From: Candidatus Nomurabacteria bacterium
GTDB lineage: Bacteria > Patescibacteriota > Minisyncoccia > Phycocordibacterales > UBA5272
NCBI GenBank assembly: GCA_029288775.1
Contig: JARIGQ010000004.1
Location: 3,303 to 67,302 of the forward strand
Direction of reading: 5' to 3'
Length of the DNA: 64,000 bases
Below, one piece after another: positions 1-64,000 of this stretch. Position numbers and translations under genes: made by a program. Positions within the stretch are counted from its first letter, which is position 1; each line of letters opens with the position of its first letter. Under the pieces are notes generated by a model. The model had not been told where the DNA came from. It saw nothing but the letters and a program-made list of their open reading frames with translations, and ran no database searches.

Positions 1-76
1 CAGTGGCTTTCTTCTTCAGGGTGTGATGCCTTAAGTGAGGTGGCGTAGAACGAATTTTTATTGTACAATATATACC

Positions 77-1291
77 ATGAAAAGGCAAGACCTCGAAAAG
101 GTTGGTCTTCCCGATAATCCTGGCGTTTATTTTTTCCGCGACAGTGACGGGAATATCCTCTATATAGGAAAAGCGACCTCGCTTCGTGATCGCGTGCGAA
201 GCTATTTTAATCCCGACCTCATGAAGGCTCGGGGACTTCGTCTTGTGTCTATGGTGACTGCTGCCGATACGGTGACCTTCCAAAGCACGAATTCCGTACT
301 TGAGGCACTTCTTCTAGAAAGCAGGCTTATTAAGGAACATACCCCGCCGTATAATGCGCGGGAGAAGGATAACAAGAGCTTTACCTGTGTAGTCATTACC
401 AAGGAGGAATTTCCTCGCGTACTTATCATGCGCATTCGCGATTTTGAGAAGCGTTTTGATAAAAAGGATATACAAAAAGTGTATGGTCCATTTGCTTCTT
501 TACGTCAGTTGCGAGAAGCAATGAAGATTATTCGGCGCATGTTCCCGTATCATGATAAATGCGAAGCCGGTCAAGGGAAGCCATGTTTTAATGCTCAACT
601 CAAGCTCTGTCCAGGGGTGTGCACCGGGTTGGTTACCAAGGAAGAATATAAAAGACATATCGATAATATTCGAAAGCTCTTTGAGGGAAAAAGGACAGAA
701 TTAAAGAAAGATCTCGAGCAGCAAATGAAGGAGTTTGCAAAAAAGCAGGAATTTGAAAAGGCTGCCCAGGTACGTAATACGCTTTTCGCTTTGGACCACA
801 TAAAAGACATCAATCTCATTCAAGATGAGGAAATATTGTCTTTTAAGGACGCCGCTTTTCGCATCGAAGCCTATGACGTAGCCCATATTTCTGGCTCTGA
901 TCGGGTAGGGGTGATGACGGTCATTGAAGGGAAGGAGAAGTGCAAGGAGAGCTATCGCCGCTTTAAGCTTCCTGAAAAGACCAATGATGATTATGAAGGA
1001 CTACGTGAAATCATGCTCCGCCGATTTAATCACAAGGAATGGCGCTATCCAGATTTGATTGTTATTGATGGAGGCAAGGCGCACAAGGATACCGCCCAGC
1101 GGGTACTCGCGATGCTTGGTCTTTCCATTCCGATTGTTTCCGTGGTCAAAGATGAGAGACATAAGCCAAAGGACATCCTGGGAGATAAAGTCCATGTGGA
1201 TAACCATAAAAAGGAAATACTTTTAGCAAATGCTGAAGCCCACAGATTCGCAATCGGTTACCATAAAGTCTTGCGCAATAAGGTTGTTTAA
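77..1291 (+). CDS. uvrC: Excinuclease ABC subunit C (UvrC), naturally short form lacking the C-terminal (HhH)2 domain
   Basis: N-terminal GIY-YIG motif (GVYFFRD..GNILYIGKATSLRDRVRSYF), Cys-rich/UVR segment (CPGVCTG, KKDLEQQMKEFAKKQEFEKAAQVRN), and the RNase H-like endonuclease region (IDGGKAH...AEAHRFAIGYHKVLRNK). The ORF track starts at GTG 35; the internal ATG at 77 (MKRQDLEKV) fits the UvrC N-terminus better. Confidence 0.8.
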   Translation: MKRQDLEKVGLPDNPGVYFFRDSDGNILYIGKATSLRDRVRSYFNPDLMKARGLRLVSMVTAADTVTFQSTNSVLEALLLESRLIKEHTPPYNAREKDNKSFTCVVITKEEFPRVLIMRIRDFEKRFDKKDIQKVYGPFASLRQLREAMKIIRRMFPYHDKCEAGQGKPCFNAQLKLCPGVCTGLVTKEEYKRHIDNIRKLFEGKRTELKKDLEQQMKEFAKKQEFEKAAQVRNTLFALDHIKDINLIQDEEILSFKDAAFRIEAYDVAHISGSDRVGVMTVIEGKEKCKESYRRFKLPEKTNDDYEGLREIMLRRFNHKEWRYPDLIVIDGGKAHKDTAQRVLAMLGLSIPIVSVVKDERHKPKDILGDKVHVDNHKKEILLANAEAHRFAIGYHKVLRNKVV

Positions 1292-1416
1292 GAACATGCG
1301 TTCTAGCGTGTCAATACTAACTCTTGACATGCCCTGAGGGACAAAAAGCATGGCTTTTACTTCTCTCCTCTGTACAATCTAAGTATTACCAAATAATACC
1401 TATTTTCAGAGCGTGT

Positions 1417-4389
1417 ATGGCTATTCTACAAACAATTAAGAAGCGTAATGGTGAGTTCGTCCCATTTGACGAAGCGAAGATCGAGCGGGCAATCAAGAAG
1501 GCATTTCTCAGTGTGCTTCGTGATGAAAAGCCGGCGGTAGCTCGCCATATCATGGAGCTTGTAACCAAGGAGCTCGAACTAGAAGCCATCACGCGCGATG
1601 GGTATGTGCCGACGGTGGAACACACCCAGGACCTTGTAGAGAAGCACATTATGGCAGCGGGCTTCTTTGACGTTGCTAAGCACTACATCATCTACCGTTT
1701 CGAGCATCAGAAGATTCGTGACGAAAAGAAGCAGGAAATGCTCGAAAAGGTAGAGGAGGGAGGGCTCATGATTGTGAAGCGCGATGGACGCTCTGAACGC
1801 TTCGATATCGCTAAAGTCCGTGCATCGCTCATGCATGTTGTGAAAGGGTATGAAAAGGAAATCAACGTTGAGCAGATTTTGAATCAGGTGAAGCTTGAGG
1901 TGTATGAAGGCATGCCAACTCGCGACATCCGAAAAGCCCTCGTGATGACGGTACGTGCCATGATCGAGCAAGATCCAGCGTACTCATATGTTGCATCCCG
2001 CATGGTACTTCATTCTATTAATGAAGACTTGATGGGCGAAGCTCTCGACTATACAAAGGTAGACGAACAGTACAAGCAGATGTTTGTGAATGGTATTGAA
2101 AAGGGATTGGAACGTGGGCTTTTGGATGAGCGCATGAGAAGCTTTGATGTAGCAAAGCTTGCAGAATCACTTGTTCGTGAACGAGATCATCTTCTTATGT
2201 ATCTTGGAACGCAGACGCTCTATGAGCGCTATCTTGTGCGCGATGCGGAAGGTGATGGAAACATTATTGAACACATTCAAGGATTTTGGATGCGTGTGGC
2301 TATGGGTATTGCCCTTGGAGAAAAGGAAAGTGATCGCACAGCTCGTGCTGTCGAGTTCTATGAGGCAATGTCTCAGCTTCGCTTTGTCCCTTCATCACCA
2401 ACGCTTTTCCACTCTGGAACCAAGCATCCTCAGCTCTCATCTTGTTACCTCAATACAGTAGGGGATTCACTCGAATCCATCTTTAAGGTGTACGCGGATA
2501 ATGCTCAGCTTTCTAAGTGGGCAGGAGGTATCGGTACGGACTGGACAACGGTACGTGCTTCAGGTTCTCTTGTAAAGCGCTCAGGTATCAAGTCAAACGG
2601 TATTGTGCCATTCCTTAAGATTGCCAACGACGTAACCGTTGCTATCAATCGCTCAGGTCGTCGTCGAGGGGCAACATGTGTGTATCTTGAGAATTGGCAC
2701 TATGATGTGGAAGAATTTCTCGAGCTTCGCAAGAATACGGGTGATGAACGTCGTCGTACGCATGACATGGATACTGCACTTTGGATTTCGGATCTCTTCA
2801 TGAAGCGTGCACGTGATGATGGTGAATGGTCACTCTTTTCTCCTGATGAAGTGCTGGAACTTCACGAAACCTACGGCAAGAAATTCGAAGAACACTATGC
2901 GCGCTATGAGCAGCTCGGTAAGGAAGGCAAGCTTCGCGTATATAAGAGTATGAAGGCGCGCGAGCTATGGAGGAAGATGGTGACAATGCTCTATGAAACT
3001 GGTCACCCATGGATTACATGGAAGGATCCTTCAAACATTCGTTCACCGCAGGATCATGCCGGCGTGGTACACAATTCAAACCTCTGTACAGAAATTACGC
3101 TTAACAACTCAGAAGAGGAAACGGCAGTGTGCAATTTGGGTTCGCTCAACTATCAGCGTCTCGTTCGTGATGGCAAGTTTGATGTGGATCTCGTTGCCGC
3201 AACGACTCGTACCGCTATTCGCATGCTTGATAATGTGATTGATGTAAATTATTACCCAACAATCGAGGCCAAGACATCGAATCTCCGTCATCGACCAATC
3301 GGCATGGGTATTATGGGCTTCCACGACGCGCTCTATATGATGAATATCAACTTCGACTCGGATCAGGCGGTACAGTTTGCTGATGAGTCTATGGAGCTTA
3401 TCTCGTATCATGCCATTCTTTCATCAGCAGAACTTGCTCGTGAGCGAGGTGCATACTCAAGCTTTAAGGGTTCCAAGTGGGATCGCGGTATTTTCCCGGT
3501 AGATACGCTAGCGCTTGTTGAGGCTGAGCGTGGTGTTGAGCTTCCAGTTTCCAAGACCGGACGCCTTGATTGGACACCAGTGCGCGAAGCAGTGAAGCAA
3601 TTTGGTATGCGCAATTCAAATACCATGGCTATGGCGCCAACAGCAACTATCTCTAACATTGCCGGATGCGTACCGACTATTGAGCCTATCTACAAGAACA
3701 TCTACGTGAAGTCCAACATGAATGGTGAATTTATCATCATTAATCCATATCTCGTCGCAGATCTAAAGTCGCTTGGTCTTTGGGATTTTGAAATGATCGG
3801 CCAGCTTAAGTTCCACGATGGTTCCGTTCGCGATATTCCACAAGTACCTGCGCATTTGAAGGATAAGTACAAGGAAGTATTCCAAATCGATCCGTCATGG
3901 CTTATCAAGTCCGCTGCGCATCGCGGTAAGTGGGTGGATATGTCACAGTCCCTTAACATCTACTTTGCAGGATCGTCTGGTCGTGAACTTGCAAACATTT
4001 ACGAGTACGCATGGTCGCTTGGTCTTAAGACTACGTATTACCTTCGTTCGCTTGGTGCATCTCAGGTAGAAAAGGCAACCGTAAGCACTGCTGAATTCGG
4101 TGCAACGAATAAGCGCTCTACAAACACAACCGGAGCAGCTGCACCTACTGGAGAGGCCGTTCCAAGTCCGATGTCCATGGCATCAGCAGTTGCTGTTGCA
4201 ATGTCGACGCCAGTTATGGCAACTCCTGTGCTTGAGCAAGTAGTGTCTATCCCATCTTCAATGCCCGCTATGTCTAGCGTATCTCAAGTAGAATCAGTAC
4301 CCGCATTTAGCATGGGCGAAGCGCCGAAAGTTCAGCCGAAATACAATATTACCGTTATGCCTGGGGCCCATTGCGATGGCTGCGAATAA
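1417..4389 (+). CDS. nrdA: Class I ribonucleotide reductase alpha subunit (NrdA) with two N-terminal ATP-cone domains and a long low-complexity linker before the C-terminal CxxC
   Basis: Two ATP-cones (IKKRNGEFVPFDEAKIERAIKKAF; MIVKRDGRSERFDIAKVRASL), active-site NLCTEI, the radical-transfer YY pair (LKTTYYLRS) and a C-terminal CDGC. The extended ORF begins at 1324; ATG 1417 is chosen by homology. Confidence 0.85.
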   Translation: MAILQTIKKRNGEFVPFDEAKIERAIKKAFLSVLRDEKPAVARHIMELVTKELELEAITRDGYVPTVEHTQDLVEKHIMAAGFFDVAKHYIIYRFEHQKIRDEKKQEMLEKVEEGGLMIVKRDGRSERFDIAKVRASLMHVVKGYEKEINVEQILNQVKLEVYEGMPTRDIRKALVMTVRAMIEQDPAYSYVASRMVLHSINEDLMGEALDYTKVDEQYKQMFVNGIEKGLERGLLDERMRSFDVAKLAESLVRERDHLLMYLGTQTLYERYLVRDAEGDGNIIEHIQGFWMRVAMGIALGEKESDRTARAVEFYEAMSQLRFVPSSPTLFHSGTKHPQLSSCYLNTVGDSLESIFKVYADNAQLSKWAGGIGTDWTTVRASGSLVKRSGIKSNGIVPFLKIANDVTVAINRSGRRRGATCVYLENWHYDVEEFLELRKNTGDERRRTHDMDTALWISDLFMKRARDDGEWSLFSPDEVLELHETYGKKFEEHYARYEQLGKEGKLRVYKSMKARELWRKMVTMLYETGHPWITWKDPSNIRSPQDHAGVVHNSNLCTEITLNNSEEETAVCNLGSLNYQRLVRDGKFDVDLVAATTRTAIRMLDNVIDVNYYPTIEAKTSNLRHRPIGMGIMGFHDALYMMNINFDSDQAVQFADESMELISYHAILSSAELARERGAYSSFKGSKWDRGIFPVDTLALVEAERGVELPVSKTGRLDWTPVREAVKQFGMRNSNTMAMAPTATISNIAGCVPTIEPIYKNIYVKSNMNGEFIIINPYLVADLKSLGLWDFEMIGQLKFHDGSVRDIPQVPAHLKDKYKEVFQIDPSWLIKSAAHRGKWVDMSQSLNIYFAGSSGRELANIYEYAWSLGLKTTYYLRSLGASQVEKATVSTAEFGATNKRSTNTTGAAAPTGEAVPSPMSMASAVAVAMSTPVMATPVLEQVVSIPSSMPAMSSVSQVESVPAFSMGEAPKVQPKYNITVMPGAHCDGCE

Positions 4390-4437
4390 TCTCGCTCTTC
4401 ATTTCCGCTTCTTATTAACTTAGTCTTTTTACACCGT

Positions 4438-5592
4438 ATGCCCCCTTACCAACCACACAATTCACAAGGAACACTTCCAGGAATGCCTCATGTCCCCCAA
4501 GGTCCTTTCATGACCGCCGCTACCGGTCCTATTCCGGTTGGCTATGATCCATCCAAGCCGGTTATTTCGCGCGGGGCTGGACGCGTGGATGTAAATGAAC
4601 GCAAGATCATAAACGGGGGTGGAGCGGATGTAGTGCAGCTATGGCCCATCAAGCACAAGTTTGCATGGGACGCATACAATGTGGGAAATGCCAATCACTG
4701 GTTGCCGACGGAAATTTCCATGCAGCTTGATATTGAGCAGTGGAGAAGTCAGTCAGTGCTTACGGCAGATGAGCGTCATGCGCTTAAGATGGTGCTCGGG
4801 TTCTTTACGACTGCAGACTCCATTGCGGCGAACAATCTTGTGCTTGCCTTCTACAAGCATGTGACGTCACCTGAGACGCGACTATACTTGCTTCGTCAGG
4901 CATACGAAGAAGCGATTCACACGCAAGCCTATCAGTACATCGTGGAATCACTTGGACTTGATGGAACGGAAATCTTCAACATGTATCGCGAAATCGACGC
5001 GATTTACAATAAGGAAGAATTCGTACTTTCTTTCAATCAAGGAATCTTTGATCCCAATTTCAAGACGGGGACATTTGAGGCAGATCAGAAGTTCTTGGAA
5101 AATGTCTGCGTCTTCTCGCTTATTCTTGAAGGCATATTTTTCTATTCATCATTTGCGGTGATGTTTGGATTTCAGCGACAGGGGAAGCTTGTCGGATCTG
5201 CAGAACAGATTCAGTACATCATGCGTGATGAGTCTAATCACATGGACTTCGGTATCAACATGATCAACACCATCAAGCAGGAACAGCCGGAACTCTGGAC
5301 ACCTACATTCGTGGAGCGTATCAAGGCTCTTGTGGACAAGGCGGTGAAGCTTGAGTACCAGTTTGCGGTGGATGTATTCCCGAAGGGAATCTTTGGACTA
5401 AATGCCGAAGGGTTCAAGCAGTACATTGAGTACATTGCAGATCGTCGCCTGATGCGTGTCGGTATTGATGCGGTGTATGGATCAGCAAACCCTTTCCCGT
5501 GGATGAGCGAAGCAGTGGATTTGGCTAAAGAAAAAAACTTCTTCGAAACTCGCGTAACTGAGTATAAAACGGGTGGTACTTTGGAATGGTAA
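4438..5592 (+). CDS. nrdB: Class I ribonucleotide reductase beta subunit (NrdB/R2), eukaryote/Chlamydia-like clade with an N-terminal extension
   Basis: Di-iron ligands and radical Tyr (FFTTADS, EEAIHTQAYQY), ILEGIFFYSSFA, RDESNHMDFGI, and C-terminal EKNFFETRVTEY. Alternative starts are possible at 4483 or 4510. Confidence 0.85.
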   Translation: MPPYQPHNSQGTLPGMPHVPQGPFMTAATGPIPVGYDPSKPVISRGAGRVDVNERKIINGGGADVVQLWPIKHKFAWDAYNVGNANHWLPTEISMQLDIEQWRSQSVLTADERHALKMVLGFFTTADSIAANNLVLAFYKHVTSPETRLYLLRQAYEEAIHTQAYQYIVESLGLDGTEIFNMYREIDAIYNKEEFVLSFNQGIFDPNFKTGTFEADQKFLENVCVFSLILEGIFFYSSFAVMFGFQRQGKLVGSAEQIQYIMRDESNHMDFGINMINTIKQEQPELWTPTFVERIKALVDKAVKLEYQFAVDVFPKGIFGLNAEGFKQYIEYIADRRLMRVGIDAVYGSANPFPWMSEAVDLAKEKNFFETRVTEYKTGGTLEW

Positions 5593-5630
5593 ATCAAAAC
5601 CGCGCCCCTCCGGGCGCGGTTTTGATTTCA
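5591..5630 (+). terminator. Rho-independent terminator after nrdB
   Basis: Perfect 17-bp stem AAATCAAAACCGCGCCC / GGGCGCGGTTTTGATTT with a CTCC loop and a T-rich 3' side, starting directly at the stop codon. Confidence 0.75.
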
Positions 5631-5693
5631 CTGCATCTACTGCATTACTATACTACTTGCTATACTGTGTGTATGTTAAAGGTCTCGCGTTCC

Positions 5694-6647
5694 ATGCCTG
5701 ATATTGCGGTTATTCGCGGAGGAAGAGAGGATTTTTCTTTATCGCTTTCTGAAGGGCAGGAGATACTTAAGTCACTTTCGAAAATCGGCTATAAGCCGCT
5801 GGATGTAATCGTGGATAAAGAGGGGAAATGGACTGCCCAAGGGTTGCCCACTGACGCGCATGCGATCTTTACGCGCGCACATACAATTGTGGATGTAACG
5901 AGAGATCGCAATGCGCCGCATGTTGCACTTGCTAAGAAAATGGGGGTACCACTTTTATTTTCTCCGGCAAACGATGTTCATCTTTCGCGTGAGGATATGT
6001 ATCGACTACTTCGCATGCAGGGATTTAAAGTACCCGATACAACGGTCGTGCGGGCCAAAGCGCCGCTCCAGGATTCACTCTTTCGTGATGTGTGGTCTCG
6101 CTATCACACGCCGCTTATGATTCGTCCACTTGTGAAGCGAAATGATGTAGCCTCCAAGTTGGTCACAAAATATGCTGATTTTGAAAAGATAGTGCGAGAG
6201 TACCATACAAAAGGGGTGGACGTGCATATACTTACGTATCGAAGACTGCCTACGTCATCCTTGATTGTCCTTCCGGATTTTCGCGGAGAAAAGGTATACA
6301 CGCCGGTATGGGTGGAAACGTTTGCAGGAATCAATGAGCTTCCGAATGTGTCTCATCGTATGCAGACGTATCTTCATGCTCCCGAGTTTCGCAAGGAACA
6401 AATGAAAAAGATTGCCACCTCAGTATATGAAGCATTGGAGCTTACAGGTCCCGCAATCATTGATGTCATTTATGATAACAATACGTACAAAGTAGTGAAT
6501 ATAGAAACGTCACCTTCACTTCGACCAGACGGGCGCTTCATGACCTCATTACGATCTACCGGTGTAGACATTGGTCAGTACATACATGAGCACATCAAGC
6601 GCGAAGTAGAAAGTGGTATCAATCCATTGTATGACTTCGCAAGATAG
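5694..6647 (+). CDS. D-alanine--D-alanine ligase-like ATP-grasp protein (divergent)
   Basis: MPDIAVIRGG...E..LSL.SG start typical of Ddl, a central ATP-grasp segment, and C-terminal IDVIYDNNTYKVVNIETSP (Ddl-like ...NE.NT.PG). The extended ORF begins at 5586 with an implausible N-terminus. Confidence 0.55.
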   Translation: MPDIAVIRGGREDFSLSLSEGQEILKSLSKIGYKPLDVIVDKEGKWTAQGLPTDAHAIFTRAHTIVDVTRDRNAPHVALAKKMGVPLLFSPANDVHLSREDMYRLLRMQGFKVPDTTVVRAKAPLQDSLFRDVWSRYHTPLMIRPLVKRNDVASKLVTKYADFEKIVREYHTKGVDVHILTYRRLPTSSLIVLPDFRGEKVYTPVWVETFAGINELPNVSHRMQTYLHAPEFRKEQMKKIATSVYEALELTGPAIIDVIYDNNTYKVVNIETSPSLRPDGRFMTSLRSTGVDIGQYIHEHIKREVESGINPLYDFAR

Positions 6648-6715
6648 GAAGCTTATTGTACTTATTCTAGGTTTACCTATTGTGATAGGTCTTATTATTT
6701 TTCTTTTGAAATAAA

Positions 6716-6759
6716 CATGACCATTAAAGTGGTCATGGGTGGTTCACAGTTTTTTTCGC
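6716..6759 (+). terminator. Candidate hairpin terminator downstream of the ddl-like gene
   Basis: CATGACCA-TTAAAG-TGGTCATG hairpin followed 12 nt later by a T7 run; the geometry is imperfect. Confidence 0.35.
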
Positions 6760-6837
6760 TATACATAGAAAGGACTAGACGGGCTGTATTAAAGTTAATT
6801 TCCTTTAGGTCCAGTTTCTTGAGTACTTTTGGTAATT

Positions 6838-7227
6838 CTAAGTATGTATAAGCGTAAGTCTCCTTAGCTTTCCCTTGAGGTGGAAAAAAATTGGTTCAAC
6901 TGTCATAATACTTACAGGGCATGGGTCAATTATAGATCCACTTGGGCACAATAACCATGAGTGAATAGTTATCTCTCTAATTACTGGCTTATACTCATTT
7001 TTCACTTCTATTTCTACTGTAAAGTGATACCCGTCTGCAACTCGCAACTGTGGTATATGAATAACAAGTGCTCTACAAATGGAGTGACAATTATACAAAA
7101 GATCTTCTCCATAGACCGCTAGTTCGGCATTGTTTTTTATGAGGTTTTCAAGAATAAACCTTCCACGACGATAAAGAATGCAATCTTCTTCAGTTATACC
7201 ATCTCTAAGGCGAGGGTTGTTTAACAT
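6838..7227 (-). CDS. Hypothetical Cys-containing protein in an AT-rich island
   Basis: 129-codon ORF in a markedly AT-rich stretch; no recognisable motifs; a weak AGGA lies 7 nt upstream. Confidence 0.3.
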   Translation of the reverse strand: MLNNPRLRDGITEEDCILYRRGRFILENLIKNNAELAVYGEDLLYNCHSICRALVIHIPQLRVADGYHFTVEIEVKNEYKPVIREITIHSWLLCPSGSIIDPCPVSIMTVEPIFFHLKGKLRRLTLIHT

Positions 7228-7446
7228 ATTTTTCCTAAAGGACTATCTATCTTAACGATACGGGGCATAATGTCCTCTGTCAATGTTTTTGTCCTTTCTT
7301 TAAGTATGTGTAGTAATAAATACATTCAATACTAAGGATATGGTGTTGAATGTTCCTTTAAGGAGTCTTCACACTTAAATTGATGCTATTTTCTTTATAT
7401 TCTCTCCCAACGAATTTGAACGTAAATTATACTCTTGCCTAAAAGA

Positions 7447-7481
7447 GAAAACCGCCCCTCTGGTAAGTATGGCGGTTTTCT
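7447..7481 (-). terminator. Rho-independent terminator downstream of the YegP-like gene
   Basis: AAAACCGCC ... GGCGGTTTT stem with a 14-nt loop and a T-rich tail on the minus strand. Confidence 0.6.
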
Positions 7482-7548
7482 CAGTGTGTTCGTACGATTA
7501 CTCGAACGAAGTGACGTCTTTGTTTGATGCGTTACGGTTGCTTCATGG

Positions 7549-7845
7549 CTACTTTCCAACTTTTTGAGCGGAAGAGTTTGCTTTCGAAGGTTCCGCTTTC
7601 TTGACCGCAGTCCGTTTGAGAGACTGCTTCCCAGTTGTTTTTGAAGCCGCATCTGCTTTTTTATCAGCATCGACAAGCAAAGCTTTTGCAGTCCATTCGG
7701 AAAGCTTCTTTGCCTGCGCGAGCGCTTTTGATTTTGAATCAAACGGAGTTGACTCTGCGATCTTGTCGCCAGTGCGGGAGAGAAGCCGGAATCGATACAA
7801 ACCTTTCTTGTCTTTATAGACTTCAAGGATCGGTGTCTTTGTCAT
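7549..7845 (-). CDS. YegP/DUF1508-domain protein with a basic Lys/Ala-rich tail
   Basis: ILEVYKDKKGLYRFRLLSRTGDKIAESTPFDSKSKALAQA matches the YegP repeat signature (F.iykd..G.yRwrL.a.NGe.ia.Se.Y.sk..a). Confidence 0.7.
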   Translation of the reverse strand: MTKTPILEVYKDKKGLYRFRLLSRTGDKIAESTPFDSKSKALAQAKKLSEWTAKALLVDADKKADAASKTTGKQSLKRTAVKKAEPSKANSSAQKVGK

Positions 7846-7953
7846 CTATAATTCATTTACTTAAATCTGATAAACATGAAACAACTGTCTGAGATATAGT
7901 GTATATCTTCAGCGTGCTATACTCAATAGCAACAAGGGAAGTTATTCACATAT

Positions 7954-8364
7954 ATGGAAAAGAAACTTTCGTACGTAGGGAATATTGGAACGATTGTACA
8001 GAAGAATGACAATTTTCGCGAGGTACTTTTTACCGGGACTAAGTCGCAGCTTGTGGTCATGTCTATTCCAGTCAAAGGGGAGGTGGGAGAAGAAATTCAC
8101 GAGCATGTCGAGCAGACGCTTTATATTATTTCGGGCATCTGTAAGGTGATACTGGATGATGTTGAGCATGTAGTATCCGGTGGAGATGTAGTGGTGGTTA
8201 CTCCTGGAACCAAGCATAATTTCATTAATGTCGGAGAAGATATTGTAAAGATTATTACGACATATTCGCCACCTAATCATATTGATGGTCGAGTACACAC
8301 AACGAAAGAGGACGCAGATAATGATAGCGAAGATGAAGCGATCGGTCATTCCTACACAAGCTAA
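7954..8364 (+). CDS. Cupin-domain protein
   Basis: Two-His cupin motif pattern (GEEIHEHVEQTLYIISG ... GDVVVVTPGTKHNFINVG). Confidence 0.65.
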   Translation: MEKKLSYVGNIGTIVQKNDNFREVLFTGTKSQLVVMSIPVKGEVGEEIHEHVEQTLYIISGICKVILDDVEHVVSGGDVVVVTPGTKHNFINVGEDIVKIITTYSPPNHIDGRVHTTKEDADNDSEDEAIGHSYTS

Positions 8365-9145
8365 AAACGATGCACAGTTTGTAAAGCATATCGTTTCCCA
8401 TTACGAAAAGTATGGGCGTCATGAGCTTGTGTGGCGTACAAAAATCACTCCGTATCGTATCTTGGTAAGCGAAATCATGCTGCAGCAGACGCAGGTATCG
8501 CGCGTACTTCCCAAGTATCAGACATGGATGAAATTGTACCCAACTCTTTTTCGTTTAGGTGAAGCGTCATTTACGGACGTGCTCAAGTTGTGGCAGGGAC
8601 TTGGGTATCAACGTCGCGCAAAGGCACTTCATGAAATCGCAAGGAATGTAAAAGCTCTTCCCAAAAGCTATGCCGAGCTTCTCAAACTAAAGGGTATTGG
8701 TCCTTATACTGCATCAGCAATACTCGCCTTTGCTTACGATGTTTTTCCAGATCATCTTGTAGAAACAAATATTCGCACCGCACTCATTGAAGCATTTCAT
8801 CAAGGGGAAACCAATATACATGATGGCAAGCTCTACGATGATCTCGCTCGCTTGCATAAGCTTGCTTCAGTGCAGAAGCTAGGGGCACGTCATTTTTATT
8901 ACGCGCTCATGGATTATGGGGCATATCTTAAGTCCGAGAAGATTTCTCATAATATAAAAAGCGCACACTATTCGCGTCAGAGTCCTTATATAGGGTCGGT
9001 TCGACAATTGCGAGCAAAGATACTATTTGCAATTGCTCATAAGGAAAAGCTCCCTTCAGACGAACGTGCCCAATCAGTACTCGAGAAGCTTATAGAAGAA
9101 AAGTATATTGTGGAGCGCAAAGGCGGATATGCTATTGTGGAATAG
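8321..9145 (+). CDS. MutY-like HhH-GPD adenine DNA glycosylase lacking Fe-S cysteines and the C-terminal MutT-like domain
   Basis: Strong MutY N-terminal signature (YGRHELVWR..ITPYRILVSEIMLQQTQVSRVLPKY, LWQGLGYQRRAKALHE, LKGIGPYTASAIL). No Cys cluster follows. AAAGAGG lies 9 nt before ATG 8321. Overlaps the cupin 3' end. Confidence 0.7.
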   Translation: MIAKMKRSVIPTQAKNDAQFVKHIVSHYEKYGRHELVWRTKITPYRILVSEIMLQQTQVSRVLPKYQTWMKLYPTLFRLGEASFTDVLKLWQGLGYQRRAKALHEIARNVKALPKSYAELLKLKGIGPYTASAILAFAYDVFPDHLVETNIRTALIEAFHQGETNIHDGKLYDDLARLHKLASVQKLGARHFYYALMDYGAYLKSEKISHNIKSAHYSRQSPYIGSVRQLRAKILFAIAHKEKLPSDERAQSVLEKLIEEKYIVERKGGYAIVE

Positions 9146-9824
9146 CGAGTTCGGTCAAAAGTGTTTTTACTTGGCGATCAGAAAGGGTATGTACTTGGCC
9201 TTGTTTTAATCCATGACTTACAAAAGAGAGTATGCGTACGCGTTTAAGTGTCTTTACGGTAAGATTAAGCGCATTAAGCATACGGCGTATCTCATGTTTC
9301 TTGCCTTCGGTAAGAATAATGCGTAGCGAGTAGCCTTCGTTATAAATCGCTACTGATTTTACCGGAGCATATTGGGCTTCTTGGGTGCGAATGCCTTTCT
9401 TAAGAAGAGTGACAACGCGCGGTGTGCATTTTTCGCGCACAGTAACTTCATATTCTTTTTCTCGAGCGTGACGAGGATGAAGGAGCGCATCCACTACACG
9501 ATAATCATTTGAATAAAGGAGTAAACCTTCACTTTCTTTGTCCAAGCGACCCAAGGGTTCGCAGTGAGGAAGTTCGGGGAGAGGTCCTGTTACCACGCCA
9601 CGCGGCTTGTAATACAAAGCATACATATAGTTGGTTTCCGGCGCCTGTACGGAAATTACGTCACCCTTTTTTACTTTACTGCCAAGCGTGGCAGGCTTTT
9701 TGTTAATGAGAATATATCCTTTTTCTATATAGGTATCGATGGTGCGGCGAGAGCCTATTCCTTCATCACGTAGAAAAGCATTGATTCTCATTTCTTCTTT
9801 GGTTGTAACTTTTATTTCTCGCAT
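9132..9824 (-). CDS. Pseudouridine synthase, RsuA/RluB family (S4 domain plus catalytic domain)
   Basis: N-terminal S4-like RINAFLRDEGIGSRRTID..GYILINKK, the catalytic motif GRLDKESEGLLLYSNDYR, and HEIRRM. Confidence 0.8.
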   Translation of the reverse strand: MREIKVTTKEEMRINAFLRDEGIGSRRTIDTYIEKGYILINKKPATLGSKVKKGDVISVQAPETNYMYALYYKPRGVVTGPLPELPHCEPLGRLDKESEGLLLYSNDYRVVDALLHPRHAREKEYEVTVREKCTPRVVTLLKKGIRTQEAQYAPVKSVAIYNEGYSLRIILTEGKKHEIRRMLNALNLTVKTLKRVRILSFVSHGLKQGQVHTLSDRQVKTLLTELAIPQ

Positions 9825-9845
9825 GGTAATGGATTGAGGAAAGGA

Positions 9846-11015
9846 TTATCTGGTATCTTTCATTGGTAAGACGTACGAAACACTCCACAAAAGTGCACAA
9901 CCTAAAACAATAAACATAAGTTGGGGTCGCTCTACAAGGAACGGAGCAAGCGCCAAACCGATTGCCCCTACTGCTATGGTTGCAAATGACATCGTGTTTG
10001 AAAAAAGCGCCGTAAGGGAAGCATCTTCCGGACCTACTTTTTTGAAGTAGTATGCAAAGGCCATCGTTTCCACAAAAGCTGCCCCGATACGAGAACTCAG
10101 GAGGACGATAAGCCATAGTGAGACGCTCGGCACATCTATTAAAACACACAGGAAGGTAGTGAGGGCAAGAATAAGCAATCCTCCAATCAAAAGTTCTTTC
10201 TCTCCGAGTTTGGTATCTGCAAGGTAGCCAAGCTCGTAAGGAAGGACGACAAGAGGAATAAGTGCAAAGGGAAGTATGGCCGTAAGATACACAGGAAGAT
10301 TAATGCCAATGGTTACAAGGTACATCGGTGAATAGATAATCATCACTGCATAAAAACATTGCGCCATGAATTCCGCCATGAGTGCAGCGCGTATGTTTTT
10401 ATCTTTCCACGCCACCTTAAGTGCTTGCAGCATATTGATACGATCATATGCAGGCTCCTCAATATGCAAAAAATAATGGTGAATGAGAATTACAAACGGA
10501 ATAAGCATACACGCAGAGACAATATATACGGTAGAAAATGAAGCAACCGAAAGAATTGCTCCCGCAAGAACAGGGGAAATTAAGATGCCTATATTTAAGA
10601 GCGTGAGAAAGATACCTCGAATGGAACCTGTTTCTGCATGCTTTGAAAAGCTTTCGATAAACACATTCAAACAGACATAGATAAGGGTTTGCAGGAGAAA
10701 ATGTGTAATAAAGAGAAACGCAAGCAGATAGGGGTTTTGGAATAAGCCGAAGGCAATCGTAGCTACTATCTCTGCAGCTACAAGTGACATGGTGAATCGA
10801 TAGGTGTGCAAACGACGCATGTACTTGGAAACCGACATTGATCCATAGAGTGCGGCAAAGCTTCCAATCATATAAATGAGGCTCACATTGCCAGCACTCC
10901 AATAGGTATGCAGGTAGGACGAACTTACATACAAGGGTATGCCATAGTGCAGCGCGTAGAGGATAGTAAGAAGATAACTTACAAGAAGAAGACGGTTTTT
11001 GACAATGGCATGCAT
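9846..11015 (-). CDS. MFS-type transporter (about 12 predicted TM segments)
   Basis: Hydrophobic 389-aa ORF with repeated TM helices and MFS-like loop motifs; specificity unknown. Confidence 0.6.
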   Translation of the reverse strand: MHAIVKNRLLLVSYLLTILYALHYGIPLYVSSSYLHTYWSAGNVSLIYMIGSFAALYGSMSVSKYMRRLHTYRFTMSLVAAEIVATIAFGLFQNPYLLAFLFITHFLLQTLIYVCLNVFIESFSKHAETGSIRGIFLTLLNIGILISPVLAGAILSVASFSTVYIVSACMLIPFVILIHHYFLHIEEPAYDRINMLQALKVAWKDKNIRAALMAEFMAQCFYAVMIIYSPMYLVTIGINLPVYLTAILPFALIPLVVLPYELGYLADTKLGEKELLIGGLLILALTTFLCVLIDVPSVSLWLIVLLSSRIGAAFVETMAFAYYFKKVGPEDASLTALFSNTMSFATIAVGAIGLALAPFLVERPQLMFIVLGCALLWSVSYVLPMKDTR

Positions 11016-11067
11016 AACAAAAGTATATAGGAAAAAGGGCCGTTTTCCGGCCCGTTTTCCACGTACG

Positions 11068-12915
11068 CTAGACGGTAATGATTACTGGAATAATAACTGG
11101 TCGCTTTGCAGTCTTTTGCAGAAGAAACTTGGTAGTTGATTCCGTCACATCCTGCTTGAGCTGGTCGAGATTCATATATCCGCCTCGAGCAAGGGCATCC
11201 TCGATAACTTTCTTGGTTAGGAGGCGTGTTTGATATAGCAAATCTTGTGATTCCTTGAGATAGACGAAGCCACGCGAAATAAGATCAGGGGATTTCTTAA
11301 GTGTGTGTGTTCGGCTGTCGATAACACCAATCACGACGAACATTCCATCTTCCGCAAGAGCTTGTCTATCGCGCATGACCACATCTTGTATCTTGCCCAC
11401 AGATGTTCCGTCTACCACAATCATTTCCGAGGGAGCTTTTTCCTTGATAATACCAATCTTATTTCCACCATCAGTGATTTCGATCACCATACCGTTATCA
11501 GGAATGACGATATTTTCTTCAGGGGTACCGAGCTTGCGTTCGATGTCGGCATGGACGCGAAGCATATAGTGATAGCCGTGTACGGGGATGAAGAACTTAG
11601 GATGCACTTTCCGGTGAATCCACATGAGTTCATCATGATTAGCGTGACCTGAAGAATGAACATCAGATGTCTTATAGTGAATAAGATGAGCACCTTGGCG
11701 AGAAAGTTTGTCTTTCAGGTTTTGTACTGCGCGTTCGTTGCCTGGCACGATAGAGGAGGACATGAGAATGGTGTCGCGCGGAGTAAGGCGAATAAATTTG
11801 TGCGTTTTATTCGCAATGCGACCGAGAGCTGCAAATTCTTCTCCTTGTTGGCCGGTAGCCAAAATGATAAGTTTGTTTTCCGGGTAGCGATTCATGTCTT
11901 CGAGAGGAATAAGCGTCTCCGGTTTTACTTTGAGCATGTTTGCAAGCTTGGCGATCTCCACGTTAGTTTTCATGCTGCGGCCTTCCACCACCACTTTTTT
12001 GCCATATTTCTCTGCGGTATTAAGCATGAAGAGCATACGTTCTACCTGGGAAGCAAATGTAGAAATAATAAGACGGCCCGGGGTCTCGCGAATGATTGTT
12101 TCAATGTTGTTATACACGACCGTGTCCGAAATGGAGAATCCAGGGTTTTCACAGTTTGTCGAATCTGCCATAAGCAGGAGTACGTTACGATGTTCGAATA
12201 CTTTATAACGCTCAACTTCATCATCCGTTGGAATGCCGTCATTGTGTTCGAGACGCAAGTCACCAGTGTGAACCACATCTCCATAAGGAGTTTCTACAAT
12301 GATTCCCATGGAGTCAGGAATAGCGTGAGTTACACCAAAGAAGCGCACCTTAAGATCACCTAACGTTACCGTATCGTCTTTTTCAACCACGTTGATGGTA
12401 AGCGGAGCAAGGTGAGGGAATTCTTCTTGTCGCTTTTTAATCATGAGTGACGTAAAGAGCCTGGCATAAATCTGAGGGTTGCCAATGCGGGGCATAATAT
12501 AAGGGATAGCTCCAATGTGGTCGAGATGGCCGTGGGTCACCAGTACGCCTTTGATTTTATGTTTATGTTCTTCCAAATAACGAGTGTTTGGAAGAATAAA
12601 GTCGATACCTGGCGTATGGGTTTCGGTGAACTGAATACCGGAGTCAACAATCACAATACTATCCTTGTATTCAATCATACTCATGTTTCGGCCAATTTCT
12701 TCTACACCTCCCAAGTGAATGACGCGGATATCGCCGTCTTTGAGTGGGGGAATATGATCGGTTTCGCGTTTTCCGGAAACGGTCGTATCGAATTTTGGTC
12801 CAACCATAGACCGTGGTGGACGAGCATTGCGTCCACGACCGCCGCGAGACCGCTCGCGCCGGACGGGAGGAGCTTGAGTTTCGTTCTTTGGTGTTGTTGT
12901 AATTTCTTCGTTCAT
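11068..12915 (-). CDS. rnj: Ribonuclease J (metallo-beta-lactamase/beta-CASP) with an Arg-rich N-terminal extension
   Basis: HGHLDHIGAIPYI (the HxHxDH motif), a beta-CASP region, and an RNase J C-terminal domain; N-terminal RRERSRGGRGRNARPPRS. Confidence 0.9.
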   Translation of the reverse strand: MNEEITTTPKNETQAPPVRRERSRGGRGRNARPPRSMVGPKFDTTVSGKRETDHIPPLKDGDIRVIHLGGVEEIGRNMSMIEYKDSIVIVDSGIQFTETHTPGIDFILPNTRYLEEHKHKIKGVLVTHGHLDHIGAIPYIMPRIGNPQIYARLFTSLMIKKRQEEFPHLAPLTINVVEKDDTVTLGDLKVRFFGVTHAIPDSMGIIVETPYGDVVHTGDLRLEHNDGIPTDDEVERYKVFEHRNVLLLMADSTNCENPGFSISDTVVYNNIETIIRETPGRLIISTFASQVERMLFMLNTAEKYGKKVVVEGRSMKTNVEIAKLANMLKVKPETLIPLEDMNRYPENKLIILATGQQGEEFAALGRIANKTHKFIRLTPRDTILMSSSIVPGNERAVQNLKDKLSRQGAHLIHYKTSDVHSSGHANHDELMWIHRKVHPKFFIPVHGYHYMLRVHADIERKLGTPEENIVIPDNGMVIEITDGGNKIGIIKEKAPSEMIVVDGTSVGKIQDVVMRDRQALAEDGMFVVIGVIDSRTHTLKKSPDLISRGFVYLKESQDLLYQTRLLTKKVIEDALARGGYMNLDQLKQDVTESTTKFLLQKTAKRPVIIPVIITV

Positions 12916-12952
12916 AGTATTGTGGTTAATTGCTAGTCTGTTCCCGGGAGGG

Positions 12953-14689
12953 TTAATGAATAATATTTTCTACTACCTGCTCAATCCGTTTGGTATATGT
13001 TATCGGCCATACTCGCTCGGTGTATACGTGCCATTCGTTAACAAGGGTGAAGCGTGAAGAGTTGGTATAGCTTACGGAAGGGAGTACGGTCGCTGCTTTG
13101 TCTTTTGTGACATAAATAAGCGAGGGAGCAAAGAGGAATATTCCGGGCACTTCTTCTTGGAACTCATCTTTTACTTTTGCATAGGTACTTGCGCGAGCTT
13201 CAGGATCCGTTTCTGTGCGCAATGTCTGGAGATTCGTGTCGAGACTATTGGAAACATAATTGGAGATATTAAGTCCGGGATAATTTCTTTGCGAGGAGTG
13301 CCAGAACGCATAGAGATCGGAAGGGGTTTCTACAATGGAACCAAAGAGAAGCGCTTGGAAGTCACGCTCGCGAATCACTGTTTGATTGAGATCTGTTACT
13401 TCATAGACGGCAAGGTTTACATTGATGCCGATTGCTTCCCAATAACTTTTGATCATGGTAGCAACTGCACGCATTTCATCGGTATTGGCAGTGGTCAACG
13501 TAATAGTAATTTGCTGCTTGGCTTTGCTTTCTTTTGAAAGAGAGAGAAGGCGTTTTGCTTCCTCAGGATCATAGGTTGAAACCGAAGTTTCATCGTCAAA
13601 TGGGAATGGGCCATCAAGTGCTTTGCCATAATTATGGAGCACGTTGTGTACGATGGCGTTCTTATCAATTGCTGCCTGGAGCGCTTGGCGTACTACTTTC
13701 TCTGAAAGAGCGGAGTTCTTATTAGGATTGAAAAATACCGTGAATGTGCGAGGGAGAAGGGAAGTGCGAACAGAGGATGAAGCTACCCCAAGCTGAAGTA
13801 CTTCATCGGGAGAAATACCGTGAATACGACTTACCTCTCCATCTTCAAATGCTTGAACGAGGTACTTTTCGCTTTGATAGGTTTTGATAATTAATGTATT
13901 GATGTACGGACGTCCAAGTGTGTATTTTTCATGTGCGGCAAGGTCAAATTCATACGGAATACCGGAAGATGTCTGAATGTCGTCGATTTTGTACGGTCCG
14001 CTTCCGATTGCGTGAATATTATAATCAGAGAGACTGAATTGTTCGACGCTAAGATTTTTCCAAATATGCTTAGGAAGAATGCCAAGTGTTAAGTTATTGA
14101 AAAAGAGAGGATATGGTTGGCGAAGGGTAAAAGTAAGTTCCTTGTCGCTTATTTTTTGCATAGTGATCCCTTCCCATTCAAGGCGGTGTGGGCTTTTGAT
14201 ATTTGCATCTTGCACGAGATTGATCGTATAGATTACGTCGTCTGCTGTAACTGGTTTACCATCGTGAAAAGTTGCTCCAGATTTAATGACAACATCATAA
14301 TGAAGATGATCATCGCTTTCGGTGATTGATTCTGCCATGTCATAGACGGTATTGCCTGCCTCGTCATACTTTGTAAGACCCGCATAAACGAGTGACGTGA
14401 GATCCTGATCCTGTTCAGTGCTTGCAAGGACAGGGTTAATGAAGCGGGGAGTTCCGATGATTCCTTCCGATATGCTTCCTCCATAACTTGGCACATTCAC
14501 GAGAAAGCGAGAGTTGATAGAGATAAGCGCCGAAAAGAGAAGTATTGCGGAGATAAACAAAAGCACCCACATCAAAATGACCTGTTCCGGAGAAAGTGAT
14601 CGATACAACTCCTTAAGTTTTGAAGGAGTTTTCTTGATTTCGCGATTGAAATCTTCTGGTATGTGAGAGGTGTCCATATCTAGAAGCAC
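12953..14689 (-). CDS. ABC transporter substrate-binding protein, family 5 (peptide/nickel type), membrane-anchored
   Basis: N-terminal TM helix, then the SBP_bac_5 signature (YDMAESITESDDHLHYDVVIKSGATFHDGKPVTADDVIYT). Confidence 0.75.
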   Translation of the reverse strand: MLLDMDTSHIPEDFNREIKKTPSKLKELYRSLSPEQVILMWVLLFISAILLFSALISINSRFLVNVPSYGGSISEGIIGTPRFINPVLASTEQDQDLTSLVYAGLTKYDEAGNTVYDMAESITESDDHLHYDVVIKSGATFHDGKPVTADDVIYTINLVQDANIKSPHRLEWEGITMQKISDKELTFTLRQPYPLFFNNLTLGILPKHIWKNLSVEQFSLSDYNIHAIGSGPYKIDDIQTSSGIPYEFDLAAHEKYTLGRPYINTLIIKTYQSEKYLVQAFEDGEVSRIHGISPDEVLQLGVASSSVRTSLLPRTFTVFFNPNKNSALSEKVVRQALQAAIDKNAIVHNVLHNYGKALDGPFPFDDETSVSTYDPEEAKRLLSLSKESKAKQQITITLTTANTDEMRAVATMIKSYWEAIGINVNLAVYEVTDLNQTVIRERDFQALLFGSIVETPSDLYAFWHSSQRNYPGLNISNYVSNSLDTNLQTLRTETDPEARASTYAKVKDEFQEEVPGIFLFAPSLIYVTKDKAATVLPSVSYTNSSRFTLVNEWHVYTERVWPITYTKRIEQVVENIIH

Positions 14690-14712
14690 ATGGACTAGCT
14701 ATCGTGACTTAC

Positions 14713-14952
14713 TTATCTGACGATGAGAGGGTAGGCAAGCGTTATCACAAACAAAAGCGATGTGATAATCGTCATGCGATGTAATACCAATTCTCCACCG
14801 CGCTTTTCAAAGCTAGCTCCAGCCCCGTCGGCACCGAGTGCGCCAGACGCGTCGGTATTGGCTCGTTGGATGAGCACGAGGGCGATGAGGAGAATAGCTA
14901 GCGTTATTTGCACAATAGATAGCATGTGAACCATGATCCTATTATACCACAA
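14713..14952 (-). CDS. secG: Preprotein translocase subunit SecG
   Basis: LSIVQITLAILLIALVLIQ ... GADGAGASFEKRGG ... second TM; a SecG-like arrangement. The true start may be the internal ATG at 14934 or 14925. Confidence 0.65.
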   Translation of the reverse strand: MWYNRIMVHMLSIVQITLAILLIALVLIQRANTDASGALGADGAGASFEKRGGELVLHRMTIITSLLFVITLAYPLIVR

Positions 14953-15004
14953 GGCAAATAGAGGTGTAAATAGAATGGAAAATGGGGAAAAGTGTGACTT
15001 ACCC

Positions 15005-18000
15005 CTAGGTAAGCATCTTGATTTCGTCGACTACAAGGGTCTTTTCTCCGTTCCTTGTAGCCACTTTCCCGCGCACAACGATCGGCACATCAAGGACAAT
15101 AGAAGATTTGTAGCGCTTATAGGTTTCGGGGAACACGGCAACTTCCATAGCCCCTCTATAGTCTCGCAGGCGTACAAGAGCCATATGGTCGCCTTTTTTG
15201 GTTTTGGTGATCTTGGAGTTTTCAATGATTGCAGCCAGGGAAACTTCCTTACCATCTGCTATATCGTGGTGTATTTTTTCAATGTCTAATCCTCGTGCAG
15301 CAATTTTTTCTTTCCATGGATCAAGTGGGAAACCGGAGACAAAGAGTCCAAGCAGCTCTTTTTCCCATTGTAATTTTTGTTCTTGAGAAATAGGGGGAGC
15401 AGGTTTCATGACAAAAGATGTTGTATCTTCTGTACCAAACAATGAATCTTGCAGCACGTTGTCTTTCACTACGTGCTTATGGAAAGCGAGGATGTTATCC
15501 ATGTTTGCAAGTATTTGTCCGCGATCACCAAGTTCGTCGAGTGCACCACACATGGTGAGTGCTTCGAGAGATTTTTTGTTGAGGTTTTTATGCGTTACTC
15601 GGCGAATGAATTGTTCAAATGAAGTGAAGCGCCCGTTCTTATTCCGTTCTTCGATGATTGCATCCGAAATATCTACTCCTAAGTTTTTAATGGTGTAGAG
15701 TCCGAAACGAATTTCTTCTTTACCATTACTATCTTTAATAATGGAGAAACCTCCTTCGGATGCGTTTACATCCGGTGGAAGCACATTGATATTCATACGT
15801 TTACATTCCGCCACAATTTCTGCAATCTTTTCTACGTCTCCCGATTCATTTGTCATAATCGCTGTCATGTACGCGACAGGGAAGTTTGCTTTCATGTATG
15901 CCGTCTGGTACGCCACACGACCATAACTTGCAGCATGAGCCTTGTTGAATCCATATGCGGCAAATGGTTCGATTTGTTCCCACAGCAAGTCCGCCTTTTT
16001 TTGCGAAAGTCCATGTTCAATGAATCCTTGCATGAGCTTTTCTTTTTGCGCTGCCATTTCTGCAGGAATCTTTTTACCCATAGCTTTGCGAAGCTTATCC
16101 GCTTCAAGCCACGAGTACCCCGCCAAGTGAATAGCGATGAGCATCACGTCGTCTTGATATACGATGACACCGAATGATTGATCGAGTACTTGCTCAAGAC
16201 GTGGATCCACAAAAGAAATGAGCGAAGGGTTATGTTTTCGCTTGATGTATTCGGGAATCATTTCAAGCGGTCCCGGACGATAGAGCGCCACCATGGCGTT
16301 GATGTCGAAGATGGTTGAAGGTTTTAGTTCCTTTAAAAACCGTGTCATGCCAGAGCCGTTTAATTGGAAGAGTCCCATCGTTTCTCCGCGAGCAAGCATG
16401 TCAAATGTCTTTTGATCATCAAGCGGAATTGCTTCTATATCGAGCTTTACTCCATAACGGTCCTCGGCAATTTTAATGGCATCTCCTAAGATGGTGAGAT
16501 TACGAATACCCAAGAAGTCGAATTTAAGCAGACCGGCATCTTCGATCGTATACATATCATATTGTGTGATGATCTTGCCGCCTTTGGGATCTTTTTGTAT
16601 TGGGGTAAAGTCCCAGAGCGGAGAAGGGGAGATTACCGTGCCTGCTGCGTGTACAGAGATGTGTCGTGCACATCCTTCTACTTTTTGTGCCATGTCGAGA
16701 ATCATTTGTACTTCACGATCAGTGTCATACATTTCCTTAAGTTCCGGAACATCAACAAGCGCACTTGCAATGGTGACAGGGAATCCTTGTTTGGGTGGAG
16801 GAATCATTTTGGAAATTCTATCGCCAACGGTGTAGGGGAATTTCATTGCGCGCGCGACATCCTTCACTGCGCCACGAGCCATCATGGTACCGAAGGTTCC
16901 GATCTGGGCCACGTTATCAATTCCGTATTTGCTTCGTGCATAATCAATTACTTCATCGCGTCTTGTATCGGCATAGTCCATATCGATATCCGGTGCAGAC
17001 GGACGTTCTGGATTGAGAAAGCGTTCAAATGGAAGCTTGTATTCAAAAGGGTTACATTTTGTAATTTGAAGCAAATACGTTACGAGTGAGCCCGCAACCG
17101 ACCCTCGAATATTAGTGAGAATATTATTTTCTCGCGCGAAACGAAGAAGGTCGTATACCACAAGAAAGTATGGAGAATAGCCTTTGTCTGCAATCACTTT
17201 AAGCTCATAATCTAAACGCTCTAGTACATGCGGAGCAGGCTCCATGTCTCGTACTTGAAGTCCTGCATAGGCAAGCTCACGGAGATCTTCATCGTAGCTT
17301 TTTTTGAATTCAATATTGGGAAATACCCATTTGCCTAGAGGTATTTGTACATCACACAATTCGGCAAGCTTAACTGTGTTTTCAAGCGCATCCGGAATAT
17401 CTGCATATTGTTTCGCTGCTGCCTCTGGATCCACAAAAGAAAAGTCTTCTTTTTGAAAAAGGTGTGCGTATCTGTTTTGAGAGTATTCGTCACCGTGGAC
17501 AAAGTACAGTGTTTTGTGAGCTGCTTTATCATTAGGGCTTAAATAGTGTGAATTCCAGGTTGCAATAAGAGGGGTGTTTGTTTCGCGTGCAAGAGCGATT
17601 GTTTTTTCCCGCATAAGTGGTCCATGTTCCATTGCAGTATGCGGATTGATCTCGAGAAAGAAATGTTCACCAAAGTGTTCCTTGTAAAAAGCTAAGCGCG
17701 TCCTCGCTTCTTCTTCATTAATCGCCAGAAGATTGCTCACCTCTCCCCATTGTCCACCCGAAAGGAGAGTGATCCCATCTTTGTAGGTGAGAAGTATGTC
17801 TTGGGTGAGTACTGGTTCCAGTGGATTCTCGACGTTTACAATAGAGGTAATACGCATGAGATTTTTATAGCCCTGCAAACTATGTGCAATGAGAACTGTT
17901 TTAAACTTCCTGTCATTGTAATGAAGGTCAAATTCCACCCCTATGATAGGTTTTAATCCTTCTTTTTCACACGCTTTAGAAAACTCAATAGCGCCATACA

Positions 18001-18157
18001 TATTGCTGTAATCAGTAAGCCCTACAGCAGTATGACCATAGGATTTTGCTTTCTTTACGAGCGCATCTATTTTAGGGAGAGCGGAGAGAAGGGAATAGTG
18101 GCTATGGTTACGAAGATGCACGAACATAGGGTTAGTATACAGCATGATAAAGCTCAC
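15005..18157 (-). CDS. dnaE: DNA polymerase III alpha subunit (DnaE)
   Basis: PHP domain (FVHLRNHSHYSLL), polymerase core motifs, and a C-terminal OB-fold; 1050 aa. The start may be an internal Met (18142 or 18127). Confidence 0.9.
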   Translation of the reverse strand: MSFIMLYTNPMFVHLRNHSHYSLLSALPKIDALVKKAKSYGHTAVGLTDYSNMYGAIEFSKACEKEGLKPIIGVEFDLHYNDRKFKTVLIAHSLQGYKNLMRITSIVNVENPLEPVLTQDILLTYKDGITLLSGGQWGEVSNLLAINEEEARTRLAFYKEHFGEHFFLEINPHTAMEHGPLMREKTIALARETNTPLIATWNSHYLSPNDKAAHKTLYFVHGDEYSQNRYAHLFQKEDFSFVDPEAAAKQYADIPDALENTVKLAELCDVQIPLGKWVFPNIEFKKSYDEDLRELAYAGLQVRDMEPAPHVLERLDYELKVIADKGYSPYFLVVYDLLRFARENNILTNIRGSVAGSLVTYLLQITKCNPFEYKLPFERFLNPERPSAPDIDMDYADTRRDEVIDYARSKYGIDNVAQIGTFGTMMARGAVKDVARAMKFPYTVGDRISKMIPPPKQGFPVTIASALVDVPELKEMYDTDREVQMILDMAQKVEGCARHISVHAAGTVISPSPLWDFTPIQKDPKGGKIITQYDMYTIEDAGLLKFDFLGIRNLTILGDAIKIAEDRYGVKLDIEAIPLDDQKTFDMLARGETMGLFQLNGSGMTRFLKELKPSTIFDINAMVALYRPGPLEMIPEYIKRKHNPSLISFVDPRLEQVLDQSFGVIVYQDDVMLIAIHLAGYSWLEADKLRKAMGKKIPAEMAAQKEKLMQGFIEHGLSQKKADLLWEQIEPFAAYGFNKAHAASYGRVAYQTAYMKANFPVAYMTAIMTNESGDVEKIAEIVAECKRMNINVLPPDVNASEGGFSIIKDSNGKEEIRFGLYTIKNLGVDISDAIIEERNKNGRFTSFEQFIRRVTHKNLNKKSLEALTMCGALDELGDRGQILANMDNILAFHKHVVKDNVLQDSLFGTEDTTSFVMKPAPPISQEQKLQWEKELLGLFVSGFPLDPWKEKIAARGLDIEKIHHDIADGKEVSLAAIIENSKITKTKKGDHMALVRLRDYRGAMEVAVFPETYKRYKSSIVLDVPIVVRGKVATRNGEKTLVVDEIKMLT

Positions 18158-18197
18158 TAATCGGCATAGAGGAGGGATCTCTTATATACTCTGTGTG

Positions 18198-18860
18198 ATG
18201 TCAAAACTACCACCAAAACGCTCCATCCAGTACCCTTTCAAGGGTTGTATTGGGATAGATGAAGCGGGTCGCGGTCCTTTAGCCGGTCCGGTTACAGTGT
18301 GTGCGTGCTTTGTGGAAGATCTAAAAGAAGTAAAAAGAGTACTTTTTTCTAATTCTATTAGAGACTCTAAAAAACTTAATAATTCATTAAGAATCAATAT
18401 ATTTAAAACTATTAGACAAAAACGATTAATTAAATCTCGCATAGAATATGCAATTGCATCTCGTTCCGCTGCATTTATAGACCAGCATGGCATTGTGAAA
18501 GCAGTGGACGCGTGTATTGTTTCCTGTCTACGCACATTAAGTCGCAAGGGTCTTCCTGTGGAAACCCTCAAGATACGCTTGGATGGAGGTTTAAAAATTA
18601 AGCACTATAAGGCTAACCAGAGTACTCATATCAAAGGGGATGAACAGTTTGTAGAAATAGCTTTAGCCTCTATTGTGGCTAAAGTACATAGAGATAGCTA
18701 TATGGAGCGACTAGCAAAGCAAATAAAGGGATACAAGTGGGAAAATAACGTCGGGTATGGAACCAAAGAGCATAGAGAGGCTATAGGTAACATGGGTGCC
18801 ACAAAATACCACAGAAGTACGTATTTAAAAGGGTTTAAACTATTCGATAAAGCAGAATAA
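18198..18860 (+). CDS. rnhB: Ribonuclease HII
   Basis: GIDEAGRGPLAGPVTV, DSKKL and ASIVAKVHRD motifs. The start is trimmed from 18144 to ATG 18198, so it lies 40 bp from the divergent dnaE start. Confidence 0.85.
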   Translation: MSKLPPKRSIQYPFKGCIGIDEAGRGPLAGPVTVCACFVEDLKEVKRVLFSNSIRDSKKLNNSLRINIFKTIRQKRLIKSRIEYAIASRSAAFIDQHGIVKAVDACIVSCLRTLSRKGLPVETLKIRLDGGLKIKHYKANQSTHIKGDEQFVEIALASIVAKVHRDSYMERLAKQIKGYKWENNVGYGTKEHREAIGNMGATKYHRSTYLKGFKLFDKAE

Positions 18861-19095
18861 TTAAAAGAGGTCATTTTGGGCAAAAATTACAAAAAATTCA
18901 TCTTTTTGAGGGTGCTATAGAACGACCATAGAACGCTTCTCTAGAGGGCGTTCTAACCCCCTTAATAGCGGGGGGATAATTTATGCAAAAAAGTTAAAAT
19001 CACTTTTTAAGATAAGGGTTTTTTGTTTGGACTTTATCCACATTTTTTACTACTTTTATTCACGATTTTTACTATACTTAATAGTAATAAATTGC

Positions 19096-22000
19096 ATGTC
19101 AAAGCTCAGCAATTCAGGGTTCAGAAAAGTTCTTTCAAGGGTAGCTAACCATATAGCTCTCTTTGTCTTTTCTGGTTTGATTTTTGCATCCAGTACTGCT
19201 TTTGCATTTGCTGCACTTTCTTACTCTGCGCCACGTCAGCCTTTCGCTAGCTTTAAGTTTGCTCACACATTCTCACTTTCAGAACTTTCACCACAGGCTG
19301 TTGCCTCTAAAGTGTTTGCGCTTTCCTATACCTTGCCTTCGGTTGCGCAGAACGTGGCTTCTCTCTCACGCCCACTCGTTGCTTCTATTCCTACTGATCT
19401 TGGATCGGGTGTAACTTTGGCAGATACACTCCCTGTACTTGCGCTTTCACTTCCGGTTATTCCTGCAGGTATCCCTCAGGCAATTGCTCACGAAATTGCT
19501 ACGATTTCCCTTCCACAGATTTCTTTGAATATTCCTGCACTTGCTGTGCGTCCAATTGACGAGCACGCTGTAGTGCTCTCAGGGACAGAGGATCGTTCAA
19601 TCGGCGTTGCAGGTACGGGACTCACACTTGTAGGAGGCATAACTCCTGAGGATGTTGTACCGCATGTGCTTACCTCTACAACATTTACCCTAAGTGCACT
19701 TTCTTCCAAGTTTGCAACATTCACACCTCCTCATGCATCACTTGCGCTTCTTCCTGTTACATCAAAGCAAGGCATGGTGCTTGGGGTAAGTACAACCAAT
19801 ACTGCGCTTGCACAGACGAAAAAGACTCTCCCGCTTATCGACAAGCTTTCTCTTGCGCTTTACTGTTCATTTACCAAGAACAATGTTGACCGTACACGCT
19901 GCAATTATGATGCGATTGCTGACGGTTCTATCCCGGTGTCTACGGCGTCATCTGTAGCTGCAACGACTCCAGCTGCGATTCCAGCAACTCCAAGCAATTT
20001 GTTTACATCTAACGATCAGGGTGTGGCTTCTCCAACCTTTATCACCAAGTACATCACCCAGTACGTAGGTGTCCCAGGAACTCCTGGACGTGATGGTAAG
20101 GATGGTGTAAATGGAGTTACTTCTACAGTAAACGGTATTCTTCCTCCAGCAGGGTTGGGATCATACATTATCCCTTCATATTCTTCACCTTCAACAGCAA
20201 TCGGCATTTCTACTATCGGCTACCTGAAGGATACAACCATCGAGAATCCAACAATTACCCAAGGTACTGCCGTTAATCTCTCCCTCACGACTCCGATCCT
20301 TAATAGTCCAACGCTTAAGGATGCGGTGTTTACAGGCCTTTCTCTTTTCACTAGTCCAGCATCGTTTACTTCAACGGTTGCAATCAACAGCCTTACAGCA
20401 ACATCATCCGTTATTACTAACGCAAGTACGACAAATGCATATATTGCAAATCTCTTCGTAGATGCCGCTACTTCTACCAATTCATACGTAAGCCAGCTTG
20501 TAGCGGCTTCATCTACACTCTCTGATGCTGTTATCACTAATTCCACAACTACGAATGCGTACATCGCAAATCTCGTTGCTGCATCTTCCACACTTACGGA
20601 TCTTATTGCAACGAATGCTGCGTTTACAAACTCCACAACAACCAATGCGTTCATCTCCAGTCTTGCGCTCGTAAACGGCAGCACGACCAACTCCACCACT
20701 ACGAACTCGTATATCACGAATCTCTTTACGCATAATGCAACGACGACCAATGCCATCATAACCAATTCGACTACTACTAACGCATATATCACTTCTCTTG
20801 CGGCGGCTTCAACGACAATCGATGATCTTGTAACCACTCGCGCAACATCAACCGCTCTTTTTGCAAATCTTCTTTCTGCAATCGATACATTTATCACCAA
20901 CCTTACTGCTACCAACCTCACCGCAACCAACGCAACTGTTGCAAATGCAACGACAACCAACTCAACTACCACTAACGCGTATGTTGCCAATCTCTCTACG
21001 GATAATGCCACAACAACAAATGCATATGTAACAAACCTTACAGCATCATCCACAACAATTGGAGATTTAATAACCACTCGCGCAACATCAACCGCATTCT
21101 TCTCAACACTTCTTTCTGCAATCGATACATTTATTACGAATCTTACGGCTATCAACTTAAACGCAACCAATGCAACTATTGCAAACGCCACCACGACTAA
21201 TTCAACAACCACGAATGCATATATTGAAAATCTCTCTGTAGGTACAAGTTCCGCAACATCGCTTACAATAGGTGGCGATCTAAGCGTAGGTGGCACTTCA
21301 ACGTTCGCGACAACCTCATCCACCTATGCAGCGATTGATACTGCATCGACAACCAATCTTTCTGGTACTAACTTCTGGTCTACGCTTGCAACTATCATAA
21401 GCGCAACTATCACGAATCTTATTGCAACCAATGCAACCACTACCAACGCTACCTCTACCAACTTTTATGCTTCAAACGGAGTTATCGATAACGCGACTAC
21501 GACAAATCTCTTCACACAGACGCTTTCTGTAGGTAATGGATACATCCAGGGAGATCAGTCAGTGCAAGGATCATTTAATGTAGCGGGCACTTCTACACTC
21601 GGATCCAATGTATTCCTTAATGGTAATGTGGTGATCGGTACTTCAAGTAATGAATTGCTTACCGTCAATTCTCTCATTAACTCAGATGTTACTCCTGCAC
21701 AGAATAAGGTATATGATCTCGGTACCCCATCATTCTATTGGAGAACGCTTTATGCAGACTCTATCAACGTAAACTCTATTTCTGCGGCATCGACGACAAT
21801 TTCTGGAACTTCAAACAATTCGTTTACGATTAATTCAGACAATAATACTAACGACCTCGAAGATTCTCAGCTTGTGTTCTACCGCGGTCTCGTAACGCCA
21901 AATGCCATCCTGCGCTGGAATTCTGCCCTTAGCCGTCTCGAGGCTAATCAGTCATTCAAGATTCAGAACGAAACTCCTTCAGTGGGAACCACTACGCTTA

Positions 22001-25000
22001 CCGTACAAGCGGGTGCAGGACAAGGAACAACCAATCTCTTTGAGCTTTTGGATAATTCTGGAAGCAAGCTTGCTATGTTTAATTCTCAAGGATGGCTTGG
22101 CATCGGTACTTCAAGTCCGGTTGCTGCGCTCGATGTAAATGGTCCTATTAAGTCCGGCGGTGATGTGAAGAATGTGCTCAATATAAATGACAAGGGTTCG
22201 GGTAACTTGCAGTCAACCTTGCGCATCCTTACCAATATTCCATATGCAGATGGCCTTCAAGCCCTAGACGCTATAACTATTACAGGTTATGACTGGCGAA
22301 ATAGCAAACCTCTCAGCCTCCGTCTAGTCTTTTATATCTTTGGCGGAAACTTCATTCAGTACGGCGCTTCTTCCCAGGGCGGACTTGCTCCACGAATATC
22401 ACTTGGAAACGTTAATGGAAAGGTGGCAATTTTGCTTGACCGTTCATCTGGAGGAGGAGGTGGAGACTGGGCGTTCTCTACACTATCTGTTGATGTGATG
22501 AATAATAACAATCTCTGGACTCAGTCAGATCTTTCAGGATGGTCCTATGATTACGGCAATCTTTCAGGAGCATCCAATGTTGTTGCGCTTTCATATTCAA
22601 GCCAGCTCGGTAATGCCTCAACTACCGGTCTTACTGCTACCAATATTTTCTCAACAACACTTGCAGTTACCGGTACTTCTACATTTGGTACTAATGGAAG
22701 CAACGTGGGAATCGGTACAACAAGTCCGCAAGCAACGCTTGAAGTAGCGGGTGCAGCTGCTGGTCTTACAGTGAATCGTACTCATGTACAATGCGGGGCT
22801 TCAATTGGGCTGGTTAATAATTCGAATGTTTCAAATTCATGGTCATTTAAGAATAGCGATTCACCTTGTACTCCGGGCACGCTTGGTAATTTGTATTTTA
22901 TCCAGAATTCTACAGAAAAAATGGTTCTTACCTCTGGAGGTGTTCTTGGCATCGGTAGTACCACTCCAAGCCTTAAGCTTACGGTGCAGGGAGCTGCATA
23001 TATAGGAGGAAATATTGTTGCAACAGGCACGCTTTCATTGGGTACAAGTACACTCTTTACTACAAGTGCAGGAAATGTTGGCATCGGTACGAGTACTCCT
23101 TTGGCAAAGTTTGCTATCGTGGATTCCAACCAGACTTCAACATCCTCGAGTGGGGCTGTTGGAATGGCTAATGCAAATCTCTCTATCTTTACCAACCAAT
23201 TTGGCCAAGACTTTGGTGGGTCAGTTGGATTTGGCGGATACCAGGGTTCGTCCGGGCAGCAAACTTTGTTTGGTCAAATTTCTGGTCGCAAAGAAAATGC
23301 TTCAGATCCAAATGCTCGTGGTTATCTGGCTTTCTCTACTCTAGGAACAGGTGCTGGAGTTGCCTACCCATTTGCAGAACGCGTGCGTATTAGTAGCGAT
23401 GGTTCACTTGTGATCAACAGCAATGGATATGATGCAACTTCAACCAAGCTCCTTATTGTAAAGGGGTCAGCAAGCCAGGCGGTGAACCTTCAGGAATGGC
23501 AGAATAGCTTCGGTACAGCACTTTCTGTTGTAGATGCTTCAGGTAATCTTGGGTTAGGCACATCAACTCCAGGTTCTAAGCTTTCCGTACAAGGTAGTGC
23601 ATATATTGGCGGAAATTTTACGGCAACCGGTACGCTTACCACACTTGGAACAGGGAGCTCATCAATTGCAGGAGCTTTGGGGGTAGGTATTGCGTCTCCA
23701 AGTTATTTCCTCGATGTGGTTCCACCATCAGGAACTGCTGTAGACCTCTTCAGGGTTGCATCTTCGACCAGTCCTGGAGGGGCACTTGTTGTGAAGAATA
23801 ATGGTAGTGTAGGTATCGGTACAACTACTCCACTTAACACGCTTGTGGTCAGTGGTCCGGCACTAGGAGGTATTACTATCGACAGAGGTAATTCCAATTC
23901 ACCAAACCTTACGTTCTCTTCTAATGGAACTACCATCCTTAGCCAGATTCGCGGTGTCATTGGTGGAGGTATGGCGTTTACTTCCAGCAGCTTAACAGAG
24001 TGGGGTCATTTTGACGCGAGCGGTAACTTCGGTATCGGAACTTCGAGTCCGGCTTCTCCACTCCACGTATATAGCAATAGCAGTAATGCTTACATTATTA
24101 CTGATACTTCGGGAACAAATAATACCGGTGTACAATTCAGACGGGACAATACTATTAAGTGGCAGCTTTTCTCTGATAGTCTTGATAACTTCGGGATCTT
24201 TGATGGAACTAATAAGATTGCAACTATCCAAAGAGGTGCTCCAGCGAATAGCTTGTTTGTTCTTGCTAATGGAAATGTTGGGGTAGGTACTTCAACTCCA
24301 GGTTCTAAGCTTTCCGTTCAAGGAGATTCATACTTGGCTGGTAATGTGACCGCAACGGGTACGCTTACTGTCCTTACTAGTGGTACTAGTCGTATCGGTT
24401 CTGTTTCAAGATATGTAACCATGTTTGATAATGGGAGCGGACAAGTTGAACTTGCTTTCAATGGTTCGGACGCTAATGCTTCCCGCATTTCGACGGATAA
24501 CAATGATCTTTGGATTAGGCCTGCGACGGGTGTTATCGGTATTGCAGCAGGTACAACTTCTCCACGCCTCAAGATTGGTTCAATCTCATCTGGATGGGGA
24601 ATGCAGACGACACTCGCTGCTCCGATGAACTTTGAAAGCCTTAGTGTAGATATCAATACCAATCCTTTTGTATTCAACCGAGTAGGTGCATGGGGAGGTA
24701 ATCCAAACGTAAAATTGTTTAAGGTGCAGGACGCAGGCAACGATGTCTTTTCAGTGGGTGGTGTACTCAATGCCATTAATGGTTTGACTGTTGGTCCATC
24801 TGCAACAAGTGGTATGGTTTCTCTCACTGCTGTGGGTCTAGATACCAATATTCCGTTTGCTATCAACGCAAAGGGTAGCGGATCTATCAACATTGGAGGA
24901 ACAAGTACAGGAAATATTGTTCTTGCAACTGGAGGAGGTAGTGTGGCTATTGGTACAAGTAGTCCATCTAGCCAGTTGGAAGTTTCTGGAGGAGCAGCCA

Positions 25001-28000
25001 GTTCATATCTTACTCTTTCTACAAACTCGGGAGTACAAGCTACAGGAATCAAACTTGTGGCTAGCGGTACCACAACTAATTGGATTATTGGTTCTCAAGG
25101 TGGAGCCGTGACTAATTTGCAATTTGTCTCAGGAGCTGGCAATAGTCTTACTTTGGATAGTACGGCAAATATGGTTTTCAGTAATACTAATAACCACAGT
25201 ATTTCTATTGCACAAAACAGTGCAACTAATATTCCAGGTAAGCAATTGACGGTGTCTGCAGGGAACGCGGCACTTGGTTTAGCTACAAACTTTGACGGAG
25301 GAACACTTGTCCTCGCAGCTGGCCAGTCAACAGGAACAGGAACAGGAAAGATTCAATTCCAGACTTCTCCAGCAGGATCATCTGGTACAGCAACAAATAC
25401 GTTGATTACCGCGATGACTATTCTTGGCGGTGGCAACGTAGGTATCGGTACTTCAACCCCAGGCTCGCTCTTTTCAGTACAGGGTAATTCATATATCGGA
25501 GGTAATGAGACAGCAACTGGTACACTTACAGTGCTAGGTACAGGGAATTCTTCCTTTGCTGGAAACGTAGGAATAGGTACGACAACTCCAGGTAATCCTC
25601 TAGTTATTACTGCAAGTGGGGTCACAAGTAGCCTTTTCAGTATCGCAAGCAGTACCGGTGCAAACTTGGTACAGCTTGCATCTGATGGTGTAACGGGAAG
25701 CTCTCTATTTAACGCAAGTACAGGTGAAAATCGTTTCAACATCAACCCTAATGGTCAATATGTGCGTGTAAGTGGTGCGGGTGTATACGGTTGGTCGCCA
25801 AGTACAAATGCAGGCGTTAGTGCTGATACAGGTCTCTCGCGCATTTCAGCAGGAGTAGTTGCTGTAGGAAATGGAACGACAGGATCAGCAGCAGGTACGC
25901 TTGTTGCTGGAGCAATCGGTATTGGTACTACCACTCCTTCTGCAAAGTTGATGATTGACGGAACTATCGCAAATACCAACTCAGGTCAGGGGCTTGTTAT
26001 TTCTGCAACTAATGGTACAACTGTTGGTCCACGCCTCGCAATCTTCCCAAATGGCAACGCTTCCGCAGCTATTCAAACGCTCGTAAACGGAGCACTTAAC
26101 TTCCTCAGTTCAGCTGGTAACGTGAATATGACTATTGCTGATGCTACGGGAAACGTAGGCATTGGAACTTCAACCCCAGGTTCTAGGCTTTCAGTTCAAG
26201 GAGATTCATATTTTGGAGGGAACCTTACTGCAACAGGCACTATTACTTCGCTTAGTGCTGGTAATTCATACTTTGCTGGAAATATTGGTATTGGCACTTC
26301 ATCTCCAACTCATGCGCTTACATTTGCTTCTACTTCAAGCGGTATTGCTTTCTACAACACTTCAGATCAGACTACTAATTATGAACGCTTCGTAGAGGCA
26401 TGGAATCCTTCCAATAATACCTTTAATCTATTCCAGTCTTTTGGTGGAAGTGCAGCAAATAGAAGTGTTCGTCTAGGTATTGCAGGTGGAGCAGGGGCAA
26501 CTGCACCAGATTCATATTTAGATGTTGTCTCAAACGGAACATTCAATTTCCGTTCCGCTAATCCTGCAGCAACTACATACACAACTCTAGGATTAGGGGC
26601 ACTTCAGAACGCTTCTTCGTATAATCAGACAACTGTTGCTATTACGCCAACTATCAATCAGTCTGGAACAGGTTCTTACACAGCGCTCCTCATCAATCCT
26701 ACAGAAACAGGCGTTGGTTCAGGAAACAATTATCTTATTAATGCTCAGGTAGGTGGATCAACTCGTATGGTGCTGACAAATACTGGTAATCTCGGTATCG
26801 GTACTACTACTCCACTTTCAAAATTTGTGATTGATAGTGGTAGTGCGGTAATCCGAGGTACTAATAACAATCTTCAAGTTGTTGATAACGGTACGGGAAG
26901 GAGCTTTGTGTTTGGTGTAGCAGGAACTTCGGGGGGCTTCTTTAACAATGCGACTATTGGTGATAGTATCTTGCGTGCGTCCACCGGTAATAAGATGATG
27001 CTCGGTATCGATAATGGTACGGGAAATGCTGCACCGGTGCTTACTATCAGTGGTACTAATGTCGGTATCGGCACAACTACTCCAGGACGCTATCTCACCA
27101 TCCAAGCAGTTGCTGGATCATCGGCAGGATTTGATCTTGCCGATCCTAATACTAATCAGGTGTGGTCGTTTATCAATGGCACCACAGGTTCTCCTGTGGG
27201 CGCAGGCAATTTTGCGATTTATGATACCACGAATCAAGCTACTAGAATGGTTGTTTCTAACGCAGGAAACGTAGGTGTCGGTACCACTACCCCAGGCTCA
27301 CTTCTTTCAGTACAAGGAAATGGTTACTTCGGTGGGAACCTTACAGCAACAGGAACATTAAGTGTACTTGGTTCTGCAACTTCTACATTTGCCGGAGCGG
27401 TTGGTATTGGGACGACAACCCCAAGTTACAATCTTAGTGTTGTAGGAAATACATATACATCAGGTTCTATCAATTTTGGAGGGGCCGGAAACAATAATCT
27501 TGGAGTGTTGTCTCAAGTGGGTACAAATGATACTTATCTTTCAAATCACCTACATACTCAATTCGGCCTTTGGGTTCGTTCAACGGATACTAATAGGGTA
27601 AAAGGAATGGACCAATCTAGCGGTAATAGTTCTAACCTGGGATTGTATGTAAACTTCGGAGAAAAAATGACAATTGATACCAACGGAAATGTAGGTATCG
27701 GAACTACAACCCCGGGATCTAAGCTCTCCGTACAAGGTGATGCTTATATAGGAGGAAATGTTACTGCAACGGGTACGTTTGCAATCGGTACAAGTACACT
27801 CTTTACAAATACTGCTGGGCAGGTAGGTATTGGTACTACCAACCCTTCATACCGCCTTGACGTGCGTACCACGGGAGCTGCGACAGGTCTTGCTATTTGG
27901 GATGGTTCAAATGGAAGTATCTTTGGAAGATTTGGAATCACAAGAGTTGGTGCTACAGCTAATACGTTTTCATTTATAAACTATCCTTCCTATGCGTTTG

Positions 28001-31000
28001 ATGCGACTACAACTATTTCAAGTGGAAACTTCGGTATCGGTACAACCACACCAGGTTCTAAGCTAGCGGTACAAGGGGATGGCTACTTCGGAGGTAACCT
28101 TACTGCAACTGGGACTATCACAGCACTTGGAGGATTTACAAACTTCGGAAGCACCACGCTTACGGATGCATCTTCTACCAATCTTACTGCAACTAACTTC
28201 TGGTCTACGCTTGCAAATCTCGTTACGGCAAACATTACGAATGCATCGACGACCAACCTTTCGGCAACCGGCGCAACCTTTGGTGATGCTTCCATCACAA
28301 ACACGCTTACCGTTGCTTCAAACACAAGCCTTGCAACTACTACTATCTCTGGATACTTGGGAGTTGGCACGACGAGTCCTTCTCAGCTCCTTACTGTAGG
28401 TAACAACAATCAATTCACGGTAAGTTCTACAGGTACGGTCGCTATCTCTTCTGCGGGTCAGTTGAGTTTTACTGGAGGTAGTATCTGGCCTATCATTACT
28501 CGCAACACTGCAACTGGTGGACTTATTCTTAATACTCAAAATGCTGTAACAAGCTCAAACAGTCTGCTCTCTATTCGTACCAATGGCGGTTCGGATGCGT
28601 TTACACTCCTTGCAGATGGACGTCTTGGACTCGGCACCTCAACTCCAGCTTCGAAGCTAACTATTATTTCACCTGATAATTCACAGGGGACAAGTATTGT
28701 AGCCGCATATGCTAACAATCTTACCCAAGGAACCTCGCTTCGTTATGACGGTCTCTATGCTATCGGAAGCAATTCATCAGTAGACGTGCGGCTTGTTCCT
28801 CAAGGGGTTGGACGTGTACTTATCCCTAATGGGAACGTTGGTATCGGTACAAGTACACCTTTAAGTGTTCTTCATATTGAAGGAACAAACAGTTCTGCTG
28901 GAGGTATTACTCTTACAAGTAGCGCGGGCAATGTAAACAGGTTCCAGATTTTCCCACTGGGGTCTATTAGTACTGCATTCAAAAATATGGGTGGAGGCGA
29001 TACTCAATTCCAAAACTCCGCTGGAACAGCACAGCTCTCTATTCAGACAAGTACGGGAAATGTCGGTATCGGTACCACTACCCCAGGCTCGCTTCTTTCG
29101 GTACAAGGTGATTCATACTTCGGTGGTAACGTTACTGCAACAGGAACACTAAGTGTACTTGGTTCTGCGACTTCTACATTTGCCGGAGCGGTCGGTATTG
29201 GCACAACAACTCCGCAGTGGAAATTGAGCGTAGAAGATCCTACAAGTGCATTTATTACTCTTAACAACAGTACTGGTAACGCAGGAACATTTGCTGGAGT
29301 CCGCTTCCAGATAGCAGGTAAGGACAGATATACCGCAGCCCTTAATGCTGGTGGTGATCAAATCTATTCTCGTTTCAATGCAAGTGGTGCATATCAAAAT
29401 GATGTTCTTGCCTTGAAGTCAACGGGAGATGTCGCATTTAATACAAATCAGCTTTATGTTACTAATGCAACAGGCAACGTTGGTATTGGTACTTCCACTC
29501 CGGGGACAAATTTGGTAGTCGGAAATAGTGGAGCGTTTACTGTAAATAGCAGTGGTCAGGTTACCACGGGGAGTACGCTTACTATGGCTGGAAGCAATAA
29601 CGCGATTACGGCATATAACGGTATAGGCGGATCAGGTATCTTCGGTCTTAGTCGTCAAAACGATGTAGCGAATGCTTCCCTTCAGATCGCTGCCTACGGA
29701 GGAATTGGTTTCACTGTTAATAGTGCAGGAGGTTCGATAACACCGGCATCTACCTCTTCAAGCATGTTCATTGCAACATCTGGAAATGTGGGTATCGGAA
29801 CAACCACACCAACCAAGAGTTTGAGTGTTATCAATTCAAGCTTAGGTGGAGATCAGTTGCTTCTTGGTAGCACCGGTACTGCGAATCCTGCATTTCTCCA
29901 AATGGGCGTAGCGGATACGGGATCCAATACTACAGTTGATCTAAGTGCGATCAATAATGCTTCTCAAAATGCATACGTGCGTCTTTTCCGTCAGACAAAT
30001 ACTATAGGGTCTAAGGTGTTCCAAATTCTTAAGGGTGATGGTACCGCAAATGCGGATACTCAAATTACCGTTGCGGGTACAACCTTCTTCAATCTTGGAG
30101 GTGGAAACGTGGGTGTTGGTTCATCTTCTCCGGTAGGGCGCCTCGCCGTTACAGGGTCTGGACTTTCAAATGGTATTGCGTTCCAAATTACAGACGCCTC
30201 CAACACTCCTCGATTTACATTACAGGACAATGGTACGACTACTTTTGGACAGCTTGCTACCAACACTAATGCAATTCTTTTGAGTTCTCAGAATGGTACG
30301 CTTTCAGAAGTGTATGACAATAGCGATATGCGATGGAGTCTTGATTCTAATGGATCTGTTCGTTACGGACTCAGCGCAGGAGGTACTTCACAGCTGGGAA
30401 CACTCCGCTTAGGTTCGGGGGGAAGTGTTAGTCCGAGCTCTTATTCATACATAACAGGAGGCGGAGCAGGTCAAGCACAATTGAACTTCTTCGTTGGTTC
30501 CACCTCGTCTCCTTCTATTACACTTACCAATTCTGGAAAGGTGGGAGTAGGTACTACTTCGCCAGTTGATCCTTTCCATGTGATTGGAAATGGTCGCTTT
30601 ATGACGTCAGGATCATCTGAGTATTTGACTGTGGGAACATATGATAGCAATAACGCTTACCTTCGTTATGCGACATTCAACGTATCTCGCTTCGTAACGG
30701 GTGTGGACGCATCGGATGGTAAGTACAAGATTGGTACAGGAAATGACTTTTCTGCTACAAAGTTTGCTATCGATACAAATGGAAATGTGGGCATCGGTAC
30801 AACAAGTCCAATCAGTGTTTTGCATATCGTTGCATCAAATGCCACTATTTCTCTTCAGTCCACCACCACTAATGGTTTTTCCGGTCAAAACATGTACGAC
30901 AGCAATGGAAACTTGGCAGCTTCCTTCCAATATGGAAATAGTGCTGCGTCGGTTTTCCCGAATGCGATGTTCTTAGGTACAAGAATTGCCAATGCACCTG

Positions 31001-34000
31001 TTATATTTATTAGCGGCGGTTCTGCAAGCGGTGGTTCTACTAATGAACGAATGAGAATTGATTCAAATGGTAACGTAGGTATTGGTACTTCAACACCAAG
31101 TTACCCATTGGATGTGAGTGGTTTCATTAATACTGACAAAAACTCAGGATACAAAATGGATGGTCTTACTGTGCTCTACTCGACATCTACCCAGCAATCC
31201 GTGTTTGTTGGTCAAGGTGCAGGAGCTGGAATTGTTTCATCTGCTGCAACCACTAGTGTTTTACGCAATACTGCAATGGGATATCTTGCGCTTAACCTTG
31301 CAACTTCCACGGGGTCAAACACAGCATTTGGTGCCCGCACACTTTCAAATGTTCAGTCAGGAGCACAGTCTTTCAATGGAACGGCAAACACTGCAGTAGG
31401 TGCAGGGTCAGGGTTCTCTGTAACCACTGGTTTTGGTAACAGCTCATTCGGTGAATCATCAGGTGGTGCAGTAACAACAGGTGCAGCAAACACATCACTT
31501 GGTTACCGTGCAGGAAATAATATTACTACAGGTAGCAACAACGTAGCTGTCGGTGGATTTACTACAGCTGTAGGTGCGCTCTTCTCAAATCAAACTGGGT
31601 CCAACAACGTAGCAGTGGGTGCTGCAGCGCTTGCAGGAACTACATCGGTAAGTATTTCTTCTAATACCGCAGTGGGACATCTTGCAGGTTTTAATATGCA
31701 AGGCAACAATAACACCTTGCTCGGTTATCAGGCTGGTTATGATATGAGTACGGGTAGCCAGAACATTGTTGTTGGCTACTATCCAACAACAAACGTGGGT
31801 ATTACTACAGGTTCCAACAACATTTTGATTGGTCAGGACTTGCGCACGGGTCTTTCCCAGACGGGTTCCAATCAGCTCAACATTGGTAACCTTATCTTTG
31901 CTACAGGTCTTGGAAGTGGTTCTACACTCAGCACAGGAAATGTTGGTATAGGGACTTCAACTCCAGGGCAAAAGCTCGATGTTGTAGGAAATATTCGTCT
32001 CACTGGAACAGGAAGTAATAGTATTGAGTTCTACGATTCTACAAACGCAGCAAATGGTCCACAGGTACTTTCTTCAATCACGGGCATTAATACTGTAAAC
32101 CATGGTTCCGGCGCTCTTCAGTTCTTTACTGCAATGAATAATACTCTCACTGAAGCGATGAGAATTGACCGAACAGGTAATATTGGAATGGGTACAACTT
32201 CCCCAGGGTCTAAGCTATCTGTACAAGGTGATGGCTACTTCGGTGGTAATCTTACTGCGACGGGAACACTTAACGTACTTGGTACAGGGTCATCCACATT
32301 TGCATCTGACCTTACTGTAAATGGTGATAATGGTCGCATCTATGGAAATTATCTCTTTACAGATCCGGGAAGTGCTGGTTCAACTACTCTACGTCTCGGT
32401 ACACAAGGTGTGGCTCGTCTTCTTCTTTCATCGGCTGATGCAACATTTACAGGAAACATTATTCCAAATGGTGATAATACGAAGACATTGGGCACACTAG
32501 CTGCACGCTTTAATGGACTTAACATCGGTACAGGTAATTCAACTTTTGCTGGAAATGTAGGTATTGGTACAACAACGCCAAATCAGAAGTTGGTAATTTC
32601 TGGAACTTCTCTTTCTGCAACACAGCCAGAAATTAGTTTGTATAACACAGGCTCAGGAGGTATAGGATGGAGCCTCATTTCAACTGATAACAATAACAGC
32701 GCACTTGGAGGTAAGTTTGCCATTCTTCCAACAGGTGGCTCTAGTGTCGTAGCTCCTTTCATTATTAGTGGAAATAACGTAGGAATTGGCACATCTACCC
32801 CAGGATCCAAACTTTCTGTAAATGGTGATTCATACTTGGCTGGTAACGTGACTGCAACGGGCACACTTAACGTGCTCGGTACTGGAACTTCTACATTTGT
32901 CGGAGCTCTCGGGGTAGGGGTTGCTAATCCAAATGCGGTATTCCATGTTTCTTCACCTACAAGTACAAGTAATGTTGTTGCAAGAATTGATAATACGTCT
33001 GGTTCATATGGATGGCTCTTCCAAAATGCTGGAGGTACTACATCAAGAATTGCGCTATATGGCATGGATAATACCGGTGCACAGACACTCCGTCTTGATC
33101 CCGCCGCAGCTTCATATTTCAATGGTGGAAACGTAGGTATCGGTACAACAACCCCAGGGTCACTTCTTTCAGTACAAGGCAATGGTTACTTTGGAGGCAA
33201 TGTGGCTGCAACAGGTACACTTGCAATCGGTACAAGTACACTTTATACAACTGCACAAGGTAATGTAGGTATTGGCACCACAACTCCATTATCGACGCTT
33301 TATGTGGAAGGTTCATCTCCTGTTCTTACTGTCAGTTCAACTGGAGGAAGACAAATAACTATTGCTCCTGCAACAGGCGCTATTGACTCTGTAAATAGTG
33401 CACTTCATTTTAATCGTTTTTCAAGTCAAGCAGTTTCGATCGGATTTAGCAGTGCTTCTCACCTTCGCGTAGGACAGGCTCCAGAAAATTCTTTTGGAAA
33501 TACTGCGCTTCTCTATATAGGAAATACCGAAACAGGTACTCCGGGATTTGTTTTGGACAAGGCACCTGGTCAGACTTCAGATATTCTACAAGTTCGTTCA
33601 GCAACGACAACAACAGGGGATATCTTTACAATCAAGAGTAATGGAAATGTAGGTATCGGCACCACAACTCCTTCCCAACTGCTTACGGTAGGAAATAACA
33701 ACCAATTTACAGTTACAAGCGCTGGTGCAGTAAATATTCCATCAGGAAATCTTTACGCACTTACTATGACTACAGGAGCTATCGCAAACAACAATAGCAA
33801 TACGTATGCAAATCTTGTTTTTGGAAACGCAGGTCTAACAGCTTCACGAAATGTCGCAGACAGCAACCCGTCGCTTATTGTAAATCAGGCGAATGCTAGT
33901 TCAACAGGAGATATATTGGATCTGCAGGCGGCTGGAATTACCAAAGTAGCATTTGCTCAGAATGGAAACGTGGGTATCGGAACTACCTCTCCTCTCTATG

Positions 34001-37000
34001 CCTTGGAAGTGGCAAGTAGCTCAGCCTTCGGTGTGCCTAGCGCCACACAGGCTCCAATTCTTATTCGTGGAGGTGCATCAGGCACTGCGATGCTTACATT
34101 TACACGCACCGTCGGGGCTACTGCTCAGTATTCCTGGGCGCTTGCCGGAGGAGGGCTTTCGTTTAGCGACGATTTAAACGGAGGAGTGACTACTAACGTC
34201 TTTGGAGATAATAATATCAATCAACTCTACATTGGTCAGCGTTCCCGTATTACTGATACCTCAGGTAAGCCATCACTCCTTGCAGGACAAAGCTATTCAA
34301 ACCTAGCTGGTAGTGATATTAATGCTGGACTATTTACTATTCGTGGAGGACTAGGTAATGGAGCTGGAACACCAGGAGATATTACCTTTGAAACAGGGAA
34401 TGTACTTGCTACAGGGTCAACGCCACAGTCAGCAACTCGCCGAATGACTATTTTGGCAAATTCTGGAAACGTAGGTATCGGTACAACAACCCCAGGGTCA
34501 CTTCTTTCAGTACAGGGAAATGGTTACTTCGGAGGTAATTTTACGGCGACAGGTACTATAACTTCTCTTGGTACCGCCACATCATCTTTTGTCGGTGCGT
34601 TAGGAGTCGGTACTTCTACACAAAGTTATAAGTTCGCAGTTATGGGTACAAATGGTATTGGGGTAGACACGGAAAGTGCAGGAGGAAGTGCTGTAGGACT
34701 TGTTTCAATCAATAATGCAACCATTCGATTGAATACTGCAAACTTTGTTCAACTGGAAGGTACGCAAGGTACTAGATTTACAAATAATGGTGCAAGTGTT
34801 GAATACGGAAGAATCACATCTGCAGGTCTCGGCATCGGTACCACAACTCCAGGTTCCAAGCTCTCGGTACAAGGTGATTCATACTTGGCTGGTAACGTGA
34901 CTGCAACGGGTACGCTTAACATGCTTGGAACAAGCAGCTCAACAATTGCAGGTGCGCTATCAATCGGAACTACATCTGCTCCGGCTGCTCTCCTTGATGT
35001 AGGAGGAAACACTCGTATCGGTCTTAACACCATTTCATTCCTCGGTACGGCAACTATTTCAAGCCAGGGACAAATCAACATCAATTCAGGAAGTACCCGC
35101 GACATTCAGCTTAATACCAACACTGGAAACTTCAGCGTCCTTGGTAATGGTAACTCGAACAACTTTACCGTGTTGGGATCGAATGGCAACGTGGGTATCG
35201 GCACTAGTTCACCTTCTTATAAGTTGGAAGTAAACGGAGCAGCAAATATTCGTGTAGCAACAGATCAAAATATGCGCTTCGGCTCAAATAGTAACGGAGC
35301 TTTCTTGGCTACGTATCTGGATACTCAAGCCTCTTTCAATACTATACAGCTTTATGGCAGTACCATCCTTCTTAATCCAAATGCAGGTGGCAATGTAGGC
35401 ATCGGTACTACGACTCCACTTGGATCTAAGCTTGCCGTACAGGGAGATGGATACTTCGGAGGCAATCTTACAGCAACTGGCACACTCACCGTACTTAGTT
35501 CTGCGCTCTTTGGTGGCAACGTGCTTCCAAATGTTACGAACACGTATGATCTCGGTTCTGCTTCAGCTCGCTGGAATAATCTCTTCGTCAATAACTTCAC
35601 TGCATCATCATCAGTTGCGGATTACTTCACCGCAGCTTCAACTACCGCGACAAGTACCTTTAATGGAAACGTAGTGATTGGAAGTGGATCATTCGCATAT
35701 GATGCATCTTCAACCCAGACGACGATTTCCAACCTTGCAATCGGTAACCTTGCATTCGATCAGGATGCAGGCCAGGTATCATGGGTAGATCTTCCAATTT
35801 CTGGAGCAACTGCAACAGGCACCATCATGAGCTACACTTCACAGCTCGGTGGCAACAACATGCTTACTGTTTACGGTGAGCATGATGGTCAGGGTGGTAT
35901 CCAGAATCCACGCTTTGGATTCGGTACGACAACGCCGACATCATACTTCCACATTGCTGCGACAGGTACCAACCCATTCTTCACAGTTGGTACTTCAACC
36001 AACCAGGGTCTCTTCACCATCCTTTCAAATGGTTACGTAGGACTTGGAACTTCTACTCCGTCATCTAATCTTTATATTCAGGGATCTGATGTGACTCCTA
36101 ATTTGACCGTTGCTTCTTCAAGTGGGGCAACACAGTTCACGGTGCTTGCAAATGGCAATGTCGGTATCGGTACTTCAACTCCTGGATCTAAGTTCTCTGT
36201 AACTGGTGATTCATACTTCGGAGGTAATGTGTATGCAACGGGTACGCTCACTAGCGTAGGAGCAATTACGTCTTCTACTGCCACTGCAAGTAGTAGTATT
36301 GCCGGAGGTCTTAAAATCGCTTCGGGAGGGCTTGGGTCACTTCAGAATGGGCTTACAGTAGGAAATACTACAGGACTTAATCACACGGTAGATATTGGCG
36401 CAACCGGTATGGCTACCCTTCGTCTATCGGATTCCGGAGGCCGCTCTATTACATTTGGTTCAAACCGCAACTCATATGATGCTATAAGCGGAACTGCAGC
36501 TTTTGTAGGTGTACAGGATGGAGGAAGTCTCCTTTTGCGTGCGACACAAGGAACGTCTAATCATGTTATTCTTCAGCCGGGAGCGACAGGAACAGTCTAT
36601 GCTATAGGTCAATCATTTGCGGTTGTGCCTAATCCATCAGCTACATACTCAGCACTCTTTAACGTAGGAACAGGGTCGTCTACTCAGCAGCTGGTAGCTG
36701 TCGCTACGACAACAAACGCTGGCATCTTCAACATCCTCGCAAATGGTGCGGTAGGTATCGGTACGACAACTCCTACCACTCCTTTGACAGTTGTAGGCAA
36801 TAGCAGCTTCTTCCCATCGACAAATGGAGTTGTAACTATTGCGAGCGCTAGTTGGAATGCTAATGCTCCTCTTAAGATGGGACAAATCGGTAGTTCTGGA
36901 GCAATTCAGTTTGCTCGCGCAAGCGACGGAAATGGAGTTGCTAGTATCGGATATGCCAGCGGTACAAACAGTACAGACTTCCGTATCGGAAGCAATGGTG

Positions 37001-40000
37001 GATTTGGAACGATCAACTTCGACGTAGCCGGTGTTAATTCTGTAATGACCCTCGATTCAAACAGCCGTGTCGGTATTGGTACAACTTCGCCCGGATCTCT
37101 CTTCTCTGTACAGGGAAATGGTTACTTCGGAGGCAATATTACAGCGACAGGTACAATCACATCGCTTGCAACAGGTACTTCAACTCTTAATGGTAATCTT
37201 TCTCTGGCATACCAGACAGGTATCTTTACAACAAGCAACGGTACAAGTACATTGCTCCAAGTAACTCGTAGCGATGGTACTCAACCAGGTCTCTTCCGTA
37301 CAAACGGATGGAGAGATTTCACTGTAAGCGGCGCGTTTGGCGTAGGTTATGATCTTGCAACCACTACAGGTTCTGCTGGTGCAGGCAATCTCCTTGTGTC
37401 TGGAAATATTGGTATTGGTACAACGAGTCCCGCAGCAGCCCTTCATCTTACAGGTAGTTCTAATATGGCCCTTCGTATCCAGTCTTCTGGCGTAAATGGG
37501 TACGCTGAACTCAAGAATGCTAGCGTGAACGGATCACCTTCACAGTTAAATGTGTCTTCAGATAATAATGACGACACCCAGCCTGCATTTACTATTAACG
37601 CTTTCCGCACTACAGGAGGTGTTGTAGGCAACCTAAATGCAGCAAAGTCACTTCTCTCAGTGGCAGCTAGTGGTACTAGCGTGTTTGATATCAAGCAATC
37701 AGGAAATGTTGGTATCGGTACTTCAACTCCACAGTCTGCACTTGAAATTACTGGTGCGAACAAGAAGCTTACGTTCTCGCTTGCCACTACCACAACTACG
37801 TTCTCACAGATTTACAATGATGGAAATAACCTTAATATTTGGAGTCAAAGCAATAGCGGATCCCTTATTAACTTCCAGGTTAATGCTCAAACTTTGAGCC
37901 TCGCTCCAAATCTTTTCGGGGCATCTAACTATTGGGGCTTTGATGGTCAAACTGTTACAGGGCGAGACTTTGGTATTCGTAGCGGCGCAGGTATGATATT
38001 CACTACAAATACTAGAAACTTTGCAAGTCCAGCCCTCTATCTTGCAAGTAGTTCAGCTATTGCACTTATCGGTGTAGGTACTTCTTCTCCAAGCGCAACA
38101 CTCTTTGTACAAGGTTCTGCTTCATCTACGCTTAACCCATTTGCTGTTGCTTCCTCATCAGGTACTAATCTCTTCACCATTAATCCAAGCGGTAACGTAG
38201 CTATCGGAATGACTCCAGTGTCCGCAGGGCTTGTAATAAATGGTATCGATAACGGAGCAGGAGGATCACCTACTGGAGCTGGAGGTCTACGCGTATATCG
38301 TCCGAATAGTGGATCACAATATATCAGTCTTGATTACTCAGATGGTAGTCAAGGATACCTTACAGCTAATGGAGATAAGGGATTCAACCTTGTAAACTAC
38401 GGCAGCTCTACAGGAAATAATATTCGCATCGTAAATAACTATGCAAACGCAAGCGTAAGCAATGGTATCTTCGTAAGTACTTCCAATAACGTAGGTATCG
38501 GTACCACTACCCCAGGTTCACTCTTTTCTGTACAAGGAAATGCATATGTTGGAGGTAACGTTACTGCAACGGGTACGCTTACCACACTCGGTACAGCAAC
38601 TTCATCTGTGATGGGATCCCTGGTTATCGGTACAAGTACTATGACTTCTGTAGCGGGCCAGCTCGATGTCTTTGCATCTGCTGCAGGAGTCGGTTCATAT
38701 ATTCGTGGCAATAACCCTTCAAATTCAAATAACCTTGTTCTCGGTATTGCAAATGGTTTCAATATTGCACCTACCGCTATGACAGGATTTTACAATGATT
38801 CCGGTAATAACGTTGGTCTTCGATTCTTGGATACTAACGGTGCTGTGTCACGCGCCAAGATTGGTACAAATAGCGATACGTACTTTGCTGTCGGGCTAGG
38901 TAATGTCGGTATCGGTACCTCAACTCCTGGATCTAAGTTCTCTGTAACTGGCGATTCATACTTCGGAGGAAATATTACAGCAACAGGTACGCTCAATGTT
39001 TTCAACAACATCCGTATCTCAGGATCAGGTAATGGTCTTTACTTCCCAGATGGAACATTCATGGGAACTGCAGCGGGTACTTCAACAGGCATTACATCCC
39101 CTACTGATCTTGCACTCGCAGCAGATAACGATACTGATGGATCAGGTGTACTTACTTTCTCAACCTTCGGTCTTGAGAGAATGCGAGTACTTAACAACGG
39201 CTCAATTGGTATCGGAACCACTTCACCAGCTGGTCTCCTCGGGGTAAATGGTGATGGATACTTTGGCGGCAATCTTACTGCAACAGGAACTCTTTTCTCT
39301 TCAAACATTGATACGGATGCCAACAATGCAACTCTTCGTCTAAAGACACAAGGAATAACACGTCTTACAATTGATAATTCAAACACTCAATTCAACAACA
39401 ATGCTATTCCTAATGTTGACAATACTCGCTCGCTAGGTTCACTTTCAGCTAGATGGAATTCACTTAATATTGGTACAGGAACATCAACTTTTGCTGGCGC
39501 TGTAGGTATAGGCACCACAACACCTGCTGAAGCTCTTGAAGTTGCTAATGGGAATATTCAGATCGGGTTCAATCAGTTCTTGAAGGGTCGATCAGCTAGC
39601 GGTGCATCCTTCAATCTTATTGGTGTTAATTCATCAGGAAATACAACTGTAGGTAATCTCAACCATCTTATCTTCATCGCTAGCGGTGCTGAACGTGCTC
39701 GTATCGATGGTCCAACAGGAAACTTCGGTATCGGTACTACTTCACCTGGATCACTCCTTTCCGTACAAGGAAATGGTTACTTCGGAGGTAACCTTACTGC
39801 GACAGGTACGATAACTGGTGCAAGTACTATTACTGCTTCAGGTCAGATTACATCAGGTAATATTGGTTTTCAAACAATCGGTAATGGTAATGGTACATGG
39901 TTTGGAAGGCAGCTCACTATTACGGGTGGAACCTATATTGTCAGTGCGGCCAATGGTACGACGTTTAATTCTGCTACGACATCTTTCAATGGAGCTGTTG

Positions 40001-42591
40001 CAATCGGTACAAGTTCTCTTGCCACGACACCGTCATTCCTTACTATTTTTGGTTCATCGACACTTCAATCCACAAACCTCTTTACTCTTGCATCGTCTAC
40101 TGGAGCTTCACTCTTTACCGTGACATCTGCAGGAAACGTAGGGATTGGTACCACTACTCCAGGTTCACTTCTCTCGGTACAAGGTGATGGATACTTTGGG
40201 GGTAACCTTACTGCCACGGGTACCATTACTTCACTTTCTGCAGGAAATAACTACTTTGCAGGAAACGTAGGCATCGGTACAACCACTCCAGCTAGAGTAT
40301 TGGAAGTTTTTGGAACATTTAATGTCGGCACGTCTTCACTCAGTCAGATTTTTGCAGATACTTCATCTAGACAAGTAGGTATTAACGCGACATCATCTTC
40401 TCTTATTTCCAACTCAAGCCTTACGATAGGTGCAACATCTTCTCTTTCTACAGGTATCTCAATAACAGGCATTACTCAAGGTACCGGATTTTCAGCCGCT
40501 TCCATTACAAGTGGTACTGCCCTAACTGCAAGCAACTTATCTACTGGAACAGGATTCAATCTTCCGGCTTTGACCTCAGGAACAGGAATAAATATTGGTT
40601 CATCTAACAATATATCTACCGCAAAGGGCTTAACCTTTAGCACTGCAAGCGGTGGCATGACTACGGCTTCTGCTATTAACATTACTGGTTCAGCTGCGAT
40701 GAACGCTGATTACTCAGGAGCACTTATCAATCTCGACTCAGTACGTAGCGTGTCCGTTGCTTCCACACGTTTCCATTCAGGAAATATGATGAAAATTGCT
40801 CCACAATACGGAGTTAACGGTTCCGGTTCTGCAACGCTTCTAGTTTCTGGTACTACTACCATGATTACCCGTACACTTAGTAACGCTTCCACAGGAGCAA
40901 CTTCATCCCTTCAAATCACTGCACCACTTTTCTCTCTCGCCAATCTTTGGAGCGGAAATACAGGTACTACAACAGACTCAAGCGCACTCTTTGATCTTTA
41001 TCAAGGCTTCGCAACATCTACTGGTACGCTTCTCCGTGCAAATAGCTTGGGGTCAGGTGCTCTTGCAACATTTGTAGGTTCTGGTAACTTCGGTATCGGC
41101 ACCTCCACACCTACGGCTAAGCTCGATGTATACGGAACAGGTTCTGCTCAGCCATTCCGTGTCTCTTCATCAACTAGCGCATCTCTCTTCGAAGTAGAAT
41201 CAAATGGAAACGTGGGTATCGGTACTACAACGCCTGGTTCACTTCTCTCCGTAAATGGTGATGGATACTTCGGAGGTAACCTTACTGCAACTGGTACGCT
41301 TTCGATCCTTAACAACTCTTCATTTACCGGAGCTGTTAACGCCTCTTCTACATTTGCTGTAACAGGAAATGCAACATTTTATGGCGCGATCAACGTTTCC
41401 GGTTTAGCAACTTTTGCAAACGCTTCAACAACCAACCTTTCGGTTGCTGCAGCTAGCTACTTCGGTGGAAACACAAGCGTTATGGATCAGAATGGAAACC
41501 TCGGGTTAGGTACAACTACTCCTGGACTTGCGCTCGATATCTGGACTGCGACAACTTCAACGATTGACATGCTTCGCATCGGAAGCGGAAATGGTATTGC
41601 GTTCCGTGTAGATTCTGCTGGCAATATTTTCTCAAATGGTGCAACGACAATCGGTGCTCCTGCTGACGTTGCGGAAAGTTATCCTGCACTTGAAGCTGTG
41701 GATGCGGGTACGGTGGTTGCATTTGGAACATCTACCGTCGCTTGGAGTTCGACTCGTGGAAGCGCGACATCGACCGCATCTTCATCGGATGTATACCAAA
41801 TCTCAGGCATCAAGAAGGCTCGTGATCAGTTCGAGGCAATCGGAATCGTGTCTACTCGCCCAGGACTTCACATTGGTGCGGATGTACAAAATGGCGTACC
41901 GGTAGCACTTGCTGGACGTGTACCGGTAAAGGTTACGGATGAAAACGGCGCGGTCAAGGCTGGAGATTTCCTTACCGTATCTCTTACTCGCCCCGGATAC
42001 GCTATGAAGCTTACTGGCGAAGGAAAGTCTATCGGACGTGCTATCTCAGACTACGTTCCAGGAAATGACAAAGTAATCGCGTATGTGGAGAATGGTTACC
42101 AGAAGGTTGATATGAATGGCAAGTCTGCTACGACGACAAACATGCTCACAACTGGAAACGTAGACCTTAATGCAAATGGCGTTGCGATCTACAACATCAA
42201 GAGCCTCGCGTCTGCATCCGGTGCATGGTCAATTTCTGAAGACGGTCGCATCATTGCAAAGGTAATCTGTCTTGAGGATGTATGTATCAATAAGGATCAG
42301 CTTACGAAGATCTTGAACTCCACAGGACAGACGGGAATGGTTGCAGGAACTAGTACTACAAGTAGCCCAGTAGATACAGTAAATACAATAGGCAATGGGA
42401 CGAGTACGGATGCGGTAAGTACAGTAGATACAGGCAACACTGAAACTACTGCATCTACTTCTCCTACTGCGTCCACTGGTTCTACTGGGTCGACTGCATC
42501 TACTGAAACCACTGGACCTACTGGGTCTGCTGAAACTACTGCACCCTCCGCTCCGGTATCGGTAGCGCCAAGTGACACTCAGACCCCATAA
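19096..42591 (+). CDS. Giant (7,831-aa) secreted/surface repeat protein, putative adhesin or fibre
   Basis: One uninterrupted ORF. It has an N-terminal signal/TM segment (HIALFVFSGLIFASSTAFAFAA), a Thr/Asn-rich repeat stalk, about 60 copies of a GxVGIGTTTPxxKLxVxG module, a globular C-terminal domain and a Thr/Ser/Gly tail. The extended ORF begins at 19027. Confidence 0.85.
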   Translation: MSKLSNSGFRKVLSRVANHIALFVFSGLIFASSTAFAFAALSYSAPRQPFASFKFAHTFSLSELSPQAVASKVFALSYTLPSVAQNVASLSRPLVASIPTDLGSGVTLADTLPVLALSLPVIPAGIPQAIAHEIATISLPQISLNIPALAVRPIDEHAVVLSGTEDRSIGVAGTGLTLVGGITPEDVVPHVLTSTTFTLSALSSKFATFTPPHASLALLPVTSKQGMVLGVSTTNTALAQTKKTLPLIDKLSLALYCSFTKNNVDRTRCNYDAIADGSIPVSTASSVAATTPAAIPATPSNLFTSNDQGVASPTFITKYITQYVGVPGTPGRDGKDGVNGVTSTVNGILPPAGLGSYIIPSYSSPSTAIGISTIGYLKDTTIENPTITQGTAVNLSLTTPILNSPTLKDAVFTGLSLFTSPASFTSTVAINSLTATSSVITNASTTNAYIANLFVDAATSTNSYVSQLVAASSTLSDAVITNSTTTNAYIANLVAASSTLTDLIATNAAFTNSTTTNAFISSLALVNGSTTNSTTTNSYITNLFTHNATTTNAIITNSTTTNAYITSLAAASTTIDDLVTTRATSTALFANLLSAIDTFITNLTATNLTATNATVANATTTNSTTTNAYVANLSTDNATTTNAYVTNLTASSTTIGDLITTRATSTAFFSTLLSAIDTFITNLTAINLNATNATIANATTTNSTTTNAYIENLSVGTSSATSLTIGGDLSVGGTSTFATTSSTYAAIDTASTTNLSGTNFWSTLATIISATITNLIATNATTTNATSTNFYASNGVIDNATTTNLFTQTLSVGNGYIQGDQSVQGSFNVAGTSTLGSNVFLNGNVVIGTSSNELLTVNSLINSDVTPAQNKVYDLGTPSFYWRTLYADSINVNSISAASTTISGTSNNSFTINSDNNTNDLEDSQLVFYRGLVTPNAILRWNSALSRLEANQSFKIQNETPSVGTTTLTVQAGAGQGTTNLFELLDNSGSKLAMFNSQGWLGIGTSSPVAALDVNGPIKSGGDVKNVLNINDKGSGNLQSTLRILTNIPYADGLQALDAITITGYDWRNSKPLSLRLVFYIFGGNFIQYGASSQGGLAPRISLGNVNGKVAILLDRSSGGGGGDWAFSTLSVDVMNNNNLWTQSDLSGWSYDYGNLSGASNVVALSYSSQLGNASTTGLTATNIFSTTLAVTGTSTFGTNGSNVGIGTTSPQATLEVAGAAAGLTVNRTHVQCGASIGLVNNSNVSNSWSFKNSDSPCTPGTLGNLYFIQNSTEKMVLTSGGVLGIGSTTPSLKLTVQGAAYIGGNIVATGTLSLGTSTLFTTSAGNVGIGTSTPLAKFAIVDSNQTSTSSSGAVGMANANLSIFTNQFGQDFGGSVGFGGYQGSSGQQTLFGQISGRKENASDPNARGYLAFSTLGTGAGVAYPFAERVRISSDGSLVINSNGYDATSTKLLIVKGSASQAVNLQEWQNSFGTALSVVDASGNLGLGTSTPGSKLSVQGSAYIGGNFTATGTLTTLGTGSSSIAGALGVGIASPSYFLDVVPPSGTAVDLFRVASSTSPGGALVVKNNGSVGIGTTTPLNTLVVSGPALGGITIDRGNSNSPNLTFSSNGTTILSQIRGVIGGGMAFTSSSLTEWGHFDASGNFGIGTSSPASPLHVYSNSSNAYIITDTSGTNNTGVQFRRDNTIKWQLFSDSLDNFGIFDGTNKIATIQRGAPANSLFVLANGNVGVGTSTPGSKLSVQGDSYLAGNVTATGTLTVLTSGTSRIGSVSRYVTMFDNGSGQVELAFNGSDANASRISTDNNDLWIRPATGVIGIAAGTTSPRLKIGSISSGWGMQTTLAAPMNFESLSVDINTNPFVFNRVGAWGGNPNVKLFKVQDAGNDVFSVGGVLNAINGLTVGPSATSGMVSLTAVGLDTNIPFAINAKGSGSINIGGTSTGNIVLATGGGSVAIGTSSPSSQLEVSGGAASSYLTLSTNSGVQATGIKLVASGTTTNWIIGSQGGAVTNLQFVSGAGNSLTLDSTANMVFSNTNNHSISIAQNSATNIPGKQLTVSAGNAALGLATNFDGGTLVLAAGQSTGTGTGKIQFQTSPAGSSGTATNTLITAMTILGGGNVGIGTSTPGSLFSVQGNSYIGGNETATGTLTVLGTGNSSFAGNVGIGTTTPGNPLVITASGVTSSLFSIASSTGANLVQLASDGVTGSSLFNASTGENRFNINPNGQYVRVSGAGVYGWSPSTNAGVSADTGLSRISAGVVAVGNGTTGSAAGTLVAGAIGIGTTTPSAKLMIDGTIANTNSGQGLVISATNGTTVGPRLAIFPNGNASAAIQTLVNGALNFLSSAGNVNMTIADATGNVGIGTSTPGSRLSVQGDSYFGGNLTATGTITSLSAGNSYFAGNIGIGTSSPTHALTFASTSSGIAFYNTSDQTTNYERFVEAWNPSNNTFNLFQSFGGSAANRSVRLGIAGGAGATAPDSYLDVVSNGTFNFRSANPAATTYTTLGLGALQNASSYNQTTVAITPTINQSGTGSYTALLINPTETGVGSGNNYLINAQVGGSTRMVLTNTGNLGIGTTTPLSKFVIDSGSAVIRGTNNNLQVVDNGTGRSFVFGVAGTSGGFFNNATIGDSILRASTGNKMMLGIDNGTGNAAPVLTISGTNVGIGTTTPGRYLTIQAVAGSSAGFDLADPNTNQVWSFINGTTGSPVGAGNFAIYDTTNQATRMVVSNAGNVGVGTTTPGSLLSVQGNGYFGGNLTATGTLSVLGSATSTFAGAVGIGTTTPSYNLSVVGNTYTSGSINFGGAGNNNLGVLSQVGTNDTYLSNHLHTQFGLWVRSTDTNRVKGMDQSSGNSSNLGLYVNFGEKMTIDTNGNVGIGTTTPGSKLSVQGDAYIGGNVTATGTFAIGTSTLFTNTAGQVGIGTTNPSYRLDVRTTGAATGLAIWDGSNGSIFGRFGITRVGATANTFSFINYPSYAFDATTTISSGNFGIGTTTPGSKLAVQGDGYFGGNLTATGTITALGGFTNFGSTTLTDASSTNLTATNFWSTLANLVTANITNASTTNLSATGATFGDASITNTLTVASNTSLATTTISGYLGVGTTSPSQLLTVGNNNQFTVSSTGTVAISSAGQLSFTGGSIWPIITRNTATGGLILNTQNAVTSSNSLLSIRTNGGSDAFTLLADGRLGLGTSTPASKLTIISPDNSQGTSIVAAYANNLTQGTSLRYDGLYAIGSNSSVDVRLVPQGVGRVLIPNGNVGIGTSTPLSVLHIEGTNSSAGGITLTSSAGNVNRFQIFPLGSISTAFKNMGGGDTQFQNSAGTAQLSIQTSTGNVGIGTTTPGSLLSVQGDSYFGGNVTATGTLSVLGSATSTFAGAVGIGTTTPQWKLSVEDPTSAFITLNNSTGNAGTFAGVRFQIAGKDRYTAALNAGGDQIYSRFNASGAYQNDVLALKSTGDVAFNTNQLYVTNATGNVGIGTSTPGTNLVVGNSGAFTVNSSGQVTTGSTLTMAGSNNAITAYNGIGGSGIFGLSRQNDVANASLQIAAYGGIGFTVNSAGGSITPASTSSSMFIATSGNVGIGTTTPTKSLSVINSSLGGDQLLLGSTGTANPAFLQMGVADTGSNTTVDLSAINNASQNAYVRLFRQTNTIGSKVFQILKGDGTANADTQITVAGTTFFNLGGGNVGVGSSSPVGRLAVTGSGLSNGIAFQITDASNTPRFTLQDNGTTTFGQLATNTNAILLSSQNGTLSEVYDNSDMRWSLDSNGSVRYGLSAGGTSQLGTLRLGSGGSVSPSSYSYITGGGAGQAQLNFFVGSTSSPSITLTNSGKVGVGTTSPVDPFHVIGNGRFMTSGSSEYLTVGTYDSNNAYLRYATFNVSRFVTGVDASDGKYKIGTGNDFSATKFAIDTNGNVGIGTTSPISVLHIVASNATISLQSTTTNGFSGQNMYDSNGNLAASFQYGNSAASVFPNAMFLGTRIANAPVIFISGGSASGGSTNERMRIDSNGNVGIGTSTPSYPLDVSGFINTDKNSGYKMDGLTVLYSTSTQQSVFVGQGAGAGIVSSAATTSVLRNTAMGYLALNLATSTGSNTAFGARTLSNVQSGAQSFNGTANTAVGAGSGFSVTTGFGNSSFGESSGGAVTTGAANTSLGYRAGNNITTGSNNVAVGGFTTAVGALFSNQTGSNNVAVGAAALAGTTSVSISSNTAVGHLAGFNMQGNNNTLLGYQAGYDMSTGSQNIVVGYYPTTNVGITTGSNNILIGQDLRTGLSQTGSNQLNIGNLIFATGLGSGSTLSTGNVGIGTSTPGQKLDVVGNIRLTGTGSNSIEFYDSTNAANGPQVLSSITGINTVNHGSGALQFFTAMNNTLTEAMRIDRTGNIGMGTTSPGSKLSVQGDGYFGGNLTATGTLNVLGTGSSTFASDLTVNGDNGRIYGNYLFTDPGSAGSTTLRLGTQGVARLLLSSADATFTGNIIPNGDNTKTLGTLAARFNGLNIGTGNSTFAGNVGIGTTTPNQKLVISGTSLSATQPEISLYNTGSGGIGWSLISTDNNNSALGGKFAILPTGGSSVVAPFIISGNNVGIGTSTPGSKLSVNGDSYLAGNVTATGTLNVLGTGTSTFVGALGVGVANPNAVFHVSSPTSTSNVVARIDNTSGSYGWLFQNAGGTTSRIALYGMDNTGAQTLRLDPAAASYFNGGNVGIGTTTPGSLLSVQGNGYFGGNVAATGTLAIGTSTLYTTAQGNVGIGTTTPLSTLYVEGSSPVLTVSSTGGRQITIAPATGAIDSVNSALHFNRFSSQAVSIGFSSASHLRVGQAPENSFGNTALLYIGNTETGTPGFVLDKAPGQTSDILQVRSATTTTGDIFTIKSNGNVGIGTTTPSQLLTVGNNNQFTVTSAGAVNIPSGNLYALTMTTGAIANNNSNTYANLVFGNAGLTASRNVADSNPSLIVNQANASSTGDILDLQAAGITKVAFAQNGNVGIGTTSPLYALEVASSSAFGVPSATQAPILIRGGASGTAMLTFTRTVGATAQYSWALAGGGLSFSDDLNGGVTTNVFGDNNINQLYIGQRSRITDTSGKPSLLAGQSYSNLAGSDINAGLFTIRGGLGNGAGTPGDITFETGNVLATGSTPQSATRRMTILANSGNVGIGTTTPGSLLSVQGNGYFGGNFTATGTITSLGTATSSFVGALGVGTSTQSYKFAVMGTNGIGVDTESAGGSAVGLVSINNATIRLNTANFVQLEGTQGTRFTNNGASVEYGRITSAGLGIGTTTPGSKLSVQGDSYLAGNVTATGTLNMLGTSSSTIAGALSIGTTSAPAALLDVGGNTRIGLNTISFLGTATISSQGQININSGSTRDIQLNTNTGNFSVLGNGNSNNFTVLGSNGNVGIGTSSPSYKLEVNGAANIRVATDQNMRFGSNSNGAFLATYLDTQASFNTIQLYGSTILLNPNAGGNVGIGTTTPLGSKLAVQGDGYFGGNLTATGTLTVLSSALFGGNVLPNVTNTYDLGSASARWNNLFVNNFTASSSVADYFTAASTTATSTFNGNVVIGSGSFAYDASSTQTTISNLAIGNLAFDQDAGQVSWVDLPISGATATGTIMSYTSQLGGNNMLTVYGEHDGQGGIQNPRFGFGTTTPTSYFHIAATGTNPFFTVGTSTNQGLFTILSNGYVGLGTSTPSSNLYIQGSDVTPNLTVASSSGATQFTVLANGNVGIGTSTPGSKFSVTGDSYFGGNVYATGTLTSVGAITSSTATASSSIAGGLKIASGGLGSLQNGLTVGNTTGLNHTVDIGATGMATLRLSDSGGRSITFGSNRNSYDAISGTAAFVGVQDGGSLLLRATQGTSNHVILQPGATGTVYAIGQSFAVVPNPSATYSALFNVGTGSSTQQLVAVATTTNAGIFNILANGAVGIGTTTPTTPLTVVGNSSFFPSTNGVVTIASASWNANAPLKMGQIGSSGAIQFARASDGNGVASIGYASGTNSTDFRIGSNGGFGTINFDVAGVNSVMTLDSNSRVGIGTTSPGSLFSVQGNGYFGGNITATGTITSLATGTSTLNGNLSLAYQTGIFTTSNGTSTLLQVTRSDGTQPGLFRTNGWRDFTVSGAFGVGYDLATTTGSAGAGNLLVSGNIGIGTTSPAAALHLTGSSNMALRIQSSGVNGYAELKNASVNGSPSQLNVSSDNNDDTQPAFTINAFRTTGGVVGNLNAAKSLLSVAASGTSVFDIKQSGNVGIGTSTPQSALEITGANKKLTFSLATTTTTFSQIYNDGNNLNIWSQSNSGSLINFQVNAQTLSLAPNLFGASNYWGFDGQTVTGRDFGIRSGAGMIFTTNTRNFASPALYLASSSAIALIGVGTSSPSATLFVQGSASSTLNPFAVASSSGTNLFTINPSGNVAIGMTPVSAGLVINGIDNGAGGSPTGAGGLRVYRPNSGSQYISLDYSDGSQGYLTANGDKGFNLVNYGSSTGNNIRIVNNYANASVSNGIFVSTSNNVGIGTTTPGSLFSVQGNAYVGGNVTATGTLTTLGTATSSVMGSLVIGTSTMTSVAGQLDVFASAAGVGSYIRGNNPSNSNNLVLGIANGFNIAPTAMTGFYNDSGNNVGLRFLDTNGAVSRAKIGTNSDTYFAVGLGNVGIGTSTPGSKFSVTGDSYFGGNITATGTLNVFNNIRISGSGNGLYFPDGTFMGTAAGTSTGITSPTDLALAADNDTDGSGVLTFSTFGLERMRVLNNGSIGIGTTSPAGLLGVNGDGYFGGNLTATGTLFSSNIDTDANNATLRLKTQGITRLTIDNSNTQFNNNAIPNVDNTRSLGSLSARWNSLNIGTGTSTFAGAVGIGTTTPAEALEVANGNIQIGFNQFLKGRSASGASFNLIGVNSSGNTTVGNLNHLIFIASGAERARIDGPTGNFGIGTTSPGSLLSVQGNGYFGGNLTATGTITGASTITASGQITSGNIGFQTIGNGNGTWFGRQLTITGGTYIVSAANGTTFNSATTSFNGAVAIGTSSLATTPSFLTIFGSSTLQSTNLFTLASSTGASLFTVTSAGNVGIGTTTPGSLLSVQGDGYFGGNLTATGTITSLSAGNNYFAGNVGIGTTTPARVLEVFGTFNVGTSSLSQIFADTSSRQVGINATSSSLISNSSLTIGATSSLSTGISITGITQGTGFSAASITSGTALTASNLSTGTGFNLPALTSGTGINIGSSNNISTAKGLTFSTASGGMTTASAINITGSAAMNADYSGALINLDSVRSVSVASTRFHSGNMMKIAPQYGVNGSGSATLLVSGTTTMITRTLSNASTGATSSLQITAPLFSLANLWSGNTGTTTDSSALFDLYQGFATSTGTLLRANSLGSGALATFVGSGNFGIGTSTPTAKLDVYGTGSAQPFRVSSSTSASLFEVESNGNVGIGTTTPGSLLSVNGDGYFGGNLTATGTLSILNNSSFTGAVNASSTFAVTGNATFYGAINVSGLATFANASTTNLSVAAASYFGGNTSVMDQNGNLGLGTTTPGLALDIWTATTSTIDMLRIGSGNGIAFRVDSAGNIFSNGATTIGAPADVAESYPALEAVDAGTVVAFGTSTVAWSSTRGSATSTASSSDVYQISGIKKARDQFEAIGIVSTRPGLHIGADVQNGVPVALAGRVPVKVTDENGAVKAGDFLTVSLTRPGYAMKLTGEGKSIGRAISDYVPGNDKVIAYVENGYQKVDMNGKSATTTNMLTTGNVDLNANGVAIYNIKSLASASGAWSISEDGRIIAKVICLEDVCINKDQLTKILNSTGQTGMVAGTSTTSSPVDTVNTIGNGTSTDAVSTVDTGNTETTASTSPTASTGSTGSTASTETTGPTGSAETTAPSAPVSVAPSDTQTP
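20068..20118 (+). other. Short collagen-like G-X-Y x5 segment within the giant protein
   Basis: GVPGTPGRDGKDGVNGV. Confidence 0.4.
20392..21252 (+). repeat. Asn/Thr-rich 11-residue-periodic repeat region including a ~240-bp tandem duplication
   Basis: Repeats of the NSTTTNAYI[AT]NL type; two near-identical ~80-aa units (DDLVTTRATSTALFANLLSAIDTFITNLTATNLTATNATVANATTTNSTTTNAYVANL...) spanning 20800-21240. Confidence 0.8.
22090..41545 (+). repeat. Array of about 60 degenerate coding repeats (GNVGIGTTTPGSKLSVQGDGYFGGNLTATGTL modules with variable spacers)
   Basis: The motif recurs at irregular 50-150 aa intervals. Many copies share about 90 % nucleotide identity over about 150 bp (for example 27280-27430 versus 29060-29210). 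Confidence 0.85.
41485..42330 (+). other. C-terminal globular domain of the giant protein (tail-fibre C-terminal / intramolecular-chaperone-like), followed by a T/S/G-rich tail
   Basis: Non-repetitive segment ADVAESYPALEAVDAGTVVAF...GIVSTRPGLHIGADVQNGVPVALAGRVPVKVTDENGAVKAGDFLTVSLTRPGYAMK..., similar in architecture to the C-terminal domains of phage or bacterial tail-fibre-like proteins. Confidence 0.45.
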
Positions 42592-42623
42592 TAGGAGGAG
42601 GGGAGAGGGGATAGCGGAAACGG

Positions 42624-42708
42624 TAATTTCAGTACATTACAGTACAATACAGTAATCAGTGGATGTGATAGAAGATAGTAACAAGTACATGCAGTAAATA
42701 CAGTGAAT
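42624..42708. repeat. Intergenic CAGTA-array element A (CAGTA arm only)
   Basis: CAGTA at 42630, 42640 and 42650 (exact 10-bp phase), CAGTG at 42657, CAGTA at 42692 and CAGTG at 42701. Confidence 0.7.
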
Positions 42709-42729
42709 GCTAGGCGCAGGAAATATAAC

Positions 42730-45051
42730 ATGAAAGAAAATATGAAAAATAGAATAAGTAAGAACGTAGCAGCGATAAAAAGGCAAAGCCTTTTTATCGC
42801 TGTATTACTGATCGCCCTTTTCTGTAGTACTGTATGGACTAAAATCACTATATCAACTGTATTTACTGTACCCACTGCGTCTGCTGCCATTGTTCCCGTT
42901 CAGCCCTCCAATCAGGGTCTTGTTGGATATTGGAAGTTTGATGAAGGGGAAACGGCAACAGCAAAGGATTATTCCGGCAATCGTCTCAATGGAACTTTAA
43001 ATAATTTTTCCAGTACACCCTCTACCACAAGCGGATGGCAGACAAAGGGGAAAATAAATGGAAGTATTGCGTTGGATGGTGTGGATGATTATGTGCATAT
43101 TGGTACCCCGTCCGCTTTAAATATTACAGGAGATCTAACTCTTTCTGCTTGGGTAAATCCGCGAGCTTACACAAGTAATCCGTGTGGAGGAACTGCTCAA
43201 TTTCCGGTCTTTGGAAGAATCACTAATAGTAGATCTCCCTATGTTTTATCTATTGCCGCTAATTCTATCCTTTTTGGTAATAACCTTACTTCGGGAGGAG
43301 ATGTAAATAATTGGCAATATTTGATCCCCTCAACTTCGAATCCTGTTAATAAATGGGTACATGTAGCAGCGGTACGCTCTGGTACTACAATGATGGTTTA
43401 TAAAAATGGAGTTTTATTAGCTACTTCTACTCTTTTAGGTCCTAGTGTAAACACCTCATGGTCCGGGATACGTTTTGGGTTTGATGGATGTGGGAATTAT
43501 TACGCATCTGGATCCTTGGATGAATTATATATTTACAATCGAGCCTTATCTTCTTCTGAAATTGCTTATCTTGCAAAAAATGCCCCAACGTCAATTGGTG
43601 CTACGGCCACTTCCACTGCTTCATCGCTTACAAATGGCTTACAGCTCTACTACTCTTTTGATGGGAAAAATACTACGCCTACTTCTATTCCAGATATGTC
43701 TGGCAATGGGAATACAGGGACCGGATCATCAAGTACTGCCTTTGCTACCGCAGGGTCACTTAGTACGGGGAAAATAGGGCAAGGGGTTTTACTTACTTCT
43801 ACAACCACTGGTGCCTCGTATGTTCAGTATATTGATACAGGTTCCTCGACTTTTAACATTACGAATAAACTTACCATTTCTGCCTGGATTAAACCTAACG
43901 CAGCAGGGATCAAGACAAACACCATTCTTTCAAATGCCCGCGACTGCGGTGGTTGTGGCACATATAAAGGATTTAATTTCGGTAGCACTGCCGCCTATAA
44001 TGGTCTTAGTTTTTCCTATTTCGATTCTAATTCTTCGGGTCCGTTTGGTCTTACTGTGAGTAATTACTTTCCTCCAATTAATACGTGGACACATTTGGTA
44101 GTAACATTTAATAACAAAGTCACTAAAATTTATGCTAATGGAGTTTTAATTTCAAGTGGTACTATCGGAGGTACAGGTACAATAGGTACTCCTTTTAGTT
44201 TTGACAGTTTTGTTGGACGATATGGTTTTAGTCCAGGGTTCGGTTCTTCAAATGCTGTGTATGATGAGGTGCGTCTTTATAACCGAGATTTAAGTGTGAG
44301 TGAAATACAGCAGCTCTATAAGCTTGGGCAAGTGAAGCTTGCAAGCTCGGACCCCATATCTGCTCAATCAGGCACCGCTTCAGGACTCGTTGCTCATTTT
44401 ACTTTTGATGGCAAGAATATGACTTCAACATCTACTCTCGATAGTTCTGGTGGAGGAAATACCGGAACCTTAAACGGATCACCTCGTACAGATATTGGAA
44501 AAATTGGACAGGGATTAAGGTTTAATGGGAATGGTCAGTATGTTTCTCTTCCGAACTCCTCTCTTGAGCTTTCTGTACCGCTTTCATTTTCTGTATGGAT
44601 TAAACCAGTTCTACCTTCCTCTGCCGCAGGTTTAATTACTACCGATAAATCAGGAAGTAGTGTTCACTCAGGAGCTTGGATTGATTTACAAAGCAACGGA
44701 GCGCTAGGTCTAAACTACGGAAATAATACTATATGCGGCCCGACGGGTAGAAGATCATTTGCTACAGGTGGAGGGGTTATACAATCAAATAAATGGTACC
44801 ACGTTGTGGGGATTATACGTGGTCCAGTGGATATGAGTATTTATGTAAATGGAGTAAATATAAGCGGGTCATATAGCGGATCTGGTACCAATATTGTTTA
44901 TAGATCCGATTCAGGTCCTAGAATTGGAAGGGAAGATAATTGTTTAGCGAATTATTGGGACTATAGTGGATTAATGGATGATGTCCGTATCTATAATAAG
45001 GCACTTTCTGCTGCAGAAGTTCAACAGCTCTATAAATTAGGAGGAAAGTAG
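42730..45051 (+). CDS. Secreted protein with three LamG/concanavalin A-like lectin domains (Laminin_G_3 type)
   Basis: N-terminal TM/signal segment (LFIAVLLIALFCSTVW). Three repeats of the LVGYWKFDEG...DYSGNRLNGTL...GKINGSIALDG.DDYV ... LYIYNRALS pattern. The ORF track starts at GTG 42703; ATG 42730 is preferred. Confidence 0.75.
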   Translation: MKENMKNRISKNVAAIKRQSLFIAVLLIALFCSTVWTKITISTVFTVPTASAAIVPVQPSNQGLVGYWKFDEGETATAKDYSGNRLNGTLNNFSSTPSTTSGWQTKGKINGSIALDGVDDYVHIGTPSALNITGDLTLSAWVNPRAYTSNPCGGTAQFPVFGRITNSRSPYVLSIAANSILFGNNLTSGGDVNNWQYLIPSTSNPVNKWVHVAAVRSGTTMMVYKNGVLLATSTLLGPSVNTSWSGIRFGFDGCGNYYASGSLDELYIYNRALSSSEIAYLAKNAPTSIGATATSTASSLTNGLQLYYSFDGKNTTPTSIPDMSGNGNTGTGSSSTAFATAGSLSTGKIGQGVLLTSTTTGASYVQYIDTGSSTFNITNKLTISAWIKPNAAGIKTNTILSNARDCGGCGTYKGFNFGSTAAYNGLSFSYFDSNSSGPFGLTVSNYFPPINTWTHLVVTFNNKVTKIYANGVLISSGTIGGTGTIGTPFSFDSFVGRYGFSPGFGSSNAVYDEVRLYNRDLSVSEIQQLYKLGQVKLASSDPISAQSGTASGLVAHFTFDGKNMTSTSTLDSSGGGNTGTLNGSPRTDIGKIGQGLRFNGNGQYVSLPNSSLELSVPLSFSVWIKPVLPSSAAGLITTDKSGSSVHSGAWIDLQSNGALGLNYGNNTICGPTGRRSFATGGGVIQSNKWYHVVGIIRGPVDMSIYVNGVNISGSYSGSGTNIVYRSDSGPRIGREDNCLANYWDYSGLMDDVRIYNKALSAAEVQQLYKLGGK

Positions 45052-45079
45052 GAGCAGTGGAGATGGCAGGTTTCGGTAA

Positions 45080-45202
45080 AATACAGTGACTCAGTAAGTT
45101 GCAGCAGGTAAGTAATTTCAGTAAATACAGTAATGCGAGAGTGATTACTTGTTTACTGACACTACTGCGTACACTGGGCTACTGTGCCGCTGAAATTACT
45201 TG
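45080..45202. repeat. Intergenic CAGTA/TACTG element B (both arms)
   Basis: CAGTG/CAGTA at 45085, 45092, 45119 and 45128; then TACTT/TACTG/CACTG at 45146, 45154, 45163, 45172, 45180 and 45197 (8-9-bp phase). The inverted pair AAGTAATTTCAG / CTGAAATTACTT. Confidence 0.75.
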
Positions 45203-45251
45203 AATTTTCGCTCTTGCTAAAAAGTGTAGAATAAGGTAAAATAAGTGCATT

Positions 45252-45437
45252 ATGGTAGTACGAATGAGACACACCCGAGCGCATACGGCTAACCGTCGCT
45301 CACACCACGCGCTTAAGGCAGCGAACCTTGTTGCTTGCAAGAACTGTAACGCCATGAAGACTCCGCACCGCGTTTGTGACGCCTGCGGCTATTATCGTGG
45401 CCAGAAAGTGCTTACAATAAAGGCAAAGGTGCAGTAA
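45252..45437 (+). CDS. rpmF: 50S ribosomal protein L32
   Basis: RRSHHALKA...C.NC...K.PHRVC.CGYYRG, the L32 signature with a Zn-ribbon. Confidence 0.8.
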
Positions 45438-45553
45438 ATTAAGTAGTTTCAGTATATACAGTGCCCAGTAAGTTGCATTAGGTAAGTAATTTCAGTAGCA
45501 CGATTACTGAGCCACTGAAACTACTGCATGCACTGGACTACTGAAATGTACTA
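45430..45553. repeat. Intergenic CAGTA/TACTG element C (both arms); overlaps the rpmF stop codon
   Basis: GCAGTAAAT includes the rpmF TAA. CAGTA/CAGTG at 45450, 45459, 45466 and 45493; then TACTG/CACTG alternating at 45504, 45513, 45522, 45531 and 45539, and TACTA at 45549 (9-bp phase). Confidence 0.75.
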
Positions 45554-45663
45554 CCCTAATGGGCTATTGAAATGCACTGCCTCCACTTTCCACAATTTTC
45601 GTTTTTCTATCTGCACATGTGCGCTACACTATACTGATAAGTAAGTCATAGATCTTTTCCTTC

Positions 45664-46563
45664 ATGAGTACTCGCCACATAGCCCGAACACTCGCTCTCC
45701 AAACACTTTTTGAACTCGACATGAAAGGTGAGCTTGGCATTACTCAGGATGCCGTAGAGCCTATTCTTATACGCAATAGGGACGAGTTTGGCGAAGGCAT
45801 AAAGGATGCCTCATTTGCAAAAGATATTTTGACCAACGCTCTTTCGCGCCGTATCACTATTGATGACATTATTACACGTGCGGCTCCAGATTGGCCACTC
45901 GAAAAAATTAGTACCGTAGATAGGAACATTTTACGCATTGGACTTACCGAGCTTTTGTTTGGTGATCGCGGACAAGTTCCTCCGAAGGTAGCTATCGACG
46001 AAGCAATAGAACTTGCAAAAACCTATGGTGGAGAAACTTCGGGCCGCTTTGTAAACGGTGTACTCGGCGCTATATATAAGGAAATGGGCGAACCTGAAAA
46101 GGAACAGACCACTAAGACCAAATCCGAGCATATGAAATCCGCTCCGAAAGAAATGCTTGCGGGTGCGGTCGTCCTTTCGAAAACTGATGGCAAACTCCAT
46201 GTCGGACTTGTCCATGATGTGTTTGGTTATTGGACGCTTCCAAAAGGACGACTTGAAGAGGGAGAGGATTTGGAGAAGGGGGCAAAGCGTAAAATTGAAT
46301 CTGAAATCGGTATTCCAGTTACTATTATGGATAAGCTTGGTGAGAATGAATATATCGCTAATAAGCCGGAAACTGGAAAGGTGGTCAAGCATGTAAGCTA
46401 TTTCTTGGCTACCGCAAAATATATTCCGCTTCAGCTCGAAAAGAAGACTGGCCTTGATGATGCTAAGTGGTTTGATGCTGATGAAGTAAGTGAGCTTCGT
46501 ATTTATGATGACATTAAGCCGCTTATCGAAAAGGCACTGTCTCTTGCTGAAAAGATTGTATAA
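45664..46563 (+). CDS. nusB: NusB (transcription antitermination) domain fused to a C-terminal NUDIX hydrolase domain
   Basis: N-terminus: ARTLALQTLFELD, LRIGLTELLF, AIDEAIELAKTYGGETSGRFVNGVLG (NusB). C-terminus: Nudix box PKGRLEEGEDLEKGAKRKIESEIGI (GX5EX7REUXEEXGU), after GAVVLSKTDGKLHVGLV. Confidence 0.8.
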   Translation: MSTRHIARTLALQTLFELDMKGELGITQDAVEPILIRNRDEFGEGIKDASFAKDILTNALSRRITIDDIITRAAPDWPLEKISTVDRNILRIGLTELLFGDRGQVPPKVAIDEAIELAKTYGGETSGRFVNGVLGAIYKEMGEPEKEQTTKTKSEHMKSAPKEMLAGAVVLSKTDGKLHVGLVHDVFGYWTLPKGRLEEGEDLEKGAKRKIESEIGIPVTIMDKLGENEYIANKPETGKVVKHVSYFLATAKYIPLQLEKKTGLDDAKWFDADEVSELRIYDDIKPLIEKALSLAEKIV

Positions 46564-46575
46564 TTCGGTGAATCT

Positions 46576-47268
46576 ATGACTCTTCAAGAATTTGAGCGCT
46601 CCATTTCAGTAACCTTCAAGAATAAGGCTCTTTTGGAGCAAGCGTTTATTCATCGTAGTTTTATTAATGAAAATCCAAGAAGCGGTTTGGAACATAATGA
46701 ACGCTTGGAATTTTTAGGGGATGCTGTCCTTGAGCTTGTGGTGACAGAATTTTTGTATGAAACCTATCCTCATCACAACGAAGGAGACCTGACCGCCTAC
46801 CGCTCAGCCCTTGTGAATGCGGTGACATTGGGCAAAGTGGCAGATGATCTTGGGTTTAACGATTTGATGAAGCTCTCCAAAGGAGAGGCGAAGGATGTGT
46901 CACGTGCGCGTTCGTCTATCTTGGCGGATGCGTACGAAGCATTCGTTGGGGCGCTTTATTTGGATCAAGGGTATAAAGAGGCAAAAGTATTTATTTCTAA
47001 AACGGTACTCATTAAAACAGAGGATATCGTCAAGCAAGGATTGTACAAGGATGCTAAAAGTTTCGTCCAAGAAAAAGCTCAAGAGGTGAGAAGTGTTACT
47101 CCTGCTTATCGTGTGCTTGGAGAGGAAGGGCCGGATCATGATAAACGATTCCGCGTAGGTATTTATTTTGGTGAAGAATTGATAAGTGAGGGTGTAGGTA
47201 AGAGCAAGCAAGAAGCAGAAACCGAAGCAGCTCGCGCCGCACTTATTAAAATGCAGTGGATGGAGTAA
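46576..47268 (+). CDS. rnc: Ribonuclease III
   Basis: ERLEFLGDAVLEL signature, ADAYEAFVGALYLD, and a C-terminal dsRBD (KSFVQEKAQEV...GVGKSKQEAETEAARAAL). Confidence 0.9.
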   Translation: MTLQEFERSISVTFKNKALLEQAFIHRSFINENPRSGLEHNERLEFLGDAVLELVVTEFLYETYPHHNEGDLTAYRSALVNAVTLGKVADDLGFNDLMKLSKGEAKDVSRARSSILADAYEAFVGALYLDQGYKEAKVFISKTVLIKTEDIVKQGLYKDAKSFVQEKAQEVRSVTPAYRVLGEEGPDHDKRFRVGIYFGEELISEGVGKSKQEAETEAARAALIKMQWME

Positions 47269-47380
47269 ATACAGTATATACAGTAATTTCAGTGGCCCAG
47301 TAGGGTAGTACATTTCAGTAAATACAGTATTTAGTGGCACAATAGATACACTAAACCTAGTGGTTTCAGTTCGTTGCAGT
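47266..47380. repeat. Intergenic CAGTA-array element D (CAGTA arm only); begins at the rnc stop codon
   Basis: GAGTAAATACAGTATATACAGTAATTTCAGTGGCCCAGTAGG...TTTCAGTAAATACAGTA; CAGTA/CAGTG at 47272, 47281, 47290, 47298, 47316 and 47325 (9-bp phase). Confidence 0.75.
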
Positions 47381-47406
47381 GGTAGTTTTTGTAGTACACT
47401 TTGTGA

Positions 47407-47766
47407 ATGCTGGAGTATAAAGATCTGATTGTTTGGCAAAAGGCTTTTGATCTGTCATTGCATATTTACAAAGCAACTGAACAATTTCCGGAGGTAGAAA
47501 AATTTGGTTTGCAATCACAAATGCGAAGAGCTGCTGTTTCTATCCCTTCTAACATTGCCGAAGGTAGTCGACGTGGAACTCATAAAGATTATATTTCTTT
47601 TCTTAGAGTTGCCGACGGGTCTGCGGCAGAATTGGAGACACAATTGTTGTTGGCTCATGCATTAAAGTATATGTCTGAACCTCAATTTACCACTTCGCAG
47701 GAACTTCTTATGGAAGTACGCAAAATGCTGCCTTCAGTGATAGGTAGGTTGCAATCTTCTTCTTAA
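47407..47766 (+). CDS. Four-helix-bundle protein (23S rRNA intervening-sequence protein family, TIGR02436-like)
   Basis: Family-typical MLEYKDLIVWQKAFDLSLHIYKATEQFP..EKFGLQSQMRRAAVSIPSNIAEGSRRGTHKDYISFLRVADGSAAELETQLLLA. Confidence 0.8.
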   Translation: MLEYKDLIVWQKAFDLSLHIYKATEQFPEVEKFGLQSQMRRAAVSIPSNIAEGSRRGTHKDYISFLRVADGSAAELETQLLLAHALKYMSEPQFTTSQELLMEVRKMLPSVIGRLQSSS

Positions 47767-47768
47767 AT

Positions 47769-47820
47769 GTACTATAGTACTGAAACTACTGTGTTTACTG
47801 AAATTACTTTATTTTTACTT
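47769..47820. repeat. Intergenic TACTG-array element E (TACTG arm only)
   Basis: TACTG at 47779, 47788 and 47797; TACTT at 47806 and 47816 (9-bp phase). Its reverse complement matches element D over about 25 nt (AGTAATTTCAGT....CAGTAG). Confidence 0.75.
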
Positions 47821-47822
47821 GT

Positions 47823-48554
47823 ATGCGTTTAGATCAGGCGCTTGTAACACGTGCTTTATGCGAATCACGCACAGAAGCGCAGGAGCTTATCGAAAAGTCA
47901 TTGGTGCTTGTAAATGGGGTGATTGTTACTAAGCAAACAAAGGCAATCAAGGATACGGATGAATTGAGCGTACAAGGAAAGCGAAGTTTTGTATCCCGGG
48001 GAGGGGAGAAACTTAAAGGTATTCTGCAGGATATTTATGGAGATGAGGAAGTCATACAAAGCCAGGTGCAAGGAAAACAGGCACTTGATATTGGTTCATC
48101 TACCGGCGGGTTTACGGATTGCTTGCTTTCGTATGGAGCTGCGCACGTTGATGCGGTTGATGTGGGCACAGACCAATTTCATGCTCGATTACGAGGAGAT
48201 ACACGAATTACGCTTTTTGAATCTACAGACATACGTGCATTCCAAGCTTCCCGTGAGTATGATATCGTGGTTGCTGATCTTTCTTTTATTTCCCTTGAGC
48301 CTTTGTTTGAAACTATTCTTTCTTTTGGAAAAAATGGAACGGCATTTTTTCTTCTCATTAAGCCGCAGTTTGAAGTGGGGAAAGGAAATACGAAAAAAGG
48401 CATTGTAAAAGATATGGAGCTTGTGCTTTCACTTCTTAAAAAATATGAAGTCATCGCCAAATTACATGGAATGACTGATTTACAAATACTTCCGTGTCAT
48501 ATTCAGGGAGGTGAGGGTAATCAGGAATTTTTCTTATACGGAGTGTGTGCATAA
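47823..48554 (+). CDS. tlyA: TlyA-family rRNA 2'-O-methyltransferase (S4 domain plus FtsJ-like MTase)
   Basis: MRLDQALVTRALCESRTEAQELI..VLVNG (S4), FVSRGGEKL, LDIGSSTGGFTDCLLSYGAAHVDAVDVGTDQ. Confidence 0.85.
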   Translation: MRLDQALVTRALCESRTEAQELIEKSLVLVNGVIVTKQTKAIKDTDELSVQGKRSFVSRGGEKLKGILQDIYGDEEVIQSQVQGKQALDIGSSTGGFTDCLLSYGAAHVDAVDVGTDQFHARLRGDTRITLFESTDIRAFQASREYDIVVADLSFISLEPLFETILSFGKNGTAFFLLIKPQFEVGKGNTKKGIVKDMELVLSLLKKYEVIAKLHGMTDLQILPCHIQGGEGNQEFFLYGVCA

Positions 48555-48556
48555 GA

Positions 48557-48596
48557 TGCAAAGCAAAACCGCCCTTCCGGGCGGTTTTGCTTTGCA
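48557..48596. terminator. Bidirectional intrinsic terminator shared by tlyA (+) and the convergent RRM gene (-)
   Basis: TGCAAAGCAAAACCGCCC-TTCC-GGGCGGTTTTGCTTTGCA, a perfect 18-bp stem with A/T-runs on both sides. Confidence 0.8.
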
Positions 48597-48615
48597 TTAA
48601 TCTGCTGCAGACAGA

Positions 48616-48897
48616 TTAGAATGCGCGACGTGGACGATCCTCTCGCGGAGCGAGTGGACGCGCGATGTTCACCGTAAGACGGCGACCCTGGAAATCCTGG
48701 TCATGGAACATAGCGATAGCCTTTTGAGCCTCTTCTTCAGACGCCATCTCAACGAAGCCGAAGCCCTTTGAGCGGTTAGTCATCTTGTCGATAATGATTT
48801 GAGCAGAAGTTACAGTTCCAGCTGCGCTGAAATGCGCCTTAAGATCCTCATTTGTAGAAGAGTAAGGTATTCCACCTACGTAAAGTTTTGAATTCAT
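48616..48897 (-). CDS. RRM-type RNA-binding protein
   Basis: RNP-2 LYVGGI and RNP-1 KGFGFVEM motifs; Arg-rich C-terminal tail. Confidence 0.8.
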   Translation of the reverse strand: MNSKLYVGGIPYSSTNEDLKAHFSAAGTVTSAQIIIDKMTNRSKGFGFVEMASEEEAQKAIAMFHDQDFQGRRLTVNIARPLAPREDRPRRAF

Positions 48898-49000
48898 TGA
48901 TGTAGAAACTAATTGTTAACAATAAGCCCTAGCACACATTCCTAAAAACGTGGAGTTGCTTATGATCTCATACTACCACATCTAGGGTAAATAGTAAACA

Positions 49001-49138
49001 CAGTGGGGTAGTAATTTTAGTAGCCCAGTGTATGCAGTAAATGCAGCACATTTCAGTAATGCGATGATGAATGTACTGAAATTACTACCTAAGGGTATCT
49101 ACTGTGTCACTGGGTGTACTGCCCCACTGGGTCTACTT
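49001..49138. repeat. Intergenic CAGTA/TACTG element F (both arms)
   Basis: CAGTG/CAGTA at 49001, 49026, 49035 and 49054; TACTG/CACTG at 49073, 49083, 49100, 49108, 49117 and 49126; TACTT at 49134. Confidence 0.75.
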
Positions 49139-49142
49139 GCAT

Positions 49143-50618
49143 TTATAGTTTGCCGAGATCAAGCGTCTGGGTAATACCAAGTTCTCGTACGAATTCTCCT
49201 ACGTGGGATACGACAATAATCGGTCCTTCGAAGTTTTTTATTGCTTCGGCGATTACGGGGATGTGGCGGAAGTTGATATGGTTTGTCGGTTCGTCTAAGA
49301 TGAGGAGTCCTGGTTCTTGGAGACGAAGGTAGGCAAACATAAGGAGTCCTTTTTGGCCTTCTGAAAGAAGTCCAATTTTGGAAGCGAGTTGTTCTGCACC
49401 TAAAAGCATGGATGCGGCGACGCGGCGAATGAGCTGATCATCGAGCTTTTTCAATACCTTGGCAAGTTCTTGGTAGGCGCTTTTGTCGAAATCAAGCGTA
49501 GAGAAGTCCTGACGGTAATAGCCAATGCGTATTCCTTCTTTTACGCTGACGCCTTTTTCGGTACCTTTGGCAATCTTTTCAAGAAGCGTGGTTTTTCCAA
49601 TACCGTTGGGTCCTACGATATGGAGCTTGTCACCTTTGCGAAGTTCAAGCTCAACATTTCGCTTTACGGGAGTGCCATCATGCAATACTTCAACCGATTC
49701 AAAGCGTACGATAACCGAACCAATATCTTCCTGACATTTAATGTCGAATGGTCTGATGGTACGGTCTTCCTTTCGTACATCCACCTTGTCTTCTTCCATT
49801 TCATCGATTTCATCACGGAGCTTAGCGGCAAGTTTTCGCATCTTACCTCCTTTGTGCGCGAAGAAGTTCACTTTTTCCTTGTTGCTTAGAATTTCCTTTT
49901 CGAGCTGGGCATTGGCACGCTGTTCGCGTTCCACTTGGCGCTTGATATCTTCTACTACTTTGTAGTAATTACCTACATACTGTTCTACTTTACGATTTTG
50001 AGTATTGATATAGAGGACACCATGAGTAAAGGCATTGAGGAAGGGAGCATCGTGAGAAATAACAAGTACGGTGCCCGGGTAATTTTTGAGGAAATCTGTA
50101 AGCAGGGCAATGCCAGCCTTATCCAAATTGTTGGTTGGTTCATCCAACAGCAAAATATCTGGATTTTGGATGAGCGCTTGCGCGATGAGAAGGCGTCCTT
50201 TTTGTCCACCTGAGAGTTCTTTGATGGTACGATCAAGCGGCACGTTCAATTGCACTTCGGTAAAGACTTCCTTGGCGCGCTTATCAATATCGTAGATCTT
50301 TTCGTCAAAAGCCTTTTCCAAGAATTGTCGCACAGTAAGATGCCACTGCGAGTGGGGGATGAATTGTTTAGCAATTGCTACATGCAAATCCTGTCCAATA
50401 ATAATGCGGCCTTCATCGGCTTTGCGTTCACCCATAATAAGCGAAAAGAGCGTGGACTTACCGGCGCCGTTTTGCCCCATAAGCGTGAGCTTGGTTCCTT
50501 TGCGTACAACAAAATTCGCCTCATCTAAGATGCGTTTGTTTTCGCCAAAGTTAAAGATGACGTCTTCGAAGCGAAGCACTGCTTCACCTCCTTGTGGAAT
50601 TGCTTTTTCGACTGCCAT
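49143..50618 (-). CDS. ABC-F family ATPase (two ABC domains, no TM; EttA/Uup-like)
   Basis: Two copies each of Walker A (GQNGAGKST; GPNGIGKTT), the ABC signature (LSGGQKGRL; LSEGQKGLL) and Walker B (LLLDEPTN; LILDEPTN). The start is trimmed to ATG 50618 (MAVEKAI...). Confidence 0.85.
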   Translation of the reverse strand: MAVEKAIPQGGEAVLRFEDVIFNFGENKRILDEANFVVRKGTKLTLMGQNGAGKSTLFSLIMGERKADEGRIIIGQDLHVAIAKQFIPHSQWHLTVRQFLEKAFDEKIYDIDKRAKEVFTEVQLNVPLDRTIKELSGGQKGRLLIAQALIQNPDILLLDEPTNNLDKAGIALLTDFLKNYPGTVLVISHDAPFLNAFTHGVLYINTQNRKVEQYVGNYYKVVEDIKRQVEREQRANAQLEKEILSNKEKVNFFAHKGGKMRKLAAKLRDEIDEMEEDKVDVRKEDRTIRPFDIKCQEDIGSVIVRFESVEVLHDGTPVKRNVELELRKGDKLHIVGPNGIGKTTLLEKIAKGTEKGVSVKEGIRIGYYRQDFSTLDFDKSAYQELAKVLKKLDDQLIRRVAASMLLGAEQLASKIGLLSEGQKGLLMFAYLRLQEPGLLILDEPTNHINFRHIPVIAEAIKNFEGPIIVVSHVGEFVRELGITQTLDLGKL

Positions 50619-50630
50619 ATAAAGAGAAAT

Positions 50631-50642
50631 GCCCACGTGGGC
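50631..50642. promoter_or_regulatory. Perfect 12-bp palindrome GCCCACGTGGGC in the divergent ABC-F / nrnA intergenic region
   Basis: Seen directly; 13 bp upstream of the ABC-F ATG. Confidence 0.3.
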
Positions 50643-50718
50643 AGCTCGTCTATAGTAACACATTTTCCTTCTTTTGTCAGTTCTGTTGAACGGCTGCTCC
50701 TCACTGTATACTTATTTT

Positions 50719-51582
50719 ATGGAACCTCTCAAAGATATCGTTATTTTCTATCATGCTCATTGTTATGACGGATTTGGCGCAGCATATGCGGCGTGGAAAA
50801 AATATGGAGATAATGCTTCCTATATTCCAGCTCTTCACCTAAAGGTGGATGACTACCCTGAAGGAGTTGTTGATAGAGAAGTGTATGTTCTTGATTTTTG
50901 TTTTAGTGAGCGGATTACACGTGAGCTTCTAGAGAAGAATAAAAAAGTAGTAGTGCTTGATCATCATGAGAGTGTGAAGCAGCTCGTACAAAGCCTGCCC
51001 GACCATGTCTATTCTGAAACCGATTCTGGAGCAAAGATCGCATGGAAGTTTTTTCAAGGAGAGACAGTGCCAAAGCTTATTGAGTACATTTCGGATAGTG
51101 ATACCTGGGCTCATGCTTTACCTCATTATCAGGAAATAGAAGCGTATATTCATGTCCACGAACTAGATTTTGGCGTTTTTGAGGAATTGCAAAAAGAATT
51201 AGAAACTAATCAGGGAGCTGCAATCGAAAAAGGAAAAGTGCTCACTAAACAATTTACTCAATTAGTTCAGGAACACATGGATAAAGCCATGCTTGTAGAG
51301 TTTGAAGGCTATCAAGTATATGCCGTAAATGCCTCATCTTTTTTGCGAAGTGAGCTTGGACATCAACTCGCTCTTAAGAAAGGACCATTCTCTATTGTGT
51401 ACCGGTTTGAGCGGGATGTGCTCAGGGTCTCTTTGCGAGGTGATGGAAGTATAAATTGTACAGACCTTGCTCTAAAGTACGGTGGAGGGGGTCATCATGA
51501 TGCGGCGGCTATTATTATGAAGAATAGAAACCCTTTGCCATTTAAAATAGTGGACAATCCTTACGAACATACCGAGAAGTAA
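50719..51582 (+). CDS. DHH/DHHA1-family phosphoesterase (NrnA-like nanoRNase/pAp phosphatase)
   Basis: DHH motif (VVVLDHHE), and the GGGH of DHHA1 (LKYGGGGHHDAAAI). Confidence 0.7.
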   Translation: MEPLKDIVIFYHAHCYDGFGAAYAAWKKYGDNASYIPALHLKVDDYPEGVVDREVYVLDFCFSERITRELLEKNKKVVVLDHHESVKQLVQSLPDHVYSETDSGAKIAWKFFQGETVPKLIEYISDSDTWAHALPHYQEIEAYIHVHELDFGVFEELQKELETNQGAAIEKGKVLTKQFTQLVQEHMDKAMLVEFEGYQVYAVNASSFLRSELGHQLALKKGPFSIVYRFERDVLRVSLRGDGSINCTDLALKYGGGGHHDAAAIIMKNRNPLPFKIVDNPYEHTEK

Positions 51583-51599
51583 AGGTATACTCATCTGTA

Positions 51600-52094
51600 A
51601 TGTATCAAGTACTTGTTGTAGGTTTAAGCGTCCTTTTTGTGTTTATGGGTGGATATTTTATTCGTACTGCCGACGGCCAAGGTATTGTTATGTCCGCTTT
51701 TGAGCAACAAAGAAGCGATACAATGATTCCCGGAGCTACATCTTCTTCTGGAGGTACGACTGGAAAGTATATATGTGATGAACATCAAGGTTGTCCTGAT
51801 GTGGCTGCATTGTATCTAGGTAAGGATAAGTCAGCACATTTGGTTACCACCTTTACAGAGGGGGGAGAGACACTTGATGAACATGGTTTATGGCGGAAGG
51901 CTAAAGGAGTAGTCATTATTGATTTCTCTGGAAATACCGAAGGAGAGTATGACCATCCTACTACGCGTCGTTTTAAAATAACTGCTTCAACCACACTTCG
52001 TGAAGTACAAGCTACCTCATCAAACGAATATGAAGCTCTTGTGTTTGAAAAAGAAAGCGATGAAGAGTCGGTTCTCCAAGGAGATGCTTTTTAA
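51600..52094 (+). CDS. Hypothetical membrane-anchored protein
   Basis: N-terminal TM helix (VLVVGLSVLFVFMGGYFI); no recognised domain. Confidence 0.4.
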   Translation: MYQVLVVGLSVLFVFMGGYFIRTADGQGIVMSAFEQQRSDTMIPGATSSSGGTTGKYICDEHQGCPDVAALYLGKDKSAHLVTTFTEGGETLDEHGLWRKAKGVVIIDFSGNTEGEYDHPTTRRFKITASTTLREVQATSSNEYEALVFEKESDEESVLQGDAF

Positions 52095-52245
52095 GAAGAT
52101 TTTTCTTGCGCTTAAAATCTCAAGCAATATAAGGTAAATGGGGTCTTTACCACATGTGGATTTTATTTTGTAAGATATAGAATGAAGGTATCGTCATTAA
52201 AAATGGTCGCACAATGAGAGTTAACAGATAAGACCGACCATCCTA

Positions 52246-52434
52246 ATGACTATGGCAAACAATAATCAGAACAACAATAGCAACTCAAAGCGCGGACTTG
52301 CATCAGCTGACGAACAGACTCGCAAGCGCGTGGCAAGTGAAGGAGGAAAAGCATCAGCAGAATCACGCCGCAATGATCGCAACAATAGCAATGGCGGAAA
52401 CGGAGGAGGTGGTAATGGCGGAAACAATCGATAA
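52246..52434 (+). CDS. KGG-repeat general stress protein (YciG-like)
   Basis: KRGLASADEQTRKRVASEGGKASAE matches the KGG stress-protein repeat; Asn/Gly-rich ends. Confidence 0.55.
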   Translation: MTMANNNQNNNSNSKRGLASADEQTRKRVASEGGKASAESRRNDRNNSNGGNGGGGNGGNNR

Positions 52435-52450
52435 GCCTCACAAAGCTTGC

Positions 52451-52481
52451 GAAAGCACCCCTGTAAAGGGTGCTTTCTTGC
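52451..52481 (+). terminator. Intrinsic terminator after the KGG gene
   Basis: GAAAGCACCC-CTGTAAA-GGGTGCTTTC followed by TTGCTTT. Confidence 0.6.
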
Positions 52482-52582
52482 TTTCACTTATCCACTGGCT
52501 AAGTGGCATGGGGTCGCTACACTTAAAGAATAGGGATCTCGTATCCTTCAGGTCGGAGATCCTTGAATTTTAAACTAACACT

Positions 52583-52783
52583 ATGCTCTCACAACTCGCT
52601 CGTATCTTGGTGATTGTTGGAGGCCTTAACTGGGGCCTAGTAGGTCTCGGTTCTCTTATGAGCTCTGGAAGCGACTGGAATGTCGTTCACATGCTCTTGG
52701 GTAGTTGGCCAATGTTAGAAGCTATTGTCTATCTCTTGGTAGGTCTTTCAGCTATCTACATGATTTGGGATTCCATGCGCTAA
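52583..52783 (+). CDS. DUF378-family small membrane protein
   Basis: ILVIVGGLNWGLVGL ... AIVYLLVGLSAIYMI matches the DUF378 two-TM pattern. Confidence 0.7.
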   Translation: MLSQLARILVIVGGLNWGLVGLGSLMSSGSDWNVVHMLLGSWPMLEAIVYLLVGLSAIYMIWDSMR

Positions 52784-52798
52784 GATTGGAAGTAAAAT

Positions 52799-52827
52799 AG
52801 TAAATCGCGCTTTAGGCGCGATTTACT
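52799..52827 (+). terminator. Hairpin/terminator after the DUF378 gene
   Basis: AGTAAATCGCGC-TTTAG-GCGCGATTTACT, a perfect 12-bp stem. Confidence 0.5.
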
Positions 52828-52898
52828 ATTCCCAAAAGGAGGATCTTGCTAAGGTTAGAGGTTTTTAGTATGATACAAAGCACATTTGAGGCTTTCGC

Positions 52899-52970
52899 TC
52901 CGCAGTAGCTCAGCGGTAGAGCAGCGCGCTGTTAACGCGTTGGTCGTAGGTTCGATCCCTACCTGCGGAG
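52899..52970 (+). tRNA. tRNA-Asn (anticodon GTT)
   Basis: Manual fold: acceptor TCCGCAG/CTGCGGA, D-arm GCTC-AGCGGTA-GAGC, anticodon stem GCGCG/CGCGT with loop CTGTTAA, T-arm GTAGG-TTCGATC-CCTAC, discriminator G; CCA is not encoded. Confidence 0.85.
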
Positions 52971-52985
52971 CAAAAGTCTTGAGTC

Positions 52986-53020
52986 AAAAATACCCGCCCA
53001 AAGCGGGTATTTTTGTATTT
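52986..53020 (+). terminator. Intrinsic terminator after tRNA-Asn
   Basis: AAAAATACCCGC-CCAAA-GCGGGTATTTTT followed by GTATTTT. Confidence 0.7.
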
Positions 53021-53128
53021 TGGTCTCATAGAAAAAGCCAAAGTACTCCATTGTACTCCTGTAATTTCTCTATTTCTTTCTTCGTCACAAAGAGAGTAAC
53101 CAGGATTAATTAGCACTAGTACTCAACC

Positions 53129-53809
53129 ATGGACTATACAACTACTACATACACTCCGGGAATTGGTCAACAATTTACCGCTTCGCTTCAAAATGTGTTC
53201 TATACGTTTCTTTTGTTCCTTCCTAAACTTGTCGCTGCAATTATTATTTTTATCGTGGGCTATGTTTTGGCAGTAGTGCTTGCCAAAGTAGTACGACGAA
53301 TTGTTGCTTTTAGTCGTATCGACAGAGTAGTGCAAGATGTGGAAACTCATTCTCATCTACGAAGTGCAGGAATTCATTTCATTCCTTCCGTCGTGCTTGG
53401 TGTGATTACAAAATGGCTCGTTATGATTGCTACACTGGTAACCATTGCCGGAGTACTTAACCTCCAACAGATCAATCTCTTTTTGAATCAGCTCCTCCTG
53501 TATATTCCTAATATTCTAGTTGCGATTGTTATTGTTACCGTCGGATTTATTGTGGGGGATTTCTTGGAACGGTTGGTTAAAGGAATGCAGTTCTCAAGTA
53601 TTAGCCTTGGGGATAAACAAGTTATTTCGTTGGTGGCCAAGTACGGAACGGTCATCTTTGCAATTACCGCTGCGCTCGTACAATTAAAGATTGCAACTTC
53701 TCTTATTCAAATGCTCTTTGGAGGGCTTGTGCTTACTCTTACACTTGCCTTTGGTTTGGGTGGACGAGAGCATGCCGCTAAACTTCTCGATAAAGTCTAT
53801 CCGCGATAG
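53129..53809 (+). CDS. Hypothetical polytopic membrane protein
   Basis: Multiple TM helices with repeated 'conserved TM helix'-like segments (IIIFIVGYVLAVVLAKVVRRIV ... IVIVTVGFIVGDFLERLVKG); function unknown. Confidence 0.45.
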   Translation: MDYTTTTYTPGIGQQFTASLQNVFYTFLLFLPKLVAAIIIFIVGYVLAVVLAKVVRRIVAFSRIDRVVQDVETHSHLRSAGIHFIPSVVLGVITKWLVMIATLVTIAGVLNLQQINLFLNQLLLYIPNILVAIVIVTVGFIVGDFLERLVKGMQFSSISLGDKQVISLVAKYGTVIFAITAALVQLKIATSLIQMLFGGLVLTLTLAFGLGGREHAAKLLDKVYPR

Positions 53810-53825
53810 AGGGATAAGATGTGGA

Positions 53826-53863
53826 AACAGAAGAGCACCTTAAGAGGTGCTCTTCTGTTTTGG
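53826..53863. terminator. Bidirectional intrinsic terminator between the membrane-protein gene (+) and PMM (-)
   Basis: AAACAGAAGAGCACC-TTAAG-AGGTGCTCTTCTGTTTT. Confidence 0.75.
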
Positions 53864-53889
53864 TTGAGGAATTGGAGCTCGGACTAGTT

Positions 53890-54633
53890 TTAAGAAATAA
53901 GAAGGTCTCGGATAAAATCAGCAGTTTCTTGGACATTCTTAACTGCGTGGGTTTGTACCGGAACACGAAAGACAGCAGCATCATTACCTCCTTCAAAGAG
54001 TGCGTCGCCTACATAGACACATGATTCTATTGGTTGTTCCAGGCGATTGGCGAATTGTTGAACTGCGTAAGCTTTATCGATGCCGATTTTAGTGATATCA
54101 ATTGTAGTCATTCCTCCCAACCGAAGACAAAAGCCAGGCAGTTGAGGGGTTGCGCGAGCAACGAGCATTTGTCGTATCTTTTGATCCGGGTCGAATGTTT
54201 TTTTTGCTTCAAGTGGAGCTTCTTGACCCAAGAGCGAAATAGCTATTGAAGATGTGCGGTCTTCGATTTGGTTGCCAAAGAGCGCGTGCCCTTCTGTTAC
54301 TTCTTTGACAAGAGGTTCGAAGACTTCCGTGATGTGTTTTTTTTCTTCATCGCTTAATTCCATGACATACAAGTCTTTCCAAGTATTGTCTTCGTATAAT
54401 AAAGCGCGTGCGCCTGAAGTAGGAAAAAGGGTAAGGTTACTAAGGAGAGTAGAAGGTGGAAGATGAGCGACAATTTGTGACTTCATTTGTTCTATTCCTG
54501 CCCCGGATACCAAAGCAACAGGGAGACGATTTATAAGTCCACCAAGAAGCGTAGCCATTTCAAATGAAAGTGCTTGTTTGCTTTCAGTTAGAGTTCCATC
54601 TATGTCAAACAATATACCAGATAGCTTATTCAT
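53890..54633 (-). CDS. Eukaryotic-type phosphomannomutase (HAD-IIB, PMM family)
   Basis: HAD motif I ILFDIDGTLT, about 247 aa like PMM, and C-terminal VYVGDALFEGGNDAAVF (PMM-like ...GDK...GGND.EIF). Confidence 0.65.
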   Translation of the reverse strand: MNKLSGILFDIDGTLTESKQALSFEMATLLGGLINRLPVALVSGAGIEQMKSQIVAHLPPSTLLSNLTLFPTSGARALLYEDNTWKDLYVMELSDEEKKHITEVFEPLVKEVTEGHALFGNQIEDRTSSIAISLLGQEAPLEAKKTFDPDQKIRQMLVARATPQLPGFCLRLGGMTTIDITKIGIDKAYAVQQFANRLEQPIESCVYVGDALFEGGNDAAVFRVPVQTHAVKNVQETADFIRDLLIS

Positions 54634-54639
54634 GGACGG

Positions 54640-56571
54640 TTACTTAGCAGGCACAGGCTGCAGGCGGTTCATAAGCAGGGAAAGGGAGCAAGTGGCAACA
54701 TGGACTACCTTGTCTCCTCCGCCGTAATAGATAAACAACGTATCGTCTTGAAGCACTGCTCCGCATGGAAATACTACGTGAGGAATAATGCCCTCATGTT
54801 CATAGGCTGTATGTGGGAACATAATTGGCTCTATGCCTCGTCCTATGAGAACTGTGGGATCATGTGTATCCATAAGCGCAGCACCCAATGAGTATGTCCC
54901 ATCTTCTGAAATGCCGTGATAAAGGAGAAGCCATCCGGCTGATGTGTGGAGTGGAGGACTAGCAAGTCCTATTTTGCGGGAATCCCAAAACCCAGGACGG
55001 GGTTGCAGGACATCGATACATTTTGAGAGTTGTATATTCTCTAAAGGTTCTATGGATGGCACCGTATCGGCGCATAGTTGTCCGTTGATACGATGCAGGA
55101 ATACATACTCTCCTTTAACTGTTTCCGAGACCAGACATGCATCCTTGTCGCTTATTCCTGGCGGGCTAATAAGGTGCGGAGTATGCCACTTTTCCCACGC
55201 ACGATCGAGAAAGTCGGTTTTACTAATGGAAGTAATAGCTACCCGAGGTTCATCGACCCCATTGTACGCGGTGTAGAGCATATAAAGGGTATTGTCGATG
55301 CAGGTAATACGAGGATCTTCGCATCCGGAAAATGTGTTATCTCCCGCCTTTTTCATTTCAAAAGATTCTCGTGGTAGATAGATAGGGTCGGGAAGTCGCT
55401 CAGAAACCGTGTATCCATCCTGAGAAACAGCAAGGCCAACTACAGAGGTATTGTCACTCCCCATGGCTCGATAGAGGATATAGGTTGTGTCATCAATCTT
55501 AATCGCGGCAGGGTTAAATACTGCTACATTCTGCCACTTTGATCGAAGGAGGGGCTTAAGTATTGGTCCGCGAGGGGCGCGCGTGACAAGCTCCTCCTCT
55601 CTCATGCTTGTAAGAAGATGTGAGAGAACGAGGTTTGCTTTTGCACATACGGTGTCTCCAGCGCCATAGAAGATACTTAGTACGTCGGTTGTTTCATTAT
55701 AGATAAGACCCGAAGGAAATACTACATCTCGTACAAGACCGAATCGTTCATAAGCGGCTTCCGGTACAAGGATGGGGTTACGTGTACGGTATACGATCTT
55801 GAGAGGATTCACTTTATCGAGAACTACAGCTTCGATGGTAAACAATCTTTTTTCCGGAGTGAAATAGTGTTGGGCGCGAGAGTAAATGAGAAGCCATCCG
55901 TCTTTGGTAAGTAATGGCGGGGCACCAACTTCATTGTGATCATCGGAAGTTTTTGAGAGTATTAGCTTTTGCGATTGAAGATTGGCATGCCAGGTTGTCC
56001 AATAGTCTTCCGTAAAGAATTCTTCAATGGAGTCTGCTTGGGCTATAGCGGTTACGGCAGGGGGTTCGTCCGTGTGTGCTGTAAGGATGAGTGTTACTTT
56101 TCCCTCTATACGTTCAGGAAACAAAGTCATTGCCTTGGCGTTAAAAGGCGTGACAAGGTGTCGAGACTCAATCGTAATAAGGTCGCTTGATATGGCACAT
56201 GCGGCTTTGATGGTAGAGGGACCGAATGGAACACCTGAAATGGCTGTATAGAATATATAGTACTTCCCTTCAAAGTAGGTGACTCGCGGATCCTCACATG
56301 CGTACATATCGTATGATTCATTTCCCTCAAAAAGAATTCTTTCCTCTGCAAACGTTCCATCCGGTTGCTCCTTAGCAATGCCAATACACGATCGGGGTGC
56401 ATCATTTGATACCAAAGGATCAGGCCTTCCGATGGCGCGGTAGACAAGATAAGTGGCACCGTCTTTTTGTATAGGACAGCCATTTAAGGCTGCAACTGCT
56501 TGACGGGGGTCATGAGGAGAGGGCAGGAGAAGTGGATTTTTTTGCGAACGGGTAACTGTATACATATACAA
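54640..56571 (-). CDS. Tandem double GH130-domain protein (mannoside phosphorylase/hydrolase family)
   Basis: Two GH130-like units, each with the YRA.G... / CEDPRVT..[Y]Y..YTA pattern (CEDPRVTYFEGKYYIFYTA; GCEDPRITCIDNTLYMLYTAYNG). Confidence 0.7.
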   Translation of the reverse strand: MYMYTVTRSQKNPLLLPSPHDPRQAVAALNGCPIQKDGATYLVYRAIGRPDPLVSNDAPRSCIGIAKEQPDGTFAEERILFEGNESYDMYACEDPRVTYFEGKYYIFYTAISGVPFGPSTIKAACAISSDLITIESRHLVTPFNAKAMTLFPERIEGKVTLILTAHTDEPPAVTAIAQADSIEEFFTEDYWTTWHANLQSQKLILSKTSDDHNEVGAPPLLTKDGWLLIYSRAQHYFTPEKRLFTIEAVVLDKVNPLKIVYRTRNPILVPEAAYERFGLVRDVVFPSGLIYNETTDVLSIFYGAGDTVCAKANLVLSHLLTSMREEELVTRAPRGPILKPLLRSKWQNVAVFNPAAIKIDDTTYILYRAMGSDNTSVVGLAVSQDGYTVSERLPDPIYLPRESFEMKKAGDNTFSGCEDPRITCIDNTLYMLYTAYNGVDEPRVAITSISKTDFLDRAWEKWHTPHLISPPGISDKDACLVSETVKGEYVFLHRINGQLCADTVPSIEPLENIQLSKCIDVLQPRPGFWDSRKIGLASPPLHTSAGWLLLYHGISEDGTYSLGAALMDTHDPTVLIGRGIEPIMFPHTAYEHEGIIPHVVFPCGAVLQDDTLFIYYGGGDKVVHVATCSLSLLMNRLQPVPAK

Positions 56572-56577
56572 TGAAGT

Positions 56578-57717
56578 TTATCCTGTTTTAGTAAGAAGTT
56601 CATGTAACAACTCCTTCTCTTCTAAGTGGGCGACACATACACGTTTATCTCCTCCACCATAATAGAGAAAGATTCTATCGCCTTGTTTTACTGCCCCGCA
56701 CACATACACGATTCCTGGTTTACCGTCATTTTCATACCATTCATTTGGTTCCAGAAGGGGGAATTGTAATCGTGCCAACACGCGATATGGTTCTTGTAAG
56801 TCCAAAAGAAGAACACCTACTTTGTACTTATGTGGTTCAGCATGGGTGTTTGCATGGTAGAACAGAAGCCATCCCTTTTCTGTTTTAAGGGGAGGTGCCC
56901 CTGGACCCCGCATTCGAGTATCCCATGTTGCATCTGTCGTAGATTCGCGAGGGCCGACGGGACTTTGCACAAACGGCTGAGAGAATCCAAACCCTTCAAG
57001 GTTCTCTCGAAGCTCGATTTCTATTTTAGGGGAAATGCTATGAAGAATACCGTACTTGCCTTGTATTTTTTCTGGAAATAGTACCCAGTTTTTATGTATT
57101 TCTCCCGGAGGAGAAATGAGCTGGGGACGCTTCCATGTCCATTTCTTTTCGAGAAAATCCTTTTCGCTGATTGATGTAAGTCCAATCCGTATGAAGTCCC
57201 ACCCATCAAAGGCACTGTAGGTAAGATAGATAGTGTCGTCAATCTTTGTAATGCGTGGATCTTCACAGCCTCCCCAACTCCCTCCTGAAGGGTAAAGTGT
57301 AGGGTTATATGCTCGAAGATAGGGCGGAATAAATCGGTCAATAATGGAAGAATACACGGGGTAGGGAAGCGTACCGTCAATACGTACTCCATCTTTTGAG
57401 GATGCATATCCCAGGCGTGACACTCCATCTTTTCCGATGGCACGATACAAAAGGTGGGTTGTGTCTCCTATGCGAATTGCTCCGGGATTAAATACACCTT
57501 CGCACTCCCAGTCAAGGTGAAAACGTCCCTCATGTATCGGGTTGTGATATCCCTTTTGTATAAGGATTGATTTGGAGCCCTCTCTTTTCTCATCGGGACG
57601 AACATATTTTTTCCATAACACATAGAGGAGTACAAGAACAATGATTCCAAGTGTTTGAACAGCAAGCGGCGATTCCAGTAGTGTATCTGGAAGAGACGAA
57701 GATGTGGACGATATCAT
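56578..57717 (-). CDS. GH130-family glycoside phosphorylase/hydrolase with an N-terminal TM anchor
   Basis: TM segment LAVQTLGIIVLVLLYVLW, then GVFNPGAIRIGDTTHLLYRAIG ... WGGCEDPRITKIDDTIYLTYSAFDG. Confidence 0.7.
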   Translation of the reverse strand: MISSTSSSLPDTLLESPLAVQTLGIIVLVLLYVLWKKYVRPDEKREGSKSILIQKGYHNPIHEGRFHLDWECEGVFNPGAIRIGDTTHLLYRAIGKDGVSRLGYASSKDGVRIDGTLPYPVYSSIIDRFIPPYLRAYNPTLYPSGGSWGGCEDPRITKIDDTIYLTYSAFDGWDFIRIGLTSISEKDFLEKKWTWKRPQLISPPGEIHKNWVLFPEKIQGKYGILHSISPKIEIELRENLEGFGFSQPFVQSPVGPRESTTDATWDTRMRGPGAPPLKTEKGWLLFYHANTHAEPHKYKVGVLLLDLQEPYRVLARLQFPLLEPNEWYENDGKPGIVYVCGAVKQGDRIFLYYGGGDKRVCVAHLEEKELLHELLTKTG

Positions 57718-58151
57718 GATTGCTGAGGCGTATGTGCGCGTGTTGGTCTATTATATTTGTCTTCCAATCGCTCTATGTCTTCTTCATTAAACATACCAAT
57801 GGCAATTTCCAAAAAAACCACAGGATCAGAATCGGCTTGTATGCGATGAAGGGTGCCTCGTGGAACTTCGTAATACTTTCCCACCTCAAGAGGGCTTGAG
57901 GAAGTGTCCAAAGTAATAGTTCCTGTGCCTGAGATAATCTTCCAGTATTCGTCGCGATTTTCATGGCGTTGCAGGCTGAAGGCTTCACCCGGTAATACTG
58001 TAATAATTTTTACCGTACTTGGCTCATTGAGAGTAAAACGCTCGAATGTTCCCCATGGCCGTTCTTCTGTTTTGTGTGCAATAAGGTGAGGGTGAGGATC
58101 CATAGAGAGGGTTTTGCTTAATGTACTTTCAGTATATAGACAAAAAGACAT
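57714..58151 (-). CDS. Stand-alone mannose-6-phosphate isomerase-type (type II PMI) cupin domain
   Basis: RPWGTFERF..NEPSTVKIITVLPGEAFSLQRHENRDEYWKIISGTG ... YYEVPRGTLHRIQADSDPVVFLEIAIGMFNEEDIERLEDKYNR matches the ManC/PMI C-terminal cupin. It overlaps the next gene by 4 nt (ATGA). Confidence 0.65.
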   Translation of the reverse strand: MSFCLYTESTLSKTLSMDPHPHLIAHKTEERPWGTFERFTLNEPSTVKIITVLPGEAFSLQRHENRDEYWKIISGTGTITLDTSSSPLEVGKYYEVPRGTLHRIQADSDPVVFLEIAIGMFNEEDIERLEDKYNRPTRAHTPQQS

Positions 58152-58206
58152 TATTTGGTGTTGAAAACCTGCTGCTTACAACCTTTTTACTCTATCAGCA
58201 CATGTA

Positions 58207-58241
58207 AAATAGGCTCCCCTTGCTAGAAGGGGAGCCTATTT
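58207..58241 (-). terminator. Intrinsic terminator (bidirectional hairpin) downstream of the GlsB-like gene
   Basis: AAATAGGCTCCCC-TTGCTAGAA-GGGGAGCCTATTT. Confidence 0.7.
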
Positions 58242-58256
58242 GTTAAACGAACTTAT

Positions 58257-58505
58257 TTATCTCCTGATCGCGCGAACGATTGCAATAAGTACACAGGCAC
58301 CGATGAGCGCAACTATGAAACTGTAAAGATTGAACCCTGTCGTGCCGGACTGGCCGAAGAAACTCATGATCCAGCCACCAATGACTGCACCGACAATACC
58401 AACGATGATATTGAGGAGGGGGCCTTGTTCGGCGTCAGTCTTCATAATGATTGAAGCGATCCATCCCACAAGAGCACCGAAGATGATCCATAGAAGTATT
58501 CCCAT
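58257..58505 (-). CDS. GlsB/YeaQ/YmgE-family (transglycosylase-associated) small membrane protein
   Basis: MGILLWIIFGALVGWIASIIM...GIVGAVIGGWI, the family signature. Confidence 0.8.
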   Translation of the reverse strand: MGILLWIIFGALVGWIASIIMKTDAEQGPLLNIIVGIVGAVIGGWIMSFFGQSGTTGFNLYSFIVALIGACVLIAIVRAIRR

Positions 58506-58633
58506 AGTAGTATAGATTAGTTAATGTAATGTCCAGGGTCGCGTAAGCGCAACTCTGTCTATGTATGGTGACGCTTTGGGAAAAAGAATCTTACTTTGAG
58601 AGCGCTTGAAAAGACTAGTATTTAAAGGATTAT

Positions 58634-58963
58634 CTAGAAGCTCTCCTGGTTCTCCTCATCTCCCATTTGGGTAAATTCATCCAAGTTCACCAAGGAATCC
58701 ATTTTGTCATCTACTTCTTCCAGCTCCATCTCATCTTCTGATTTTTTGGGTGTGCCATCATCAAAGGGTACGCCGAGGAGTTCTTCTCTTAGTTCTCCGG
58801 GAGAATGATATTCTTTTTCTGGTAGAAGGGCTATTGCTTCGCGGACATTATCAGGCAATGGGAAATCCAATGATTCTTGGACAAGTCCATCGCGATCGAT
58901 AGGAAAAGGAACGTTTTCAAAAAAATCATCCAAGTGGTTAATGATGCTTCTATCCATATGCAT
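58634..58963 (-). CDS. Hypothetical acidic protein
   Basis: ORF trimmed to Met-50 (MHMDRS...) because a strong terminator for the upstream gene lies at 58990-59018; highly acidic C-terminus. Confidence 0.35.
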   Translation of the reverse strand: MHMDRSIINHLDDFFENVPFPIDRDGLVQESLDFPLPDNVREAIALLPEKEYHSPGELREELLGVPFDDGTPKKSEDEMELEEVDDKMDSLVNLDEFTQMGDEENQESF

Positions 58964-58989
58964 CCTAGACGGAAGGAGATTTATTCTCT

Positions 58990-59018
58990 TACAAAAAAGC
59001 GCCCATCGGGCGCTTTCT
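58990..59018 (-). terminator. Intrinsic terminator downstream of the 59028-59735 membrane-protein gene
   Basis: Minus strand reads AGAAAGCGCCCGATGGGCGCTTTTTTGT. Confidence 0.75.
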
Positions 59019-59027
59019 AAGTACAGG

Positions 59028-59735
59028 TTAAGCAATGTGAGGTCCTGAAGTACTTTTAGATTTATGCATATGGTGGTCTTTAAGCATCTTGTAAACATAG
59101 GCGTATGCAATAAGGGAGAGAGGAACAGTAATCACCAGTCCCACGCCAAGAAGAAGGAGTCCTAGAAGATTTATAGCGGCTAAAATGAGATTGAATGCAA
59201 GGAGTTTAAGAAACATTCCTCTTGTACTGTTCCAGCTAGAAGTAAAGGAAGTCCGAACGTCTGCGCTACTGTCTATGATGGCATAGATGTAGAATTTGAG
59301 GCGTAAAGAAATGTAAAGCAGTGGCCATAGAGAAAGTATTCCCACACCAACCGCAAGCCATATATGATCTTCCGAAGAAGAAAAGAGTTTGAAAATAACG
59401 GCCGCGTCAATAACTCCAATGAGGGTAACAAGGAGGCCAATTATCACCATATAAAGGAGGGTACCTAGAAGGGATTTTATAAAAATGGTTTTATTGGTAA
59501 ACGGCAAAAGGAGGTCTTTCCATGCGGTAGGTTGTCCATCTACGATTCGAAGCGAAAGGCCTACAAGCCCAATCATGACTATTAATCCTACTAAGAGATG
59601 AAGAGGGGGGAAAGTGGGAATCGAGAGAAGAAAAAGTGAAACTAACGCCACTTGAAAGAGGAACCAGGAATGTTCTTTGGTTTTTTCCCATCCGAACGTT
59701 AGTGCGTGCTGTATTGAAAATGTATGTTGTGTCAT
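59028..59735 (-). CDS. Hypothetical polytopic membrane protein
   Basis: 6-7 predicted TM helices; no recognised catalytic motif. Confidence 0.45.
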   Translation of the reverse strand: MTQHTFSIQHALTFGWEKTKEHSWFLFQVALVSLFLLSIPTFPPLHLLVGLIVMIGLVGLSLRIVDGQPTAWKDLLLPFTNKTIFIKSLLGTLLYMVIIGLLVTLIGVIDAAVIFKLFSSSEDHIWLAVGVGILSLWPLLYISLRLKFYIYAIIDSSADVRTSFTSSWNSTRGMFLKLLAFNLILAAINLLGLLLLGVGLVITVPLSLIAYAYVYKMLKDHHMHKSKSTSGPHIA

Positions 59736-59761
59736 AAGCCTAGTATAGCAGGCCAATGATC

Positions 59762-60238
59762 CTAGTGAACATCTTCATGTTCAGCGTGAAAGCGCTCAAG
59801 TTCTTCGCTTAGGGTTGCCATATCTTCTCCGGCCACCTTTTCTTCCATGGAAGGTAAGAGTTCTTCCTCCTCCTCTAATACATGATGAGTAAAGGTTTCA
59901 TTCAAAACTTTTACACGTGCATCAAATTGAGGGTCCTCGGGATGGGTAACGCTTAATTCCTCTAAGAGGCGCCTAGCAATTCCATGTTCTGCCTTTGCTT
60001 CTTCTACCATCTTGCGTGCTTCTTCTTCAAAGGCTCGAGAAGCTAAAGGATAGACGAGTCGCTCTTCCATTTCCATATGCAAACGAAGGAGGCGAATAAG
60101 TTTTCGTACGGTTTTATTTTTAGTCTCATAGCCCAGCTCATCTATCTCTTCATATTGTTTAAAGAGAGCTTCAGCTTTTCTATGATCATTGAGGATAAAT
60201 TCGATGGGGTCATTCATAGGGACGTAAGCATATTGCAT
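59762..60238 (-). CDS. Hemerythrin HHE cation-binding domain protein
   Basis: ILNDHRKAEALFKQYEE ... HHVLEEEEELLPSMEEK (H..EEE..LFP-like) motifs; the start is trimmed to an internal ATG. Confidence 0.6.
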   Translation of the reverse strand: MQYAYVPMNDPIEFILNDHRKAEALFKQYEEIDELGYETKNKTVRKLIRLLRLHMEMEERLVYPLASRAFEEEARKMVEEAKAEHGIARRLLEELSVTHPEDPQFDARVKVLNETFTHHVLEEEEELLPSMEEKVAGEDMATLSEELERFHAEHEDVH

Positions 60239-60379
60239 ACTAAGTGAAAGTATGGTGGTATGTCTACGTGACGGGGTATAGGTGCTTTGCCTTACCAAAG
60301 AAGAGATGTAATATTTCTCTCCCTGTAGCGTCACCCTCGTCAGAAACGACACTTTTATCTTAATCGCTACACAACGCAT

Positions 60380-61033
60380 ATGACGGAAAGATCAGTTCGA
60401 GCTATTATTATAGGAATTATTGTCCTTGTCCTTTTAGTTGGAGGGTTTTTGTATTATTCCAAGCATCAGCCAGCCGGTCTTATTACTAGCTTTACAGAGT
60501 GTGAAGCCGCCGGGTATCAAATTGTCACTACTGCTCCGCCTGAATGTGTCACTCCCGACGGAAAAGTATTTGTAGACACATCCGTTACAGAACCGTTTCC
60601 TACTTCCACAGAAGGAGCCGGAGGAGTTTCTTCTGTAGGTTCAGGGAAAACTGGCACAGGAAGTAGCACTGCCACTTCTTCTGCTACCACAACAATTACC
60701 GATCGTATTCGGGTATCGAGTGTGAGTGCAAATCAAGTGGTAAAAAGTCCCCTAATCGTCTCTGGTCAGGCACGCGGATCGTGGTATTTTGAAGCAGCAT
60801 TTCCTGTGGAGCTCTTGGACGGTATGGGAAAGCGTATTGCTCTTATCTCGGCTCATGCTGAAGGTGATTGGATGACAACCAATTTTGTTCCGTTTTCGGC
60901 AACACTTTCTTTTGCAAAGCCAGCCACCGCTACAGGGACACTTGTTCTACGCAATGACAACCCCAGTGGTTTGCCTCAGAACGCGCTTGAGCTCCGTATA
61001 CCTGTGCGCTTTGCGACCTCTACTTCCCAATAA
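60380..61033 (+). CDS. Membrane-anchored Gmad2 immunoglobulin-like domain protein
   Basis: N-terminal TM helix, a Ser/Thr/Gly linker, then a Gmad2-like pattern (VKSPLIVSGQARGSWYFEAAFPVELLDGMGKRIA ... NFVPFSATLSF). Confidence 0.55.
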   Translation: MTERSVRAIIIGIIVLVLLVGGFLYYSKHQPAGLITSFTECEAAGYQIVTTAPPECVTPDGKVFVDTSVTEPFPTSTEGAGGVSSVGSGKTGTGSSTATSSATTTITDRIRVSSVSANQVVKSPLIVSGQARGSWYFEAAFPVELLDGMGKRIALISAHAEGDWMTTNFVPFSATLSFAKPATATGTLVLRNDNPSGLPQNALELRIPVRFATSTSQ

Positions 61034-61093
61034 TGTATGTCACGAGATACCTTTTCTAACTGTTATTTTCTACTATAGCCCTGCATCGCCCTT

Positions 61094-61594
61094 ATGGATC
61101 ACCTTACTGGAAAACTTAAACAAGCATATGACGAATATTCCGACGCAATATTTCGCTATTGTTGCTTTAAGGTTTCCGATCGCGAAAAAGCGATTGACCT
61201 CACTCAGGATGTTTTCGTAAAAGTATGGCAATATCTTTTGGCAGGAAATGAGGTAGAGAATATGAAGGCGCTTCTTTATAAAGTGGCACGCAATCTCATC
61301 ATTGATGAATATCGCAAGAAAAAATTTGACTCTCTTGATACAATGTCCGAAGCAGGCTTTGAACCGACGGACAATGCTCAATTGGATACTATTTCTATAG
61401 TGGAAGCAGGACTTTTGGTGGAACGCATTAAGGAGCTTCCCGAAGCATATAGCGAAGTTGTTTTTATGCGGTATGTTGATGATCTTTCGGTAAAGGAAAT
61501 TGCAGAAGCTCTTGGTGAACAGGAAAACAACGTATCTGTCCGCATCCATCGCGGACTGCACAAGCTTAAAGTCAGCATTACCCAAACCTCATGA
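61094..61594 (+). CDS. ECF-family RNA polymerase sigma factor (sigma-70 regions 2 and 4)
   Basis: Region 2 (DLTQDVFVKVWQYL ... LYKVARNLIIDEYRKK) and region 4 (SVKEIAEALGEQENNVSVRIHRGLHKLK). Confidence 0.85.
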   Translation: MDHLTGKLKQAYDEYSDAIFRYCCFKVSDREKAIDLTQDVFVKVWQYLLAGNEVENMKALLYKVARNLIIDEYRKKKFDSLDTMSEAGFEPTDNAQLDTISIVEAGLLVERIKELPEAYSEVVFMRYVDDLSVKEIAEALGEQENNVSVRIHRGLHKLKVSITQTS

Positions 61595-61845
61595 ACGAAG
61601 AAGATAATTACACAATCAAGCGTCTCAGAAGTATGAAGATGACGGACGAAGAAAAAGCCGAAGTGTGGAACGGCGTGCTTCGTCGAGTGACGGATTATCC
61701 GCCAGGCGAATATCCCTTTGAAGGTAAGCCAAATACATGGGACGGCGTGCTTCGCCGCCGATCTGATTTTCCAGAAGGTGCATACCCTGAGCATTTAGCT
61801 AAGCGCAGCGTGCAAACCGACGACACCGAAGAAGCCCCATTGTAA
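61591..61845 (+). CDS. Small soluble protein with an internal tandem repeat; candidate atypical anti-sigma partner
   Basis: Start overlaps the sigma-factor stop (ATGA); two ~20-aa repeats, W[ND]GVLRR.[TS]D[YF]P.G.YP. The function is inferred from position only. Confidence 0.45.
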   Translation: MNEEDNYTIKRLRSMKMTDEEKAEVWNGVLRRVTDYPPGEYPFEGKPNTWDGVLRRRSDFPEGAYPEHLAKRSVQTDDTEEAPL

Positions 61846-61967
61846 GAAAGGCAACTATTTCGCGTCTCTATTGATAGGGTGGATGCACCCTTTATAAGCA
61901 TTCCGGGCCTGCTGTACACCTTACATGTATCAAAGGCCGGATACTGTGTCCCCTTATAAGTAACGTT

Positions 61968-62645
61968 ATGAAATACGCCACTCTACGTGCTAAAGCGACT
62001 CTGAGCGCACTTTTGCTACTTGGTATAGTCACAGCACACGCTTATGCGCTTGATACTGGCGTGTATCTTGACGCTTCTGCATCCGCAGCATCTGTTCAAG
62101 ATATCGACACTTCGCTCGATCTTAAGGCAGATACTATAACGCATGTGGAAGGAGCGTATCAATTAGAAGCACAAGAGAAGAGTAGTACAACGCAGCCAGA
62201 GACCACCACTTCATCTCCGCAAAGTACTCCTTGGGAAAAAGCATGGCTATATGGGGACGCCGATACCGCAACAAGTGCGTCACCATTTCTTTTCCTCAAG
62301 CATCTCTTTGCAGTGCTTACTTTTAATGTCGATTTTGGTACTGAGGAAGCTTCAAGTACTCAAGGGATACTTCAATCTCTTGTGGTACGTGATGTAGGTT
62401 CAGATAAAGCCACAATCGATTGGTCTCCGACAGTTTTAGAGGACGCAACGGTGTATTATGGCACCACGACTTCTCTAGCAATGGCGGAGGCAGCGGTTCA
62501 TGAGCCTTCTTGGAAATTCTGGAAGCGAAGCCAGATTACTCTTGAAGGACTGACTCCTAACACAACGTATCTTTTCAAAGTAGTAGGAAGCACGGGTACT
62601 GGCACTACAACCGCCGCATCCAGCTTTACTACTTTGCCTCATTAG
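61968..62645 (+). CDS. Secreted protein with a C-terminal fibronectin type III-like domain
   Basis: Signal peptide (LSALLLLGIVTAHAYA); FN3-like end (ATIDWSPTV...LEGLTPNTTYLFKVVG). Confidence 0.55.
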   Translation: MKYATLRAKATLSALLLLGIVTAHAYALDTGVYLDASASAASVQDIDTSLDLKADTITHVEGAYQLEAQEKSSTTQPETTTSSPQSTPWEKAWLYGDADTATSASPFLFLKHLFAVLTFNVDFGTEEASSTQGILQSLVVRDVGSDKATIDWSPTVLEDATVYYGTTTSLAMAEAAVHEPSWKFWKRSQITLEGLTPNTTYLFKVVGSTGTGTTTAASSFTTLPH

Positions 62646-62672
62646 GGCTTCTAATCTACTTACTTAATTACT

Positions 62673-63404
62673 ATGACAACAAACGTACTTACTATCGCGA
62701 ATGGCTATCTTCGCAAGAATCTCGGCCACATCGTCACGTTCATTACATCAGCATTCATTGTGCTTGCTGTGACGCTCGGCTTTACTCAACTAGCCTCTGC
62801 ACAAATGGTTCCTATTGTTGGGCAAGCGGGACCGGGTGCATCTGGAGCAAATGTTACTTCTATTCAAAGCTATCTTGCCACTACTCAGTTCTATCCTGAG
62901 AAGTTGGTGACCGGCTATTATGGTCCTCTTACGCAAGCAGCCGTAGAGCGTTTCCAGGCTTACTACGGTATTGTAAGCTCAGGATCACCTTCAGCCACAG
63001 GCTATGGGCGAGTGGGTCCTTCTACGCTTGCTAAGATGAATATTCTTATTTCCGGTGGAGTTTCTTCCGGGGCCGATACATCAGCTCCTTATATTAGTGG
63101 AGTAGTGGTTTCCCCGGGTTCAACAAGTGCAACCGTATCATGGAATACGAATGAACTTGCAACCGGTCGTGTGTATTACAACACAACACCGCTTACTTTC
63201 AACGAAGGGGACATTAATTCGGTCGGCTTCTCGGTAACCAATGGTCAGAGCGCAAGCTTCGATACGACAACTCGTCTCGTCCATGGGGCGACAGTTACCG
63301 GTCTTAGTCCCAATACAACGTACTACTACCTTATCGTGGCAACCGATCCTTCAGGAAACGTAAGTATTTCTCTTCCAGGAGCTACGTTCCGCACAGGAAT
63401 GTAA
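62673..63404 (+). CDS. Membrane-anchored peptidoglycan-binding (PG_binding_1-like) protein with a C-terminal FN3-like domain
   Basis: TM helix; YYGPLTQAAVERFQAYYGI...GRVGPSTLAKM (PG-binding repeat); then ATVSWNTNELATGRVYY...TGLSPNTTYYYLIVATD. Confidence 0.6.
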   Translation: MTTNVLTIANGYLRKNLGHIVTFITSAFIVLAVTLGFTQLASAQMVPIVGQAGPGASGANVTSIQSYLATTQFYPEKLVTGYYGPLTQAAVERFQAYYGIVSSGSPSATGYGRVGPSTLAKMNILISGGVSSGADTSAPYISGVVVSPGSTSATVSWNTNELATGRVYYNTTPLTFNEGDINSVGFSVTNGQSASFDTTTRLVHGATVTGLSPNTTYYYLIVATDPSGNVSISLPGATFRTGM

Positions 63405-63433
63405 TCCACCGCTGGGTAACATATACAGAAAGC

Positions 63434-63468
63434 GAACTACCGGAATAGTGTTCCGGTAGTTCCATATT
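63434..63468 (+). terminator. Intrinsic terminator hairpin after the PG-binding/FN3 gene
   Basis: GAACTACCGGAA-TAGTG-TTCCGGTAGTTC, a perfect 12-bp stem. Confidence 0.55.
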
Positions 63469-63527
63469 TGAGGGTACCCTCACCACCGTTCCGGTGGTAT
63501 ACTATCCGTATAATTGAAATATAAAAT

Positions 63528-63893
63528 ATGCATATCATCATCACCGGTGTTCATATGGAAATGACGGACGCGATTAGAAAGTATGCAATGGATAAAATGC
63601 AGATGCTCCAGAAGTATGTCGCCAAGGACGACACGAGCGGAAAATTGACCGTTGAGCTTTCAAAAACCACTAATCACCATGCCCATGGAGCAGTTTTCCA
63701 AGCAGAAGGAATACTTCATATTCGTGGGAAGGAAACGACAGTGCAAACAACCCAAGATGATCTCTATAAAGCAATTGATATTCTGAAAGATATGCTCGTT
63801 CGCGAGTTGGCACAACATAAGGATAAGGAGCGCTCCATTTTCCGAAGAAGTGCCCACAAAGTAAAATCCCTTTTTAAAAGATTAACTGATTGA
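63528..63893 (+). CDS. hpf: Ribosome hibernation promoting factor (HPF/RaiA family)
   Basis: MHIIITGVHMEMTDAIRKYAMDKMQMLQKY ... LTVELSK ... AEGILHIRG ... LYKAIDILKDMLVRELAQHKDK matches the HPF fold signature. TATAAT lies about 20 bp upstream. Confidence 0.8.
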   Translation: MHIIITGVHMEMTDAIRKYAMDKMQMLQKYVAKDDTSGKLTVELSKTTNHHAHGAVFQAEGILHIRGKETTVQTTQDDLYKAIDILKDMLVRELAQHKDKERSIFRRSAHKVKSLFKRLTD

Positions 63894-63897
63894 ACCC

Positions 63898-64000
63898 ATG
63901 GATCACGACACAAAAACAACGTTTACCGTTATAATTATTCTCATCGTCGCTTTAGCGGGAACTGCTTTTTTCTTACGAGGAGCTCCTCCGCAAAAGCAAG
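63898..64000 (+). CDS. 5' end of a hypothetical membrane protein (runs off the window)
   Basis: ATG at 63898, then a hydrophobic segment (VIIILIVALAGTAFFL). Confidence 0.3.
   Translation, partial: MDHDTKTTFTVIIILIVALAGTAFFLRGAPPQKQ

Follow-up and report, generated by a model that had tools for sequence, protein, structure and literature searches.

A four-helix-bundle gene between complementary short-repeat arms in the rnc-tlyA interval of a Candidatus Nomurabacteria bacterium: a candidate intervening-sequence-type cassette in an operon

The locus and its genes

The window, by which we mean the whole 64,000-nt stretch analysed here (Candidatus Nomurabacteria bacterium, GCA_029288775.1, JARIGQ010000004.1:3303-67302), carries rpmF, nusB, rnc, a four-helix-bundle (4HB) gene and tlyA in this order on the plus strand, with the gene names backed by profile searches (Table 1). 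An ordinary terminator lies 3′ of tlyA and is followed by genes for an RRM protein and an ABC-F protein, both on the minus strand. The interval between rnc and tlyA is 554 nt long (47269-47822) and represents the cassette considered below, made up of the 4HB gene and two flanking repeat arrays, elements D and E. There is no rRNA gene in the window, and a search of its full length against Rfam at the gathering threshold returned one tRNA and nothing else. Rfam covariance models gave no match at E ≤ 1 on elements D and E or on the related hairpins B, C and F, and searches for defence systems (PADLOC) and for phage likewise returned no match.

Table 1. Positions of genes, repeat arrays and predicted stems in the window.
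Feature	Position	Strand	Evidence
Isolated half-array, 5 reverse units, no partner arm	5629-5667	+	motif scan
7854-aa ORF	19027-42591	+	
Hairpin G, D/E unit	42431-42705	+	z = -4.1
782-aa ORF	42703-45051	+	
Hairpin B, gene-less, D/E unit, between the 782-aa gene and rpmF	45078-45208	+	MFE -35.9 kcal/mol, z = -2.2
rpmF	45252-45437	+	profile search
Hairpin C, gene-less, D/E unit, between rpmF and nusB	45441-45556	+	MFE -35.8 kcal/mol, z = -3.8
nusB-NUDIX fusion	45664-46563	+	profile search
rnc	46576-47268	+	profile search
Predicted D:E stem, 5′ strand, takes in the final 18 nt of rnc, stop codon included	47251-47315	+	partition function
Element D, ~14 units NNNN[C/T]AGT[A/G], period 8-10 nt	47262-47400	+	motif density scan, repeat search
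4HB gene, 119 aa, PF05635 / TIGR02436	47407-47766	+	profile search
Predicted D:E stem, 3′ strand, starting at the 4HB stop codon and ending within the tlyA start codon	47765-47824	+	partition function
Element E, 4-5 reverse-orientation units (TACTG)	47767-47815	+	repeat search, motif scan
tlyA	47823-48554	+	profile search
Hairpin F, gene-less, D/E unit, between the ABC-F and RRM-protein genes	48990-49139	-	z = -6.4 (minus strand), -5.0 (plus strand)

The product of the 4HB gene scores 137.2 bits against PF05635 (cut-off 33.8; E = 2.9e-40) and 128 bits against TIGR02436 (cut-off 24; E = 1.6e-37). The R-x3-S-x3-N-x2-E motif reported earlier for this family (PMC3936711) is present as R41, S45, N49 and E52 (RRAAVSIPSNIAEG); its columns are invariant across a 30-sequence alignment, and the window protein keeps the family-invariant residues. 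The solved homologues 2GSC (E = 2.8e-21) and 2RLD contain five chains each, and by homology to them the window protein is probably a pentameric ring. Family matches of the protein were limited to PF05635 and bAvd, with none to Y1 (HUH) transposases. Identity with the Avd protein of DGRs was considered and rejected: the score against the Avd equivalog NF033474 is 41.2 bits, compared to a cut-off of 80, and the locus has neither a reverse transcriptase nor a template/variable repeat pair.

Flanking arrays and their predicted stem

The 4HB gene is bracketed by arrays of a unit of about 9 nt with the core [C/T]AGT[A/G] (YAGTR), which run in opposite orientations in D and E. Neighbouring cores are 9 nt apart in 23 cases, 8 nt apart in 12 and 10 nt apart in 5, and the 4-nt spacers between them carry almost zero information. 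The window's own arrays were missed by TRF because 9-mers of this kind are too degenerate, and a density scan for the core motif was used instead. The initial annotation of this DNA had placed a CAGTA arm and a TACTG arm on either side of the gene; both are present there, far above chance. It had also reported that the reverse complement of E matches D, and a repeat search agrees, finding many inverted pairs in several registers, the best of them 30 nt at 83% and 21 nt at 90% complementarity.

Duplex prediction gives -39.7 kcal/mol for the best pairing of D with E; shuffled versions of E place this at z = -5.4, and D pairs with E more strongly than does any of 425 other 147-nt windows of the genome. 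Folding the 581-nt transcript as a whole retains the stem in the minimum-free-energy structure (z = -3.4), and the partition function resolves it into 48 pairs in seven helices, mostly at P of about 0.9, with the 4HB gene in the loop, as the initial annotation had supposed. The predicted stem is A/U-rich and interrupted, its longest perfect helix being 10 bp, and it spans both the stop codon of rnc (TAA, 47266-47268) and the ATG of tlyA (47823). Its extent differs from that first described: D does pair with E, but only through its first ~55 nt, with the stem reaching into rnc and the tlyA ATG, and the ~90 nt of D beyond them consist of surplus units for which E offers no partner. The rnc gene does end at D, its stop codon falling inside the first D unit. 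On its own D has no structure (z = +0.3). Duplex prediction also shows that E binds the arms of hairpins B, C and F almost as strongly as it binds D, indicating that the complementarity is a property of the repeat family and not of D and E alone.

The unit recurs in the window as gene-less hairpins and as one isolated half-array. The density scan found 10 array arms in the 64-kb window, compared to 0.38 in shuffles, and nine of the ten are no more than 5 kb away from the 4HB gene. The earlier reading of B, C and F as hairpins of the D/E unit stands (z-scores in Table 1); all three are situated between co-directional genes and are mutually 58% identical, the invariant columns being the cores of the unit. 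Hairpin G has its reverse array (42438-42541) within the 3′-terminal part of the 7854-aa ORF and its forward array (42630-42696) in the spacer beyond, such that its loop contains the stop codon of the ORF and its first arm is translated as the ORF's Thr/Ser-rich tail. The half-array lies directly 3′ of an intrinsic terminator. A scan for intrinsic terminators, defined as a short G+C-rich stem followed by a U-tract, found none at B, C, D, E or F, whereas ordinary G+C-rich terminators are found in the window at 48560-48600 and 5596-5625. The sequence TTTCAGTA has 19 matches; at 25-35 kb, within the giant ORF, they reflect a coding motif (LFSV/LFSI) and do not form arrays.

Insertion between rnc and tlyA

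Eleven metagenomic loci carrying relatives of Rnc were compared with the window. In three of them (L083, L086, the latter a 775-kb contig, and L088), in which Rnc is 72-77% identical, the order is rpmF-nusB-rnc-tlyA with an rnc-tlyA spacer of 0-55 nt, and neither a 4HB gene nor a CAGTA array is present anywhere in these sequences. The 554 nt between rnc and tlyA in the window are an insertion. No target-site duplication is seen at its ends (47268/47823). The rpmF-nusB spacers of the relatives, at the site occupied in the window by hairpin C, are 60-100 nt long and without an array.

The closest relative found (L094; Rnc 84% and NusB 79% identical), which was reached through the 4HB homologue P0005, resembles the window in carrying a 4HB gene between rnc and tlyA, 64% identical to that of the window, and common descent explains this shared position. 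The cassette either came in before the window and L094 lineages split or was lost by the other lineages. The arms of L094 are short (43 and 37 nt) and are built of different heptamers, AGTTNNN, that are nonetheless mutually complementary (-26 kcal/mol), and the arms have thus turned over since the split yet stayed complementary. No hairpins are found in L094 at the sites of B, C and F, and the gene-less hairpins are specific to the lineage of the window. A second orthologous site, rnhB|dnaE, is common to L001 and L098. At orthologous sites the ORF is intact despite a protein divergence of ~36%, which implies that the protein matters.

The initial annotation had further proposed a link to rnc, possibly as an autoregulatory site of that gene; the comparison supports neither a special link to rnc nor a conserved site of this kind. 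The relatives with 72-77% identical Rnc do without the cassette, and neither rnc nor tlyA nor nusB is found near the 4HB gene in any of 82 other 4HB loci, which together argue that the adjacency to rnc is inherited and not functional.

Architecture of the family

The overall comparison covered about 90 other genomes, and 80 loci of 4HB relatives, one genome per species, were sampled from Patescibacteria, Bacteroidota, Clostridia, Gammaproteobacteria, Acidobacteriota, Ignavibacteria and other groups. For each gene, the 150 nt on its upstream side were aligned in inverted orientation with the 150 nt on its downstream side and the best alignment was scored, with 190 ORFs of the same loci as controls. 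The median score is 14 for 4HB genes and 8 for controls (Mann-Whitney p = 4.6e-21), and 53 of 77 4HB loci exceed the 95th percentile of the controls; the direct-orientation score shows no signal. In 44 of 81 loci, the best partner of the upstream arm is the downstream arm of its own locus. Short tandem repeats (TRF, period 5-11) are found in 63 of 82 upstream flanks and in the same number of downstream flanks, compared to 32% and 26% of control flanks, and 49 of the 63 upstream repeats are heptamers. The units vary by lineage and include TTAGCTT, TTAGGTA, TAGGCAA, GAGTACT, TTAGTGG, GCCTTAA and GGTTTYC; arms from different lineages are not alignable with each other. Across the other loci, 519 kb in all, YAGTR arrays occur only beside 4HB genes. 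The unit tracks the protein sequence weakly (Mantel r = 0.07, p = 0.02), and this co-variation does not separate the hypotheses discussed below.

The two arms differ in composition. Upstream arms are G-rich (GC skew +0.37, positive in 66 of 79) and downstream arms are C-rich (GC skew -0.33, negative in 64 of 79; p = 1.7e-13 for the skew of the arms). In 54 of 70 loci the genes on both sides point the same way as the 4HB gene, and the median gaps to them are 61 and 46 nt. The inverted-repeat-flanked layout is a general hallmark of the 4HB family, a rule and not an accident of the window locus, and the geometry of an intervening sequence with a PF05635 gene in its loop, first suggested for the window, extends to the family. 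This hallmark is apparently undescribed: a full-text literature search found no paper in which tandem-repeat arms outside rRNA are tied to the 4HB genes they flank.

Some of the cassettes sit inside essential operons, between rnhB and dnaE in L001 and L098 and between accB and accC in Xanthomonas. The Xanthomonas gene is the orthologue of the crystallised XCC0516; its upstream arm reads GGGAATC GGGAGTG GAGAATG GGGAATC and its downstream arm is the reverse complement, ending at the start of accC. Plasmid-borne homologues come mostly from Nostocales, and one of them, in Nostoc punctiforme, has five copies of CAGGAGT upstream. Another, in Anabaena sp. 90, lies between cas6 and cas4 with arms of ACAGGTG and CACCTGT; the presence of 4HB genes inside cas loci was noticed earlier (PMC3936711). 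Gene-less hairpins made of the local 4HB-arm unit also occur near the gene in L011, in L025 and, twice, in L059 (Ignavibacteriaceae).

An operon-embedded cassette and its alternatives

With a probability of roughly 55%, we interpret D, the 4HB gene and E as a free-standing cassette of the kind represented by ORF-containing intervening sequences (IVSs), embedded in an operon, whose arms pair in RNA as a substrate of RNase III. Such a cassette would consist of a promoterless PF05635 gene between two arrays in which a short unit is repeated in tandem, one array inverted relative to the other, and, as we infer, would be transcribed together with its host genes. The G-richer upstream arm would pair with the downstream arm in the transcript, in several registers even with unequal numbers of units since both arms are periodic, and the interrupted duplex of ~48 bp would close off the 4HB message. 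Long RNA duplexes are generic substrates of RNase III, and cleavage of the predicted D:E stem by this enzyme is plausible, with a precedent in the Coxiella IVS discussed below, whose stem has tandem heptamers. A cut there would free the 4HB message with paired ends and part the rnc message from the tlyA message, and the cassette would thus interrupt the operon without terminating its transcription. Hairpins B, C, F and G would be gene-less hairpins of the cassette's unit that arose around it in the lineage of the window. Arm polarity and co-oriented neighbours both suggest a strand-specific constraint at the level of RNA rather than a symmetric DNA end, and the position of cassettes upstream of the essential genes dnaE and accC implies that they are not strong terminators. 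This IVS-type interpretation assigns no role to the protein, and the ~90 nt of surplus D units count against it, as do the A/U-richness and the interruptions of the stem, with no perfect helix above 10 bp; it also leaves unexplained the conservation of the cores, the upkeep of the ORF and the clustering of the gene-less hairpins. Conserved cores with free spacers are not required by pairing alone, and they hint at sequence-specific recognition by some factor.

One candidate for such a factor would be the 4HB protein itself, with the units as its recognition sites, the cassette as a master copy and the gene-less hairpins as targets in trans, for regulation or for spread. We advance this only tentatively, as a possibility compatible with an RNA stem and analogous to that of RAYT genes flanked by REP sequences. 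It would account for the retention of cores while spacers are free, for the use of the local 4HB unit in gene-less hairpins of the window, L011, L025 and L059, and for the concentration of arrays around 4HB genes both in the window and in the 519 kb of other loci. In Xanthomonas, the GGGAATC that brackets the 4HB gene is also the unit of ~186 intergenic arrays (PMC4692102), the homologue Avd binds RNA stem-loops (bioRxiv 10.1101/2023.10.23.563531), and the five chains of 2GSC and of 2RLD likewise count in its favour. The weak tracking of the protein by the unit speaks against it, and the orthologous cassettes of the window and L094 differ in their units, which would oblige the specificity to drift fast; moreover, common units can also come from shared descent or from local copying.

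It is considerably less probable that we are dealing with a DNA mobile element whose terminal inverted repeats are the arms, with B, C, F and G as MITE-like derivatives and the RNA stem as a by-product. The rnc|tlyA site is indeed filled in some relatives and empty in others, gene-less hairpins of the D/E unit are confined to the window's lineage, and cassettes are scattered over many unrelated sites in different phyla, as mobility would lead one to expect. Yet a transposase or recombinase is absent from a cassette of only 554 nt, the ends show no target-site duplication, and cassettes have been kept at orthologous sites over long divergence; B, C and F, at 58% identity, are not recent copies, and a symmetric double-stranded DNA end has no need of a G-rich and a C-rich arm or of a co-oriented gene. 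Even less credence attaches to the explanation that the hairpins are terminators, attenuators or mRNA-stabilising stem-loops that do not involve RNase III, with the 4HB gene between two of them by chance. They are intergenic and thermodynamically stable, as such elements would be, but B, C, D:E and F gave no terminator-like site in the scan, and the stems are long, A/U-rich and without a U-tract in a genome that elsewhere uses ordinary G+C-rich terminators. Element D is unstructured alone and depends on a partner 450 nt away, cassettes lie 5′ of essential co-transcribed genes (dnaE, accC), and the family-wide statistics exclude flanking by chance.

Wider implications

Three puzzles meet in this family: the purpose of the ORFs inside 23S IVSs, a question dating from the early 1990s; the occurrence of 4HB genes within operons as unrelated as cas, acc and dnaE; and the role of the heptamer repeats that abound in the intergenic DNA of Xanthomonas, cyanobacteria and Beggiatoaceae. 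Our comparison suggests that they are one phenomenon, a cassette with self-pairing periodic arms accompanied by gene-less hairpins of its unit. Published observations on the gene and on the repeats are related but stand apart, and no paper was found that joins the two. A bolder version, to which we give limited credence, would make PF05635 proteins the missing partner of heptamer-repeat hairpins: in each genome the 4HB gene would reside in a master copy of that genome's repeat, its pentamer would bind the arrays or help to spread them, and ORF-containing IVSs would be copies that landed in rRNA helices. Were a protein partner of this sort to exist, it might, at a similarly speculative level, serve the GGGAATC hairpins of Xanthomonas, the STRR-type hairpins of cyanobacteria, the TAACTGA hairpins of Beggiatoa and the CAGTA hairpins of the window alike. 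If the three puzzles are indeed one phenomenon, the question could be tested in culturable bacteria such as Xanthomonas citri, with its accB/accC cassette, ~186 arrays and existing RNA-seq. For annotation, it would mean that 4HB genes should not be taken for functional partners of their neighbours, contrary to what has been proposed for cas loci and, at the window locus, for rnc.

Comparison with known systems

Several known systems share parts of this architecture. The Correia/NEMIS elements of Neisseria, reportedly described by De Gregorio et al. in 2002-2003, are said to be inverted-repeat hairpins co-transcribed with the genes beside them and cut by RNase III, altering the fate of the mRNA. 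They are intergenic hairpins like those of the window, but they carry no gene, and their defined terminal inverted repeats come with a TA target duplication; such ends and duplications are not seen in the window. In REPtrons (REP/BIME sequences with a RAYT gene), a gene is flanked by inverted copies of a dispersed repeat, as the 4HB gene is by D and E, and gene-less copies of the repeat occupy intergenic spacers, as they do around the window and Xanthomonas cassettes. A REPtron encodes a Y1 transposase and its repeats are single palindromes, whereas the cassette encodes a small helical bundle and has periodic arrays; an activity on the repeats is also not known for the cassette protein as it is for RAYT. 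Avd is a homologous four-helix-bundle pentamer that binds RNA stem-loops next to its own gene, but the reverse transcriptase and the template/variable repeats of a DGR are absent here, where the neighbours are rnc and tlyA.

The 23S IVSs are found in helix 9, 25 or 45 of the rRNA and are excised by RNase III without re-ligation. Those that contain an ORF (Leptospira, Coxiella burnetii and the Xanthomonas-type S23p/IVP ORFs) resemble the cassette in having a PF05635 gene in the loop and complementary flanks that form a long enclosing stem, for which 48 pairs are predicted in the window. They differ in lying within an rRNA helix, whereas the cassette is found between two protein-coding genes of an operon, where cutting by RNase III is a prediction. 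None of the 40 nearest homologous loci that were checked lies in rRNA, and the comparison with true IVSs was drawn from the literature on Coxiella (PMC4990558). The Coxiella IVS, the one well-studied example with an ORF, has three or four GACAGAT heptamers shortly before that ORF, their number varying between strains, and the first heptamer is where RNase III cleaves (PMC4990558). A stem containing short tandem repeats is thus common to both, with a heptamer as the unit in the IVS and a degenerate 9-mer in the cassette.

Outside rRNA, the arms resemble genome-wide intergenic heptamer arrays, among them the STRR repeats of cyanobacteria, reportedly described by Mazel et al. in 1990. Like the arrays of the window, these consist of short tandem intergenic units, often in convergent pairs capable of forming stem-loops; the published arrays are transcribed and their copy number varies between strains. 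TAACTGA arrays occur in Beggiatoaceae, Cyanobacteria and Bacteroidetes and have no known binder (PMC4679880); they are nearly all direct and not inverted, and the unit of the window differs from the heptamers in its period of 9 and its free spacers. Nostoc has intergenic arrays of the heptamer GGGGAYT, and Xanthomonas has ~186 intergenic GGGAATC arrays, 70-75 of them convergent pairs, that are mostly transcribed and of unknown function (PMC4692102). The papers on these arrays (PMC4692102, PMC4679880) do not mention the 4HB gene, but the published GGGAATC of Xanthomonas is exactly the unit that brackets its 4HB gene.

Repeat arms and adjoining genes in the window

The four-helix-bundle (4HB) gene lying between rnc and tlyA is flanked by two inverted arrays, D and E, which are predicted to pair as an RNA stem. 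In the base of this predicted stem (47804-47824), the start codon of tlyA is sequestered by pairing to the final codons of rnc. Termination of translation on rnc would bring a ribosome into the stem base and open it, which makes translational coupling possible.

The units of these arrays are also found within a very long open reading frame (Table), where a TACTG array in reverse orientation (42431-42705 region) specifies the final ~35 residues (TTASTSPTASTGSTGSTASTETTGPTGSAETTAP). This array pairs with a forward array located immediately beyond the stop codon, and one repeat arm thus appears to have been absorbed into the coding sequence. The window's only array distant from the 4HB gene is a half-array of five TACTG-type units that has no partner arm and directly follows an ordinary G+C-rich terminator hairpin (5596-5667).

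Features of the window and of comparison loci (L-numbers)
Feature	Sequence	Coordinates	Remark
Single 7854-aa ORF	Window	19027-42591	
NusB with C-terminal NUDIX hydrolase domain (fusion)	Window	45664-46563	
Second, divergent 4HB paralogue, between dnaE and secG	L001	5561-5896	Same contig as first L001 4HB
Arms of Xanthomonas 4HB gene, inverted GGGAATC-type heptamers	L105	1925-2000 and 2330-2372	L107 likewise
4HB gene between cas6 and cas4, type I-D CRISPR-Cas operon	L103	1360-1990	Anabaena sp. 90 plasmid pANA02

Spacers in related genomes

Four relatives (L083, L086, L088, and L094) keep the NusB-NUDIX fusion. In L086, the spacers equivalent to those with the gene-less hairpins B (upstream of rpmF) and F instead contain insertions of ~700 nt (1504-2270 and 5397-6122), one of which carries a perfect 21-bp G+C-rich hairpin. 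The contig of another relative (L085, 77% Rnc identity) stops 55 nt past the rnc stop codon within AGTA-rich sequence (tagtagtaagtac...; 1170-1226); the assembly may have broken here at a repeat arm of similar kind.

Cassettes in other genomes

The second L001 paralogue is flanked by TTAAGT upstream and ACTTAA downstream, a unit that differs from that of the first L001 cassette (a 4HB gene with its two pairing arms), indicating that cassettes with different units can coexist in one genome. In a Thermodesulfobacteriota genome (L047, 2400-2700), a ~95-nt block built from heptamer runs of GGGGCAAAG type and GAACATC is present in three tandem copies immediately upstream of a 4HB gene.

The Xanthomonas 4HB gene, an orthologue of PDB 2GSC, is located within the accB-accC operon (L105, L107), and its bracketing unit, GGGAATC, is a published genome-wide repeat of unknown function. 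On pANA02 the arms are ACAGGTG/CACCTGT heptamers. The 4HB family was reported earlier as cas-associated, an association that may stem from the insertion of cassettes and not from a functional role.

Follow-up and report, generated by a model that had tools for sequence, protein, structure and literature searches.

The cluster of four mannose-related genes on this “Candidatus Nomurabacteria” contig raises the question of whether it feeds on imported mannosides or handles a mannoside made by the cell itself. The sequence-only reading took it for a complete catabolic route from host- or glycan-derived mannosides. Our analysis of the window (the whole 64-kb stretch of DNA) and of related loci suggests that the cluster may serve to make and reuse a β-1,2-mannoside of the cell itself, rather than simply to break down mannan from outside.

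All open reading frames of the arrangement first described, four tightly packed minus-strand genes in the order PMI cupin, GH130, GH130x2, and HAD, were found (Table 1). The cupin and GH130-A genes overlap by 4 nt, 6 to 12 nt lie between GH130-A and the tandem gene, and 6 nt separate the latter from the HAD gene. Two start codons, those of the cupin and tandem genes, probably need a small correction. Because the cupin orthologues are 113 to 117 aa long, Met17 (position 58103) is the more likely start, which would give a protein of 129 aa; the tandem gene is called by NCBI from an ATG at 56565, with a product of 641 aa. A Transgly_assoc gene lies upstream (positions 58257 to 58505), and its terminator, a G+C-rich hairpin of 12 bp, was read directly as AATAGGCTCCCC-loop-GGGGAGCCTATT followed by TTTT, its core also being flagged by a terminator scan. 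Since this strong terminator closes the upstream gene, the cluster would begin its own transcription unit, and the four genes are predicted to form a single unit with its 5' boundary set there. The remainder of the window is mostly housekeeping, in agreement with its earlier description as metabolism poor.

Table 1. Features of the cluster and its upstream boundary, in positions of the window
Feature	Position	Strand	Description
Cupin ORF	57714..58151	-	145 aa as called
GH130-A	56578..57717	-	Single GH130 propeller, 379 aa
GH130-A transmembrane helix	57616..57672	-	Residues about 16-34, SPLAVQTLGIIVLVLLYVL (predicted)
Tandem GH130 ORF	54640..56571	-	Two GH130 units, 643 aa as called
Tandem N-terminal unit (N-unit)	55591..56571	-	Residues 1-327, non-canonical propeller
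Tandem C-terminal unit (C-unit)	54640..55590	-	Residues 328-643, canonical phosphorylase signature
HAD-IIB phosphohexomutase-like protein	53890..54633	-	247 aa
Intrinsic terminator of upstream Transgly_assoc gene	58206..58240 (approximate)	-	Hairpin and T-run

The cluster was confirmed to be a real, conserved module. Its arrangement recurs in 83 independent loci at 46 to 57% identity, and the sharing of gene order despite different flanking genes argues against chance. The tandem protein is encoded in at least 600 species genomes, nearly all labeled Patescibacteria/Paceibacteria. Upstream of the tandem gene, GH130-A is present in 76 of 77 loci, and the cupin and HAD genes are neighbors in 65 of 73 and 37 of 61 loci, respectively; the HAD gene is missing within ±8 kb in 24 of the 61.

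The cupin matches PF01050 with 73.5 bits (curated cut-off, 23.6) and positions 341 to 467 of the 467 positions of TIGR01479, and its description as a stand-alone type II PMI cupin thus holds as far as homology to that domain is concerned. It aligns over the entire PMI domain of the type II PMI-GMP enzymes (AlgA, XanB, WbpW, ManC-PMI) with 34 to 37% identity, the C-terminal PMI domain of one bifunctional ManC-PMI protein being 37% and that of another 34% identical (E values of 4e-23 and 7e-19). The motifs RPWG, SLQxH..R.E.W, HR, and ED.Y(G/N)R are common to both, whereas the cupin lacks the guanylyltransferase domain and conserves neither the second His of HxH nor the His after Glu. Near-invariant in 68 cupin orthologues are (R/K)PWG, S59-L60-Q61-x-H63, R66, E68, and H102-R103, while the residue at position 65, where the canonical HxH has its second His, varies. 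Some PF01050 domains and proteins have no PMI activity (PMC3204966), and no assayed stand-alone PF01050 domain of 115 to 130 aa was found in the literature searched.

The HAD protein was matched by PF03332 (44.4 bits; cut-off, 22.4) and TIGR01484 (68.8 bits). Its best PDB match is full length (residues 7 to 244), to the α-phosphoglucomutase pgmH of Lactococcus lactis (4BND; 2.8e-32), compared with 1e-14 or weaker for the PMMs in the PDB. It had been called a eukaryotic-type PMM; membership in the PMM family stands (PF03332), while the eukaryotic type does not, the Lactococcus enzyme being much closer. With both pgmH and eukaryotic PMM1/PMM2 it shares the HAD-IIB fold family, the DxDGT nucleophile, and GDxxxxGGND. 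The catalytic Asp residues of PMM, D10 and D12, are both present and invariant in 46 orthologues, as are T14, K19, R126, K144, K187, G216, N217, and D218; Q137, D210, and G215 are kept in 43 to 45 of the 46. K19, Q137, and K144 match 4BND and not the aligned PMM2 residues, which we take to be R21, R134, and R141. The characterized Lactococcus enzyme is named for glucose phosphates, and mannose phosphates are argued for the HAD protein from genomic context only.

All three propellers match PF04041 far above the curated cut-off of 26 bits (132 bits for GH130-A and 254 bits over two stretches of the tandem protein), as expected for GH130; the tandem protein also matches NF052550 with 344 bits, under the equivalog cut-off of 450. 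Placement in DUF377 rather than GH130, once proposed as a refutation, is not a meaningful distinction, because DUF377 is presumably the former name of PF04041. Homologues carry the JGI label “GH43/DUF377 family.” The criteria of PMC7660257 were applied to the phosphorylase and linkage residues. In all three propellers the proton-donor Asp is invariant, and so is the β-1,2 Glu/Lys pair, a signature that would indicate the rare β-1,2 linkage and not that of common β-1,4 mannan. The proposal that the propellers are phosphorylases suits the C-unit, with an Arg/His pair in 84 of 84 proteins, and is less well supported for GH130-A and the N-unit, which are missing Arg and both Arg and His, respectively; only the C-unit looks like a true phosphorylase. 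Its best PDB matches are 9fj8 (8.9e-51) and 7fip (1.7e-47), and Foldseek superimposed it on Teth514_1788 with a TM score of 0.89 to 0.90 and an rmsd of 1.9 Å. R368, E418, D419, K476, H493-R494, and Y551-H552 are found in 84 of 84 proteins and D620 in 82, the remaining two being gaps. The C-unit thus has the full set of residues by which β-1,2-mannoside phosphorylases are defined.

The N-unit matches 9fj8 with 3e-28 as a single sequence and 1.8e-55 as a 45-sequence profile. R45, E93, D94, K146, and D306 do not vary among 84 proteins. The R168-equivalent position holds Thr (76) or Ser (5) and the H231-equivalent one Ser (82), and D168, which adjoins the missing Arg, is kept in all 84. With a mean pairwise identity of 0.584 versus 0.593, the N-unit is as conserved as the C-unit, though both phosphate ligands are gone. 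The AF2 model of the tandem protein is confident (pLDDT of 92 for both propellers; pTM of 0.88). GH130-A is likewise closest to 9fj8 and 7fip (about 4e-42). Among 66 single-unit orthologues R92, E152, D153, K209, and D357 are invariant and H288 occurs in 65, while the R168-equivalent (S227) is Ser in 31, Asn in 21, Ala in 11, Gly in 3, and Arg in none; the β-1,2 signature is present and the phosphate-binding Arg missing. A hydropathy and charge scan of GH130-A found no signal peptide and a helix that is preceded by no K/R and followed by 6 K/R within 15 residues. An N-terminal helix was seen in 31 of 80 orthologues, and its charge bias (typically 0 K/R before and about 4 after) points to an N-out/C-in orientation with a cytoplasmic propeller, so that GH130-A is predicted to be anchored on the cytoplasmic side of the membrane. 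About 30 of the other orthologues carry a basic, Lys-rich tail instead; 14 orthologues bear an additional, degenerate domain at the N terminus.

Weak use of GDP-Man has been seen in every β-1,2 GH130 phosphorylase tested, and transferase activity is predicted to be favored over phosphorylase activity where the L2 loop is short and makes fewer contacts to phosphate (PMC12814180). Replacing the equivalent Arg of Uhgb_MS by Ala also abolished transferase activity, and Arg loss alone is therefore no predictor of a transferase; in GT108, GT versus GP is not decided by active-site residues alone (PMC10913872). Since GH130-A and the N-unit keep the proton donor and the mannose-binding residues while their phosphate ligands are conservedly replaced, and since one would lie on the inner membrane face and the other is fused to a phosphorylase, both probably bind the same glycan and do something other than ordinary phosphorolysis.

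A search for an adjacent mannoside transporter found none within the cluster or close to it in the window and none recurrent among the neighbors of the 83 loci, nor was an extracellular mannanase linked to the cluster in either set. In 22 Patescibacteria loci a co-oriented gene for a putative, RfaE-domain-II-like sugar-1-P nucleotidyltransferase (NT163; 67 bits, well under the RfaE-II cut-off of 181) lies in or directly beside the block; it heads the block in 20 Patescibacteria loci and is four genes away in one further locus. The 64-kb window contains no NT163 homologue and no nucleotidyltransferase near the cluster, and the cluster itself includes no GDP-mannose pyrophosphorylase. Glycosyltransferase neighbors occur in only about 10 to 18% of loci, and GT4, GT2, DedA, and PAP2 genes are near the cluster in some. 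Natural single-polypeptide fusions of all three GH130 units exist in the order A-N-C. Outside the Patescibacteria clade their genes adjoin ManC or ManC-PMI, GT2 synthases, nucleotide-sugar dehydrogenases, and an alginate-lyase-like gene, or sit beside a stand-alone PF01050 cupin; in locus L086 the start of the fusion gene is overlapped by ManC, and in L085 and L088 ManC-PMI lies next to it. These triple fusions are thus found in GDP-mannose/polysaccharide biosynthesis loci. No report of β-1,2-mannan from these bacteria was found in the literature searched.

The steps from Man-1-P through Man-6-P to Fru-6-P are the textbook partner of GH130 phosphorylases (PMC4264767), and the domains assigned for the proposed catabolic route hold. 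The completeness and direction of that route go beyond the evidence, because the Arg/His phosphate site occurs in one of three propellers only, the linkage signature is that of β-1,2 and not β-1,4, no transporter accompanies the cluster in the window or recurs in the 83 loci, the HAD protein is closer to the Lactococcus α-phosphoglucomutase than to PMMs, PF01050 domains can be PMI inactive (PMC3204966), the GH130 trio of related genomes sits in GDP-mannose/polysaccharide biosynthesis loci, and a sugar-1-P nucleotidyltransferase-like gene joins the cluster in 22 Patescibacteria loci. The module probably serves an endogenous glycan pool. Our tentative reading, to which we assign a probability of about 0.45, is a cytoplasmic system, Fru-6-P ⇌ Man-1-P ⇌ β-1,2-mannoside, that makes and remobilizes an endogenous β-1,2-mannoside, in preference to one-way use of external mannan. 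It is favored because the whole module lies in the cytoplasm and is not accompanied by an importer, because hundreds of minimal genomes retain the cluster, and because its relatives occupy GDP-mannose/polysaccharide synthesis loci. The cupin would catalyze Fru-6-P ⇌ Man-6-P as a homologue of the type II PMI domain, the HAD-IIB protein Man-6-P ⇌ α-Man-1-P as a mutase of the PMM/α-PGM family, and the C-unit β-1,2-Man(n) + Pi ⇌ Man(n-1) + α-Man-1-P. GH130-A might perform transfer or priming, either on a membrane-proximal acceptor or from a bulkier substituted-phosphate donor such as NDP-mannose, and the N-unit might process chains by hydrolysis or disproportionation. PMI and mutase would run in both directions, with the β-1,2-mannoside as a reserve or envelope-glycan precursor. 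Against this reading, phosphorylases are normally degradative in vivo. Further points against it are that GH130 phosphorylase, PMM, and PMI together make up the classical set for catabolism (PMC4264767), that the window's cluster contains neither a GDP-mannose pyrophosphorylase nor an NT163 homologue, that 24 of 61 loci are missing the HAD gene, that PF01050 domains can be inactive, and that the search for reports of β-1,2-mannan in these bacteria gave none.

Were the cluster purely catabolic, imported β-mannosides would be converted in the cytoplasm to α-Man-1-P, Man-6-P, and Fru-6-P with one ATP saved per hexose, and the three propellers would share out the chain lengths among them in the manner of Teth514_1788 and Teth514_1789. 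Patescibacteria are generally seen as fermentative scavengers, which suits such a role. So do the canonical GH130 pathway combination (PMC4264767), the C-unit with its canonical phosphorylase signature, the cytoplasmic location of all units, a must for phosphorylases (PMC7660257), and the division of work by chain length between the two adjacent GH130 genes of Thermoanaerobacter. We nevertheless regard pure catabolism as rather unlikely: two of three propellers lack Arg or both Arg and His, with conserved and not random replacements; neither transporter nor extracellular mannanase is linked in the 83 loci or the window; at least 600 minimal genomes retain the cluster although β-1,2-mannosides are uncommon as substrates; soluble catabolism offers no obvious role for the membrane tether of GH130-A; and the relatives are tied to biosynthetic loci. 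The Man-1-P node might instead mainly feed NDP-mannose to glycosyltransferases for envelope glycans, being supplied from Fru-6-P by the cupin and HAD protein or by phosphorolysis of β-1,2-oligomannosides, with the GH130s recycling or buffering Man-1-P. Chiku et al. proposed the same for the Teth514_1787-1789 cluster with its Man-1-P guanylyltransferase and GT4, and the ManC and ManC-PMI genes at the triple fusions of L086, L085, and L088, the RfaE-II-like gene at the head of 20 Patescibacteria blocks, and the GT4, GT2, DedA, and PAP2 genes of some loci agree with it. The window, lacking both a nucleotidyltransferase near the cluster and any NT163 homologue, makes this role improbable, as do the low RfaE-II score of NT163 and the scarcity of glycosyltransferase neighbors.

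We give still less credence to the Arg-less propellers being non-enzymes, pseudo-subunits that bind glycan or act as a scaffold. The N-unit would then be a covalent partner in place of the Teth514_1788-type homodimer, and GH130-A a membrane receptor passing substrate to the phosphorylase. Teth514_1788 and Uhgb_MS do form dimers, with their L2 loops in contact at the interface, the pTM of the tandem model would imply a fixed two-propeller assembly, and both units are missing phosphate ligands. However, the proton-donor Asp and all -1/+1 subsite residues are invariant in both (66 to 84 sequences), a conservation that a scaffold would not need, and the replacements are constrained to Thr/Ser beside the invariant Asp168 and to Ser231 in the N-unit and to small residues in GH130-A.

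The closest solved relatives of all three propellers are Teth514_1788 and Teth514_1789 of Thermoanaerobacter sp. X-514 (9FJ8 and 7FIP), GH130 β-1,2-oligomannan and β-1,2-mannobiose phosphorylases. They have in common with the cluster the β-1,2 Glu/Lys signature, the short L2 loop, side-by-side GH130 genes, a cytoplasmic location, and a link to Man-1-P-using enzymes. Both have the full Arg/His phosphate site, in contrast to one of three units here, and descriptions of them mention neither tandem fusion nor membrane tethering; their cluster contains an ABC importer, GH5, Man-1-P guanylyltransferase, and GT4, where the present one has a PMI-type cupin and a HAD mutase and no importer. The GH130_3 β-1,2-mannosidases BT3780 and BACOVA_03624 also miss the basic phosphate ligands and keep the proton donor and the β-1,2 Lys (PMC4599007). 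In them Glu (E227, E268) replaces the basic residues as base, whereas Ser/Asn/Ala/Gly or Thr and Ser are found here, with an invariant Asp adjoining the missing Arg in the N-unit; most have signal peptides, while GH130-A and the N-unit are cytoplasmic. In the Leishmania mannogen cycle, paralogous five-bladed propellers (GT108 MTP1-7) act on a cytoplasmic β-1,2-mannan as GDP-Man-dependent β-1,2-mannosyltransferases and mannan phosphorylases (PMC12814180, PMC10913872). GT108 structures were not reached at E ≤ 1 from the A- and N-unit profiles, and the fold match is weaker (TM score of 0.64 to 0.68). Arg is replaced by His in GT108 but by Ser/Asn/Ala/Gly or Thr here, and, unlike the GDP-Man-dependent Leishmania transferases, the window's cluster encodes no GDP-Man source. 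The resemblance would thus be one of functional analogy: as in the cluster, GT108 members vary at the phosphate site, strict transferases being without Arg and phosphorylases with it, and mannogen is a reserve that is both made and phosphorolyzed (PMC12814180, PMC10913872).

The cluster comprises four genes in 4.3 kb, and its minus-strand ORFs lie exactly where the sequence-only reading had placed them. Its domain calls were also correct, all far above the curated thresholds: PF01050 in the cupin (73.5 bits, cut-off 23.6), PF04041 once in the single-propeller protein GH130-A (132 bits) and twice in the tandem protein (254 bits in two stretches; cut-off 26), which places the propellers in GH130 by profile, and PF03332 in the HAD-IIB mutase-like protein (44.4 bits, cut-off 22.4). 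Along the cluster, the first two genes overlap by 4 nt, and the next two junctions are spaced by 6-12 nt and 6 nt. Small corrections of two start codons are indicated, as the true start of the cupin is probably Met17 (58103) and that of the tandem gene probably the ATG at 56565. Because the hairpin and T-run upstream of the cupin terminate the preceding gene, the cluster begins its own transcription unit. When 53000-59200 was scanned for promoter and terminator consensus sequences, the counts did not exceed those of shuffled sequence, leaving this hairpin as the sole useful element, and an Rfam scan of 52500-59500 returned tRNA-Asn only, with no riboswitch or leader.

Features of the cluster and of its surroundings in the window
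Feature	Coordinates	Strand	Remarks
Cupin	57714-58151	-	145-aa ORF, PF01050
GH130-A	56578-57717	-	379 aa, PF04041 once
Tandem GH130 protein	54640-56571	-	643 aa, PF04041 twice
HAD protein	53890-54633	-	247 aa, PF03332
Intrinsic terminator of preceding gene	58206-58240	-	12-bp G+C-rich hairpin plus T-run, read directly
tRNA-Asn(GTT) gene	52899-52971	+	ARAGORN and Rfam (70.5 bits); ~0.9 kb past cluster 3' end
MFS transporter	9846-11015	-	~40 kb off cluster
Orphan family-5 solute-binding protein (SBP_bac_5)	12953-14689	-	No adjoining ABC permease genes; ~40 kb off cluster
Probable giant surface protein	19027-42591	+	One 7,854-aa ORF
Protein with three Laminin_G_3 (concanavalin-like) repeats	42703-45051	+	782 aa
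Cluster 5' flank: hemerythrin-domain protein, ECF-type sigma factor, two secreted proteins	59762-60379; 61094-61594; 61968-63404	-; +; +	Secreted proteins with fibronectin-III/purple-acid-phosphatase-N-like and peptidoglycan-binding domains

As had been described from the sequence, the window is otherwise poor in metabolism and thus resembles a Patescibacteria genome. Most of its other genes are housekeeping ones (UvrC, ribonucleotide reductase, Pol III α, RNases J, HII and III, NusB, HPF), together with small membrane proteins and a 7,854-aa ORF, within which the GC skew falls to -0.27 at 20 to 22 kb. This ORF probably encodes a giant surface protein, a type of protein common in Patescibacteria. 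The MFS and SBP_bac_5 genes are the sole transport-related genes noticed in the window. No link to the cluster was evident for the genes of the 5' flank, and an exact-sequence look-up found no public names for the window proteins.

The AlphaFold (AF2) model of both propellers of the tandem protein (mean pLDDT 92, pTM 0.88) retrieved only GH130 proteins as top matches in Foldseek, with TM scores of 0.89 to 0.90 to the closest solved structure, 9FJ8, as expected for the five-bladed β-propeller fold of this family. GH130-A and the N-unit and C-unit (residues 1-327 and 328-643 of the tandem protein) are all closest to the Thermoanaerobacter β-1,2 phosphorylases Teth514_1788 and Teth514_1789. The NCBIfam models agreed with the cluster proteins at the family level, with scores below the equivalog level; for the β-1,2-mannobiose phosphorylase equivalog NF052550 (cut-off 450 bits) the tandem protein scored 344 and GH130-A 176.

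In UhgbMP numbering, the residues that define GH130 function are the proton donor D104, the phosphate pair R168/H231, and R59, Y103, R150 and D304 of the +1 subsite (Li et al., PMC7660257), with Glu at Y103 and Lys at R150 marking β-1,2 specificity (PMC7660257, PMC4599007). Every unit has the proton-donor Asp (D153, D94 and D419 for GH130-A, N-unit and C-unit), which is invariant in 80 to 84 orthologues; equally invariant is the Glu/Lys pair (E152/K209, E93/K146 and E418/K476, respectively); together with the equivalents of R59 and D304, these positions had zero exceptions in all three units (66 to 84 orthologues). Since the Glu/Lys pair is invariant and the nearest relatives are β-1,2 enzymes, the linkage signature is β-1,2 and not β-1,4.

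The three units differ at the phosphate site. In the C-unit both residues of the pair are present in every sequence (R494, 84/84; H552, 84/84), so that this unit has the complete phosphorylase signature of Li et al., though it lies under the NCBIfam equivalog score. GH130-A has lost the Arg, whose position is occupied by Ser in 31, Asn in 21, Ala in 11 and Gly in 3 of the 66 single-unit orthologues and by Arg in none, and it keeps the equivalent of H231 in 65 of them. The N-unit has lost both residues (Thr in 76 or Ser in 5 of 84 sequences at the Arg position; Ser in 82 at the His position) and carries an invariant Asp168 directly after the missing Arg. We found no match to the signatures of these two units among the 15 published GH130 meta-nodes. 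A decaying duplicate as the origin of the N-unit was rejected, as its substitutions are fixed and its conservation equals that of the C-unit (mean pairwise identity, 0.584 versus 0.593).

GH130 hydrolases have lost the R/H pair, gained a carboxylate base and usually possess a signal peptide (PMC7660257, PMC4599007); the GH130_3 enzyme BT3780 carries carboxylates E227/E268 in place of the basic phosphate ligands (PMC4599007). As to these GH130_3 mannosidase traits, Glu/Asp is absent from the two aligned positions of the A- and N-units, all three units lack a signal peptide, and NF058598 scores were far under the cut-off; Asp168 of the N-unit is a candidate counterpart of the BT3780 base. The 14 loci in which the GH130-A orthologue is 594 to 665 aa long form a separate case (L025, L026, L029, L031, L035, L042, L045, L046, L049, L056, L062, L063, L071 and L075). 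An extra N-terminal domain of ~270 aa, with GH130 similarity of only 10 to 22 bits, brings the total in these genomes to four propeller units, carried by a pair of tandem proteins, and the phosphate-site Arg is restored in 5 of these 14 orthologues.

GH130-A contains one hydrophobic helix (residues ~16-34) with no K/R before it and six in the next 15 residues, a pattern common to 31 of 80 orthologues; the N-terminus of the tandem protein is not hydrophobic. By the positive-inside rule, this bias (N-out/C-in) points to a cytoplasmic, membrane-tethered propeller, a location judged from hydropathy and charge analysis. Some 30 GH130-A orthologues have a Lys-rich low-complexity tail in place of the helix (for example in L041, L054 and L067; e.g. 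KKKVVRKVRKTSKRK), and our guess is that helix and tail both serve to fix the protein to the anionic inner face of the membrane. GH130 phosphorylases are cytoplasmic and lack a signal peptide (PMC7660257). The absence of signal peptides from the three propeller units fits this rule, but a simple soluble pathway would not account for the tether.

The catalytic aspartates of PMM, on which the sequence-only reading had made its assignment of the HAD protein depend, are present as D10 and D12 in 46/46 sequences, and the Mg-binding GDxxxxGGND motif is retained as well (D210, 45/46; G216-N217-D218, 46/46). The label "eukaryotic-type PMM" held for the family and failed for the closest solved relative, which is the HAD-type α-phosphoglucomutase of Lactococcus lactis (4BND; 2.8e-32 over the full length), eukaryotic and parasite PMMs matching at 1e-14 or weaker. 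Three basic positions are as in the Lactococcus α-phosphoglucomutase and not as in PMM2. The protein is therefore best described, from its sequence, as a putative mutase of the PMM/α-PGM family, for which gene context only would favor mannose over glucose phosphates.

Two bifunctional ManC-PMI proteins from related loci have PMI domains to which the cupin aligns throughout its length with 34 to 37% identity, and with which it has the motifs RPWG, SLQxH..R.E.W, HR and ED.Y(G/N)R in common. Gln61, His63, Arg66, Glu68 and His102 are near-invariant, and the position of the second His in the canonical HxH varies. By analogy with type I PMI, in which zinc is bound by a Gln-His-Glu-His site, a metal site in the cupin is plausible. 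Proteins with the PMI motif that lack PMI activity are on record (PMC3204966).

The tandem protein (640 aa) has thousands of homologues; the best 120 are nearly all 630 to 660 aa long and 49 to 57% identical, and, where their source is named, are labelled Paceibacterota, Minisyncoccia, Adlerbacteria or Patescibacteria. Scanning GTDB with a single genome for each species, we found relatives of the tandem protein in at least 600 species genomes, 599 being confirmed as relatives among the matches listed. We compared 83 independent loci. Of 77 with enough sequence, 76 have the single-unit GH130 gene upstream of the tandem gene (68 of them within 150 nt), and the cupin gene lies directly upstream of the single-unit gene in 58/73, with 7 more having it elsewhere in the locus. 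Of 61 loci, 37 carry the HAD gene, which sits either immediately after the tandem gene or ahead of the cupin. Given this recurrent order and flanking genes that vary by lineage, the cluster is a conserved module, of which the HAD gene is the least constant member. Many MAGs with a Paceibacteria-type cluster were deposited as "uncultured Candidatus Saccharibacteria" (e.g. L014, L015, L018 and L024), and the name given to one is "Candidatus Omnitrophota" (L062). Such labels may reflect loose or wrong taxonomy, or contamination, rather than genuine occurrence outside Paceibacteria.

Clustering of all flanking ORFs of the 83 loci identified a 163-aa cytidylyltransferase-fold protein as the commonest neighbor from outside the cluster (23 Patescibacteria loci). 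Among NCBIfam models it best matches RfaE domain II (manno-heptose-1-phosphate adenylyltransferase; 67 bits, below the model cut-off). In 20 loci its gene heads a co-oriented block consisting, in this order, of the nucleotidyltransferase, the HAD protein (or a second, Cof-type HAD), the cupin, GH130-A and the tandem protein, and two further loci have it immediately after the cluster. Examples are found in L032, L043, L055, L070, L078, L081 and L050 (5027-5518); it is absent from the window. A different Cof-type HAD takes the slot of the PMM-like HAD in seven loci, six with the nucleotidyltransferase gene and one other.

Four homologues of 971 to 1,110 aa (P0016, P0038, P0044 and P0102, from loci L085 to L088) are natural A-N-C fusions in which each unit has its own phosphate-site signature; they have no membrane anchor, and their genomic contexts are not Patescibacteria-like. 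At one of these loci, ManC and the beginning of the GH130 gene overlap, in a co-oriented series that also has a synthase-type GT2, an epimerase and a nucleotide-sugar dehydrogenase; at two others, a bifunctional ManC-PMI adjoins, along with a GT2 and a dehydrogenase, and one of them has an alginate-lyase-like gene. The dehydrogenase in these neighborhoods is a GDP-Man/UDP-Glc dehydrogenase. The fourth locus has a stand-alone PF01050 cupin after the GH130 gene. These loci look like alginate-like exopolysaccharide loci with an embedded GH130 trio. The published Thermoanaerobacter cluster also contains a Man-1-P guanylyltransferase and a GT4. The trio is thus tied repeatedly to a PMI domain and, outside Patescibacteria, to GDP-mannose-dependent polysaccharide synthesis.

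Three steps make up the part of the mechanism that sequence criteria support: the cupin would interconvert Fru-6-P and Man-6-P, the HAD protein Man-6-P and α-Man-1-P, and the C-unit would catalyze β-1,2-Man(n) + Pi ⇌ Man(n-1) + α-Man-1-P. For the other two units, published work on enzymes with a short L2 loop associates, as a rule of thumb, four phosphate contacts with bifunctional phosphorylase/transferase activity and three with transferase activity, phosphorylase activity then being slight or absent; all tested β-1,2 GH130 phosphorylases use GDP-Man, weakly (PMC12814180). The alignment of GH130-A with Teth514_1788 is gap-free across L2, and GH130-A is short of one phosphate contact, so it could be a transferase-leaning enzyme at the membrane. 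As the R202A substitution in Uhgb_MS abolished transferase activity too (PMC12814180), and as activity in GT108 is not decided by active-site residues alone (PMC10913872), we can only infer this assignment. The N-unit, without two of the contacts and with an invariant Asp beside the gap, may hydrolyze, disproportionate or merely bind.

We favor the reading that the module both makes and remobilizes an endogenous β-1,2-mannoside, and give it a probability of roughly 0.45. In its favor are the cytoplasmic location, the missing importer and the wide retention in minimal genomes, as well as the fixed specialization of the three paralogous sites and the biosynthetic company of the relatives. Pure catabolism of an imported mannoside ranks second and is possible, if rather unlikely. 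This is the complete phosphorolytic operon that the sequence-only reading had proposed; as a pathway it is plausible, but of its three GH130 units the C-unit alone backs it. Annotation of 30 further window ORFs yielded no sugar importer, glycolysis genes or ManC, and an adjacent mannoside transporter, which had been suggested as a check on that proposal, did not materialize, since the flanking ORFs of the 83 loci include no recurrent transporter. Supply of Man-1-P for nucleotide-sugar synthesis seems improbable. Least probable among these alternatives is that the Arg-less units are non-catalytic pseudo-subunits.

Patescibacteria have tiny genomes with very little recognizable metabolism, and Paceibacteria, minimal and host-dependent, account for much of the candidate phyla radiation; that at least 600 such species keep this module suggests that it matters for their lifestyle. 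If the favored reading of an endogenous substrate is right, a major uncultured lineage possesses an unrecognized β-1,2-mannoside, either a reserve or an envelope glycan; if the substrate is exogenous, the module identifies a specific nutrient taken from hosts. The two conserved active-site types (Arg lost; Arg and His lost), with donor and β-1,2 pocket kept, are new relative to the published classes, and the A- and N-units offer natural test cases for what determines phosphorylase, transferase or hydrolase activity in this fold.

In the literature searched we came across no account of this cluster, of GH130 proteins with tandem or triple units, or of a membrane-tethered GH130; a Microgenomates genome paper mentions two intracellular GH130 genes in passing. 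The module is real, conserved, largely undescribed and made of known families. Its nearest sequence relatives are the Teth514 β-1,2 phosphorylases. The GT108 MTPs match the propeller model at the level of the fold only (Foldseek TM 0.64 to 0.68), and as family profiles of the A- and N-units gave zero GT108 matches at E ≤ 1, we claim no homology beyond the fold. The nearest analogue as a system is the mannogen cycle of Leishmania, in which paralogous propellers are split into transferases and phosphorylases acting on a cytoplasmic β-1,2-mannan. By analogy, Paceibacteria might harbor a bacterial counterpart, in which the Arg-less propellers would build a cytoplasmic β-1,2-mannan reserve, one of them priming at the membrane, the C-unit would remobilize it, and the cupin and HAD protein would couple it to Fru-6-P. 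We consider this specific version quite unlikely; were it true, it would be the first carbohydrate-storage system proposed for Paceibacteria, and the division of labor between transferase and phosphorylase seen in Leishmania would have arisen independently within GH130.
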